Assembly (NCBI GenBank): GCA_036172245.1 | Contig: JAYWIR010000059.1 | Span: 620,001 to 684,000, forward strand | Length of the DNA stretch: 64,000 nucleotides | From: Raillietiella orientalis | Lineage: Eukaryota | Direction: 5' to 3' | Part shown: positions 1 through 64,000 of the stretch, piece after piece | Layout: each line of letters starts with the position of its first letter | Numbering within the stretch: position 1 is the first letter of the stretch | Notes under the pieces: model-generated | The model's input: only the letters and a program-made list of their open reading frames with translations | Told to the model about the DNA's origin: nothing | Database searches by the model: none | Program-made: the position numbers and the translations under genes

Positions 1-129
1 ATCCTCACAATTGAAGCTGGATAAATCCTCGCAGACCACAAGTCGAGAAAACCAAAAAAGAAGTCTATTGCTTCTGGTTTCCCCAGCTTGACTTCGATCT
101 GCCGCGTCCAACTTGCCACGTCGACCACT

Positions 130-1500
130 CAACCCGAGCCGACGAAGTCATTTGAGGTATTGCAAGCAGCCTGCATTGACACGAATAGCCTGCTTGACCA
201 CGCCTCCCCATCGCGCGCCTCGCCCGCGAAATCGCGCGCTCACGCGTCCGCTTCCCGAAGACAAACGAACGGAACGGTCGCCAGCGAGAAAGCCGTCCAA
301 GAAACTCGAAGAAACGCAGCGAGACGCGAAGAACCGCGCGAGCGGCGATCCCAGGGACGCTTCCGAGTGACCTCAAAGTGAGGCCACGTCCCCGCTTCTC
401 GGCAGTCGCGGCACCAAACCGAGCTCAGACAGGGGCAGCTGCTTCCAGATGGTTGCTACGGAGCAGCCAGCACCCGCCACCAGAGAACAGGGCCCGCGGT
501 TTGTCGATCGGCTCTCCAGAAACGCCGCCACCACCGACAGCAACGCCTGCAACCCTAGGAAATGGTCCGGGAATGGCTGCGGCATGGTCGGCGAGTCTGC
601 GGAATTCTTCGCCGCGTCCACCTGGGAAAGCCCGACCGCGCAGTCGGAACGCGTCCAAAGCCACGAGATTTTCCTGGATGCACCCCGCTGCTGAATCCAT
701 CCGCAGACTATGGAAACGCACTGCCGCTGGCCTCCGCTATCATCGCGTTCCACGGAGCAGTCGCGCGCTGCTTCAGTGGGCTCTCCTGGGCCTATCGAGG
801 GATTGCTCCGTCGCAAAAGACTGCGTCCCTCCCAACGGCGGTAGCAGGGCAGAGAGGGGTCGGTGCCGAGCAGATGGTCGGCAACTCAATCCGTGCAAGA
901 CACCTTGGACCACGTTCGGCGATGGTCGCGCGTTCCACAGACGCCTCGAGAAAGAGCAGTCACCTCTTCGATGCCGCGCACGGTCGCCTGCGAGCAACTT
1001 GCGGAGGATTCCCGGAGCTGCCTGGAAGTCCACCGGAACGGCGAAACGATATTCCCTGACCGAGAAGGCATCCAAGCTGCGCGCAACCGCTTCCAGCAAC
1101 ATCAGCTGCCAGCAGGAACTGCTCGACCTGCGGTTCCAACACGAACCGCGGCCATTCTGAGGCGGCTTCCCGGGAGAGTAATCGCCTACAGCGACACGCG
1201 CGCTCAATTCAAGGTCGGCGCCGTCGGCGCCTCTCCATCCCAGTGCGGCCCCCTACGGATCGCGGGGACCCCGCCCGGTGGTTGGCTGCGTCCTCTTCGG
1301 ACCTGCGAGAGGCCCGCGCGTTCTCGTCCAAATCTCTTCTCGCCCGTGCAAGGCGGACGCGAGGAAACGAGGCGCGTTCCCACGGCGGAAGTGGGCGAAA
1401 AGCGGAGCTCGAATTGCATCCGCCCCATCAGTGAGCATCCAATCTTTGTGGAGCCGTGTGCATCGGGAAGCGCAGTGGAGACGGGAGGAATCGATGGAGC
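130..1500 (+). pseudogene. Decayed PLS-E class PPR gene relic
   Basis: Collinear PPR-like peptides across frames: SAIIAFHG...RGIAPSQKT (~G+.P...T), GVGAEQMVGNSI (~G...D..VGNAL), RLEK/HLFD/MPRTVAC (~G.LE.A..LFD.MP.R.V.W), DREGIQA, LAASSSDLREARAF (~LARSG.L.EA..F), SHGGSGRKAELELHP (~E-motif HG...G..AAE.LLEL.P). Many frameshifts. Confidence 0.7.
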
Positions 1501-1649
1501 CTCAAGGCGTGCGCACGGCGCGCGGCCAAAGGGCAAGCTGCGGAGGCGACCAGCTTTCCTGAGCGCTCTCAGGCAGCGAAACCGAATCGGGAGAGTCACC
1601 TGCCCACCCGGAATTTGGCAAGCGAAGCGCGCGCGCGAGGCAAGGGAGC

Positions 1650-2820
1650 ATTCCGCTGCGTTCTTCTGGTAGTGGGAACGGTTGTCGCAGAAAACGACCG
1701 TTTTCTTACTCGAGCGCGAGAGAAGACCTTGGTCCGCGCATCGCGCAGGTCGATGCACGCTCCCTCCACGGTGGATCGAAAGCCCAGGGACCCGGGAGCG
1801 GTGCGTGGACATCCGCCGCTTTCGTCCCGTGAGGACGAGTGGATTCGTCGGGACGAGCGGCGGATGCTCGCGTGCCCGGCGTCCTCAGCGGGAGGAGGCG
1901 ACTGCACGGGCGAATCTGGCCCACGGGCAGCGGTGTGGCAGACGTCGAGACATCCGCGCAGCCGCTCCCCGACGAAGAAAGGATCGAATAGTTCGCGCGA
2001 AAGAGTTGCAGCTGCAGCGGATATGGAATGGGACGGCGCGATGACTCAGTTGGCGGCTCCTCGAGGCTGCTGCTGATGGGCACCGAAGCGCTGCGTCTCC
2101 GGAAGCGCCAACGAAAGTCCTCATTCCGAGTGAGCGCGCAAACTGGTGGCCAATTGCACGCAGCGATAGCGACGTCGGAAATGAGGGCGCCCGCCCGCAG
2201 TTTGCGTTCACGTCCGTCCGTCTGTGGGTTCCTGTGGGAATGGAGGGAGGGGACTCTCTGGCATTCTTGTCGCGGGGCGTTGCCATGGAACTTCTCACGT
2301 CGCCGAAGATCCTGGATGGCGTTCTCGAGCGAGCGCCACCTCGCTCGCTTTCGGTGCATCCTCTCACAGCAGCGGCTATCTTGACCTCGGACGGCGCCCC
2401 TCTTCTGGGCGGAACAAGAGCGGGCAGAATGGATTGCCCGGACTCCGGAAAATTTTGGAGATCGGCCCCACCCGACAGAAGCGGCAGGGCGGCGCTGCAG
2501 GTCAGGGAGTCAAGCGCACCGTCAATGCGGCAGCAAAGATTTGATTTGTTGCAGGCTCAGCGTCCCAATGCGAGAAACTCCGGGAAGCGCGTGGCTAGGC
2601 CTTGGGCGTTTCCGACTCCTGGACGGAGTTGATCGCATTGACGACGGCCAGAATGAAGTCGGCGGAGCCTCGTAGACGCGTCGTGACGCGAGGCACGGCG
2701 AGCGAATATTGCCACGCGTGGCCACCTGGACTGGAGGAGCCCTCGGGGAATCGGTTCGCAGGCGACGGAGGCGGCGAAGCCGGGTCAGGGCCCATCCGGA
2801 TTGCAGGCTGAGCCGCGAGG
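1650..2820 (+). pseudogene. Decayed PLS(-E) PPR gene relic
   Basis: DMEWDG..LLEA (~M.LDGV..LL.AC), AMELLTSPKILDGV, GASSHSSGYLDLGRR (~ACSH.G.LD.GRR), PRVATWTGGALG/RFAGD (~W..LLGAC+.HGD). Confidence 0.65.
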
Positions 2821-2849
2821 GCGGATCGCAGGGCCTGGCGCAGCCAACC

Positions 2850-4850
2850 AGCAGCGTCAGTTTGGGGATGATGAGCTATGCGCGCCACTGCAGGCGCACC
2901 GGAAACAAGGTGCCGACGGAGGAGCGACACTGAGCGTGCGCCTGCGCCGGTCAGCGTTCCCGTCGACCCCAAGGTCGCTCCAGGCCTGGCCCTGCAGCCG
3001 GAACGATCTCTTGGACGGCAAGGGAAGGACACACGGACCCTTCTCCGGACTGCTGCCGTCGTCGTAGCAACTTGTTGCCACGACTTGCCGAAGGGTCCCA
3101 GACGCTCGCGGAACACCCACGTCCCGCTTGCGCGGATGTCGGCAAGGGCAGCACGGCCTCCGTGCGGATGTGCGGTTCGACCGGGAAGTCGAGCGGACGC
3201 AAGTCGTCGCATGGCGGCTCGTGGAGCGTTGGATCGCCGAAGGCGTGGCTGCAACCTGCCCTTCCAAGCGGAAGATGCGCATCCGGCAGCAGAGGCGAGA
3301 TCCGGGGGACCAACAGTGGTTTCCGCGGTTGTGAGCGCCTCCTCCGATTGGAGGCGTACGTCTTCGAGAAGAGGACGTCGGTCGTGTCTCCTGGACGTGC
3401 ACGCCTGCGGAAGGGATGCCCACCTGGGATGGCGATGTGCGCGCGGGAGGAGTGGGTGTTTCCGCACTGATGGCCGCGTGGGGCAGCGGGGATGTTCCCG
3501 GAGAAGGGCGCTCGCGAATGTGGCGGATTCCCGCGGAGCCCCCGTTGCTCCGTGCGCTACGCTGAGCGACCTACCGCCCAGCACTGCAGTCTTCCCGGAA
3601 TTTCTCCACTTGCGGATACGATGGTCTTCGCGAGTGGGAGACTCGACACGCGTGGAATTCCGGGCGGTAGGAGGTCGGAGGATCCGCAGCGCGAGGAGGA
3701 ACCACCACTTCGTGACCACTTCTGGAAGCCACTACTGGTCCAGGTTTCTTCCTCCACCGGCTGACGTCGCTCCTCGACGTGGGAGAGGCGGAAGTGTTCC
3801 CGCTGTCCCTCTGCCCGTGTTCGTCGTCCAGCGCGCGCGCATTTCCAGGAGTCTGCATCGGGAACGCTTGTTGCGGGTTGCATCCTGGTACACGTGCTGC
3901 TGGTCTCCCCTGCAGGCCGAGTGCCTGGTGCCTTGCTGTGGCGCCTCAGGAGGCGTCGCGGCGTGCGTTGCCTTATTCCGGGGATGTTCCGAAAATCCGA
4001 GGACACCATCCCGGCCGCGTTGCGCTGCGTTCGTCATGAGCCGTAAGCGCCTTGGGGGCCGAAAGCTGCCTTTCCAGTAGCTTTTCTGGAGCCCGTAACG
4101 CGCACCGGGGCGCTGATGGCGCGGAAGCAACGAGCTGCTTGGCGAGGCGATCGCGGATGGTGGCCGCCCCGGTCGCGCCCTGCTGACTAGGCTGAGGCAG
4201 CTCTGCGTCGCGATCCCTCCTATGCCTCCCGAAATCGTCGACGCGCTACCGAGTCGCGAGGAATGCTTCAGCACGGCATGAGGAGGAGAGAATTCATGCA
4301 GAACCAGCGAAGTCTTAGGAACGTGGCAGGTTGGCGCTATGCTGGGCCGGCAAGCGGAGGGCGGTTGCTCGGGGCGCGTGGCCAGAGCAGATGCTTGAGG
4401 TGCGCGGCGGTCGGCGCGCCTGAGCGGGCTTTCGGGTGCGCATCGGAGAGGAGGGCGCACTGGTGTCCCTTCGTCGCGAGGGGGCCGAACGGGCCAGTAT
4501 CCGTCTTTTCGGGTGGCAGACCCACAGGGACCCCTTTACGTAGCGGAGAATGCTGACCTCCATGCGGATGGCGTGAAGCTGCGGGCGCTTTTTCGCGATG
4601 TCGAGCCCCCGCTCGATGCTTCCGGAAGTGGCGTCTCCGCTGAACCCAAGGATGCGGTGGCGTTGCTTGTCTACGAGCGAACCGTCGTCGAAACTTTGGT
4701 CGTCCGCGTGTTGGCAGTCTCTTCTTGTCGCGTGCAACCCTCATTTCGTCTTGGCCTTCGATCGCAGGTGCGCTCGCGCGCCCTCGGCACGCGTCCAGGG
4801 TATCTGCGGTTGACGTAGCTGCTTTGCTCCCTTCCGGCTTGTTGCCGCCT
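2850..4850 (+). pseudogene. Decayed PLS PPR gene relic (GC-rich)
   Basis: VSLGMMSYARH, FDREVERTQVVAW (~FDRMPERDVVAW), AYVFEKRTSVVS, GHHPGRVAL, RNVAGWRYA..SGGRLLGAR, DLHADGVK (~MDLEGVKP), LGTRPGYL (~LGRAG.L). Confidence 0.7.
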
Positions 4851-4949
4851 CCTCGGCGTGCGCTTGGCTGCAGCAAGACTTCCCCGAACGTTGGCGTCTC
4901 CTTCTAAGTTCGTTCTTCCACCAAAGATATCTTCTCAGCTGCATCTTCG

Positions 4950-6700
4950 GCTCGACCCTTCGTTCCTTGCTTTTCTCTTGGGTCGCCTTGCAATGGGAGC
5001 ACCCTTCTATCGGAAGAGCATTGCTTTCCTTCCGAAAGGAGGGGGACTTGGCTTGCACCCTTCTGGAGTTTTCGTCGGATTCTCCCGGAAGAGCGTTGCA
5101 CTGGCGGTCTGTGGCAGTCCTGGATTCAGCACTTCCCCGAACCTCCAAGAGTGCATCCTGGATGAGCGGTCCGACGAATGGGCGACGGGATGTGGCTCGT
5201 CCGTCCCGCATTGGTCTGTAGAATTTTCTAGAATGAATAAGCCGAGCACTTGCACAATTCAGTGGTGAGTCGCCTTGCTGTCCAGGATCGAGCGAAGATG
5301 CCTTTCCGCGCTGTCAGTCGAAAATCGGTCGGTTTCCTGGAAACGGCGTCCTCCCTCTGTTTTTCCAGGTCGCCGAAGATTCCGTTTGGGGCAGTTGGAG
5401 CGAAACGAACGCTTCCCGGTCTTGTGCATGCGGATTGACTGCGTGCATGGGTGATGATGGGAGCATCCCTTCTGCGACCTGCGCTTTCCGTAGGGACTGT
5501 TCTCTGGGTTGCGAGCATCGAATGGGGATGCCGTCTTGTGTGCCTGGATGTTGCTGAGCAATCATTACTCTTCCGAGTAGTTTCGAAGGGATGATGGAGG
5601 GGAACACGCTACTCGGAACAGATCAGCTCGTTGCGGCTACTTCTGGTCCGAATTTTCCCTTTCTCATCGATGCCTCCTCCACTCTCTTAAATTCCGAATG
5701 GCTGCCTTCCTGCACCCTCGGCGACTTGGGACTTGCGTAGAGAGGCAGTCCGACGTCGCTTCCAGGATGCTAGGAATGGGAGCCGAGTCCCGCCGTCTGG
5801 TGGACTGCCTTGAGCCGGTGGACTGCTCAGCGACAAAATGAAGGAAGGTTTTCCGTCTGGCCTTTTGACTCAAGTTGCATGTTCCGCGAGATGTTGCGAA
5901 TGATGAAACGATGGGATAAGGAAGCGATGGCAAAACGTTGTGGACCTACGTTGTGAGAATATGGATGTTTGGTCCAAACTTGTTGTTAAAATTGGAAAGA
6001 TGGGAGACCAAGAAATCTGCGGACGTTTGCGTATTTCCATGAACTGTGTCCAAAGGTCTGTTAGGTGGGAGATCATGCTTTCCGCGTCTGCATCGCAAAG
6101 CAAGAGAGAAATTCACCAGCGGCATCAAGTGACAATTTAAGTCGAGAATTGCGAATGTGACGTCAATTTTGAAAGAACAATGCTTGGGGAAAAAGTCCCT
6201 TCAACAATGATCGTGCGTGTGCAAAAATGGGTTAGATGGAAGGGAAACGCTATCCTGGATTGACTTAAAATTGCTTTGTGGAAACAGCAAGCATGCTGGC
6301 GTTAAAAAATCTATATTGGCGCACTTGTTACGTTCGAGGGACTAACAAGCAAAAGGGAAACCCAAAAATTCAATTTTGCTTGTTATTCCTGTAAATGAGA
6401 CGTTTGAACTGCGTTGTAACGAAGAGTGAATCTAGCGGTGACTGCCTGATACCTGACCCGCTGTTGTCCTGGAGACGAGTGCTAACACGTAATGCAGTCA
6501 TTTTGAAACGCGAAGGCATTTTCCCAGGGGAATCAGTTTTGTGGGCTCTACGTAGGTGTTCCTCAGCTGACGCAGCAACATGAGAACCACAAGCAAAGCT
6601 TCTGGAAGCATACTGGTGGTTGAAGCTGTTAAACAAACTGGGAACCCACACTTCGTCTTGTTGACAGCATAAGCTTGCTCTGCCGCGAAGAAAACCTTTG
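4950..6700 (+). pseudogene. Decayed PLS PPR gene relic
   Basis: GLHPSGVFVG, FSRMNKP, MPFRAVS, TLPGLVHA, FEGMMEGN, LVVKIGKMGDQEICGRLRISM....VRWEIMLSA (ORF 5940-6140), PDPLLSW..LKREGIFPGESVLWALRRCSS (ORF 6395-6583). Confidence 0.7.
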
Positions 6701-7279
6701 AATCAGTAAGCTAGCCGATGGAAAGCTCGAAATAAATGACTCTTTGAATAATTGCGATGATCTGTCACAAATAAAATGTCAGCTGATAATACTGACGAAT
6801 GATATACCATAGAATAAATTCCTGAAAACCATTGTTTGCATGTTCCAGCCTAGTTTGGAAACCTACCGAAGTCTTTGCAAGTTTAAAGGCAATGTGACAA
6901 ACCCTAACGACCTGGGTGTTTTTGCTTCTGAATCTACATTAAGTAGCAGTGTGTACTTTTGAGCTTGAACCTGTAGCAATGCAGTGATTTTTTATTGATT
7001 CTCCCTGATCATCCACGTGGAACAAGATCTGTGATTATAAACCCATGCTTAGGAAGAACTCCATTGCATTAAAATAACAGGTCATTAGAATCTGTATCCA
7101 CCGATAACTGCGTGTTTATTTTTTTTTAATTAGGAAGGGATTCGTTTGGCATTCGTGAGTTTGAAACAGACAAAACTGCTGATAGAAAGGCTCGGCTTTT
7201 CTTTTTCTTTTTTTTACTTTGTATCCGAAAGAATGTGTAGTGATTTTTGAGATGATTGATGATTGAACTGGAAAACTGA

Positions 7280-8200
7280 GTGCAATTTCTAATGCCGCCA
7301 CAGAGACTCATGTCTATGGGAAGAAAATACGTGATTGTGGGAATCATTAAGAATGATGGAAACCCTCCTCAAAACTTGGATCACATTGTTTTTAATAAAT
7401 TTATGCCTAGAAACTCCATGTTTCTTGGCATATATTTCTTGTTATCTTCAAGAAGAATGCCTTTCTCTCTCTCTCTCTCTTTCTTGTAGTCGTATAAAAA
7501 ACCAGATGACTGACTTCACCTCGGTGAACGCGGGAGCCAATAGGGACTCTGTTGTAGTGTCAGTGACTTCTGGTTAATGATATCCGTATGCTACACATTT
7601 AACAATTCATCCGTTAAGTGGTAGATGAGATGCAATGAAGACAGTGAGAACGCCAACATGAACGAATAACAGAATCACTGAATGATGCATGCAATTCTGA
7701 GATGACCTATCAACTCAATATTCTGGTTATAACCACACAATTGCAGCAAAATCATCAATTTCAAACAGTCGGCAATGACTATGTATCTTTTATATAAATT
7801 CATCATTCCAGAAGAGAATTCCTCAAATGCAATCCCGAAGATGAGTCATGGATACTTTTTTACTTGAAATATCTATTGATAAAGAAACTGCTCGTGCTCG
7901 ATAGAAGATGAGTCGAGATGATTGCAAAAATGGATGGGAAAGAGCACAGACATGAAAGGAGCTTATCGTCTTTTGAAGCCTGTCACAATTGAATCAAGCT
8001 GGACTTGACTACCCCTTGACTAGTTTAGCCTGGGTGCAGATCTTCTGGAACTCTGCATGTGCATTATGTAATTTCTCAAACTCAATACAGCAAATGCACT
8101 GCAGCTGCCAGATCCTGCGAATTCAATTCTACCTAGAGAGAAGCTTAGAGAGGTCTCATCCTGGTGCGAAAGCAGCAGATTTTTATTTGAAAATTATCAT
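7280..8200 (+). pseudogene. Decayed AT-rich PLS-E PPR relic (C-terminal part)
   Basis: IVGIIKNDG..FMPRNSMF, MSHG, MGKSTDMKGAYRLLKPVTIE (~LGRAG.L.EAY.L+..MP+EP), NALQLPDPANS (~E motif L.EL+P.NS). Confidence 0.55.
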
Positions 8201-8449
8201 TTGATTGGCTATTTAACCGTCCCTATTTCCACAATTACTCGGCGGAATATTCACTATTTATTCATTGCTATAACTGAAGTGGAAAAAATTGTAGGCATTC
8301 GGATGCGCTTCGAAGGTAGTGGTTAAGTAGTTAGTTCCTGATTTTTAAATAGAGGGCAATCTGAACTAATGATTCACTTTCCTTGCTATTTTATCCTAGT
8401 GCATTATTAACTAATGTATTGATTATCTAGTACATTAAACCACGAATCT

Positions 8450-8720
8450 ATGAACAGGAGGATGGATTATTACAAAGCTGGGGCTTTCACTTTTGCCACT
8501 GGAAAGTTTGGGGCGTGGAAATTTTCATCTGAAGAGGAAGCAATGAGGGCTTTAGGGTGTGTTGATGACGGTTGCATGGGAACAGGACTGGGAATTAACT
8601 TTAATTTCAGTCACATGAATTGCGATCTTACTTTCTACAAAACTCGTTCGAAAATCTGCTTCTTGAGAATGGTTTGCAGACTCTAATTCTTTGTGAAGCA
8701 ATCGAAAGCTTTTGTAGACT
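8450..8720 (+). pseudogene. PPR relic (L-type motif)
   Basis: MNRRMDYYKAGAFTFATGKFGAWKFSSEEEA...GTGLGINFNFSHMNCDLTFYK resembles M.R.G+.PD.FTF..+L.AC...G..EE....G+..D..+.N.L+.+Y.K. Confidence 0.5.
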
Positions 8721-9569
8721 TGATTTAATTTACACACCCCTTTTTTTTTTTATACGAATTTTCAAATTCATGTTTTGTCTCTCGAGAAATTGGGCATTTG
8801 CATTTTCCTCAACTTCCGTTTCCCTCATTGCTCATTTCATTATTGCCTCTCTTGCAGCTCTTTGGTATTAACCTCAGTGCTCTGATCCGATTTGAATCTG
8901 TGGAGCACGTTCGCTATTCCCCATTCAATTTCCAGCCTTATAATTTCTGATATCACGAACACTTTCTTGAAATTCTAATTTATTCTGTTGTCACTTGGGG
9001 GCAGGCAGTTTCATAATCAAATCCTATCTCGCCAGCTTTCGTTTTGGCTTCATCAGAACTCAGGTGTATGTATTTGTCTCCCATGACCACAGGAGCACAG
9101 GAGCATTTATATACCTCTAGTGCCGTTCTCTCGCGTTGATTTGACGGCTTCCGAGGATGGACCCTAAAGACGAACACGAGAGTTCATATGCCGATAATTC
9201 ATCGTGAATATTCCAACTAAAAGGAGAGTCGGCATAGCTGACTGACCTTTTAGCTGGCTTTGCATCTTCTTTCTTTTGAGATATGTGGGTTCTCTGTGTT
9301 GAAGTTGCTGCTTTCTCTTGTCTTATAGCTCAAAGCTTGTTGCTGAGTTCTTCCCCATTTCAGAGCGTACTTTACTAGGTTTGCACTTGACTTGATTCTT
9401 TTAAGATCACAGAGGCAAAACATTTGCAGGCTGCTCTTATCAGCGTTTAGTTTTAGTGGCTAACGTCTGTAGCTACGAAACATTCCCTGAGAAAAGTGAC
9501 TTTGTCTGCTTGGATCAAGATGTTCTCACTCATTAAACTTTAGCTATTTTTAGTACAGTTGGCCTAAGG

Positions 9570-10660
9570 CGAAACCATGGAATCTAATGATGAAAAGGAT
9601 GGAGAATGAGAAAAGTACTGCAACAGGCCCGTGCTGGAAAACGCGGTCCGAATCTGCAAGCCAATGTTTTCCACGAGGTATTGGCTTTCCGGTAGCTGCA
9701 GGCGCAAATCGTTGGGAATAAGTAGCTGCATCTTAAGCAGATTTCGATTCTCAAAGAACATCTACCCAGCCTCAAGCCGTTTTAGCGAGTAGGAAACGTC
9801 AGCAATTAGCTGATTAGTAGCCGTGGCTTCGGCTCTTTTCCCAGAAGGATCGAAACAAACCTGAGCGTGAAACGCGGGGCGCATCTGGAGATTTCTCCTA
9901 TATGGAAATGCATTCTCAGAGATTGTTGCATCGTTAAAAACAGGAGATTCGTTGAGTCCGTACCAAAGCAAATAACCAACGTCGAATAGCCGATGTCCGT
10001 TTGCTTAGCGGTCTCCGCTTTCAAGGATAATCCTCGGCATTGATTTTCCTGATGCTGCTGAAATTCCTCGGCCGTGCTTTATATCACGTAAGCAAAGAAC
10101 AGAACAAGCGGCATAATTAATCGGCTACTCAGGAGGGGAAATTCAAGGAACGCAAGTTCAAGCAAACGCCGTGGCAGTGCCAGGCCGCCAGGAATTCGGT
10201 AAAACTTGCCCTGAAGTTGAGCGCAGGCAAGAGTTTGACTGATGTGTCACTTGATCCCTAATTCACTGAACAAGGTTTTTCTTTTTCTTCTTTCTCTCCC
10301 GTACAGAAGAAAACCATTCATCTCTGGACGTTTTATCATGAGATCGCATCGGGGCAGCGGGCTCTTGGAATTCAATTCGAGAAGAAACCCACACAATAAT
10401 TCCAAGAAGATTTTCGGCGTCCAAAAGCCGCAAAGAAAATGTGGCTCTCCTGAGATTTTTTGACTGATCGTCTCCAGCATTATTCCAGAATGTGCAGACG
10501 CTGCACCATTTTAGAACAGGCTGCTCAAGCGTCCAGACTTCTTTACATCTCCGTTGCACGGGAACAAGTGAACCCGTTGCTTGAATCTCTGTGCTCGAGC
10601 TTTCATGAAAAGATTTCTGAAAATTTCCAAGACGGAATCCATAAAGCCCCTCCCTGAAGA
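9570..10660 (+). pseudogene. Decayed PLS-E PPR relic
   Basis: WNLMMK/YCNRPVLENAVRICKPM, YGNAF, and DRLQHYSRMCRRCTILEQAAQASRLL...PLLESLCSSFH (ORF 10460-10657; ~P.L.HY..M+D.....L..A..L+......LL.AC..H). Confidence 0.6.
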
Positions 10661-11199
10661 GTGGAGGGCATGCATAGCGATCTTGAATCATAATTCCTCA
10701 TAAGTAACTGAGATATACTTTTTTTTTCTACTTTTGTTTTTTGTTTTTTCCGGGAAGTTTTGCCACTGAAATGAACGTCCGGTTTTTGAGCGCATTTTGC
10801 ATCTAAAGTGAAGCGTCTAAGATAAGGAAAATCATAGCGAACTCTTTTTTTCTTGCGCTTTTTTTTGCAATTCCCGAGCTTCTCCTGTTGACTGCAATAT
10901 TCTTTGCTGTTCGATAGTCCAACTCTTATTTCCTTCCTTCACTTAGTGACTCTTGCTGTCAGCGCGAAAAACCCCTTGCCATGGTCCTGCTGGGAGCAAT
11001 TCATTTCTTGAGTTATCATGCTCCTGCTGAAGATCCCTTCTGCTGGAGAGGCTCGTCACCATCCCCGCGCTCGAAGCCAGGGAATCCGCGGGAGAAGAGA
11101 TGTCGCTGTCTGGCAACCCCTGTCCCCGACGGGTCGTCCCTGAGCTGCTAGCAGCCACCCGTCGTCGTTCGCTCCACACCACTATCGCAACTGAAATCA

Positions 11200-14100
11200 A
11201 GCACCCCACCCCACCCTCCTATACTACCTTCCCTTGACCACTGGTGCATGCTGCCCGGGCCACATGCATCAGTGGTCAAGGGAAAGTGGTATAGGAGAGT
11301 CGGTTGCGTGCCTGGGAAGAATGATGAGGCCGCCTTCCTCTCTTTCTTCTTGGCGAGCTCTGAACGCGTAATCGCTCCTTCTACTCTTCCGGGACTCTGT
11401 TTCCAGGAAAAAGTATCGAGGACGCTCCTTCCTTTGGCCGGGACGATACGTGAACACAAGTCAAAAGACGCTCGCCCATCCCTGGCTCAAAGACTGAAAA
11501 TGCTGAGTTTTGATATTCGTCTAGGATGGAATCCCACTTTCCATGCCTTCTTCATCTTCGTCTTGATATTCCCTAAACAAAGTGTTGGTCACTGAGAATC
11601 TAGTAATTAAAACTTCTGCTCGTTGTGTAGAACGATCTCATCCATATGTTAAGTCAGCTGTTCATCCTCAGCTACTGATCTCAGCTCGTATCCCCACCGA
11701 CCCCCTAGAGAATGAACCGGCTCAAATTCACGCGAATCCCGTGTTTCCTGATGATTCAAACCGACTCCTAAGCATAGTCAGTTCACTTGCAAAACACAAG
11801 CGTCGGAACTAGTTGTCACGGCCGGTGGTTCAGGATGATCTCATCTCGCTGCCCTCTCACAAATCAAAGTAATCCTGAGTGCCGAAAATTCCCGTACATC
11901 GAGATCAACGAGATGCTTTCAAGATGCATCAATCAGTGCAGGAGGAAAGCGTCAAATTGGGGTCATCTGCTGATTAAGTCGGGAATGAATCCGTAGACGG
12001 GCTTTTATTGGTCTGTGGGTGTGCGGAAGGAGATCACGTTGTCAAATCAGCCAAAATAGAACCCTTTCAACTTAACGTAACGGAAAGTCTGCTCAGAAGA
12101 CCTTCTCCTGTTGTAGCCAGAGGAGGCCTCGGAGAGGGACAAGTGCAGCATAAAGGACGAGAATCATCGAATAGTGGGAGGAGGCCTTCAGCCTGCAACG
12201 TGAGTGGAGCCTCTTTTCCGGCATCTCTCCTTCAGAACCGGAAACCTCGAAACCGAAAGCGACTTCGGCCAAAGAGGCCACACTTAGAAAATGCATTGAG
12301 AACGAAACTTGGAAAATATCTTTATTCGTCTTTTCTGCAGAGCCTGTCGGAGCCAAACGAAGTGCAGGGCTTATCCTTATAGAGGAACATCCTGGTCACT
12401 GTCACGCGGTCACTCCGTAGTGAGAGGAAGGGTTTCTTGAACACCCCTCAGCTGCTGTTCGTAAAGCGATCAGCTCACCTAGGGGCCACTTAGTTGTCTC
12501 TTGTCTTTTTCTGCAATGGTGCAGGAAACCTCCAACCTCGCCGTTTGGCTACTGTCTTCTTTTGCCCTCAGGGAAGACAGAGCAGCGGCGAGGGGTGTGG
12601 CAGCCAGGGTGAAAAACTTCGCGTCCTGCATCACCACTTCGAGAGGTTGTGGCAACAGATGCCTCAGGGGGTGAAGATCTTAAGGCCGCATTCCCTGAAA
12701 TGCAGCCAAGGATTCAACAGCTTCTTGCTGCCAGGAGTTTAAGTTCGACTTGGAAACGTAGTGCGCCGTGTGTGCCTGCCAAAGAGCTCCTCACCAAAGC
12801 CTTCGTTCCTCACCAAACCGCGCATGAGGCATGCAATGTGCAGCGGACGTTTTGACGAGAACGATAGAGTGAACTAGTCTGTACCAAAGTGGTCCGACTC
12901 GATCGATCTCGTCATAACGAACGTTTACATGCCCTGCAGCTGGAAACTCTACCGAAAGAGGATGGAGTTTCTTCTAGAGTCTCTCTATCGAGGATGGTCA
13001 CAATCTGCACACTTGGGGACCATCCACCTGATAGCAGAGAACTTCAACATTCGTTGGCTCTCAGATAAAGGGCCAATCCAGCACTTGCAAAATCAATGCC
13101 TTGTGTGCAACAATGCACACCACAAGCCTGTTGGTTGAAGGACCTTGGGTGTCCAGCTTCATCGACCTCGATCGCCGTCTGTGTTTGCGGGTGGGACGAC
13201 GAGGACGAATACGGTTTGTCAACTCACCCCAAGATCGAGATTTAGATGGTTTTGCCTAGGAATGACTCCAGAAACAACGATTTGCAGGATGCAAGGAGGC
13301 TGGATCAGCCATTGAAAGCATGGAGAGAACTCCGAACCTTGCTGGAAGACTGCTCCACCCACATGGAGGAAGATTGAGATCGTTTAAAGCATTCTGTACA
13401 TCTGTTTAGGGAGTGGTGTTTTCCTAGCATTTCTTCTTCCTCTTGCCGGAAAGGCCGAAGCGCAGGGAAGTCTTACTCCGGGAGCGCACTTCTGGCAGAC
13501 AGCCTCAGCCAGGAAACCATTGTCCTTCTCCCCGGGAGAGGTATGGTGTGTACGATTGGTGGAGGCTAAACGTTCCTCGATTCCCTCTGGCGACGGGGAA
13601 CTCTGCTCCCTGAGTGGGCAGCAGCGACGGACTTCTTTGCTGCGCTTCTTCTCCAGTCTTTCCTTTTTGTTTATCCCGGAGGCTGCCGAGTCTCCTTCAG
13701 ATTTGAGAGACCAACTAGGAAGGAATTGATTTCCCCTCTCCAGGATGCTCCTGAATCTGTTTCCCTGCAAAAGGGCACCGGCGTAAGTATCGTTCCGGAG
13801 GCTGATCTCTCCGGCAGGGGCACCTGCCCGTTCCTCCTCGTGCCCATTCTCGTGAGGGATGCAGTGAACAGCTAGGGGATTCGCGTCCATACTCTCGCGC
13901 GACCGCAGAGAGTATGGACAAGAGTATCGCTGAGAAGGATCAGGTATCCTGTCTCCCGCTTAGCAGAAAACTCGCGGCCACGGGATCACTGGGAAATTGT
14001 AGCCGCCTGGAAACCCCGACCTTTCACGACAGCAGAGTCATGAAACTCCTGAAGAAACGCTCCCTTGGAGAGGTAGTGGACGTCGCTCTCCTGCTTTTCG

Positions 14101-15010
14101 GCACTCAGCGAGTGGCCGTCCGGGACGTTATGCATTTTTTCGATCTTTGATGGGAAGAGGAGGAGCCGGATGTTCCTGCAGCGTGAATGTGCTGGACTTT
14201 CGGAGTCTCCCGCCCGAGTTGCACTCAAGGGAAAGCGTCTCCTCCGGCGAACCAAGCCATGCCAAAAAATGTGGCTGAGGGTCCCGCAAAGGTGGATGGA
14301 CGTTCTCGGAATTCCTCTCGAAAAATTTGAGGTCCCAGGGATTTCCGGTATGCGTGTCAACCCCTCGTCTTCGCCTGAAACACTATTCCATGTCCTGATT
14401 CAGCGGGGAAGCTGCCCAAAGAGCGCACCTACTGAGGCGCATTGGAGGTACTAGATCACTTCCTTCTGGAATGCAGGAGACTGTGCCAGGGATGAGAGTG
14501 CACCGCTGAGCTGTACTGCAGCACCACAGTGCGACCCCTGCGCACGTCCAGGAGGGTTTTCACTTCTCACTGGTTGCCTTACCGCTGGCGATCTTTCGCC
14601 ACATGTGCGCAGCGGTGGTGGTCAAAATGAAGGTGGAGTATGGCCGTCGTCGTACCAGAGAGCCACTACTCCCTCATCTCCAGCCTCACGAGGAAGGTAG
14701 ACAGAGGGATCAGTGTGGGATGTGAGGTCCAGAGGAAGCTTCGGATGATTTTGAGCAGGCTAGCCCGACACCGGTGAGTCCACCTATCATTTCTCCCATC
14801 CCTCCACTGACCAATGCAGGAACTCGGAAATCATGCTGTGTGACGCGCGGAACGATCAGCCTGATCCCTATTTACTTATTTATTGTCCCTCCATCGTCTT
14901 CCTTAGTTCTGTCCCCAGTGAGCACAGTTTCCTTGGGTGCAGGTCGGCACATGTCGGTCTCTGACTGCACTTCTTTTGATTTATTTATTTACTTTAAATA
15001 AATAACCTGG
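11200..15010 (+). mobile_element. Degenerate L1/Tx1-like LINE, near full extent with internal deletions
   Basis: Eroded ORF1 knuckle SARCVERSHPYVKS (~11615-11655); endonuclease QGFN (~GDFN, ~12710) and SIDLVITN (~12900); RT-thumb LSGQQRRTSLL; zinc finger EVLDHFLLEC (~14445-14475); T-rich tail, AATAAA at 14997-15002, then TAACCTGG. Confidence 0.65.
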
Positions 15011-15049
15011 CTATCCGAGACTAGAAGGCGTTTCTTTCCCGAGGACGAG

Positions 15050-16700
15050 AAACATGCAAAGTGGGAGGTCAGCCCTACGAGTGTCGGAGCTCGGGAGCAA
15101 AAAAATAAGGAAGATAGGGAAGGGAGAAGGGTCGCCGATTTAACCTGCCTATCTCTTCCTCAGGCTGCGCCTACCCTCACTCCTCGAGTTGGAGGTGAAG
15201 CCACTTTGACACGTCTCTCATCAAGGAGGAGGTAGAGCCTTCCGTCCATTCCCGGCTCCCGTCCTGCGCGCAGCGCAGGGGTCGCAAGGGGGGGCCCAGA
15301 CCTCCTTGAGACCGCGGCAACAGTCGGAAGTATTCCGCGCGTGGAACAGCAGGCCCTCCGGGATGGGGGCTTCTTCGCGATGAAGGCAGGACAACCGCTG
15401 CCTACGAGGGCGCCGCGATACAGAAGAGAGGAGATGGGAGCATTTCCGCCTCCCCGCACCTGTCGCAGCTCGGGAAGGAGCTGCCCTACCCCCTTGGTGC
15501 AGCAGCGTTGGCACCGTTTCTACCACGACTCCCAACGCACTAAAAACGAAGCCGCCTCCCCTTCCCTCTCGAGGGAGGGAAGACGCGAAGGTGGACCACA
15601 CAGAAGATCCGCCCCCCAGTGGAGCAAATCAGTAGTGTGGGCACTGGGGGACTCCGCGGCGGCCTGTAAAGATCTTTGGGGATTCGTACGCAACTCCGGC
15701 TATGAAGAACTCCCGCCCCGCCCACCGTTCCTCGCCCATAGGGAGATTTGAGAGGGTGCTTCTTCGAGTTCCGTCCCACGTCCCCCAGGAAGACTAGGTT
15801 GTGGACGGCTCGAACCAACATGGAACCGGTCGCGGTCATTAGATGTCCCACTGCCTCTGGTGGTCATGCATGGTAGCTCGCGAAGTGACAGAGGGCGCTT
15901 TTCCAGCAGGACGGAAATGGGGGGAAGTCGAGAGGCGTCACCCGGTCTAGACTGCGGGTCAGCGGTAACGCCGTTTCCCCGCAACCGACCACCTGCCTGT
16001 CTCCGAAGAACGTGGCATGCAGGAAGGCTCCAGTGGCGCATCTAGTCTTCGGCCATCTGAGGAAGCTGCAGCTTCATTTCCTTGTGCATCCAGACCACGA
16101 GAAGGCCATCTCGCGCATCATGCTGCACTGCATCCAGTCTCTCTACCCCTTCCAGCAAATACATAATGTTCCCGGGATTGAAGTCTGGTACATGCAGCAA
16201 GCCTCGATCTTCTCGCCGTCTGGAAAGCTGCGAGAAGAAAACAGGTTTTCTAGCTCAGAAGCGGTCCAGCACGGGATGGAACTTCGCCTCAGATCCGGAA
16301 CCGTTGTAAGTGCTTTCTCATTTGTGCACCAAGAGGGACGACTCCTCAGCCAAGAGCATGAGGAAAGCGACCGCTGTACCATGGAGCGCTGTAGGCGGAT
16401 CATTTCAGATCTGCATTTATCACTGTGATCGGACCAGGAGACGGGATGACGGAACGGAACGATAATTTTGGAACGTCTGCTGTCCCTCTGGGAAGGCAGC
16501 GGCGGCGTTGAACAGAGCAAAGAAAGGAAAAGAAGGCATCGTGAGGCAGCTCCGTGTCTGTCCTCCGGAGTCTGGGCTCATCTCACAAGCACCGATAGTG
16601 CCTGCTCCTTGGCATCCTCAAAATGGCAAAGCGGATTTAGGAACTCGGAATCCTTATGCTGACCACACAAAAACACCGATGACGTCCTAGAACATCGAAC
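15050..16700 (-). mobile_element. Degenerate LINE 3' portion (duplicated at ~57756-59406, +)
   Basis: Eroded RT-thumb and zinc-finger-like text (VLHSRSCVRI..PQCPH) and a pyrimidine-rich tail on the minus strand at ~15090-15130. Confidence 0.4.
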
Positions 16701-16719
16701 ACAGCAGGGACATTTACTG

Positions 16720-17200
16720 GACACACAGACTTGCTCATTCTATTTCTGGAAGGCTAGTGGAGCTTCCGTATCTCCTGCATCATGATCTTGAAGGAACCAG
16801 TACCGATATTCGCACCTGAGGGCTTCTCAGAGAACTGGACATCTACTTCTATCACGAAATTAGCTAACAAAACTGCGTGGGCTGTGATGGATTCTTCTCC
16901 TTTAGTTCATCCCCAAATTGTTCGAAACAAAATCCTGAGATGCAGTTTCGTCAGCATAACTTGATAGATAAGAATCTTGTGATTCCAATTCCTCTCGGAG
17001 TGTTCTTGATTTCAGAAAGACTGGTATCTTTCGTACCAAACGAAACTGTATCCATACCTGCGTCGTCCTTCTTTCCAGAGGAAAGGTATAGTTTTCAACT
17101 AGCAATAATCGCACCTCCCTTAAGTTCAGCGGCAGCAATATTGCCCGTGAGCAAGGTTAATCAGAGGAAAGGTAATCTTCACCAGGGCAGGATTTTATCC
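16720..17200 (-). pseudogene. PLS PPR relic carried inside the duplicated segment (copy at ~57256-57736, +)
   Basis: LLVENYTFPL (~+D.+TFP.+) and FEQFGDELKEKN..LIS (~FDE+.EK+++.W+++I+). Confidence 0.45.
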
Positions 17201-17214
17201 GCTGACACAGGAAC

Positions 17215-17800
17215 GTTGATTTTAAAAAATAAACAAGTCAGAGGGGAACAACAGTGCTCCCTCAATACAAGAGACGCGGCAAAAAAAAAGGTTAATTTGG
17301 GATAACTACCGGCACCTAGGCAGGCTTCCAAAAGGTAGGGAATGGAGAGTGGAGGAAATAAATAAATGAAAAAAAGACGGGAGGGTAAGGTTGCGCATGT
17401 TTCTTCCTTCCTAGAAGCGTTCATGTATGGTGGCGATCTCACTGATGAACTATTCAAGCAGATGGGGCAGCTGCCCTCATGAAGGCGGCTTCAATGCTGT
17501 GGCCTCCTTTCGCTGCAAACATGACTTCAGCACATGGCGAACTGTTAATATGGAACCGATGCAACATATGGTTGCGATCATAGCACTCTTGAAGCCCTCT
17601 GCGGCAATGGGAGATCCCGAGTCCGAGCAAAACACTTGTGGCTCCTCCTCGCGACGGAGGACTTGGACTGCTGACGTTGGGGGCACATGGAAGTTCAGTT
17701 GAACTTTCAAAAACTGGCCTTCGTGGCACAGAACTGGGCCAACCATTGGTGCGCCCCTGCACGTTTGCTCCCCCGGCTGGAGGTCGGTGGCGAAGGACTC
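17215..17800 (-). mobile_element. LINE 3' end relic (copy at ~56656-57241, +)
   Basis: Same terminal order as the other LINEs here: T-rich tract, GCCGGTAG, hairpin GAGGGAGCA-ctgt-TGTTCCCCTC, T-tract. Confidence 0.35.
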
Positions 17801-17849
17801 GCAACCCTGTTTGCGTGTCACCACCGCCGGCTCCCATCTTGAGGTTTCC

Positions 17850-18920
17850 CTCTCCGGTGTGTCACTGCTCTGGTGAGAGCGAACACGTGGATTCGCTGCC
17901 GTTCTGAAAATACTCCGGCCTGGAGGCAGGAGAAAGTGAGGACGTGGGTGCAGCTCACCCGAATCCCGCCAGAAGTTACCCTCTGCCGGAAGTTACCCGC
18001 TGGAGAGTTCCAGAAGAACAGCGGAAGAACAGTGGAGGAGGTGGGTAGTGAGCTGGCTACCCAGCTGGTCTACCCACCAGCCATCCCCTTCGTCCTCCAC
18101 TGTGGGAGTACATAGCACCTGCCTACCGGCGGAGTGGGAGGTTTCCTGCGAGATCTCGGCCCGCAGGAAGCCTATTGGTGGCTGGACTCCGCGTCAGCCA
18201 GCTGACGCGGCAACAGCAAGAACCGTCTCCAAAGCACTGGAACGTTGGGGCGAACTCTTCTCCATTCGACCTGAAGAGATGGAAGTGCCCCCTGTGTTTA
18301 TAGACAGGAAGCTGCTTCCCCTCAAGTGGCAGCAATCGGCGCTGCTGATACTGCACTGGGGTCTTCCGTGCAATGCGCGCCGGCACCACTGGACGAGGGG
18401 GAGCGCATCGCCGAACTGTGCCATTTGTGGGGAGAAGTAGACCTTCCCCTACATCAAAGTGCAGTGCGTCGCCCTCCAGGACTTGTGGGAACGTTTCTTC
18501 GCGTCCCTTCCTCACCCCGTGGACGATCCCAGAGACTCTTTGAGACCCCTCTTTGTGCGGGGCGCCATGACACTCGCAGCCGCACTCACAGCGCTGTTCC
18601 ACGTGCGCCGTGTCGTCGCGGCGAATTGCGCGGCCGAGGGAGGTCAGAGCGAGGGGGGCTGTCCTGCATGCCATCCGCTTCCTGCAGATAGCTTTCAGGT
18701 GGCCCCACCTGGAAAGGGAGAAGGAGCTCGCCAGCATCCTTCAACGGATGCAGAGGCCTCACCCACCACGAAATGTGATCCCTTTCCTTCTTCCCAAGTA
18801 GTTTTTGTTTTTTTTTAATTGTTTTTTGGGCTGTTTGTTATAATTTGCTTTCATTTTCTATTTTTGTTTCATCCCCTTCCCCTTCTTGGACGCGATGGAC
18901 TTCTCCGGCTCCCCCCTTTC
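17850..18920 (+). mobile_element. L1/Tx1-like LINE 3' portion with zf-RVT (copy at ~55536-56606, -)
   Basis: LLILHWGLPCNARRHHWTRGSASPNCAICGEK*TFPYIKVQCVALQDLWE at ~18340-18490; T-rich 3' UTR at 18800-18870. Confidence 0.8.
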
Positions 18921-18924
18921 TTTC

Positions 18925-20080
18925 TAGTGTAACAATGGGAATTGGTGGGCTATCGGCTCCATGGATTTCTGTAAGAGAATAAACGCGCCGGCGCACCCGG
19001 GTGTGAAACCACAGCACCCTTCTTCAGCTCTTCTTCGATGAAGAAGCGTTTCAGCAAGTCCAAAGCGGTATCCTGGGGTTGACGGAGCGCCGAAGCCAGT
19101 CGCACCCACATGTCCTCCAGGTCTCTACAGTCCAACAGGTGGAGGAAGGATTCCATCACCTCTCACCGGGGACATTCCAGTGAGGCAACTCATGCTGAAA
19201 ATCTATTGTACGTTGATTGCATGGAAATCCTCCCAGCCCAGAAACAGCAGTACGTCCTGTGATATCCAGCGGAGCGGGAAGACAGAGGTGTCCGTACACA
19301 GGGAAGGGACTACGAGTTCTTCGGGGACACACCCAGCAGATCGTTCCACCGAAATAGCCCTCTCGCTCGGGAACTGGAAGTGGCGCCGTCCATCAGCTCG
19401 CTCCTCTTGCAGCCATGAGGAGTTTCTCGACTCCTTCAATTTTTCAGAATTCCCATCCCGCCGATTGGATGCTGTCATTTGCCCTGAGTGCAGACAGTGC
19501 TGCGACAAGGGGTGTGACGGCTATCCGAGATCACTGTGTCCAATTCTGCAAGAGATCTTCCAGCAGTCTGCTTAGGAGATTCTGCAGCGGTCTCAGTTCC
19601 TCTGGGTGCACCTCCAAAGAGCAGCCCAGGACTCCAGAGCCTTCTGTCTGCGGATGTTCCAGGGACGGTAAGAGATCCATGTTGAGCTAGCAGTAGTGAG
19701 GACAGGTGCTTCAGGGAGTAGCCAAATCCGGCCCTCCGACGTAGGTTGCGCGGCTGTAGCGAAAGAAGTCCTGCCTCTCCAGCGCATTGCTGGAGGATGT
19801 GGCTTGCCGGAGCATGCCAAGGGGAAGACCACACTTTCCCACACAAGGACTGGAGTCGGAACTGCACCTGCAGTCGGATCTTCTGAAGGATCAGGATGCC
19901 CAAACCATCGTACTAGAGGGATAGGAATGTGCGCCCAAATCTTCAGTATCTCTTTTTAAACGGTTGCTGCCTGATGACCTTCACACCCATGAAGTTCAAC
20001 TGCCGAAAGAGACTGCCTCACGCATCAAGCGCTTGATCAGACTTTGAACAGCTGCAAGAGAGAGGACCTTAGTCTTCGGC
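18925..20080 (-). mobile_element. LINE 3' portion, second family
   Basis: ESFLHLLDCRDLEDMWVRLASAL..DLLKRFF (ORF 18950-19159) is the zf-RVT tail; homologous to 55280-55475. Confidence 0.65.
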
Positions 20081-20149
20081 TTCAATCCGAGATTGCCTTG
20101 CCTTATGAAAGCCGGGCTAGAAAGACACTCAAGCTACAGATCTCAATTC

Positions 20150-21250
20150 TGAATATTTTGATGTGATATCTTGGTGTGAACTTCTTCCCTAGAAGAACCT
20201 CCTTCTGGGAGAAGTGATCCTTTTCTTTTTAAGCTCCGTTTTTCCGAATCGGAAGTGCTCCTCAGTTGCCGGTAATTTCATTGCTGTTCGAAAACTTTCG
20301 GAATGACCCTTTCGTGTTATCTAACACGTGTTCTCTAGAAACTGTTACGAGTACTTACGAGTACTCATGTAGAATTGGTTTTTCTCGAGTCTCGCATTGT
20401 TTTATCCACCCTCTTCACTTTCTCCTGAAACCATTACGGATCACATCCATCTCTGAACCTTGATCGAAAGAAAGATATTTCTTCAAAAGCGTTTCGAAAG
20501 TACATGAGGGGTTACACTGAATATCTGGAGCATTTTAGAAAGAACTCACCTTCGATAGTCCACTGGGAACAACCAGGTGCTTCAGAATCCTCAGTGCTAT
20601 TAAAATTATCTCATTAGATCCCTGATTTTGTGAACTTATTATTGCATTGTATCTGTGAACCCTGCATGGTCATGATTGCTCCCCAACAGTGGTGTGCTCT
20701 TTTCTGATCCTTTCGAAATTCTCCGAAAGACTTCTTTGGACCTCCTTTCTTCTTCATTTGATCCTGGAAGTGGCACATCTGCATTCAAGGTTGAGATTGG
20801 ACCTCTACACTTCCACTCGGTCTTTGTGATATCTTCGGACTTCTCAAACCTTCCTTTTGAAATCACCGCTTACGAGAGAACGACAGCTTTCTCGATAATT
20901 TTCCTTTCAAAGAGACGTCAGAATTCGTCTACTTAGCTAGTGATACCTCCTGATTCTAATTTTATGACATCAAAAGCTGATGTATCTCTTGAGGCCTCCT
21001 TTTTGAGCAAATTCCGTAGTTATCTCAACCTTACTTCTTTCCGCTTTGATTTTAGGATAGTCTCGCTCCTTTTCTTCTCATCTCCGAGAGAATCTGAGTT
21101 ACTGAAAACAGCTGTACTGATTGCAATGCGAGTAACTAATGACAATCTAAAGCTGCCTGCTGCTCTTGTCGATGGGGACACTTTCCATCCTCACACAACC
21201 TTTCTGAAGAGAAAATTCATCTGTGCATTTATTTTTTCCTGTTGCAGAAT
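20150..21250 (-). pseudogene. Unidentified decayed coding relic (charged, low-complexity)
   Basis: One minus-strand frame reads protein-like for ~170 codons with isolated stops (SLGDEKKRSETILKSKRKEVRLR*LRNLLKKE...EEERRSKEVFRRISKGSEK). The mirrored plus frame has long stop-free runs. Confidence 0.4.
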
Positions 21251-21399
21251 AATCGTTACTCTTGGGTTATTGGACGCAGCTTTTCTGCAGATCACACCTT
21301 CGTAAAGGAACCATTTGTCGGGGTGTCTTTGCTATCTTTCTCACATGGGACAGTTTGCAGTCAGTCATCACTATTTGCAGTCCAGTTAGATTTCTTGTA

Positions 21400-21700
21400 G
21401 GAGCACACATCGTTTAGTAATTATGTGGTTTGCCTACAAGAAATGTGTCGTCTTGAAGTCTTATGGAGATGTCATAGGGATCTGGAGATGGTGACATAAA
21501 AAAATATCCAAGCTGAATCGGTTTTAAAGGTGTAGAAACTTTTGCTGTCATATCTTGCTGATCTGCATACCCACGTAACATGAGAAGCTCAAGAAATAAA
21601 AGTTTGTTTTGAAAACAAATCATGATGGAATTATCATAAATATGAATATTTTGCAAACTTTCCTTTTGGAGAAAAAATCACACTAAGAGCAAACTCTAAA
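21400..21700 (-). pseudogene. Possible PPR relic
   Basis: LLMLRGYADQQDMTAK (~++.GY+++G...A), FFMSPSPDPY. Confidence 0.3.
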
Positions 21701-22349
21701 TTTGGCGATAAATTTCCCTGAAAATTTCAAAAGAATAGAGTTGCGGCAAAAAAAATCACAGACGATGGACGTCTTAGCAAAGAATTCAGTGTCCTGAATC
21801 GTATTATGGCCAATTAATTTTTTAAGGATTGAAAACCTGACCAAATAATTCATTAAAGTTCCTCACTGCTGGAAACGCAGATACGGTTGCCAAAACTACT
21901 GGTGTTAAATGCTCTGTGATTCCCGAAATTCTTTCTCGACCTCATTCGTTCCATCCCTACAGCAGTCACTTACTTTAAGTCACTACAGCTTTGGTTTCCA
22001 TATAATTGAGACCCCTAACTTTCAAGCTCGGAGTCCAACAAAAGTGTACCATACCTTATATCATTTCGGATTTGTTATCATCGGATTTAGGTCTTTCTCT
22101 CTCTCTCTCACTCTCTCGCAGTTGTAAGCAAAAAAGCTTGCCGGTATGACTGTTTGGTGCATCCACATTCGTAGTCCATAGTGCGTCTTGCAACATCTGC
22201 TTTGCTTTTAATAAGTTCTTGAATTGTCATTCTCTCCTATTCCCGAAGCTACTTTTTTGTGAAAGGTAAGAAAGGTTCCCACCTGGCAACAATCACTTCT
22301 CCCCATTTCCGTTGTCCCCTATGATACTACCCTTGCGCAAAACCTGCAA

Positions 22350-23300
22350 GTTAAGAAAGGTCACGCATATGTAAAATTTTTCATGGACCAGGGAGGAAAC
22401 CTTTCAAAGGACATTTCATTAAGTAAAACTGTAGATGAGGGATTTGCTCAGTTGTTTAGGCATGATCCGTGAAAGATCATAAATTAATGTGGTCATCAGT
22501 TTATGTAGAGAATCTGTATCTAAAAGGTGCTCAATAATCGTGACTCCTTCGGTGGTAGAATCAAGGAGGGTGCTCTGAATACGACGTAGTCGTCTCTATT
22601 GACTCCAAACGATGTCTCCATCCTCTCAACGGAGCTGTTGAAAGATGTCTCGGCTCAGCAGCAACAACCGCATGTCAGAGAAGGATGAATTGGAGAGTCT
22701 TTTGTCTTCAGCGACTGGCAACGCATTCATCATTTAGTACCAGTACAGTGTTGGTGAGAGATGAAAAGACCGAAGATGGTGGAAGGACATCCATTCCACG
22801 ATTCGCATCCGCAATCTTTCTGAATTGATAACCAGATGAAGCATCAGGCACAGCAGCTGAAGAGCTGATGTACGCTTTCGGAAAAGCCACTATCGAGATT
22901 TTGATTTGAAATGATTCTCCTCAGGACTCCATGCGGTTCTGCATTCTGGTGCATACTTATCTGCTGACTCATCACTCAAAGGCGGTCCAGCATCCTGTTT
23001 CTTCAACAAGCTGGAGCAAGCATATCATGATTCCTTTTTCCAAGAAACTTCGAATGCAAGACTGTTGCAAATGTGAACACGAAAAATCCCATTCTATTTC
23101 GATGCTTTCCATGTTCGTTGAAAAGCTGCCAGATGCTGAAAGACGAGCACTTTGTAGGGAGCTTTTTTCCCTCGATAGTTTGAAATGTAGTCGTTTCTTC
23201 GAGATTGTTCCTTGTTTTGGGGGCTCATCATGCTTCCGATGGATTCGAGAACCTCTTCCCTCTCCTTGTTGCACACTCTGAGCATAACTGACAAAGTGGG
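22350..23300 (+). pseudogene. P-class PPR relic
   Basis: VDEGFAQLFR, NVVISLCRE (~N++I..LC+.G), ILVHTY, IMIPFSKKLRMQDC. Confidence 0.45.
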
Positions 23301-23419
23301 GAAACTTTCGAAAAATATCGATGCATACTTCAAGATTTCAGTTTCTGGTCCTGAAACGTTAATTTGAGATCAGAAACTCTAGTCCAGGATACGGTCAGTG
23401 AATCAGAGTTGAATTTTCT

Positions 23420-23700
23420 TAAGCTTTGCAAGCTCCTCTTTGCTTTGCAGTCCTTCGACCAAGTTTGTTTACCTCTGCTGCAACCGATCTCGGGTTACTA
23501 AGTTCGCAGAAAAATCTCCATAAGGAAATTCATGATTTGCAATTAGAAATTATTTTCAAGAAAACTTGGGAGATATATTTTTTTTCTCCTAAGAAAAGCA
23601 GCACAAAATTTCTAATGCCCTGTTCAATATCTAAAGGAGAAGTTGCTGTAAGAGAAGAGAGTGACTATCAGTGGTTGTAGATTCTTGATAAACCTTTGCA
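23420..23700 (+). pseudogene. PLS PPR relic (L motif)
   Basis: VLRPSLFTSAATDLGLLSSQKNLHKEIHDLQLE resembles G++P+.+T+..+L......L..G++IH..+. Confidence 0.5.
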
Positions 23701-25449
23701 CCTACGGTACGATAAAGCCAAGCGTGTACAACTAAAAGAGTAAACAGAGTATTCTTAAAAAAACTGACCATTAAACAAGCAATTACTTCATGGTAAATAA
23801 AGAATAAAAGTAATGAATTGGAAAGTGATTAAGTACAGATTCATATGCATCTCACGTATGTGCACCTGTATGCTACTTGTATCAAGCTGTACAGCTTTTG
23901 CTGGTAAATGAATCGAGTCAGTTCATGTACACGAAATTTTCTTTATAGGTTTTTCTGAAGTTGTGATACGATCTGTGTTTTGTGATGTTTCTCCTATAAT
24001 TGTATTGACTACCAGGAGAAAAAAGCGATAGTCACTCATCCATCAAACAAATGGACTCTTCAGACCATTAATCTAGAAGATCTTCATTTCAATGCTCACA
24101 ACCATGAGTATTGGTTTACTGATCTAGCAAAAGTTTCCTATTTCAATTATTTATAGAAAGTAAACTGGATCTAACTGCTGCCCAATTGCCTCCCTTGAAG
24201 TTTAACACCCTCGATTGATTCCTTCTTTCGAAGAACGAAGCACACTCGAAAGACGGATTGCTAGTTCACTTAGCACCCGAACAATATGAAGAAATCTGAA
24301 TCCCTCTGTTTTATGGGGCGAGGGAGGGGAAGGGGAGGGGGGTGTACTGATAATCTCAACTCAACAAATGCAAACAGACTATTTGACAAATAAAGCTCCA
24401 ATGTGACTGACAGTAATATAAGTGCTGCATGGATGCATTTTTCAAGTGATGACTAGTCTTTAGTCTATGAAGATATTCACTCGCAATTCATATGATGATA
24501 CTTCCTCATTTGGGGATGCCAAGCTTATTTTTGAGGTTCGTTCGTGAGGCCAGCAGAGAGAAAGACAAGCCAGTAACGCAGTCAGCTTAGATCCTAGGAA
24601 ACTTGGTATTTGGAGCATTTTCTGTATAGAGCAGTGAATTTTTGAAAAATCCTGAACGGCGTGTGTGCACCAATTTTTTAGAATTCGCCTCCTTTAAAGG
24701 AAAATTGGAAGCATTTAAAGTTCCACAGTGAAAGCACTGTGGAATTTTAAATTCAACTCCATTGTACAGAGCACTATATATTTGTCTCGCACAGTTTCAA
24801 AAGGAAAAAGATTGGAATATTTTCCTATTCCATTGATATGTTTTTTGTTTACCACGTGGCTGCTACAAATGTTTTTTATTCCGTCATGCCTGGTGATACT
24901 GGAAGGCAGTCTTATTGCTTCTCCGCGATCATCATTTTCTTCTTCTTTTGTTTTTTGTTCTTTGTTTTTCCCGTTGTTACACTGCTGTCCACTCAACTGT
25001 AATTTGCTGAGAATTGCAACCAATTATCGATCGCTGTTCTTCCAAATTCTGACTTACGTAGTCCAGTTGGAAACTGAACGGTGTTTCATCTTTCACCTCA
25101 AAGGCAAGGTCTCCCTACTCACATTATAAGCTCCCATTCTTAAAAATTCACTCCAGAAGTCGCCGCATTTTCTGTGCATGTGCGTGTTTGACACAGTGTT
25201 CCTTCCCTTCCCCTGTGCCGATGGAACCCATGCATCGTACACCTCCCTGAGGATACAGCGTTGGCTTGTGGCATCTGAAAACCTCGAAACCTCAAGTCCT
25301 CTCGATTCACGTAACAGTTCGATCCCACGCCGTTCCAGCATATAACAGATGATTTTGGTACTAACAGTGAGAAAATTACAGTTTGACAAAGCCTATATCA
25401 CATAGCTCTGTATCAGATGAACTAATGCCGAGGACTACAAACCTTGGAA

Positions 25450-26480
25450 GTTTCACCTTCTCAGTTTCTTGCTGCAGAATTTCTGTTCTCTCTTCATCTT
25501 CCAACATTCACCCTCATCCATCCCCTTGCATGAAGGAAGGGAAGCTGAAAAGATCGGCTTGAAACCATATGTTGCTACGGGTACACCAGCGGGAAATGGT
25601 GCGGTCAGCCAGATGTATTTTCGTGTTCTCGAAATGCAAAGAGGGAAGCAGCGAGTGTTTTGGATTGGACCTTTGCATGAATTCGATTGCAGTGCAAAGA
25701 AAGTTAGAAAGTGAGGCTTCCTTCGAGACTCACAATAATGCACACATTAATGTGATCTCTCCTTGAGCCTTACCTATCAGCAATACTGTGGTCGGCTCAA
25801 AACCTTTACTCGTGCAGTCAGTGGGCCTGAGGAAAACATATATCTCAAACATCACGGAATCAAAGTGGCATCTGATCATGAACAGGTGCTCATTAGATTG
25901 TAATGCTACGTTCTATATGAGGGAGATAAAAGAATGTACACTGTACACTAAAGATCGTGCTTTGCAAGCGCGTGTCCGTACCATTTGCCAATGCATGCTA
26001 GTTCGATAATTCAGTCTCCAGGTCTTAGCATCGTAGTCACCAAGAGCTAAACGACGTTTTCGAATTCGCTATTCCAATTCAGCGTACGCACATCTGTGCA
26101 CGCGCTCAATAAGATCCGATACAAATCTTTGGAATGTCGCGGAAGTCTCATTTCTTGAAGTCCTGCGGCCCAGTTGAAGTGGCATGACAGATTGTGGAGA
26201 ATCAGCTTTTCTGTCTACAGCTTCCTATGGGCTCTCCTTGGATGAAAGTGCTGGAGGTCTTTCAGATCAAAGAAATCAGAAAGAGTGTTGCGAGCTTTCA
26301 GATGATCATCTTTCAGGACGGAAAGTCTGTAAACCCTGAGAATGCGTTCCCATGTGAATAGTCCCAGCTTTTACACAGGAGAGACTTCCGACGTTTTCGG
26401 AGTTCGGAAAATTTCTACTCTGATTCCAGAGCGCTGCAGGCATTTAGTGGCTGTCGCTGTGTTACCATGACAAATTCTTG
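25450..26480 (+). pseudogene. PLS-E PPR relic
   Basis: EKIGLKPYVATG..NGAVSQMYFRVLEMQRGKQRVF (~G+..D+.+G++L+.MY.+.G.+..A++VF), ASYGLSLDES (~ACSH.GL++E), DDHLSGR, RKISTLIPE (E motif). Confidence 0.55.
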
Positions 26481-26499
26481 CGATCTTTTTCTCCACGGC

Positions 26500-27330
26500 T
26501 ACTCATCACCGTTGTTTTAGTCATGCAAGAAGAAGAGGTCGCCGTCAACTGAATATTCCTCTCAGCCACCACGAGGTGGCGCTCCTTCGTCGTTCTCTTT
26601 TGCATGGGCATGGACCGGCGAGCTGGAGGGCTCCACAGCCAAGCACGGCTTGGGCTGCTGAAGCACTAACAGTCCCCAAGCATCACTCCGACCACCATGC
26701 GCAGAAGTAGGCCACCCCTTGGGATGGGAAGCTGTGCTGGATTCCCATGGAAAGGACGAGCGTCCGTCCCACGTGGGTCCTGAACTACTGCACTCCCGGT
26801 TTTATTCTCTTTGCTATCTGGTGGAAGTAAAAGAGGATCTGATTTCACTCCAAGGAAGCTCTTTTCCAAGGAATCGAGGTGTTTCACCAATGTTTCCCAT
26901 ATGTGTACCCGAACTCTTAAATGCATTAAGTTGCTCTCCGCTACTTAGGTCGGTAGCGATGGAAACATCAGATACACCTAAGGTCCTTATTTTGAAAAGT
27001 CTTCCAAAACGTGTTTTAGTCACTTCATGCGGAGTGATGCTGCTTACTGTCACCAAGCAACGTCCGGAAATCACGTAACAGTGTCTCCTCGATGATGAAA
27101 GGAACCCAACTCATCCGCAGCTCTTTTCTGAGAAAGTCACTACCCTACTCGTCCCACGCGAAACACCCGGGACGTCCCAAGAGAGCTCTCAGAAGATGAG
27201 CGTCGCATGGTTACCGAAGGGGAAACCGTCATTCCTCCGTCCCCAGCTCCGACCAGTATCGCGGTTCCCTTCCCCCTCCATCGCGCCACTAAGACGCGCT
27301 CTACGAAAAAAACTAAGGTCTTAGGGCCAT
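26500..27330 (-). mobile_element. LINE RT-thumb fragment
   Basis: KIRTLGVS (~RYLGV) followed by AQLPIPRGGLLL (~LP...GGLGL). Confidence 0.5.
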
Positions 27331-27599
27331 TCTAACTTTCTTTCGAAAAGTTTCACAGATCTCTCTGGTAACAGCTGATCATTGATTCTCAAGGTTCAAC
27401 TTCCCTGTGTCGTGACACGCGCTCACACAGCCCCATTCAATACCGAAAAAGCTGCAGCTTGCTGGGGAAAACCAAATTGTCCTGTGAGCACGGGTCAAAT
27501 TACGAATGCCCACCCATGCAATGCAAATGTCCTCATTCGTGGATCTCAGTAGAGCTTGAGCTCAGCAGTGATGCTCAAACGAACCGAACCTCTATGAGC

Positions 27600-28550
27600 G
27601 CCGTGTTGTACAGTTCCGGAAATGACGCAATTCCTGGTTGACGAAAAGGAGCTGTGACTCAGAGTTCGTTCCATCTGCTCGGAGGATTCGATTTCAAGGG
27701 ATTTTTGGTAGATCATCCAGGCAAAGGACCATACACCCCAAAATGACTGGAACCAAAAGCTCTGATTGCATCTGCGGGAGACGGCGCGGCAGTCTTACTA
27801 TGTCTGGTCAGTTCTGGCTGCGATCGAGGTTCGAGGGATATAGTGAAAATACTCGAACTCGCGCACGATGATAACAAGGATAATAAGAACAGAAACACGA
27901 GAGTCTCCATGCTCAGTCCACGCCTTCGTAGATCGGACTCACAAAAGACAGAGAACCCACAGCCATCTTCTGCAGACCTTGCCAGAGTACATCACTCAGA
28001 TAGCATGTTAGACGATGACAAGAACGGAAGCGAGAACGATATCTTGCCTCTTGTGGATCCAATTTTCCTGAAGCACTTTCCTGATGCACGTCTTGCACAA
28101 GAGCAGAGAGAATTTCATCTGTCATGGGGAGGATGGCCATGTAGGAAATTCTTTACGTGAATTCAATAACACAGCATTCCTTCTAATCTCTGATGAAAAA
28201 AAAAAAGAAAAAATTTCTCGATGGAAGGAGAGAACTCTTTGCGAGAAATTATGGGAACTTTCAAACATCATCTAGGTGTCCTCATAAAAAAAATGCCTCA
28301 AGAGGGAAGAAGGATGTGGATTTCATCTTGAATTTCGTGCTTCTTCATTCAGTGATAAAGCAGTTCCCCAATTAGGATATTTTCTTACTGACATCAACTC
28401 TAATCTTCACAGAAATTCCTCGGAAGAGAGAGTTGCGCATAGGTTTTTCCCGAGGAATGTGAAAATGAAAGAGCCGTTTTATCCAGTCTTCTTTCTATCT
28501 TTGTCCTCATCTGCGCGCGCAGGTGAAGCAAAACTCATCTCCCCAACCGA
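27600..28550 (+). pseudogene. P-class PPR relic including N-terminal region
   Basis: FLKHFPDARLAQEQREFHLSW (~+L+.....A+.FF.W), GNSLREFNNTAFLL (~H++.+YN.++.+L), LVSSGCDRGSRDIVKIL. Confidence 0.45.
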
Positions 28551-28649
28551 TCGATTTTGCGTTGTTGTCATTGTTTCTGTTTCTGTTGGTTGATGCCTTT
28601 TATATTCTCAAGAAACCCTTTTTGCTCTCTGATTCCGAAGGCGCAGCCA

Positions 28650-30200
28650 TCCCACTTAATGCAGTATGGCGGATGCTGTGTGTAGCCTGAGATAAAAGGA
28701 AAAGCATAAACTATGGTTGATTGCTGTGATGCAAAGATGTGGGGACGATGATGAAGACCAATCTGCAAAATGTTCGTTTCCAGCATTCGTGCTAATGGAA
28801 GAACAGGCGGAAGCACCAGAGGAATGCAACCAGCGCCATACTGCTGTTTCATGACGTCGGATTAGATGCTGCACTTCTCTCTTGGAAAATTGGAGAACAC
28901 TTGTGAAATTAGGAATGTGCTGCCAGATTTGTGGGGACTTCCTTGGTCGTTTTCGTGCATGATGCCGAAAAGCGTCCTCAAATTATGTGGCACCTCAGGC
29001 AAAGAGTGCAAACAAGGCAACGTGCAAACACTCTGTGTTCCTCCATATCGGAAGAATTATGAAAATCGTTAATCGTGTCAATGAACGACTCACTTTGATG
29101 GCTTTCGTGAATTCCGGAGACCGGATCACTTCTGTTTTTCAGGTGACCTCTTCGTCTCCTTGCAAAGTAGGGAAAATCAGTCATCTTTCAGCAACAGCAG
29201 CTTCGCCGTATAGTAAAGAAGCGCTGTCAGAAAACTGGGTAGAGTTCTTTTGGAAGATGCACGAAAAAAAAATAACCAGAGGTGTATGGAAACACCCGAA
29301 AAACTAGCAGTCACGAAAAAAGGACCGAAAAGGTTTGTGCCGAAAGTGCTTCCCATTGAAACATAATTTCCTTCAGTAATTCTGCCGAAGGCTAATCTAT
29401 TATGAACATTAGAGGATTTGCCCGCATACTCAGAGTGAGCTATGAGAATCCATTGAGAACTCATTACCCCGTGAGTTACCAAGTCATCTTCAGCTTACTC
29501 TCAAAAAATATGCAACAGTCGTCGATAAGCATTCCACATGAGCTGATTTTCATTTGACTCTGCATGTGGAGGACGCACTCGTGAATCTCCAGGAGCAACG
29601 TAATTGGGAGGAAGTTGATTCTGCTTAAAAAATAAAGTTGTCGGCGATTTCAAATTGCAGACCGCTTTGCGATGAGGGATGCTTGGCAGTCAGATTGTCT
29701 AGCGCACTGTGATGTCTTTATTTCTCGAATGTGGCTCCCATTTCCCACATGTGACAAACACATTAAGCAAACAGGAAGTGACGTTAGTCCCCCTGTGGCT
29801 CATTCATTGCGACTGCGACGAGCTGAGGGCGGTGATCTCACTGAACATGATTCTCGAACAGAGCAATCCATTGCATATTTCATAAAAAGGTATCGAATCT
29901 ATCGAATAGCATTCGACGATGCTCTTGATTTCCACCTAATCGTGCTTGTGATAGTTTAATGCTCAGCAACTTCAGTAATGCGTTTCACTTTTTTTTTTTT
30001 TGGACATACAGGAGTTTTATGAGTTGAACAACAGTAATGTCTGCAACGCAGATTTTCTCTCCACAAATGTACGGCATGCTACGAAGTGCAGCATCAAAAA
30101 ACAAGATGTTCTCCCACGCATATATCTTATGTGGCACAGGAGCATTTGTGTTTTATCATATAAAGACTTCTCCAAAACGTAAGTAAATATTATGGAGACA
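28650..30200 (+). pseudogene. PLS PPR relic
   Basis: LIAVMQRCGDDDEDQS (~L+.+Y.+CG.+++A), RGMQPAPYCCFMTS..SLGKLENTCEI (~G+QP...F+++L.AC+.LG.LE.G.+I), IKQTGSDVSPPVAHSL..AEGGDL. Confidence 0.65.
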
Positions 30201-30599
30201 AAATCGAGAAATCTGCAGCTCTCTTTCACAATTCGAGGCCCTGAAACAATCAGAATGACATCTAAAAAAAAGACTTCATCATAAAAACATCGTTACGTCG
30301 AAAACCATTATTTTTTACAATTTTGCATGCAAACTTTGCCGTCAAAACAGCACGCTGTTCATGAGACAACTCTATTCGAGTGAGGAGCACATGTGTGAAA
30401 GACCGCATCCGTTGACATGAATCCGTGCTCATGGCTCCAAGAACATAACACAGTTTCGTGTGACAGAGCCCTTCATTGGAATATACCAGCTGCCAATCCA
30501 AAATATTAAATCCTCCTAAAGCTATCTGAAAGGCATTCCGAAAAGTTGCCTCACTTGTCAAGGAGACACCAAAAGTGTTTTGAGTCCTTTAATGGAATC

Positions 30600-31850
30600 A
30601 GCTTGAATCCATGGGAACAGTATGAGGATACAGAATGAGCAGTCAGAACTTTCAAAGTATTCACTCCAAGGTGAATACTTTGGAAGTTCGATGCCTCATT
30701 GGATATATCGAGGCCTCATTAGATTTCATGCTGGCAAGGCTCCGGGAAAAATACATCTGCAGGCATTGGAATGACCCTGTTAGTGGATGAATGAATACCT
30801 TGATGGGTAGTCTGTAAAGAGTGCTCTTCCAAAATGTCGGCATTCCTCGGCTGGTGCGTTCTCTCAAGGTAACAGTCGAACATTGTTCCAGTGCTTTACT
30901 AGTGTGCATTTTGGATTCTCTGGGAGCATTTTATGTCTGCAATGAAACATTCCAACAGATCCGTAGATAGAAAAAAGCAGAATGGGATGCTTCTGAAGCA
31001 GCATCACATCTGAGATCAGTGAACAAGAGTAACTCAGATTTTCGGGATGCCTTTAATCATTAGAAGGCAAGAAAAGGATCATGTTCCTCTCGAATCCGTG
31101 TCTCTAGCAGCACGTGGAGTATCGTTCCATTCTTCAAAAGTTCCAAATGCTCATCTCCGTTCTGAATGGGAATATTTGCAGAGAAGGGATCTGGCGTCAT
31201 GTTGAAATAAGCCATCTCAACCTTCACGTTCAAAGGGAAGCTCAAACTGATTACGGGAGCAGAACACGCCTTTGCTGTGCTCTCCTTAAGTTCTCGTCTG
31301 AAAGCATCCTACACGGTCACATGCACGTTGCAAAATAGACCAAAAGCTTGATGTCTGACACCTACCACGCAACCAATCACTGCGTCGATTAAGATTAAAA
31401 TCGTGTACACTGTTTCTCGATATGTTGTGTAAGTTGGTATTCTTGGAAAGCATCGGCTGAAGAGAAGTTCTGCTTAATTAAATCACACTGATCATGCTCG
31501 GTTTTAAAATCATTCAAATATACGAGAGAAATGTAAATTATTGAAAGGGAGTTGCTAGGGAAAAACCATGGTGCACACTTTTCCGCGTTGAAAAGATCAA
31601 CTGCTTGGATTGTGATGACTGACTGGAGAAGATTTGCAGATGTAGGAGAGTCGCAAAGGATCTTCCCGTCAGCTTCATTAGCTGCTCATACACGGACGTG
31701 GCAGAACTGCAGACGCTGCTTTTAGAAAGGATAGTAAACAAGGGCACGCGATCTGCTTGAAAGCAGAATGAATGCATTCGCTCAAGCTTCGAAGCATTCC
31801 AAGAAGCAGAATGCAACACACGCACAGTATTTTGTTTTCCACACATCAGT
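30600..31850 (+). pseudogene. P-class PPR relic
   Basis: GYIEASLDF, MNTLMGSL, LAARGV, VLNGNICREGIW (~L+.G+C+EG), QTDYGSRTRLCCALLK (~PD..+Y+.L+.+L.K), LLERIVNKG. Confidence 0.55.
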
Positions 31851-31899
31851 GCGACTGAGCCCAGAATTGCAAGGGAAAAAACACTTCCTTCTCAGCTCA

Positions 31900-33250
31900 G
31901 GAAAGAAATGGATTGTTCCTGGGATAGAGAGAAGGACGGCCAGTTGGCTTGGAAACAAAAGCGTGGAAACCTAGATTGTAGGAAACTTGATCGGACTGGA
32001 AATGGCGGGGGTGATTACCGGCTGCTGAGAAGAAGGGGTCATCTTCTACGTACTGGTGAACAGGGGACGTGGGGTGTTGAGTCTTCCGAATGCAAGGATC
32101 CTCGTGCATGCGGGCCGCTGGTGTCTGTGGTTGTCCAAAGAGCGATTTTACCGATGCGCAAGTGGCCACATTGCCAAGGTTCACCCGGTTTATCCGATCG
32201 TAATGCTACCGGAAGAACATGAGAGGATCTCTTGCCGTTCATCGAATGGAAACACCTGGAGGCAGAAGGCTCTAAACTCGTGGATACGCCTGGAGAGACC
32301 AATCTACCGATATCAGTGGTTATTGGCTGCTTGGGAAGGTCCCCCGAGGCGAGATCCTGAACCTCGTGAGGCTGCTTCCTAGGACTCATCATGAGGTTGT
32401 CCAAGATGCCATGCGTTTTCTCCTGCATAGAAGGAATAAGGAAGACATGGATATTCCTGGGAATTCCTTCTCCTAATGGAAGGTGGCTCGTGTGGAGAAT
32501 GAAACCATATCCAAAAACCTGACTGATGACCCGCAAAGGTAAATCGAGTTTCCTGGAATTCCCCCTGAAAATTTCGAGATCTCGGGCTTACTGTTCGATG
32601 CTTCTGTCCTTTGCAACCAGCACGCCGACATTTTCCTGGTGATCACTTGGGTCTTCCTCGAAATCAGTATCTCCACACTCCAGGGAGGCGATCCCCGAGA
32701 AATGCACCCACTGAGGGATGGTGGGCACATTTCTTGGGGATCCCTTTCGCACCTGCTTTTCGAATGCTCCAGAATAGGGCACTTCCGTTTCCCATGACGC
32801 TCCACAGGACTTACCTAGAGGAATGCTCTACTCTCCAGGCTCACCGGTTGCCCCCTTCGCTGGAGGCACTTAGTCCCGTGCAAGCAGCAGTGATTGCGCA
32901 AATAAAAGAAGGATGCGACCTCCGTCCCGGGGAATCGTTCCCGATTGCTCTCTCCTGTAGGCAATGGGGCCAGCAGTAGCTCACTCTTGGATGTGGATTC
33001 TTGTGGACTCGATGGCTGAAAGTGGAAGAACGTGTCCACTCTCCCTCTGCTTCCCTACCCGACCCAGACCTTCTAATCAGGCGTTTTTTGATGTCTCTCT
33101 GGCTCGTTAGGAAAGACTTTGTCTTGGAGTAACTCACCTGAAAGATGTAACCTCCTGAGGATTGTTGACCCGCAAGAGTGCTTTGGCCCCTTACGACCTT
33201 ACGTTTTTGCCTCTTTTTTTGTGGTGGGCAGCGTGGTTTTCTGTTGAGAT
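31900..33250 (+). mobile_element. LINE 3' portion related to the 11.2-15.0 kb element
   Basis: GVLSLPNARILVHAGRW (~GGLGLPD...W); GIPPENFEISG (~32555) vs GIPLEKFEVPG (~14310); zinc finger GSLSHLLFEC (~32740-32770). Confidence 0.7.
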
Positions 33251-33289
33251 GTCCAGTCTCTGAGATGTCTTCATCCATTGGCAAAAAGT

Positions 33290-34620
33290 GTGGGAACTGT
33301 TCCTGACGAGATTTCAAACTGCATTCGGTCAAGCTCGGAGGGGCCATCCTCTCCCCCCTTTCCCTCGAGTTCCTGGAAGTGGCCCTGGAAGTGACGGAGG
33401 CTGACTTTGTTCGTGATCCACTTCCGGATAACGAGGAGATGGGGGTCTGCATGGATCAAGTTCACAAGCTCACCATGAGGGTCAAGGAAGAGCTGGAGAA
33501 GCTCTGGGTGCCCATTAGTGGCAATTCTATCGAGCTTACCTGCAGGAGAGCAAAAAGTCAATGAAGACCTTGGAGGTCTGCACTTTGGGTAAAGCGCAAC
33601 TTGGGCGAAGGCAGAGCAGCTAGAAGCCGCGACCGGCGGTCGCAGAAGCGCGCTCAAAGCATACGCGCTCCCCGATGCTGCTGACGGCCCCGAGTTTCTC
33701 CACGCAGAAAGCGCCTGGATGCAAGTGAAAGAGGGGAACAATTACGAAAATGCTTGGGATCCAAGACGCCTGAGGCGGCAAGGGCACGAGCGCCGTGGTC
33801 CACAAGACCAACGTGCACAAGGGAAAAAAGTGAGGCAGCTCTGCCATGACCACACACAGGGTCACCATGGCACGTTGAGATGGCTCTGCCACCACGTCTT
33901 GTGTTCCCATGGGCTCTCTTTCTTGGCACCGGCGACCTAGTCGGGAGCAGACATTCCCTACAGAGCGGGAGATTCTCTCCTCTCGCATCCCGCTTATTCA
34001 GAGCTGGAGGCTGAGACTGCTATGGCCGACCCCATCACTGCGTACAGGCGCCATCCAAAGGTTCGAAAAAGGGGAGCCTCGAAGAGCGAGCCTACTCGAA
34101 CGGCGCCACACTTCGAGCCAGGGATATCGTCTTGCGTTGCCCCTCACTCGAGGAAGACGGAAGTGATGAGAATGGCGAAATGCGAGGACGAAACGGCATG
34201 GTGACGCCTTTGCAGCTCCGATGCTGCTGGAGGGCCGCTTCCTGTCGAGCATTGCTGGCCCGAAATTCCCGGACTTCCCGGAAAGGACGTGGCCAACAGC
34301 CTCCTTCCGTTGGCGTGTTGATCCTCCTTTCGCATGGTCTTCTGGAACGCCAATAAGTTGCGGGACGAGATGTGGAAGCGTCCTTCGCTCCTTCGACCTC
34401 GTGCCTCTCTGGGCGATCCACGCGCTCTCCTCGCAGGAGGTGGTCGCAACCTTTCTGTTGAAGCATACGCGTTGTTCTGCGCACAGTTCCCAGAACGACT
34501 GCCTTTAACAGAAAGCCAGTCGTTCTGGGAACTGTGCGTGGCATCTGCTTCGGCAAAGAAGGACCATAAGCCAGCTGGCACCCAAGTGTTTCGACCCGAC
34601 TGACCTTGTCGTTGTGCAGC
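33290..34620 (+). mobile_element. LINE RT plus C-terminal relic
   Basis: GGAILSPF/FLEVALE (~QG.PLSP.LF...E), AGEQKVNE (~SG.KVN), LKAYALP, LILLSHGLL. Confidence 0.6.
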
Positions 34621-35950
34621 CAGGGAATGCAGCCGAGGGGCTGAATGCTATCCGACCGAACGGTCAGGGGTCTCAGTGATCACACGATGCATGCGGTAGC
34701 AGGTCACTCTTGCCGTCGAAGGAGGTCAACGAGCTTGCGCGCGTACATGCACGTGAGCAACCTGTTGACCTAGAGTCTGGAATCCAGGATTCCATGCATC
34801 ACTTTGCCCTGACGACCGTCTATTCTCATGTGTGCAAGGAAGAGGAGGAGTACGATCGACTCTGACCGTTGGATGGACAACCTGGAGACAGTGGATCAGA
34901 TCCTTAGTTTCTTCGCAGATTCAGCATTCAGGAGCTCGACGATTGGGACCGACTGAAGGTCTCGGTCCGGCAGTCCTGCTTCCGTTAGTTGCCACATCTG
35001 CCTCCTGCAGGCTCGTAGGGGGGGAGTTCATCAGAAGCAGCAAAGCCCGCTTTCGCGATCTCTCGGAAGCAGCAGAGCTAAGATCGCTGCGGCAGGCGGC
35101 ATTTCTTTTCCGAGTGAGAAGGAACTCGAGAGCAGGTCTCGATTCGCCCACAGGGGCTACAGGGCCGTTGCAGGACGTCTCTAGACACTCCGAAGTACAG
35201 CTCAATCGATTTACTGATGCAGGAGGACACGACTGCACCCCACCTGCCACAATACGGAACCGCACTTTCCCTGGCTCAATGGCGCTGGAGCGCTTCGATG
35301 GTGCGAGCGTGTTTTCCTTTCGCTCTGTATGGAGGGAAGCGCCTGCTGGTTGGTTTTCTTGCTTTTCAACAGTCCGCTGCTTCTTCACCGTGAAAAGTAG
35401 CAGCATTGTGATCTTCAGCACTCCTTCCCATGGAGACGGAGGCCGCGAAGGTTCCGAAGGATCGCCCCCTGTACAGGAGGTCTTGGAGTCAAGTGGCGGA
35501 AACTGCGGTGCGTGAGCCTAGGACAACGATTGGCACTGAGACGTAAGGTAGGCGTATTGGTCTTGCGTCGGTTGCGCACTCTTTTGTGGAAGGGCTGAGC
35601 AACCTTGACATCGGAAAGGAAGAGCTGAGAGGCCTCTTGGTGGTGAGCGGGGTAGCAAGGAGTGGAGCTCACCTGCAAGGATGCAAGACTTGCCCAACGA
35701 CCCCTTAGCATTAGCATCGGGGGAAGGAAGCTCTCAGAAGTTACGATAGACCACTCAGTGGTAGCCTACTTGAGAGGAGTTACACTGCGGATGGACCAAA
35801 ATGAAGCCCACATTGGCAGCCCTGTGGCTACGCTCCTCGTGAGTGGTACCAGGCGTTGCGAGTTCGAATCCCATCTGGGAAAGGATCGACGCCGAGAAAT
35901 GGGTGCGTCGTGGTTTCGAGTCCCCTCCCCAGGATAATTCCTATTGGCCT
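34620..35950 (-). mobile_element. LINE 5' portion (ORF1 remnant and start of endonuclease)
   Basis: DGRQGKV...RLLTCMYAR (~D..GR...L.NVYAP) at ~34740-34830; upstream basic, low-complexity ORF1-like text. Confidence 0.45.
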
Positions 35951-35999
35951 GTAGGCTTCGGGTGCGGCACTGGTTGACATTCGGTCAGACTGGGACGTT

Positions 36000-36800
36000 C
36001 ATTTATAAAAAATAAACATGCATGTCTGTGGCAGGACGTTTGATCCTGCCACACCACTTATACTCAAGAGAAGGAACCTGCCGGGAACTGGCACTCAGGC
36101 CATCGGGGTTCGCCTCCGCAGCACAGGGGAAGGGGAAACAAACAAAAAAGATACAGTCAAAAAAATAGGAGGGTTTGCATCACTGTGTGCTGGAGGATGT
36201 GCTCTGAACCCTTGTAAGGATGCGGCAAGTTCCTGTTACGAGTTTCGCAAGGGGTGGGGTAAATTTATTCTCATTCACACTACAACTCATTCATTCTATG
36301 CACTTTGAACTGTCTATTCGACACTCCTAGATGGGGTCACCTTGCCGCTATCCTGATGAAGAGGACAGCGAAGTAGATAACGTCCCTGTCGTCCCTGTCC
36401 TCCTGTGGAGTTGCTCTATGAAATCATGGTCCTGCTGCGTTGGCAGCAGAGTGTTGCCAGGGATGCGGCCGGCGTGAGGGCGTCTCGCAGGAAGAGGCTC
36501 TTTCAATTGTCTCTGGTGTTGCCGCCAGGGATTCCAAGGGTTACAGCAGAGCGTTCCCAAAGGGTCCAGACGGCAGTACAGTCCACCAGTAGGTGCAAGA
36601 GGTATTCTTGCTCCCTGCATCTCGCATAGTTTGGACCCCTACGCCCCGTATCCAATAATAACCGTGTCTGGTTTCCACCATTGTTGGTGGGCAATGATGG
36701 AAGTCGGAAACCGGATGCCTCCCTTGACTAGCAGAGATTGTAAGTTGACCTTCCAGGATGCTTCCAGGAATCAAGGAGTAGGTTCCCTTCGGGATTCCCC
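36000..36800 (-). mobile_element. L1/Tx1-like LINE 3' end with zf-RVT and terminal hairpin
   Basis: PNYARCREQEYLLHLLVDCTAVWTLWERSAVTLGIP (ORF 36503-36694); perfect 10-bp hairpin at 36027-36053. Confidence 0.8.
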
Positions 36801-36829
36801 TCCGGTTATGAAAATGGAGTCCTCCATCG

Positions 36830-38505
36830 CGTACCGTGAAGCTGGCTGTTACCAGAGTGTCTGGAAGTGCGCTGTTCTCTTCGAGGAGCTCCCTGCAGAG
36901 AAAATTCGGAAGGAATCCTTCGAGGTTTTCTTCGGAGGAGGAAATAAGGAGCAGATCATTTCCGGGAGGTCCCTCAGGAAAAGAAATAATGGAGCGACCC
37001 CCTCCGAGGGTCCCTCTGGAGAGAATAAGGAGGTTCCTTTCGGGGTTTCTTTTGGAGGCAGCCAGGATGTCCTACTTCTTCTCTGTCACGTCCCCCAGAG
37101 AGGCAAAAAAGCGGAAGAAGGACCCCCTGAGAATCGCCATGTGGAGCAATGGGAGGTCCCGAGTCCAGCAGAAGAACTTGTGTGCTCCGCACCTGGACGG
37201 GGGTCTCGGCCTCCTGACGTTGGACCAATAGAGATTCATCTGCGATGGCGGGCGATGGCCTCCACAACGAACTGTCGGAACATCCCCTGGTGCGTTCTGG
37301 CACGCCTCCTTGCCAGCCGTGCGTTCTGTACGGAGGGACTCGCGTCCTACCTTCTGTGCTCCGGCCGAAAGGTGAAAAGATGCGGTCTCCTCCTCGGTCG
37401 CATGGCCACCTTGGGAAAGGAGAGCAATCTGGATGGCCTGTTACTCCGCTAATTCTAGCGCCTGGCCAGAGGAAAGTGTTGGCACTCGGACGAAGACAAA
37501 CGAGCCCGGCTCGGAACCACCTGCGACTCGGCGTCCACTCCCTCTGCTCTCTGCGGAAGATCCTAGAGAGTCTCAGCATGAGCACGTGGGAGGAGTCGCG
37601 CCTCTCTTGCCGCGGCGCTGCCCTCCCTAAGGGAGCCTAATGGCAGTAGCCAACCGGCGAAGTGGGGAGTCTTCTGCGAGATCGAAGGCAGGAACAAGGA
37701 AATGAGTGTTTGATCCGTGGGGCAGCTGACTGCCGCTGTGATCCCAAGTGCCCTTTCACGTGAACTTGCACGCTGGAACAAGCTGCTCGGTATTCTCAAC
37801 GAAGACCTGAAGTGGCACCCAGAGTTCGTGAACAGCAGCACCCTCCCCTGAAATAGTAGGAGTGTGCACTTCTGCTGTTGCACTGGGGTCTTTCCTGAAA
37901 CTCTCCCACCGACATCATTGGACACTGGAGAGTGTGACACTGGATTGCTACAGGTGCGAAGAACGAGAGTCCCTCGTGTACCTGCTTGTGTACTTTGTTG
38001 CCTTCCGGCTTCTATGGGAATGTTTTGGAACTCTCCAGTTGGCAAGCCCAGGGACGCTGTAAACTCCCCTTCATGCGGGACGCTCACCGCCAGTCGCAGC
38101 ACTAACAGCTCCTTGCTGCATCTGCGGGATTGTGGCAACCTGAAGCAGCGCACAAGGAAAACTCTATCAGAGGAACACCATCGAGTATGCACATCTACGG
38201 ATAGCGGCAATATGGTCCCACCTGGATGCGTTAGGACTGATACCAAGCCGGCATTCTGGAAAGCATGCAGAAAGCGCCCTCCAGAAGACAGTTATCCCTT
38301 CTCGGCCCTCCAGTTTTTTTGTCTTTTGGTTTCATGAACTTTCTTTTATTTTTCTTTTTGTTCTCTCCCTCCCTTCCGCTGCGTGATGAGCCGCACCGAT
38401 CTGCGGAATGGTGACCCGGCAGATCCATGGACAAACTGAGTGTGGTAGGACCATGTATCTCACCACAATCTGTGAGGTTTTTTTGAATTTTAATAAACGC
38501 CTTGG
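36830..38505 (+). mobile_element. L1/Tx1-like LINE 3' half
   Basis: RIAMWSNGRSRVQQKNLCAPHLDGGLGL(PDV) at ~37130-37225; HHWTLESVTLDCYRCEERESLVYLL at ~37915-37990; T-rich UTR, hairpin 38441-38467, AATAAA 38492-38497. Confidence 0.85.
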
Positions 38506-38509
38506 CATG

Positions 38510-41280
38510 TCCGGGTGGAAACCGGAGACAATTAGGGCAGGGGTTCCCTTCAGGGTTCCTTCCCAAGCGTAAGAGGAAAGGACTCCTTCATTGCTGTCTT
38601 TCGGAAGTTATCCGAGTGTCTGACGATGCCTGCGTCATGGTGAAGGTCAAACCTGTTCCTGAGGCTGGAGGGACTCCTACGTGGCATTGCTGCAGCTCGT
38701 GTAACCGAACATGAAGGAAGACAGTCTCTCTGTAAACTGCAAGTGACCGAGCATAGTCAACAAGTGGTTTCTAGAGGAAACGAAATTCAGCGGGCATTGT
38801 GATAAGACGGGGCACCTGGAGAGAATGTGTCCTGAAATTCAATGTTACCTCCGCGAGCAGTTAGGACACACGTAATTAAGGTGCCCAGAAGAGATTGGCC
38901 GAGTTTTTTTCAGGTGGAAATAACAAAACAACAACTACTACTACTACTACGCGTATGGAAAATCCAGAGGGAACCGGGAAACCGAATACCGGGAGGGGAG
39001 GGTTCCGGTAACCCGCAAAACCCGCGGATAGCGCTCGCGACTCCTCGGCTGAGGAAAACAGGATGAGTGCTGAGGATGCCGAGATGTCAGCTGGTGGCAA
39101 ACAAAAAGGTCTGCATGCCACCACGGCGAACAGCAGCGGCCACTGGAGAATTCTTTCGCCAAAGCCGGCGGGAGGCGGTCCACGGGAAGCCTCTGCGAAA
39201 CTCTCGGACCGAACTCTTCGGTTCGTTCCTGGTCATCGGGTTGCTGAACGGAGAAAACCCTCGCAGGCGCCTCCGCGACCTCGCAGGAAGTCGCAAGGGC
39301 GCTTCGCCGCTTCCGGGAGGTTTAGTCAGCCCCCTGATAGGCCCCCGGTAGTAGCAAGGAGCAGATGCAGCTTCCCAGCTTGAGTCATGGTCCCACAGCG
39401 CCGTTCGCACTCTGCCACGCGACTGACCTGCTCTCACAGGTGGTCGCCGAGGAAGACGTGACCGATGCCGTTTCCCGCCTGGGGCACCCGAACCAACAAG
39501 TTGCACCGCATCTTGAAGGCGCATATCCTCTCCAGACACGCTGATGTAAGCTTCCTCGCGAGGTAAGAGGTCGAGGTCCAGGTCTGGCGATCCGGGGACT
39601 CCTGCTTACCGGGCAACATAGGACAGCAGAGATCAGCCTCGGACGACGTACGCTGCCCCCTGAATCGGTTTCTGCTCCTCTCTTCATGAGAGGGAATCCG
39701 TGGAGAGCGACTATTCCCGGAAGCTGCTTCCGGAAACCACTCCTACGTGAGAGACACCTGTACTCAGCGACGCCTTTTCTCTGGAAACGATTCTCACCTC
39801 CAATGGGTAGCTCAAGAGGTGCTCAGCACGGAAGGTGGGAGGACTTTTTCCAGAGCTTCTCTGCAGAGCTGGTGAGCAGCCTCACCACTCTGACACAGAA
39901 GATGAAAGAGGAGTCGTGCTCTTTTCGTTCAGACGAAATACATTCCCCCTCTCCTCCCTCTCCCTCCCCTCCAAAGAAGGAGACTCGTAAAATCTTGTAA
40001 ACCTATGTCCCTTCACTTTGGAGGATGCAGAAGTTGTTGTAGGAACTGCAGGCTACGCTCCTCGGATGAGTGGCAGACTCTCTGGCGAGGGCGCCTGTAG
40101 CACACGAGTCACCGATTCGGAAACAGGGGCATGATTACAGGATGCAGGAGAGGAGCAACAGAGGACGCAAGGAAGGGTCCAGATACCAGATTCTCTTTAG
40201 GGTCTGACAGCCTCATCCGGAGCACAAACGCTTGCGCTCATCTTGTTCGAAGTGGTCACGCCGACCAGCTAGGCCGCCGTCCAATCGCCGAAAAGCTCAA
40301 ATGACCTTGAGTTGTGCATGTTTGCGACCGGCATGCTGGACACGCTCCAAGTTGAGCTTCCTGAATTTTGGCAGCAGGGCAGGAAACATCTCTGTGGAAA
40401 ACTCTTCTCTCTGCCTAATGGCCCAGACTCTTCCGTGAACGGTGATTTGAACAGGAAGTTCTTGTTCGTTGTCGTGCGTTCTGGTGCTTCCATATGAAAA
40501 AAGGTTCGCCGTCTCCATTTCCGGGAATGACTCTTCCAAGTGATGAAACCCCCGAAGGTCCCCAGCGGAAACCCATGGAACCACCATACTGCACGTGTTT
40601 GAAATTTGGCGCTTCCGCGAGCTCCTGTACGTCGAGTGAAGTCTGGGTTCAGGTGGAATTCAGGAAGAAGGGGAACCTACGACTGCGAGGATCACAGTGT
40701 TTGGACTGGTGGCCACCATTTTGGAGGATGATCGCCTCCGTTTGCCGCTGCTCCTCCAGAGTTGTTCCGAAAGGTGACGAAGAAAGGCAGAATCGTCTTT
40801 ACATGGGTTGACGAATTAAAGATGATGGCTTGGGAACGAAGGATAAAAGGAGAATCAAAAATTCAGGAACATGAAGCAAGGAGCTTATGGGTGTCACAGG
40901 ATGAGTTCTTCGTTCCCACCCCTTGCTCTGGAATTCCTGAATCTCTCCCTTGATGGTCTATTAACTGGATCCCACTGGAGATTAGTAGCAGCAGACGATC
41001 CGAGGAAACTCCCACATCGAAGTTCCTTAATCCGGTTCCCATGGGTCTTCCCATGCTCCGAAAGATCGATGTTCGGCGTTTTCTGTGAAAATGGCGCAAA
41101 AGCACTGAGGATGTGACAGCAAGATGTGGCCATCATTGGCAGCACAGAAGTTGCAAGGTGGCGTTTCTAGACAGACAGGGAGATGAGAACGCAAATGGAA
41201 TTCAGTAACCAATCGCTAAGTTGGAGAATGGTTACTTCCTGGAGCTTCCGGCTTTCCCGTTGCATCCCGACTACAGTTTC
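38510..41280 (+). mobile_element. Tx1-like LINE relic with multi-CCHC ORF1 and deleted ORF2
   Basis: Knuckles SGHCDKTGHLERMC (38789-38830) and CYLREQLGHT*LRC (38843-38884), plus an eroded third upstream; NGPDSSVNGDLNRKF (~PGPDG...EFY+.F), RLRGSQCL..PF, QKLQGGV. Confidence 0.7.
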
Positions 41281-41339
41281 ATCTCTTCACCTTCCCGTCA
41301 GACTGTAACCACCAGATCGATCTCCTACCGATGCTCCAC

Positions 41340-41600
41340 CGATAACGCTCATCGCTGGATTCCAAAAAGGATGCTTTTCAATCCATGGTAACTGCTCAAT
41401 GTAAGCATGGTTGCTTTTACGAAACGAAATAGACTTCCTGTCTTTGGACCTGCTGGGACTCTCTGTAGCAAATACAGAAATTGGTATATCTGATGAAAAT
41501 TTAATAGTGAATGGTGAGAAAAAAACGTGATAATTAGTCGAAATATAATAAGGCTCAACAAAAGGTACTATGGCTCTTTTCACAGGTCATTTAGCATCCA
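41340..41600 (-). pseudogene. PPR relic
   Basis: KDRKSISFRKSNHAYIEQ resembles ++R+++SW..++.AY+++G. Confidence 0.4.
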
Positions 41601-41822
41601 GTCAATATGGAGGAAGATGAAAATATCTAGAATTTAGGATTCTAGGGGGAAAAAGCGCATGGCACATGCAGCTAGTTTTAATCTTCAATAGCGTCATGGA
41701 GGTGGTCTTAAAAGATCAAAATTTACAAGGCAGCTTGCAAAATTTTGAGTCACAAGATCCAAACTAAAAACACTGAATCTTTCGTGATGAAAAATGAAGA
41801 GAAAAATTCATGGATAGGCGGC

Positions 41823-42733
41823 TAGAGGTTATCCAGAAACTAGTAAGTCTGGGCATGTTTCCTCCTGAACAAACGCTGCGCATAACAGTATTTGCGAAAG
41901 ATTCAGATGTAAGCAAATTATGCTCCTTCGATGACCTTCTGTTCCCACCGTTCCAGGCAAAAGTTCTTTCTGCAACCCATCTTCTTGGCTTGCTTGGTGC
42001 TTTTGACCCCTGTTCTCTCATTGGTATGAGCTCAAGACTTGGCGTCACCAAGACTGGTGACATTGGACCTTATCGTGTTCCGACCGACCAAATCAATTCA
42101 TCATCCGATATTCCATGCGCTCATCAACCATCCTCCCTCAGAGAGGACCGAATCGATCCTGTCTTCAAATGCCTCGGCGAACCATCTTGCACGTACGAAA
42201 TGTTGGGTGGCGGCTTGGATGAGAAGCCAAGGGTCAACTTATTGTGTTGTCTCGGTAAATTTGACATTGGCTGATAAAGTTTCCTCTCAACACAAAGTCA
42301 TGTTGTGGGATTCCGTGTTTCCCATCGTTATCGTGCGAGTGTCGGAATGAATTGTCTCGTTTGTTTTCCGCCTCCTTCCTCTGTTATGAGGATAATCATC
42401 AAATTTGTGAGGGTAGGCATTCCGGGTTTTGTCAAGGTCGACTGGACGATGTCTTCCGGGATCATTTGTAGCGCAAGTGGTTTAGAGGTTCTAGGGATTC
42501 ATCCTGTTCCCCGGGAGAAAAAGTCACCTACTTCTCTTGAGGACTGATGGAGCGATTGGTCCCAAAAAACTACCCTGAAGATTGCAATCGAAATACATCA
42601 CGATGAATCAGGACGCTGGGGCTCTTTTCGAAAATTTCACGATCAGTTTCCGACTTCCACAGAGTTGACGGTTTTTGCTGCTTGCACGTTGGCACGCTCC
42701 AATGAAAACTATTGAGTTTCCAAACATCGAATA
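41823..42733 (-). mobile_element. Decayed bacterial-type IS5-family (IS1031-like) insertion sequence with transposase pseudogene
   Basis: PRRWVAERTFAWNGGNRRSSKEH (core RRWVAERTFAW at 41953-41985) matches the IS5 C-terminal RWVVERTFAW...RRL.KDYE signature. Upstream collinear eroded motifs: SETDRE, SREV, MIPED..ST, SDTRTI, VK-x7-VD(T)LGLL, PNIS..DG, LIW....GP. Length ~0.9 kb; candidate imperfect IRs at 41823-41841 and 42715-42733. Confidence 0.8.
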
Positions 42734-42879
42734 AAGTCTTCCTCTCCATCACTTTGCCTGCATGATCCGTTCTTCGTTTTCTATCCCTTCGTTCGTGGCA
42801 GCCAAGAAGAACAGCCTACATCTAAATTGCGGTCGCAGTGAACGAAAATCTTCTCTCAAACAGCGCTCATGAAGCACTA

Positions 42880-43830
42880 CAATGAAATTTACATTTGACA
42901 CGCTAGATGCATCTTCTCTCTTCATGTGTTTTCTGTCTTCATTTCCCCTTCTTGAATGTTATTCTGGTCACGTTGCTGTGTACTCCATTAATAACACCAA
43001 ACAGCACATAGAAATCAGCGAGAACCGAAACCTACTAGAAGGAACCTGGACAAGAATATTTCCACATCCCAGCAAGAGGTAGCCAATCCGATTTCCTTTT
43101 CCTGCTCAGCATTGCCAAAGAGAGGGGATTTGCCGAATTCTTGTTTAAGTCTATACCAAAAAAAAAATCGTCCATCGTGATCCGGCCGAAAATGATTCCA
43201 ACGCGGAGTGAGTTTCACGTGTGGAGCACCAAATTCGGCTGATGGACAGCTTACTTGACCTTTAACTGCCCCATCTGCGAGAAAAAGAGATCGCTTTCGA
43301 TGTCAGGGATGCAAATCTGTGACCAATTCGATGACTCTTGACAATGGCACAATCTGTTGTCTGTCAAGAAGGCGTTACTGGATCAAAAATGCATCTTCTT
43401 TGCCAAAAAAAAAATCTTAAATTTTACTCGGAATGCCTCTTTCTAAAAGAAGCTGCTGCCAAGGAAAATCGGAAATCACCGCGATCCAAGAAGTGGCATG
43501 ACCCACAGATCTCGAATAGAGCCGAAGTGAATGGGAAGGTACTGCTCCTGTTATAGAGATAATGTACCTGGATTTCAAGTTCCGAATTTTATTTACCTCG
43601 AGCAAAATGGACCGGTGAAGAGTCGATTTAAATCAACAAAGACGTGCAGATTTCGGGAAATGAGGAGCGGAGACCCCAATTGGGAAGAATTGGGGAGAAT
43701 ACAAACGAAGGAACTTTGAGAAAAATCGCAAGCGCAAGAATGAATGATCCGAATCGACCTAGTAAATCCAAGTTGTTAATGTCAAATTTTGATGATTTAA
43801 CAAAAAAAAAATCATCCGAACCGTGAGAAA
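42880..43830 (+). pseudogene. PLS PPR relic
   Basis: LLECYS, ENRNLLEGTW, NLKFYSECLFLKEA (~L+.+Y++CG.+++A), KWHDPQISNRAEVNG, PGFQVPN, NEGTLRKIASA. Confidence 0.5.
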
Positions 43831-44159
43831 TTATGCCGAAAATGCTGATTCTGAATCCCTGAGCCCAGTCTTCTTGTAATAAAAACTGGATGACAAGAAT
43901 TGAGTTGTTGAAATGGATTGGTTTCCTTTTTTCTATCCCTCCACTACAAAAAAGGAAAAATATACACTTTTATTAGGAGGCTTTTGCCTTGGATTATCCA
44001 ACATCAGAAAAAGTGGATTGCGACGGTTCCTGTAATTAAAGGACACCTAAAATACGTACTCGCAATAAATAGTAACAAAAGTACAACATGACCGAGCAAA
44101 ATTATTTCCAAAGATCATTCAGTCGGTTTACTGAAATTCATCTGAAATTACTGAAAACT

Positions 44160-44850
44160 TGATAATCACACATCCATAGGGCTCGCGGTCAATGTGAAGA
44201 TCTGATTCGGGACCGGCTTTTCGGATGGTTGCTGTGGAGTAAGCAGACGAAGCGCCCCTTTAGCCGAGCAAATCATTTTCCTTGTGAATACGGGTGGATT
44301 AAACCTTTTCAGACGGAGAAACTTTTTTGTTGATTGCTCGATCCCTGCACGTTGATTTCTGCCTTTTTTGATCCTTTCAGCGCTTACAAAGTCCCCGAGA
44401 AACACTGCAGGAGTTATCCGGTCGTTCAATCTGGCACGAATGTTGCCAATAAGACATGCACACATTCTTCCACCGAACCGGAAGTGAGTTCCCTGTGATG
44501 TGTGGCAATCTCCAGACAGCCAGTGACTCCGTAGATCGACTGGTTCCAGGAGTGATTTCGTGGAGTGAACGCGTTGCAAACTTTCCCCGGAGAAAAAGTC
44601 ATGAAATTTCTATTGAAAAGTTCGAAAGGAAATTCCACTTACTAATTCCATCTTCTCGAAAAAGAAAAAAAAAAAAAAGGTTGATCGGAAGCGGAGACAG
44701 TCCGTGAGAATTTCCGCCAAATGATGCTGCAATGAAATGATGATCGTCCCCGATCACACCATGATAGCTGTTTTCTCGACACCGCCAACCAGCACGAATA
44801 CTCCGATTGTATGATGCAGTTTCTTTCTTTCGAAACATCTTTGTCATTCA
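44160..44850 (-). pseudogene. PLS PPR relic
   Basis: KMFRKKETASYNRSIRAG, AGIEQSTKKFLRLKRFNPPVFT, GALRLL...PVPNQIFTLTA. Confidence 0.55.
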
Positions 44851-44939
44851 TCCTAAATGGATGTGAAATGTTCCACCCACCGAGTGTCTCCTTTTTCCTT
44901 AAGAACCGGCTGAGATGGGTGCTTACGGTTCAGCTGTTT

Positions 44940-45990
44940 GCAAAAAGCTGAGTTGTCGATGCTAATGAATATCAGAAATCACAGATCAGCATCGATCCAA
45001 TCGGCGCCGTACCTGAACGCATCAGAAAGCGTACCCTTAGAACACATCTACTCTCACCTACTCCCTGACGACCGCTGGTCGGCCCGCAAACACAAGAGAT
45101 ATCTGGGAACTTCCGTTGCTTTCTTGAGCTTTCCTGAAAATATCCCGGGAAGCTCGTATATTAGTGAGTATAGTCTGAGTGCAAGTGCAGTGTGTACTCG
45201 AGAGTATTCGTAAAGTAACAAGTGTTAATTGAAATCATCACACTCTGGGCAAGTGGCGGTGATAAATCCAGCATCTCTGCTGGTGACTCGAGATTCATCC
45301 TCCGTTTCCGTTTCCTTCCATGGACTTGAGGCGTGTTTTCTCTGTCATCCGCTTACTTCAGATTATAAATTATATCTGCGTTGCTTCCTCTGAAGCCATC
45401 GTGTCCTGATGCTGCTGCACATGCCACGCTCGTGGAGTGACATTCAGCATTCTTGAAGTTCCTCCCAACGTATCAGCATTCGATGCGTGTGTCTTCTTGG
45501 CTTTCTTGTTTGTTTGTTTGTTTTTGCTGAGGATTTCCGCAAAGAAATATACAAAACACAGCTGAAGCAGTAAGCAGACGGTATGCTCCTCCTGAAGAGA
45601 AAAGAAGCACAGGGGGAGATGAAAATTCACTGGCCAATTCATCAAACTCTTTGCTTCCATCTGAGATGTTAAATCTCAGTGCTGAAGGTATTTAAGAAAA
45701 CTGATTATATCTGCTCCTTAAGAGAATTCTTGCTGCTCAAGTGGCGCTGTCAGCCTCAAGGAATTCAGATTTTTCTTAGAGGAATGCAAAGAATCGAGTC
45801 GGTGTTCGAGCAAGTAGTGGGTCACTTGCGGGGAAGATGGAGAACTCTGTCGAGGGAAGAGCGACTAGATTTCCCTCTTATTTTCTCGACTAAATTTCGT
45901 ACCAAAAACAAAAATGTGATCTTAAGTGTCATAATAAGCTTACACCTGAAAATAGGTTGTCCAAGATCACGAGTAAACAATTAATGGTGC
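44940..45990 (+). pseudogene. PLS PPR relic
   Basis: GSSYISEYS, VPPNVSAF, SVLKV...LLLKW, GMQRIESVFEQV-x7-W (F-to-W spacing of 11, as in PPR S motifs), KNKNVILSVIISLHLKIG. Confidence 0.5.
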
Positions 45991-47015
45991 CCAAAATGAA
46001 GTGTCAGTTGACGCTGAAAGCGCCATTGAAGAACTCTGCCCAGCAATCCAGTGAGCAAAATGTTCACCTATGAAACAAACTGGCTTTTAACAAGGGCCGG
46101 TCAGGGAACACTTTTTGAAAGACTATGATCTACTCAGAGACGACATAACAGACTCGAAAGTAGAAGAAAGATCTCACACTCTATTTCGAAGCATTTGACC
46201 GTAAAGGAGAAAGATGACAAAGCCGAGATGAAACCACTCTAAAAGTCAGGATGCCAAAATACACCTCATGTTATGCGATGCCAGATTTGATCTCACGAAA
46301 AGTTTAGAAACAACTACTAAATGAGTCGATCTTTCATCATGTTTTTTTTTTTTTTTTTTCGTAAATGTGTCACCTAAACAGTGATGGCATTTCTTAGTTT
46401 TTCAAATGATCTTCCCAATAAGAAACAAGCAGTCCCATATTGTAAAACGCAAAGCCGCAAAAATGTGGCCACCCAATTCGTTGAACGCTTCAAGTGAGTG
46501 AATGATTGAGCACGGACTCACCTTATGCATGGCGAGTTCTTAAATGGAAGCACACCTACCAAAATCTTCGTTCAGGTTTCCCAATCTAGATGATCATTCT
46601 TTCGCAGTTCAGAGTTTACAGTTTCAGATGTCTGACCTCTTTCATCAAGTACCCTTCAGGTCTTCAAACGAATAATTTCGATCCCTCACAGCCACTTGAC
46701 AGTTCCTTCGGCAAAGCTGAAATGGCACTGACAAAAAAATTCCGTTGGATGTAGAATCGAAAGATCTTCCATTAGATAGTTTTGGTGTTTGTTCTTCAGC
46801 GTTTTGTGCTGCGCGGCTCCGTGAAAATCAAAAGAGAAGTGCAGGTTGTTGCTGAAGGTTGAAGGTTGTAGGGCTGTCTGCGTTTTCCCAGTTGCGGACT
46901 GATGCTGGAAGCTTATCACCTCATTGTCTAGGAAAATCTCAATTCGAGCGAAGTATCCCATCTGGATCCTACTGTAAGTAGCATCCGATAAGAAAATTTT
47001 ACTGGTTCTCTCCCA

Positions 47016-47700
47016 ATGAGCTTACACTGGAAATTTCAGTATGCAAAATGCCATGCCGGGAGCCTCCAGGAACACCACAACAACTTGCTTCCATGCATCT
47101 TTACGTCACGTAGAGATGATTTCCGGCTCAGGAGTCATCACAAAACTCTCCCACTGTTTCGGATTTCTGAAAACAATCCTTCCTTTTACTTGGAACTCAC
47201 ATCGCAACGGAAGTGTTGCAGCTGCAAGTATGCATTGAGGGACTAGAAATGAGCTGAAGCTGAGGAAAATGAGCTTTTTCCTATGGTGAAGGGAAAAAAA
47301 GAATGCCTCTGGAAGAATGATACCTGCTCCTGATGTTTTTCTCGAAGGTTCTAGTCCCAAGAAGATGGATGGATCCTCAAATACTGCGATCAATAATGCT
47401 GGAATCACCTATACAAACTGGGAGATTTTTTCTTCAGCGACTCAACGCCGAAGTGACTTCCCCCGAAGGGACTTTGTGTTGGATTAGCAGGAGTTATGGC
47501 ATGATGGCCATATCTCCTGCTATGGATCTCCTATGACGACCGACCATCGTCGGCTGGTCGAGCTCAACACAGAGCTCGAAGGAAAGTCCATTTCAGAATC
47601 TCCTCGCCAAGTAGGGGTGAGCTTGAGCCTGTGTATTTGCAGCCGTCTGGAACCAGGAGATGCTTCAGCAATTCCACCACCATTTCACCTGGTTGCTCAG
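47016..47700 (+). pseudogene. PLS PPR relic
   Basis: YAKCHAGSLQE at 47040-47072 (~MYAKCGS+++A), TWNS/HRNG, SYGMMAISPAMDLL, ELEGKSISE...SLCICS. Confidence 0.65.
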
Positions 47701-47849
47701 GTTTGTTTCTTTCCCAAAGAAAAGAAAGCAAACAGGCCATGTGGATCCGTAGATCCACAAGTATGTGAAGATCTCGGAAGGAAGAGAGAAAAGCCACCGA
47801 ATCGCAGGTCGACAACACTCGAGAACAGGTTTTTCACCGCCGGAACATC

Positions 47850-50330
47850 TATTATTAAAAAAAAAAAAAAATTGGATCTTTATGGTAGATCTCTCGGTGT
47901 TACCGCGCCTTAAAACGGAAAACAAATCTCGTTAAACTCGTCAATTTTCCGATACGCAGCCCAGCGAGGTCCACTCCGGCAGCGAAGAAAAAGCGAGAAC
48001 CGGAAGCAAAAATGAACCAACAAAAAAGGGTGGGAAAGTTTTCCTCGTGGGGGGAGGAGGAGGAAAATCGAGGAAGGGATCATCACAATTCGCTACCAGG
48101 AGTCCTCTGCATCCTGACCAGGATACTGGCAAGTTCGTTCCTGCTGTTACTCAGATAAGGCCATCTCGTGGCGGTCCTCAAAAGGATTCTCAACCAGCGG
48201 ATGGCGTCCCTACCATTCTGTCACTTTCTCGCGAACTCTAGGCGAGATTAAATCTGGCATCATCAGCTAATATGAGGAAACAGTTTGGCGTCCTAGTTTT
48301 TAGCTTGGTTCCATCTTGGTTTTCCCGTTTCTTTTTCTCCTTCACAGCCAATCCCGCGAAGACAGCAGAACTGCGAACGATGCGGCCGGAGGCAGTGCGG
48401 CACGAAGAGAGTTTGAAGGTGCTCTGGGAAACGCCCACCGGGATTCTAAGGGTCGTCGCTAAACAGTCCCAAAGGGATCGGTGGGCAGCACAGTCTAGGA
48501 GTTGACGCGGGAGGGTGTCTTTTTCCTCGCACCTATCGCACTGAGCGTCCACGCTTCCCCGTTTCCTGTGATGTAGGCGTGCTTTGCATGGGATTCCTCG
48601 ATGCAAGACCAGTAGCGCCAACCAGCACGCTGGGGGTCACTTCACCTCCTCCGGAGGGACATTGAGCAGCTCAGCGTAGAAGGTGCAGATAAGGTGCAAG
48701 GGAGAAGACAATAAAGTTGATAAATAAAAAGGGGGGAAAGGGAAGGGGTGGCTGGTCACAATTCGTCGCGTCTCTTGAAACCTGAGTGCAATGCAGGCAG
48801 CGTCCTTCTCTACTCTCTCATCCTGGAAAGTCCTCTTCACCACATTCCTCATTGCTCCGGAGTTGGAGCGTGCTGTCTTTCCCCCTTGCCGACTCACTCC
48901 CTACATGTTCCGGGACGACCACGATCCTCTTGCCTCCATGCACGACCGCGATTGGGGAAGCAGATGAATGACCGTTCCGCACGCTGCGAAACCTCAGCAG
49001 ACCTTCCAAAGTGTCTCCAGGACGGTCTGAAGGCACTCCGAAGGTCACCGCGTGCCAGCAGCAGGTACGTGTATGTTTCCATGTACCCGCAGCTGGCGCA
49101 GCTCGGAAAGTCTGGCCCCGCATTCACAAATGCTGCCTGCGGTCTCGCAGGAAGCCCCAGAACTGCGCAGACAGCAAAGGCTCTTCGTGCTGCCACTGGA
49201 GGAGGAGCACAGAGTTGTCCAGACATAGAGGGAGGGATGTAACTATCTCCGAAGGCAAAATGTCCAGTTATTCCACACAGAGAAGCATCCTTCGGCGTAA
49301 AATGCAGGAGTCTCCACGTCAGCCAACTAATTCGCCAATTTCGTCGCTCCCGTTGCAGAGCACGAGATCATCCGCTCTTCCGGTTGGCAACTGCCTTTTC
49401 TCTTCTTTAGGGAAGACAGTAGTCTTCCCTAAAGAAGTCTACTGCCTATAGGGGAGAGAGGTGGTAGTGACTGGGGTCCATTTCTTCTGGTCCGTCTCCA
49501 CGTTCTCTCGGGAAACTGCCTCCCTGTGTGGAGTCGGTACGTGCGTCAGGCACCCTCTGCTCCCTGCCGCCAGGCTCTGTAGCTTGCAGGGAGTCAGAAT
49601 ATCCACTGAGTTCTTCCCTACAATGGTAGCGATCTGTCCCAGTAGGAACTCAACAGCCTCCGTACGGTCTCGGCTCGTGAGGTAGCAACGACATCGTTTC
49701 CCCCGCAACCGACTGTGCGCCTCAGAATTTCTCTCGTAGGCAGGCAGCAATGCTGCATCCGGTTATCAGCCACCAAGACCATCATCCCAGGCTGAAGCTG
49801 CAGCTCCATCATCCACAGCGTTCAGAATGACGAGCCTTGCATCCCTTCCATGGTGCGACCAGGTCTTCGTGGCGAACCTTCGGCCTTGAGAAATCCGACA
49901 GTGCTCTCCGAAAAAGACCGTCGGTTTTTCTCCTCACCTCGTACGGAGGGGGCGAAACCAAAAAAAAAGATCCATAGAGGGAATGCAACGGAGACGTTCC
50001 AAACGGGGGTCCGTTCAGGTAAGCAAAACCATCTCGGAACGGAGTCAGCTCCATTTCCGTGCCTCCTGAAGGTGCAGCTGCACCAAGCCCCTTCAGCTGC
50101 ACCAAGCCCCTTCAAGAAAGAAGTTTTCTGAGAGGCACCAAAATGCATGGTGCTGACCATGGAAATCCCCAAGAGGTTTCAGAACGGTTTTCCTGCTCGC
50201 ATCGCATCCCACAGGAACGATCCCACAGGCTTCATCCTGTTCACTCACATGACCACTCCCTTAGCGATCGGGAATCCGGCATGTATTGTCGGCGCTCCGT
50301 AACCCTGTGTAAGTGGTTGGAATTTGAGCG
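47850..50330 (-). mobile_element. L1/Tx1-like LINE RT-to-3' relic
   Basis: LLVLHRGIPCKARLHHRKRGSVDAQCDRCEEKDTLPRQLLDCAAHRSLWD (ORF 48238-48621); AYLNG RT-like segment; 3' UTR motif at 47964-47986 shared with 53019-53041. Confidence 0.8.
50075..50114 (+). repeat. 19-bp perfect tandem duplication
   Basis: CAGCTGCACCAAGCCCCTT twice, then CA. Confidence 0.9.
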
Positions 50331-50399
50331 TTTGTGAGTGGAAGATTTGCAGTGGTTAGGGGTTTGATGTCAGAAATGCCACAAAGCACCGTTGAGGAG

Positions 50400-52894
50400 G
50401 CAGCGGGTGGTGATCGTCACTTTCCTATAGAGGTGGAGGCAGCTGCCTCCAAGGAATCAAGTCCTGAGATCGGAAGGACGTGGAACCAGGTGCTTTCTAT
50501 CTCGACTCCTGCAGTCCAGACAGAATCAAATCAAGGATACCGTCCGGCCCTTTTAAATGATGTGGACCGTTTAGGACAAGCGTCGGTTGCACTCTCCTTC
50601 GCTGGAGGACTGCTCAATAGTCAACGTTGACAAGGGATAGCCGGAAGGCTCTTCTGTGCTTGGCGGGTGTCAAATCGTACAGTCGACTTGCCAGCAAGCA
50701 GGTCTCTCTCAACGGCCACTGCAGTACCCACATAACCGTCGGAGGCTCTATCCCATAACGGCAGAACATTCAATTGTGATCCACTTGAATGAATTGAAAC
50801 TGAAGATGAACGAGAGAGAGGTCCTCCGTCATCCCTCTCGGAAGTCACGACGGTACTTGCGTCCTGGACCAAGCCATATGTGGTCCCTGGAGTCGAGGCA
50901 CACTGCTCTGTGGCTTGGAAGCAGCACCGGAGGGGAAACACCTTCTGGAAGATGGTTTTGCTTGTCAGAAGGAAGATCGGCGAAGAATGCGTAGATCTGT
51001 GGTTTCCCGGGAAACCGAAAGTATGCAGCCACTGCAGCAAAACAGGGCGTGAAGAAAAGGTGGCCCGAGATAAGTTGTCATTCTCGCGGACTGACGGGCC
51101 ACATGGGAAGTCTGCGACCAAAACGACGCATGAGCAAGGCTCCGGGTTCGAGATAGAGGGAACAAAAAAAAAAGAAGATATCGCATCGAAGCTTGTGCGA
51201 CAAATAAAAAGAAAGCAGGAAACAACGACCACGATGACGGCAACTGCATGTGCCCCAGTCGACCGAGAAATTGGCAAACTCTTCCGAGAAAACGACCGAC
51301 GGAGCGGGTCAGACAGTGGTAGCACACAGAAAGAACGAAGCCACAGAAGACATATCTGCGAGTAGCGACGACGACCGAGCTATCCGCACACAGGTTCGGA
51401 CCTGCAAAGTCACGTGGCTCAATCGCAACGCGACTATCGAGGCCACAACCGAAGAGATGGCACAGGTGTGGCCAGCGAAGGCACAACCAAATTGACGATC
51501 AATGCCAACGAAGGTCACGACTCTTCTTCCCTCTCCACAGAACACGAGGTGACAGCCACGTACCGAAAAGAGAAAGCCAAAAACAAGGCCGCGAGGCGTC
51601 CCTCGGGGAGTGGGAGGGAATCTGTCGCAAAACCCTTGATTCCGAGCTGGAGCCGGAAAATCCAAGCGCGTACGTAAGTCGAAACACGATAAACCACCAA
51701 AAGGTAGCCGAAAGCGGTGAGGAGGAACTCAACCCCCAAGGAAAGAAAGGCATCATCGTGGAAGGCAGAAAGCATGCAGGCGGATGCCTTGGAATCATGG
51801 ACGCTCTTTACGAAGAACGGAGATGAGAGAGGGGAAGAGAAAGAAATGTCCGTCTGCTTCCTACCAACGAGCCTCCGAGAGCGGGACTGCCACCAGCGCC
51901 CTCTGATCTTTCAGTTTGGTGCTCTGCCGGGATCCGTGGATGTCGAGAGCGCGCGGCTGGGAAGCCGCACTGGCGTTGCGGCTCCGTGCGCTTGCGACAG
52001 GTTGGTTGTCTTCCTGCTGAAGCCGGCCGTGGAGAGCGCGGAGCGCAAAATGCTCGCTTCGAGGAGGAAGGTCGAGCGGTACAAATTGTGGCCAAATGGT
52101 CCGAACCGATTGAGCTCGTCGTTATCAGCGTTTAGGCGCCAAAAGGCTCCAACTTCCGTGGGGATCTCCGGAATCTGGAACTAGCGTAGCAAGCCTTTAG
52201 GTGGGACACTCGGGGTCGCAGCATCCTCCAGCTCCCGAGTCGATCGCCCACCAAGGAGTTCCTTTTTCTCCGCTAAGCAGCAGTTCATTTTCCACCTTGA
52301 TGGTCTTGCGCTGCTCCTTGCGTCCCTGAGGGAGGACAGTACTGAGGCAGGTGGGATAAACGAAAAAGTCTTCCTTGCGTTATCGAGGACCTTCTGCAGC
52401 TACTGAGGAGCCAATATCGGCCACGCTGCGGACAGAAGGAATATTTCTCGCTCGTGTTGTGGATCTTACCCCACGTGGGAACTGACTCCTGAAGCCAGGC
52501 AGTGCAGTTAGCGAAGAGGCAGAAGATCCAGGAGCCAAGGCGACCATCTGCCGAAGTTCATGTCCAGCGTGGGCCAGACTTCGGTGGCTGACGGCGAGGA
52601 GTGAAGAAAAGGTTTCGAATCCGGCTGCTCGTTTGGCAAGGAAACGTGCTGCAGCGCACATGGCGTCGCCCGAAGCTTGGCCTCCAGGTCAAGTCTTCCC
52701 AATGGGAGCTGACACTCCGTTCTTTCCAGCGTCAGGGAGCCCAGTCCACCATCCCAGCGCGAAACAAATCTTTCAAGAGAACCCTGGACCTCCCTGTGCC
52801 CCACAGGGCTTTTCGTAGGAGGTTCTCGGTCGGCTTTCTCGCTACACTGGAGGCTGAGCAAACAAAAAGCAACACGCCGAGGTTTCTCATCCGC
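50400..52894 (+). mobile_element. LINE 5' half (ORF1, endonuclease, start of RT), 3'-truncated
   Basis: VDLWFPGKPKVCSHCSKTGR (ORF1 knuckle, ~50995-51050); endonuclease PWNHG, SVCFL, GSRTGVA, ERYKLW, SRVDR (~52233-52247); RT-like PMGADTPFF/RQG. Confidence 0.7.
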
Positions 52895-55150
52895 TTTTTT
52901 CCAGGGCATTTATTGTAAGAAAATAATAAAAAGATACATTTTTGTGGTAGAATACGTAGTTCTACCATGTAGTAAGCAGCACATTCAACCTGCCAGATAC
53001 TAGTCGGTGCGCGGACCGGCGAGGTCCACTTCGGCAGCGAATAGAAAGGAAAAACCGGAAACAAAACAAAACAAACATGAAAAAAGGGAAGGAGGAGGAA
53101 CAAGGCAAGGGGGCCCTGTACAGTGGGATGCTATCTCCGGACAGACTGTGATCTCAAAAGCACTCTGCGCACCCGCTTCAATTCGGCCTCCCGTTCCCTG
53201 ACCAGCTGGGAAATCCAGGGTTCCAGTGGCCGACCGGCGTAACCTCTTGTTGCAACTGGAGCACCTTTTTTGTGCGTGTGTAACGTGTGTTTGTACTTTT
53301 TCGATTTTTTCGAGTCGGACCATTCCGTTGCTCTTTGCAAGAAGCGTAGGGCAAAGATAACATCCCTAGCGCGTCCTCCTTTCCCGGCATCGCTCCAGGA
53401 CGTCACGATGCCGCTGGGCGGGCAGCGAAGAGCTGCTAGGGATGCGGTAGCGACAATGCACGTCGTGCACAAAGAGGGGTTTCCGTGCGTCCCGGGGATT
53501 GACTCATGGGGTCTGGGGGATCGTCGCTGCAAAACGCTCTCGTAACGGTCGCAGAGCAAGGCAGCCCACGAGCGGGTGCAGGGAGGATTCACGTGCTCCG
53601 CATCCGCTGCAGTTTAGGTCCACCCCCCTCACCCCTGCGAAGCGCAGAAGAGCCACTCAAGAAGGAGAGTGCGGTTGTTCAAGAGCGCTAGGGGTCACAC
53701 GAAATCTTCACGAGGAATTCTCAGCAGCTCACCCCAGCGCAAAAAGCCCTTTAGGTGGAGGCACTCGGGACTGCAGCGCCTGTCAGCTGGTCTGCGATCC
53801 CGCCACCTGACGTCCCGCACCGGGAAGTGATTTCACAGATCTCCCATTTCGCTAGCAGGTTGCTGCCGACGTGCTCCCTCGGGAAGAGGGCAACCCGTCT
53901 CAGTGGCGAAGAAGGTTCCGCCCACGCACACTTGCCGGGATGCATGGCGATCTCCTGGAGAGAGTAGCTGTTGCAAAGGAGCACAGCAAGCGCCGCCGGG
54001 AGTCTGGCTAGGCTCGTTGATTTTCGCTTACGTGCGAACTGTTTCCTGCATCCAGGCACCACCGTTTGTCAGGACGGCAGGCGATGTAGGTGTTCGCCCG
54101 TGTCGGTGCAGCTACTCGCCAGGGCTGAAGTCCACGGCGAGACACTTTGTGGTAACGTCGTGCAAGGAAAGAAGAGAGTCCCTCGCAGCCGGTAGCTCAT
54201 CTGACCACGAAGAGTGCCGATTTGCATCCAGCTGGCAGTCCAGTGCTTTGCTGCTAGGGCCAAAGTTCTCCGTGTCGACTGCTAAAAGTGACTTTCACGA
54301 GCTCATCGTGCCAAAGCGGGCGCAGGTGGAAAAGAAGAGTTTGAGGGTGGTCCAAGAGCAGCAGGAGATCCATGGATTCTCGGGTTACGCAGTCTAGTGG
54401 CTTTTCCGTATCTACCGCGATAGCCAAGGTCACTAGGGTTTCCCGTGCTTTCTGGCCCGTTTCCTTTCTGGGATCTTCTAGTCTCGCGTTCACTCAGTCG
54501 AGACCCTCCTTTACAACCCAAACCATGTCTGCACAAAGACCAGGTTGTTCTCCATACTCTTTTGAGGAATAGCATACGATTGATCCGGGCTGACAGCAGA
54601 ATTTGCAATCCGCTCCAGGCGCGCGCACCGGCGGCTTTCGAGAGCAGCTTCACATACGAGTTCACCAAGGTGATCGAACTGCAGCTGCTCGAGCTGCGTT
54701 TTTGTCTCCTTTAGGGAGGATGCGGACTCGTGAGGATCGCAAGGAGGCAGGTACCTCGCACCCGACTCCCGGATCAGCATCACAAGCTTACGTATGGGAC
54801 ACAACTCTGCGGCGAGAAGCTGCAAAAACTCCGCGGGCGGTCCGTCCTCCCCTGGGTGCTGTGAGCTTCTTCAGCTTCCCAATGGCGACGGCCCTCTTCT
54901 CCATCGAGAAGCTCCGCTCGTCCAAGCGTGAGAACTCCTCCTCACTTAACACTGAAGCGCCTTCCAGGAAGCAACTGCTCCGCGGAGCCGGGCTCGACGG
55001 GTGCCTTTCCGTAGAGGGACTCTTCTACCAGTGGAGTGAAGACTTAAGGAATCTTCTTCAAAAAAGTGCAAAAATCCTTCCGTCTGATCGCTGTGCTTTC
55101 TCTGTCTACGTGAAGGGAACTCCAGTTCAAAAACGGACCTCAGCGAAAAT
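52895..55150 (-). mobile_element. L1/Tx1-like LINE RT-to-3' relic with complete terminus
   Basis: AIGKLKKLTAP/GEDGPPAEF (~KAPG.DG.P.EF, ~54825-54885); ARLERIANSAVSPDQSYAIPQKSMENNL; zinc finger NCSGCGARESSLHPLVGC (~53560-53615); hairpin 52945-52967, AATAAA 52909-52914, residual A6 tail 52895-52900. Confidence 0.88.
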
Positions 55151-55199
55151 TCGATCCGAGAAGACCGAAGATTCTGCCCCGATGGAATAGAGGAATACA

Positions 55200-55504
55200 T
55201 CTCAGTCCCCATCATCTCCTCCATCCGCCCCATCCTACAAGGCATCGATCATTTCTTCAACTTCATCTCCAAATGTGGGTTCGTAGAATCGATCCCGCAT
55301 CTGTTTTTGGTCTGCGGTGCTCTCCGGCAAAAACTGTGGTTGAGACTGAAATCAGCGCCTCTTCACCAGGATGGCACCGTCCGCGACCTGCTGCGGCGAT
55401 TCTTCGTGCTCGACAGACTTTCGACAGCGATTTCACACCCGAGTGCGCCGGGGCGTTTATTTTTCTTATGAAAAATTGGCTCCATCAATTCCTATAAATG
55501 TTAA
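55200..55504 (+). mobile_element. LINE zf-RVT tail fragment, paralog of the 18925-20080 element
   Basis: KCGFVESIPHLFLVC..LWLRLKSA..DLLRRFFV vs MWVRLASA..DLLKRFFI. Confidence 0.7.
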
Positions 55505-58500
55505 AGCCCACCAATTCCCATTGTTACACTAGAAAGAAAGGGGGGAGCCGGAGAAGTCCATCGCGTCCAAGAAGGGGGAGGGGATGAAACAAAAATAGAA
55601 AATGAAAGCAAATTATAACAAACAGCCCAAAAAACAATTAAAAAAAAACAAAAACTACTTGGGAAGAAGGAAAGGGATCACATTTCGTGGTGGGTGAGGC
55701 CTCTGCATCCGTTGAAGGATGCTGGCGAGCTCCTTCTCCCTTTCCAGGTGGGGCCACCTGAAAGCTATCTGCAGGAAGCGGATGGCATGCAGGACAGCCC
55801 CCCTCGCTCTGACCTCCCTCGGCCGCGCAATTCGCCGCGACGACACGGCGCACGTGGAACAGCGCTGTGAGTGCGGCTGCGAGTGTCATGGCGCCCCGCA
55901 CAAAGAGGGGTCTCAAAGAGTCTCTGGGATCGTCCACGGGGTGAGGAAGGGACGCGAAGAAACGTTCCCACAAGTCCTGGAGGGCGACGCACTGCACTTT
56001 GATGTAGGGGAAGGTCTACTTCTCCCCACAAATGGCACAGTTCGGCGATGCGCTCCCCCTCGTCCAGTGGTGCCGGCGCGCATTGCACGGAAGACCCCAG
56101 TGCAGTATCAGCAGCGCCGATTGCTGCCACTTGAGGGGAAGCAGCTTCCTGTCTATAAACACAGGGGGCACTTCCATCTCTTCAGGTCGAATGGAGAAGA
56201 GTTCGCCCCAACGTTCCAGTGCTTTGGAGACGGTTCTTGCTGTTGCCGCGTCAGCTGGCTGACGCGGAGTCCAGCCACCAATAGGCTTCCTGCGGGCCGA
56301 GATCTCGCAGGAAACCTCCCACTCCGCCGGTAGGCAGGTGCTATGTACTCCCACAGTGGAGGACGAAGGGGATGGCTGGTGGGTAGACCAGCTGGGTAGC
56401 CAGCTCACTACCCACCTCCTCCACTGTTCTTCCGCTGTTCTTCTGGAACTCTCCAGCGGGTAACTTCCGGCAGAGGGTAACTTCTGGCGGGATTCGGGTG
56501 AGCTGCACCCACGTCCTCACTTTCTCCTGCCTCCAGGCCGGAGTATTTTCAGAACGGCAGCGAATCCACGTGTTCGCTCTCACCAGAGCAGTGACACACC
56601 GGAGAGGGAAACCTCAAGATGGGAGCCGGCGGTGGTGACACGCAAACAGGGTTGCGAGTCCTTCGCCACCGACCTCCAGCCGGGGGAGCAAACGTGCAGG
56701 GGCGCACCAATGGTTGGCCCAGTTCTGTGCCACGAAGGCCAGTTTTTGAAAGTTCAACTGAACTTCCATGTGCCCCCAACGTCAGCAGTCCAAGTCCTCC
56801 GTCGCGAGGAGGAGCCACAAGTGTTTTGCTCGGACTCGGGATCTCCCATTGCCGCAGAGGGCTTCAAGAGTGCTATGATCGCAACCATATGTTGCATCGG
56901 TTCCATATTAACAGTTCGCCATGTGCTGAAGTCATGTTTGCAGCGAAAGGAGGCCACAGCATTGAAGCCGCCTTCATGAGGGCAGCTGCCCCATCTGCTT
57001 GAATAGTTCATCAGTGAGATCGCCACCATACATGAACGCTTCTAGGAAGGAAGAAACATGCGCAACCTTACCCTCCCGTCTTTTTTTCATTTATTTATTT
57101 CCTCCACTCTCCATTCCCTACCTTTTGGAAGCCTGCCTAGGTGCCGGTAGTTATCCCAAATTAACCTTTTTTTTTGCCGCGTCTCTTGTATTGAGGGAGC
57201 ACTGTTGTTCCCCTCTGACTTGTTTATTTTTTAAAATCAACGTTCCTGTGTCAGCGGATAAAATCCTGCCCTGGTGAAGATTACCTTTCCTCTGATTAAC
57301 CTTGCTCACGGGCAATATTGCTGCCGCTGAACTTAAGGGAGGTGCGATTATTGCTAGTTGAAAACTATACCTTTCCTCTGGAAAGAAGGACGACGCAGGT
57401 ATGGATACAGTTTCGTTTGGTACGAAAGATACCAGTCTTTCTGAAATCAAGAACACTCCGAGAGGAATTGGAATCACAAGATTCTTATCTATCAAGTTAT
57501 GCTGACGAAACTGCATCTCAGGATTTTGTTTCGAACAATTTGGGGATGAACTAAAGGAGAAGAATCCATCACAGCCCACGCAGTTTTGTTAGCTAATTTC
57601 GTGATAGAAGTAGATGTCCAGTTCTCTGAGAAGCCCTCAGGTGCGAATATCGGTACTGGTTCCTTCAAGATCATGATGCAGGAGATACGGAAGCTCCACT
57701 AGCCTTCCAGAAATAGAATGAGCAAGTCTGTGTGTCCAGTAAATGTCCCTGCTGTGTTCGATGTTCTAGGACGTCATCGGTGTTTTTGTGTGGTCAGCAT
57801 AAGGATTCCGAGTTCCTAAATCCGCTTTGCCATTTTGAGGATGCCAAGGAGCAGGCACTATCGGTGCTTGTGAGATGAGCCCAGACTCCGGAGGACAGAC
57901 ACGGAGCTGCCTCACGATGCCTTCTTTTCCTTTCTTTGCTCTGTTCAACGCCGCCGCTGCCTTCCCAGAGGGACAGCAGACGTTCCAAAATTATCGTTCC
58001 GTTCCGTCATCCCGTCTCCTGGTCCGATCACAGTGATAAATGCAGATCTGAAATGATCCGCCTACAGCGCTCCATGGTACAGCGGTCGCTTTCCTCATGC
58101 TCTTGGCTGAGGAGTCGTCCCTCTTGGTGCACAAATGAGAAAGCACTTACAACGGTTCCGGATCTGAGGCGAAGTTCCATCCCGTGCTGGACCGCTTCTG
58201 AGCTAGAAAACCTGTTTTCTTCTCGCAGCTTTCCAGACGGCGAGAAGATCGAGGCTTGCTGCATGTACCAGACTTCAATCCCGGGAACATTATGTATTTG
58301 CTGGAAGGGGTAGAGAGACTGGATGCAGTGCAGCATGATGCGCGAGATGGCCTTCTCGTGGTCTGGATGCACAAGGAAATGAAGCTGCAGCTTCCTCAGA
58401 TGGCCGAAGACTAGATGCGCCACTGGAGCCTTCCTGCATGCCACGTTCTTCGGAGACAGGCAGGTGGTCGGTTGCGGGGAAACGGCGTTACCGCTGACCC

Positions 58501-59557
58501 GCAGTCTAGACCGGGTGACGCCTCTCGACTTCCCCCCATTTCCGTCCTGCTGGAAAAGCGCCCTCTGTCACTTCGCGAGCTACCATGCATGACCACCAGA
58601 GGCAGTGGGACATCTAATGACCGCGACCGGTTCCATGTTGGTTCGAGCCGTCCACAACCTAGTCTTCCTGGGGGACGTGGGACGGAACTCGAAGAAGCAC
58701 CCTCTCAAATCTCCCTATGGGCGAGGAACGGTGGGCGGGGCGGGAGTTCTTCATAGCCGGAGTTGCGTACGAATCCCCAAAGATCTTTACAGGCCGCCGC
58801 GGAGTCCCCCAGTGCCCACACTACTGATTTGCTCCACTGGGGGGCGGATCTTCTGTGTGGTCCACCTTCGCGTCTTCCCTCCCTCGAGAGGGAAGGGGAG
58901 GCGGCTTCGTTTTTAGTGCGTTGGGAGTCGTGGTAGAAACGGTGCCAACGCTGCTGCACCAAGGGGGTAGGGCAGCTCCTTCCCGAGCTGCGACAGGTGC
59001 GGGGAGGCGGAAATGCTCCCATCTCCTCTCTTCTGTATCGCGGCGCCCTCGTAGGCAGCGGTTGTCCTGCCTTCATCGCGAAGAAGCCCCCATCCCGGAG
59101 GGCCTGCTGTTCCACGCGCGGAATACTTCCGACTGTTGCCGCGGTCTCAAGGAGGTCTGGGCCCCCCCTTGCGACCCCTGCGCTGCGCGCAGGACGGGAG
59201 CCGGGAATGGACGGAAGGCTCTACCTCCTCCTTGATGAGAGACGTGTCAAAGTGGCTTCACCTCCAACTCGAGGAGTGAGGGTAGGCGCAGCCTGAGGAA
59301 GAGATAGGCAGGTTAAATCGGCGACCCTTCTCCCTTCCCTATCTTCCTTATTTTTTTGCTCCCGAGCTCCGACACTCGTAGGGCTGACCTCCCACTTTGC
59401 ATGTTTCTCGTCCTCGGGAAAGAAACGCCTTCTAGTCTCGGATAGCCAGGTTATTTATTTAAAGTAAATAAATAAATCAAAAGAAGTGCAGTCAGAGACC
59501 GACATGTGCCGACCTGCACCCAAGGAAACTGTTCTCACTGGGGACAGAACTAAGGAA
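55505..59557 (-). repeat. Right copy of the 4053-bp inverted duplication
   Basis: Reverse complement of 14899-18951. Confidence 0.98.
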
Positions 59558-59649
59558 AGGTAAAGGAAGACGGCTCTCATAGCCATTACAATACTTTCAA
59601 CTCTTGAAACCATCCCTAGAAAGTCTTCTATTCCATGTTATTTCATGCA

Positions 59650-60200
59650 TATCTTCAGAACTCATTCATTCCCTTTGAATCTGTCCCTTAATAAACGAAA
59701 CAGAACTCACAGAAGTTCAGAACAGCCAGGAACGAGATGATGAAATGGAGTGACATCGAGTTTTTTGTCATCTGTGCAGCCTCACATATTTTGTAAATTG
59801 CATGGCCAATTTTCATTTCTTGCTTGTGACTGAGATAGTTTGGAAACAACGCAAAAGAATATGGTTGTGATCTTTCATAGTTTTGTTCCGGACAAATGGG
59901 ATGCAAATTTTACATTCCTGATGATCTGATTCTGATCGAGAGATCAAAGAAGTCACCACACAGATGGGAATCAAACAATCCTATCCAAAGGCCGCATTCT
60001 GAAGCCACGGACGCCCTGATGCTATCACCAGCATTGATGCATACCAAAATGCTACTGCTCAGCATCATCTTCTGATTGATGATTGCTTAGAAGATGTAAA
60101 TGGTAATTTCAAATAGTGACCTCCAAGAATGAGTCCTCCTGGTAGTGAAAATACTTAGCCAAAAACACAACAGAATAACTGGAACAACGCAAATTGACTA
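59650..60200 (-). pseudogene. PLS PPR relic
   Basis: QPYSFALFPNYLSHKQEMKIGHAIYKICEAAQMTKNSMSLHFIISF resembles an L motif (P+.++F.....+++.G+.IH..+...G+..+...+++I++Y). Confidence 0.55.
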
Positions 60201-60399
60201 ATTCCAGCTACTCCATCTTGAAGGCCTCGCGAAAGAAACGCATCTGATTTGTATGAATCTTTGCATGTTTTTTGTGGAGCAAGTAACTCGAAAGATAGAT
60301 TGCAAAGGACACGTAAAATAGTGTATGCTTCATATCTCCCTGAGTATTTGGCAAGAAACTCAATGCATTCAAGGAGGAATCATATAAATGTGAGGCTAA

Positions 60400-61140
60400 G
60401 TAAAGCAAACCATCCGACCTCTGCGGAACGGGCAGCAGCGCGAACGCGGCCAGCTCTGCAGAGACAAAATTTCCCTGGCCAAAATTCCTTCAGCCCCATC
60501 CACTTGCTTCCCGGGATCCAGGGATCACAGGCAGTCCGCAGGACGTCGCTCACCGAAATTCCAACATCGCTTCCATGGGGCCGAACTGCGCAGCGCACTC
60601 GGACTCTGGAGATGGAGGGCACGAGACCATCGCGCTGCGATCCACCTTCCCAAGACGCAGCTACCCAAAAGCCTGAGCAGCCGGACTGAGTGCGAGCATC
60701 ATCGCCGCGACCTTTGAGACGAAGGCTGTGCGGGAGCGATCGCACAGTGACTGTCCCCTCCCTCGAGGCGGATGGATGTTTGTTGTTGTTTCTTGCAGAA
60801 GCTACACATGTTCTCTTTAGGTCTTGTTCTGTGCGAGGACTTTCCTGATGTCGAATCTTGAGCGAAAGTCCCCTCCGTCACCGGAAGCACTTTCAAGGCC
60901 TCCATCCTCTTCTCGAAAGGAAATGGAGAACGGAAATCTCTTGGAAGCAAGAATTGTTTGAAGCAAGAGAGCAGTGGGGACTGCGATGCTAAACTGCTTG
61001 TAGAACCTCCTCTAGAAACCTCGAGGAAACTGCTGTAGAAATCTTCCGTTGAAGTGTGCAATACCATCTCGTCGCGGTAGAAGTGTTCGCAAAAATTCTT
61101 TGCAGCCCAGTGAAAGTTGCAAATTTCTACCCCCAAGGAC
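60400..61140 (-). pseudogene. PLS PPR relic (partly GC-rich)
   Basis: FYSSFLEV, EALKVLPVTEGTFAQD, QRDGLVPS, HGSDV, DPWIP, LCRAGRVRAA (~L.RAG+L..A). Confidence 0.55.
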
Positions 61141-61249
61141 TCCCTTTTCTAGAGCATCCCTGTTGCGATCCTTTTGACAAACATTGTGATCTGTAGTGAA
61201 TCATTATGAAATTCATGAATGCTGAGAACAAGAGTGTGTGTGTGTGTGC

Positions 61250-63750
61250 GTTTTTAGGGGGAAGTATCCAACGGAGGAGGTAGCTGAAGCAGAATTCAAA
61301 AAGAGACAGCAATGAAGGCAAGTGATGGAATCTATGCTCGATTACGATGCTTGGTCCAATCCAGCCGACTCCCTTGCTGAAGATGCCTTGATACTTATTC
61401 CTTAGCGCTGTGCATTCGAAGATATTGCTAACATCAGCAACAGTAAAAATCAGTATCAGAACGGGTGTATCATTCTGACACCTCCATCTTTCCGACAATG
61501 CAATGTCTCGACTTTTACTGTAGGTACATTATTCCAGTGCTTCCATTCCAGATTTCTTGATCCATTAGCCACCTTTAGTTTTCTTCCTTCTGCGAATAAC
61601 TGCTTTTAGCAGAGGAACTGAGATTTTAGCATGAATTCTGTGATGGCTGATAATAGACCTACACAGAGATTCTTGAATTCTTGAACCCATTAGAGAAATA
61701 AAATACGTGGATGAAGTCAAATGCTTGAATATGGCACTTCATGAATGGATCTGAAATGCCTCGTAGTTCCGAAAGAAAAAATACTCTTTGCAAGTGAGAA
61801 GGACATATCAGCAAAACATGCTCAGTGATAATGTGCAAAATACAATGTATGTACAATGTAATGTGGGAGTCACGTTTGCCAAACTCTAATGATTTAATAC
61901 TGTAGCGATCTAATTGCCGTGATTTATGTGATATTTAGTTATTTATGAAGGTCACTGTGCCTCTCAGTGAACCATCGAAATAACCAGAGATGCTAATGTA
62001 GGATGGCTTACATCCAGATAAAGTTATGAACCCCCCTCATAAGACCTTCGCTTCCTTTCCCTGAAGAATAAGACCTCCTGAAAGATTGCCACTCTTTTTG
62101 AAGTGCGAAACTCGAATGAACTGAGAATAACTCGTCCAGTATCCTTTACTCTCTGAACACGATAATTTAAGCATCAAACATGTGACTCGTTTCTTTATGT
62201 TCCTGAAGTTTTCTGTGATGGCCGCTTCGTTGCTGATGCAATTCAAACGGTTTCCCAGAATTCCCTTCCCTCCCCTCTTTTGCTTTCTTATTTTGCAAGT
62301 CAGTATAGGATTTGAGTGAACGGAGGGATTGCATAGAATAAAGAGAACAGGATCTTTACACTCTTTACCACCTTCATCTCCATCTTAGCTCATTTTCTCG
62401 TTCTGTTCATATGAGCTTATGAAATCATTTCATATCGCATCGGCTGGTATGGGTTCTTCTTGGGTCTCGATGTTCTGGAGGAATGTCCCAATCTTTGCAT
62501 CTACAGGTATCGCGGCTCTGTCGGCTGTTAGAGGCGACCGTAAAGCGCCTCTAACATCAACACATAGTTGTGGGATCTTTGGCCAGTGAAGCATACCTCT
62601 TCATTTTGAGGATTTTGGGACCCTAGGGAACCGACATTACCGTGCTTCGGTTACCCGATCATCCGTAGTCGACAAGAAGGTAGCGACATCTTTGTATTTC
62701 GTCTCCTTTCTTTGTCGAACACGTCTGAAAGCCAGGGGTGCTCTCCAAGGAACAGTTTTTACGCCAACACCAATGCCACTACGCACCTCAACACGTCCAT
62801 GATCTAGTGTTGTCACCATCTGCAAATTCATATATCTTCAACATAATAAATGGGAAGCTTCAGCTGGAATGCACAAGTCCATTTTTACAATGCCCTTCGG
62901 AATGCAGCTCGCAGGAAAAAAAAATGGTAAACGACAACTAATGTCATCTGTCATGTTTGTGACCCTACTTGTAGAGTTTGATGAAACCGAAAGCATGGTT
63001 TACGGTGTTACAGAGAAAGACATCTTGTGCCAGTGCTTCTTATTTCTATTGATATGATTCTTCCTCTCCCGAAGTTAGCAAATGGTCAATGTCAGTATTG
63101 AGGGCGGGCTGATCGCAAGAAAAAAATGAAAATAAAAAAGACTCTCCAGGACTCGTTAGGGAGCGCGAAAGACTTCATATCCTTATGGGTTCTCTTTGAA
63201 AATACGCGGTTTCTGGAAGGGAAGAAGGAAGAATTAGTCTCCAGACGACAACAGCCAGTGTTGGAGCCAATGAAACACACCGTTAAGGAACTTTCCCTCT
63301 ACTTCTGGTGGAGGATGCCACCTAACCTTTTATTAAACGGGGCCCTGTCGTGCATCCATTAGGAACAGGAAATAAATACAACCGAATCTTCAGTCACAGT
63401 TCTTCTGAGTGATAGGAAAAAAAGTTTCCTTTCGAATTCTTCCTGTAATGCTTCTGAAAAAGCCGAACATCTTCAGCAAAGTAGAGCTAACGAATCTCTA
63501 GTGTAAGACACACGTCAGAATGTGGCACTTCCTCTGGACTTGCAAAACTCTGCATCCTCTGTAGAGTATCCTCCTTCCACATGGTCTTTTCTTTTCAAAA
63601 AATAGTAGCCTGTAGAAGGTCGTTCCAAGGGAATTAGCAAGGGAATTAGTTCTGAATGTTTTTCTAAGAACTGAATAGCACTGCTTGCCCACCGAGTCGC
63701 TAAAAAAAGATGTCCTAAGAAGATCGACTTTGGATTACTTGAGATCATCC
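61250..63750 (-). pseudogene. PLS PPR relic(s)
   Basis: GKQCYSVLRKTFRTNSLANSLGTTFY (ORF 63498-63692; ~GKQ+H+.++K.G+.....NSL+++Y), HFKKSGNLSG, SYSSGKGSEG, SAITEFMLKSQFLC*KQLF, KHWNN, ECTALRNKY. Confidence 0.6.
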
Positions 63751-64000
63751 GTCAGTTTCTGAGGAACAATTCTGGATAATAATGAATAATGAATTAAAAA
63801 CCTAAATAATAATAATAATGAGTTAAAAACCGATTATGGATGCTTGTGATGGAATAAGGATCGAACTGGAATAAAGATTTAGGTTGCCCATTCAATAAAT
63901 ACTTAAAGAGATTAATGATGACCGGTGAATAGACCATGTTAAGGCCTGTGTGAGGCAGAAGTTTTTTTCTTTTGGATTTCCGCACTTTTACATGAAGTCT

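Follow-up and report, generated by a model that had tools for sequence, protein, structure and literature searches.

The segment at about 41412-42034 of the window (the whole 64-kb stretch of DNA analysed here) is very probably a small piece of endosymbiont DNA, from a Wolbachia-like member of the Rickettsiales, that entered the nuclear genome long ago, and neither a transposed insertion sequence (IS) nor part of a resident eukaryotic lineage. The insert is now without function. One of its two recognizable pieces is the end of an IS5-family element; since this end lies about 195 bp from a similarly diverged, frameshifted and Wolbachia-like hsp20 fragment, the segment is best read as a transferred piece of an endosymbiont chromosome. 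The element has lost its 5' three-quarters, and with them the left inverted repeat, the DNA-binding domain and the first two of the catalytic acidic residues, which argues against transposition of the IS. The features are listed in Table 1.

Table 1. Features of the insert and of the stretch adjoining it (window coordinates).
Feature	Position	Strand	Basis
hsp20 / alpha-crystallin family (small heat-shock protein) pseudogene fragment	41412..41628	+	frameshift-aware alignment, blastn, tblastx
Spacer of 194 nt, hsp20 fragment to IS end	41629..41822	.	inside AT-richer block
Right terminal inverted repeat of IS	41823..41847 (last element base ~41825)	-	repeat match, 72% alignment
IS5-family transposase remnant, C-terminal ~60 codons and short 3' untranslated end of IS	41848..42034	-	nhmmer, blastn, tblastn
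5' three-quarters of the IS as drawn in the first-pass annotation	42035..42733	.	no detectable relation to IS or Rickettsiales genomes; treated as host/unassigned DNA

The starting point was a motif on the minus strand, KPRRWVAERTFAWNGGNRRSSKEH, located within a stop-to-stop frame of 101 aa at 41764-42069. The RRWV.ERTFAW..NRR.SKE part of it falls in the transposase remnant. When the 101-aa frame was compared with plasmids by tblastn, 1001 records were matched, the best (E 7e-4) being annotated as IS5 family transposase. A phmmer search of 1.84 billion proteins gave 23 matches at E<=1e-3, and the best of these (E 5.8e-8, 65% identity across 48 residues) is identical in C-terminal sequence to the frame of the IS in one Rickettsiales genome, G267. 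In addition, the transposase of a Wolbachia strain matches the window frame at 30 of 57 residues (tblastn, E 1e-10). A protein profile built from nine full-length transposases found, among 3127 six-frame fragments of the window, the frame 41767-42069 as its sole match (E 7e-10; next best 1.4). At the DNA level, a profile of nine Rickettsiales IS copies matches 42030-41820 with profile positions 718-929 of 955 (nhmmer, E 8e-24), and the IS end aligns with the IS of G267 at 159 of 221 positions, through the inverted repeat (blastn, 72% identity, E 2e-26). The latter alignment contains several indels. Weak IS similarity may extend to about 42065. The DNA profile detected no second IS copy within the 64-kb window.

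The bacterial relatives are IS5-family elements of 915-932 bp (DUF4096 and DDE_Tnp_1/_1_2, NF033580); one locus, L002 from Picosynechococcus, was left out of the comparisons because its annotated CDS has internal stops. Judged by sequence similarity, the C-terminal DDE-domain motif (..RRWVVERTFAW..RRL.K[DE]Y..) is homologous to that of IS5-family members, and the remnant appears to derive from a bacterial element of the DUF4096 plus DDE_Tnp_1/_1_2 type, not from Harbinger-like transposons. Two proposals of the first-pass annotation are thus borne out: the minus-strand motif is real and beyond chance by tblastn, phmmer and the DNA profile, and it is a bacterial IS5 signature rather than one of PIF/Harbinger, the best relatives being bacterial IS copies at the DNA level. 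Curated family models do not recover the remnant: NCBIfam NF033580 reaches E 0.0039 and 16.8 bits, far under its cut-off of 110. The Pfam check that the annotation had called for gave no transposase family at E<=10 on 11 stop-to-stop pieces of 41767-42815, where only two unrelated DUF matches appeared. A search for longer homologous proteins of the 101-aa frame yielded 34 candidates, none at E<=0.01.

The right end of the element is well preserved. At 41825-41847, 20 of 23 positions are identical to the repeat of the Wolbachia IS, as counted from the aligned sequences, and the right repeat matches the left repeat of one bacterial copy, L005, over 24 nt at 92% in the opposite orientation. This site is the top repeat-like site of the whole window, with a score of 18 (next best 12). 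The low-coordinate boundary originally placed at 41823 is therefore essentially correct. A search for inverted repeats around the locus returned only short AT-rich pairs of the chance type.

The IS is 5'-truncated, and only its last ~212-240 bp (~23%), at about 42034-41823, are present with one inverted repeat. The first-pass annotation had described a whole fossil IS of ~910 bp and ~270 codons, in which eroded versions of SDLTD.EW, MLP.DFPPWST, DSQSVK, VKGRKRH and LIW.DG.Y.G preceded the C-terminal motif; upstream of 42035, however, alignment, protein profile, DNA profile and inverted-repeat scan all failed to tell these strings from noise. When the N-terminal parts (208-214 residues) of three real transposases were aligned with 42040-43000 allowing for frameshifts, the scores were 35, 35 and 39, against control means of 38.4, 38.5 and 37.7, and controls scored as high in 92/140, 94/140 and 44/126 cases, respectively. 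The N-terminal DUF4096 DNA-binding region gave no signal above controls, nor did the DSQSVK and ADxGY regions with the first two of the catalytic acidic residues, and positions 1-717 of the IS DNA profile found no match in the window. The candidate left inverted repeat at ~42728 scores 8, which is equalled by 496 of 12,792 window segments (3.9%). Comparison of 42035-43400 with 301 genomes of the order gave one marginal match of 40 nt. The string 'LIWSVGTR*G' at ~42101-42072 was considered as the second catalytic region and rejected, as it has 2/10 identities and would require a deletion of ~25 codons.

These negative results are informative, because the 5' part was detected in 60 of 60 simulated full-length copies decayed alike (28% substitutions and indels), yet no 5' signal is seen in the window. 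The bacterial IS copies are also evenly conserved: six of the eight rows compared show 55-84% identity to L005 in each 100-nt bin, and the outer bins fall to 15-41% only for L007 and L015, whose rows had been cut by fixed coordinates.

The query for the second piece of the insert was the 151-aa Hsp20 of a Wolbachia strain, which itself belongs to Pfam HSP20 (E 6.5e-25); the fragment represents residues 51-126 of this protein. Within these 76 codons there are at least five frameshifts and one in-frame stop. Frameshift-aware alignment scored 136-144, while 194 controls had a mean of 34.2 (sd 4.9, max 49). By blastn, 41476-41628 matches the Wolbachia hsp20 gene at 73% over 159 nt (E 6e-18), and tblastx gave two collinear HSPs. 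A C-terminal extension of the fragment (an FNSVMEVVLK-like string at ~41681-41719) would need an insertion of ~45 nt for about two identities, and was dismissed as chance. The hsp20 fragment and the IS end, on opposite strands, are convergent, and the two are similarly diverged. The spacer between them could represent the decayed 3' end of hsp20 together with bacterial intergenic DNA; it did not significantly match the surroundings of hsp20 at any of five bacterial loci. The IS piece retains a 101-codon open frame, whereas the hsp20 piece is full of frameshifts, a difference that we take as chance.

Nucleotide similarity to an endosymbiont genome is thus found at two unrelated loci, hsp20 (73%) and the IS end (72%). 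In the identity matrix, the IS piece of the window is 75% identical to copies in two genomes of the order sample, 67% and 65% identical to those of two named Wolbachia strains, and 62%, 60% and 58% identical to the Tisiphia, Rickettsia and Holospora copies, respectively. For hsp20, the proteins of two named Wolbachia strains align with z = 21 and z = 10.9, and a Tisiphia Hsp20 with only z = 2.5. The window hsp20 is 70% identical to that of one named Wolbachia strain, and those of two named strains are 68% identical to each other. Comparison with these two strains, and the one negative comparison with Tisiphia, suggest that the donor was Wolbachia-like. Such a donor would point to an arthropod or nematode as the host. 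The bacterial IS relatives may belong to the ISWpi1 group. Passages of PMC2515875 and PMC3205602 describe ISWpi1 as an IS5-family group of Wolbachia, and the latter source names IS903, IS1031 and ISWpi1 among the IS5-family groups found there.

The bacterial similarity is confined to ~620 bp. When the 64 kb were compared with a 1.6-Mb Wolbachia contig by tblastx and blastn, only the IS end and the hsp20 piece matched. A core of 661 nt was matched by 12 of the 301 genomes of the order, and the flanks by 1/301 (marginally) and 0/301. The GC content of 41412-42034 is 0.392, as against 0.494 and 0.454 in the flanks; CpG o/e varies from 0.74 to 1.13 and is uninformative as to the host. The surroundings may well be host DNA: the flanks have no Rickettsiales similarity, and the window contains two U4 snRNA matches, which point to a eukaryotic context (a U4 match is without a good Sm site and offers no clue to the taxon). 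Pfam scans covered 80 of the 157 window ORFs that reach 110 aa (picked by hand, taking the longest where sets overlap), 131 of the 153 pieces within 39826-45691 that reach 30 aa, and 85 of the 104 AT-richer pieces that reach 70 aa (the 19 scanned before were omitted); all three gave only sub-threshold chance matches. Across these 80, 131 and 85 ORF pieces, no plant or other gene or transposable element (TE) domain was found, and the window contains no tRNA genes and no runs of telomere-type repeats. It does contain a perfect inverted repeat of 4,053 nt.

By analogy with what is established for endosymbiont-to-host transfers, bacterial DNA freed in a germ-line cell may have been joined into a chromosome break. 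The proximity and similar divergence of the two pieces suggest that both arrived in one event. Neutral decay would then have brought substitutions, frameshifts and a stop into the insert, its base composition drifting partly toward that of the host. Pseudogenisation and compositional drift are visible in the hsp20 frameshifts and stop, in the indels of the IS piece and in the GC content of the segment. The earlier view of an old, decayed horizontal acquisition, and not a fresh contamination, is upheld by the frameshifts, the stop and a divergence of 25-30%.

Several other explanations were considered. A complete (~910 bp), eroded element of the IS5/IS1031 type, which transposed into or was acquired alone by a eukaryotic (plant) genome, would fit the span of 41823-42733 (911 bp), near the 915-917 bp of bacterial relatives, and the exact right end; strings like the N-terminal motifs can also be picked by eye, in three frames. 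However, the 5' 700 bp never rose above background in any test, the left-repeat candidate is a common one in the window (3.9% of segments), and an equally decayed full-length copy would have been detectable, as all 60 simulated ones were. In addition, this explanation leaves the adjoining Wolbachia-like hsp20 fragment unaccounted for. It is very unlikely, and the arrival as an IS insertion that had been proposed most likely did not take place, given a fragment of similar divergence so close by. The first-pass annotation had also suggested an undescribed, plant-resident IS5 lineage; in a wider form, the remnant would be one dead copy from a eukaryote-resident group of IS5-related transposons akin to PIF/Harbinger or ISL2EU. 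Relatives of IS5 do exist among eukaryotic superfamilies, as is stated in part of PMC3673617, but a nucleotide identity of 72-75% to Wolbachia-type IS, including the inverted repeat, is far above superfamily kinship. Moreover, the best protein matches are of the bacterial IS type, no second copy occurs within 64 kb and a bacterial hsp20 fragment adjoins, so that a resident lineage is most likely not the source and this origin is extremely unlikely.

Misjoining of reads from a living endosymbiont into a host contig also deserves attention, since a section of PMC3673617 describes endosymbiont DNA as a common contaminant of host assemblies, and the long perfect inverted repeat could hint at assembly trouble. 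A live bacterium, however, would be expected to leave intact genes and longer stretches, whereas the pieces here make up just 620 bp amid 64 kb, and even the closest of the 301 sampled genomes is 25-30% different; hsp20 has at least five frameshifts and a stop, and the IS several indels. The GC content of the pieces is intermediate between typical Wolbachia values (~34%, as given in an abstract) and the flanks. Contamination or an assembly chimera is accordingly highly improbable. The donor might instead have been another, unsampled intracellular alphaproteobacterium (a relative of Anaplasmataceae, Rickettsiaceae or Holosporales), or the two pieces might be separate neighbouring insertions. 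The same type of IS is also present in Rickettsia, Tisiphia and Holospora and in some further Rickettsiaceae, and the window hsp20 is about as close to one named Wolbachia strain as two named strains are to each other. Meanwhile, IS and hsp20 adjoin in no bacterial genome checked: the IS lies beside hsp20 at none of five bacterial hsp20 loci, and on the named Wolbachia contig the two are more than 150 kb apart. Against this, of the sequences compared, those of Wolbachia type come closest to both pieces, and the Tisiphia Hsp20 hardly aligns; such a donor, or two insertions, is unlikely. That the host is a plant, as the first-pass annotation had it, or another lineage without known Wolbachia, the insert being a fossil of a past intimate association or of vector-mediated transfer, is quite improbable. 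In a plant host, DNA from a Wolbachia-like donor would be unexpected.

The insert of endosymbiont DNA favoured here resembles the nuclear inserts of Wolbachia in arthropods and nematodes, which are likewise short, pseudogenised bacterial pieces in eukaryotic DNA with an IS passenger beside an ordinary gene. Accounts in parts of two sources describe a butterfly chromosome with an ISWpi4 copy between Wolbachia sequence (PMC10083226) and endosymbiont-to-host transfers with embedded IS elements (PMC3673617). Unlike the known Wolbachia inserts, the present one is detectable over only ~620 bp and is far more diverged, at 70-75% identity to the nearest genomes compared. With the Rickettsiales IS5-family elements (915-932 bp) it shares the C-terminal motif, the 3' end and the terminal inverted repeat at the DNA level; unlike an intact element, the window copy consists of the last ~23%, lacks the left end and is immobile. 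The IS5-like element of Adineta vaga (Gladyshev & Arkhipova 2009, as cited in a passage of PMC3673617) is a further bacterial IS5-family sequence in an animal genome, single-copy and silent. The citing text presents it as a TE similar to IS5, whereas the window holds a truncated passenger beside a bacterial gene. PIF/Harbinger and ISL2EU go back to a remote ancestor shared with the IS5 family, as part of PMC3673617 states, but the window copy is 72-75% identical to bacterial copies, including the bacterial inverted repeat, in a direct comparison set that was bacterial. A passage of the same review (Gilbert & Cordaux 2013) sets such cases apart, not counting them as horizontal transfer of TEs per se.

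Decayed Wolbachia-type scraps, sometimes with IS passengers, are well documented from the genomes of invertebrates; the one described here is a tiny and dead example of this class. Annotators should not call its 101-codon open frame a gene. When a bacterial transposase motif is met in eukaryotic DNA, adjoining bacterial genes should be looked for before a horizontal transfer of an IS is claimed. The finding has little importance at present, and would gain much only if the host were a plant or another lineage without known Wolbachia association. The insert would record that the host lineage was once infected by a Wolbachia-like bacterium.

A 101-codon frame, open from stop to stop on the minus strand of the window, includes SLELIPMREQGSKAPSKPRRWVAERTFAWNGGNRRSSKEHNLLTSESFANTVMRSV, the motif on which the first-pass annotation had based a fossil IS5 insertion sequence. 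A tblastn search with this frame against 72,556 plasmid records (a 7.3-Gb database) matched 1001 records (best E 7e-4), in which the matched features are annotated as IS5 family transposase. Among 1.84 billion representative proteins, phmmer gave 23 matches at E<=1e-3, the top one (P0001) showing 65% identity over 48 residues (E 5.8e-8); it shares with another match, P0004, the unusual stretch ..RFWVHKDTPPEL.P..E.GFKVQP.RWVVERTFAW.. Judged by these matches, the motif is not a chance string. Across 41767-42815, none of the 11 pieces between stops has a Pfam transposase at E<=10, and the NCBIfam model NF033580 (IS5 family) scores the fragment at 16.8 bits, where the cut-off is 110. The curated models are thus blind to the fragment, and the case for IS5 homology rests on direct comparisons. 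The sense frame reads on past the former stop codon and across the inverted repeat. On the opposite strand, a 158-codon open frame without a Pfam match crosses the IS remnant and extends past it; it is probably a chance frame that annotation might mistake for a gene.

When P0004 was searched against prokaryote genomes, one per species, 38 loci were obtained, the closest of which belong to an uncultured Rickettsiaceae bacterium, two Wolbachia strains, a Rickettsia sp., a Tisiphia endosymbiont and Holospora, all intracellular Rickettsiales or Holosporales. These relatives are DUF4096 + DDE_Tnp_1/DDE_Tnp_1_2 proteins that match NF033580, and the element at L005 and L006 (IS copies of one named Wolbachia strain) is 917 bp long with clear terminal inverted repeats. 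The literature describes ISWpi1 as a Wolbachia group of the IS5 family in which two reading frames overlap (PMC2515875, PMC3205602), and the present copies may belong to it. Among 301 genomes of the order, one (G267) supplied a closer relative still, identical at 159 of 221 positions (72%, E 2e-26) to window 42034-41823, and the C-terminal sequence of its reading frame is the same as that of P0001. Identity of the IS piece reaches 75% with the two best genomes and 65-67% with the two named Wolbachia strains, and falls to 58-62% for the copies in Tisiphia, Rickettsia and Holospora. The bacterial IS5 origin first proposed holds, the closest relatives being Rickettsiales/Holosporales IS copies. 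Several bacterial copies of the same IS are themselves broken (L005; L014-L016); L005 has an in-frame stop ahead of the KGRKRH region (locus position about 2016-2018), and the C-termini of the wCori copy and of one Rickettsiales MAG copy are frameshifted, in agreement with the many non-functional IS copies noted in Wolbachia (PMC3205602).

L005 aligned with the window by blastn at 41990-41824 (69% over 174 nt, E 3e-13), and a further match, in inverted orientation, places its left inverted repeat on 41823-41846. The match of window GAGGTTATCCAGAAACTAGTAAG to GAGGTTGTCCGGAAACTAGTAAA of the Wolbachia element shows that the right inverted repeat is preserved and puts the end of the element at 41825, two bases off the boundary of 41823 originally given, which can stand. 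In an inverted-repeat scan this right end scores 18, and the next best site in the window 12. T-N-A-like trinucleotides flank the Rickettsiales copies (L005, L006, L008, L009, L011) beside their GAG(G/C)TTGTCCG... ends, and CTA adjoins the preserved end in the window, which would fit the short duplications of the target site that go with this type of IS. When the whole window was scanned by nhmmer, all filters off, with a profile of nine Rickettsiales IS copies, the single hit was 42030-41820 (E 8e-24; profile positions 718-929 of 955). The portion present is the last ~212 bp, or possibly ~240 bp with a weak VTP/ELIP similarity that reaches 42065 included, instead of the full-length element (41823-42733) previously annotated.

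For the DNA upstream of the motif, our own protein-versus-DNA local aligner, which allows frameshifts, was run with the N-terminal 208-214 residues of transposases from Bradyrhizobium, Isosphaeraceae and Wolbachia, with same-length pieces from the rest of the window, both strands, as controls. The scores were 35, 35 and 39 against control means of 38.4, 38.5 and 37.7, with 92/140, 94/140 and 44/126 controls scoring equal or higher, and looser or stricter frameshift penalties left the outcome unchanged. A protein profile of nine full-length transposases retrieved only the frame 41767-42069 (E 7e-10) from all 3127 six-frame fragments of the window, the second-best fragment lying elsewhere (E 1.4). 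Nothing in the window matched DNA profile positions 1-717 (nhmmer), and the left inverted repeat was not found: its expected site (~42728) scores 8, which 496 of 12,792 segments equal or exceed. By these four approaches, none of the eroded upstream motifs reported earlier rises above controls. In six of the eight bacterial rows, identity to L005 is 55-84% in every 100-nt bin; the other two rows, with outer bins of 15-41%, were cut by fixed coordinates, perhaps off the element limits. Conservation of the IS thus shows no drop towards its 5' part. In a power simulation (60 replicates), a full-length copy from outside the profile was decayed by 28% substitutions and the observed indel density, and nhmmer still matched profile positions <600 in all 60 (median first position 16.5). 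Taken together, the missing 5' signal, the bin conservation and the simulation show that the element is truncated.

When the whole window was compared by tblastx with a 1.6-Mb contig of the named Wolbachia strain, all eight HSPs at E<=0.01 fell in 41438-41991. Besides the IS, two collinear HSPs match a 151-aa Wolbachia ORF, a Pfam HSP20 protein (E 6.5e-25). The corresponding window fragment contains at least five frameshifts and one stop, and its alignments score 136-144 against a control mean of 34.2 (sd 4.9, maximum 49, n=194). Alignment with the Hsp20 of a second named Wolbachia gave z = 10.9, and with that of Tisiphia only z = 2.5. In DNA, 41476-41628 and the Wolbachia gene share 73% identity over 159 nt (E 6e-18). 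Such identity would not be expected of a plant or animal small heat-shock gene; the piece is a bacterial pseudogene fragment. It is oriented towards the IS end across a gap of 194 nt. Its identity to four bacterial hsp20 genes is 62-70%, compared with 66-87% among those four genes. In none of the five bacterial hsp20 loci checked does the IS lie beside hsp20.

Coordinates of features in the window
Feature	Position	Strand	Evidence or remark
U4 snRNA match	16989-17158	-	57.1 bits vs gathering score 46
U4 snRNA match	57298-57467	+	57.1 bits vs gathering score 46
Inverted repeat, first arm	14899-18951		4,053 nt
Inverted repeat, second arm	55505-59557		4,053 nt
hsp20 fragment	41412-41628	+	frameshift-aware alignment to Hsp20 residues 51-126
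101-codon frame	41764-42069	-	stop to stop
158-codon frame	41798-42274	+	antisense to IS remnant

No further similarity to the Wolbachia contig was detected by blastn and relaxed tblastx of 38-47 kb or by blastn of the whole window. The 661-nt core has matches in 12 of the 301 genomes of the order, 42035-43400 a marginal 40-nt match in one, and 40000-41420 none. GC content falls to 0.392 in 41412-42034 from 0.494 and 0.454 in the adjoining 1-kb stretches, which fits AT-rich endosymbiont DNA partly drifted towards host composition. The IS and hsp20 pieces are about equally diverged from their bacterial relatives, which is compatible with one event and does not prove it.

The window is eukaryotic in character. 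The region holding the bacterial insert is bracketed by an inverted repeat whose arms, 36.5 kb apart, are 100% complementary and carry one U4 snRNA match each; identity as complete as this suggests that the duplication is very recent, or else gene conversion or an artefact of assembly. In both U4 matches the 3' stem-loop carries an insertion of 49 nt and the Sm site is poor (AAAUCAAGAAC vs consensus AAUUUUUGG); they may be variant genes or pseudogenes. No tRNA was found in the window, and no Pfam domain in 80 + 131 + 85 of its ORF pieces. Positions 1-5500 form a GC-rich block (GC 0.63, CpG o/e 1.13) with long overlapping open frames on both strands, which lack Pfam domains and look like a by-product of composition; the remainder is a mosaic of GC 0.40-0.57. 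Nothing shows the host to be a plant, as had been assumed.

The best-supported reading is that a small piece of Wolbachia-like DNA entered the nuclear genome long ago and brought the IS end along as a passenger. Insertion of the IS itself into the host, as first envisaged, is not upheld: without its left end and most of its transposase, the element cannot have transposed in its present form. An undescribed IS5 lineage resident in the host, the other option raised at that stage, is likewise not supported. Frameshifts, a stop, indels and a divergence of 25-30% make fresh contamination unlikely. The idea of an old acquisition, put forward at the outset, holds.

A Wolbachia-like insert carrying an IS belongs to a known kind: Gilbert & Cordaux (PMC3673617) distinguish bacterial TEs inside larger endosymbiont-derived fragments from TE horizontal transfer per se, and Miao et al. 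(PMC10083226) describe an IS flanked by Wolbachia sequence on a butterfly chromosome. Published descriptions place Wolbachia as an endosymbiont in arthropods and nematodes, and a host from one of these groups is the more likely. If the host were really a plant, the Wolbachia-like insert would be far more interesting, provided that insect contamination of the assembly is excluded.
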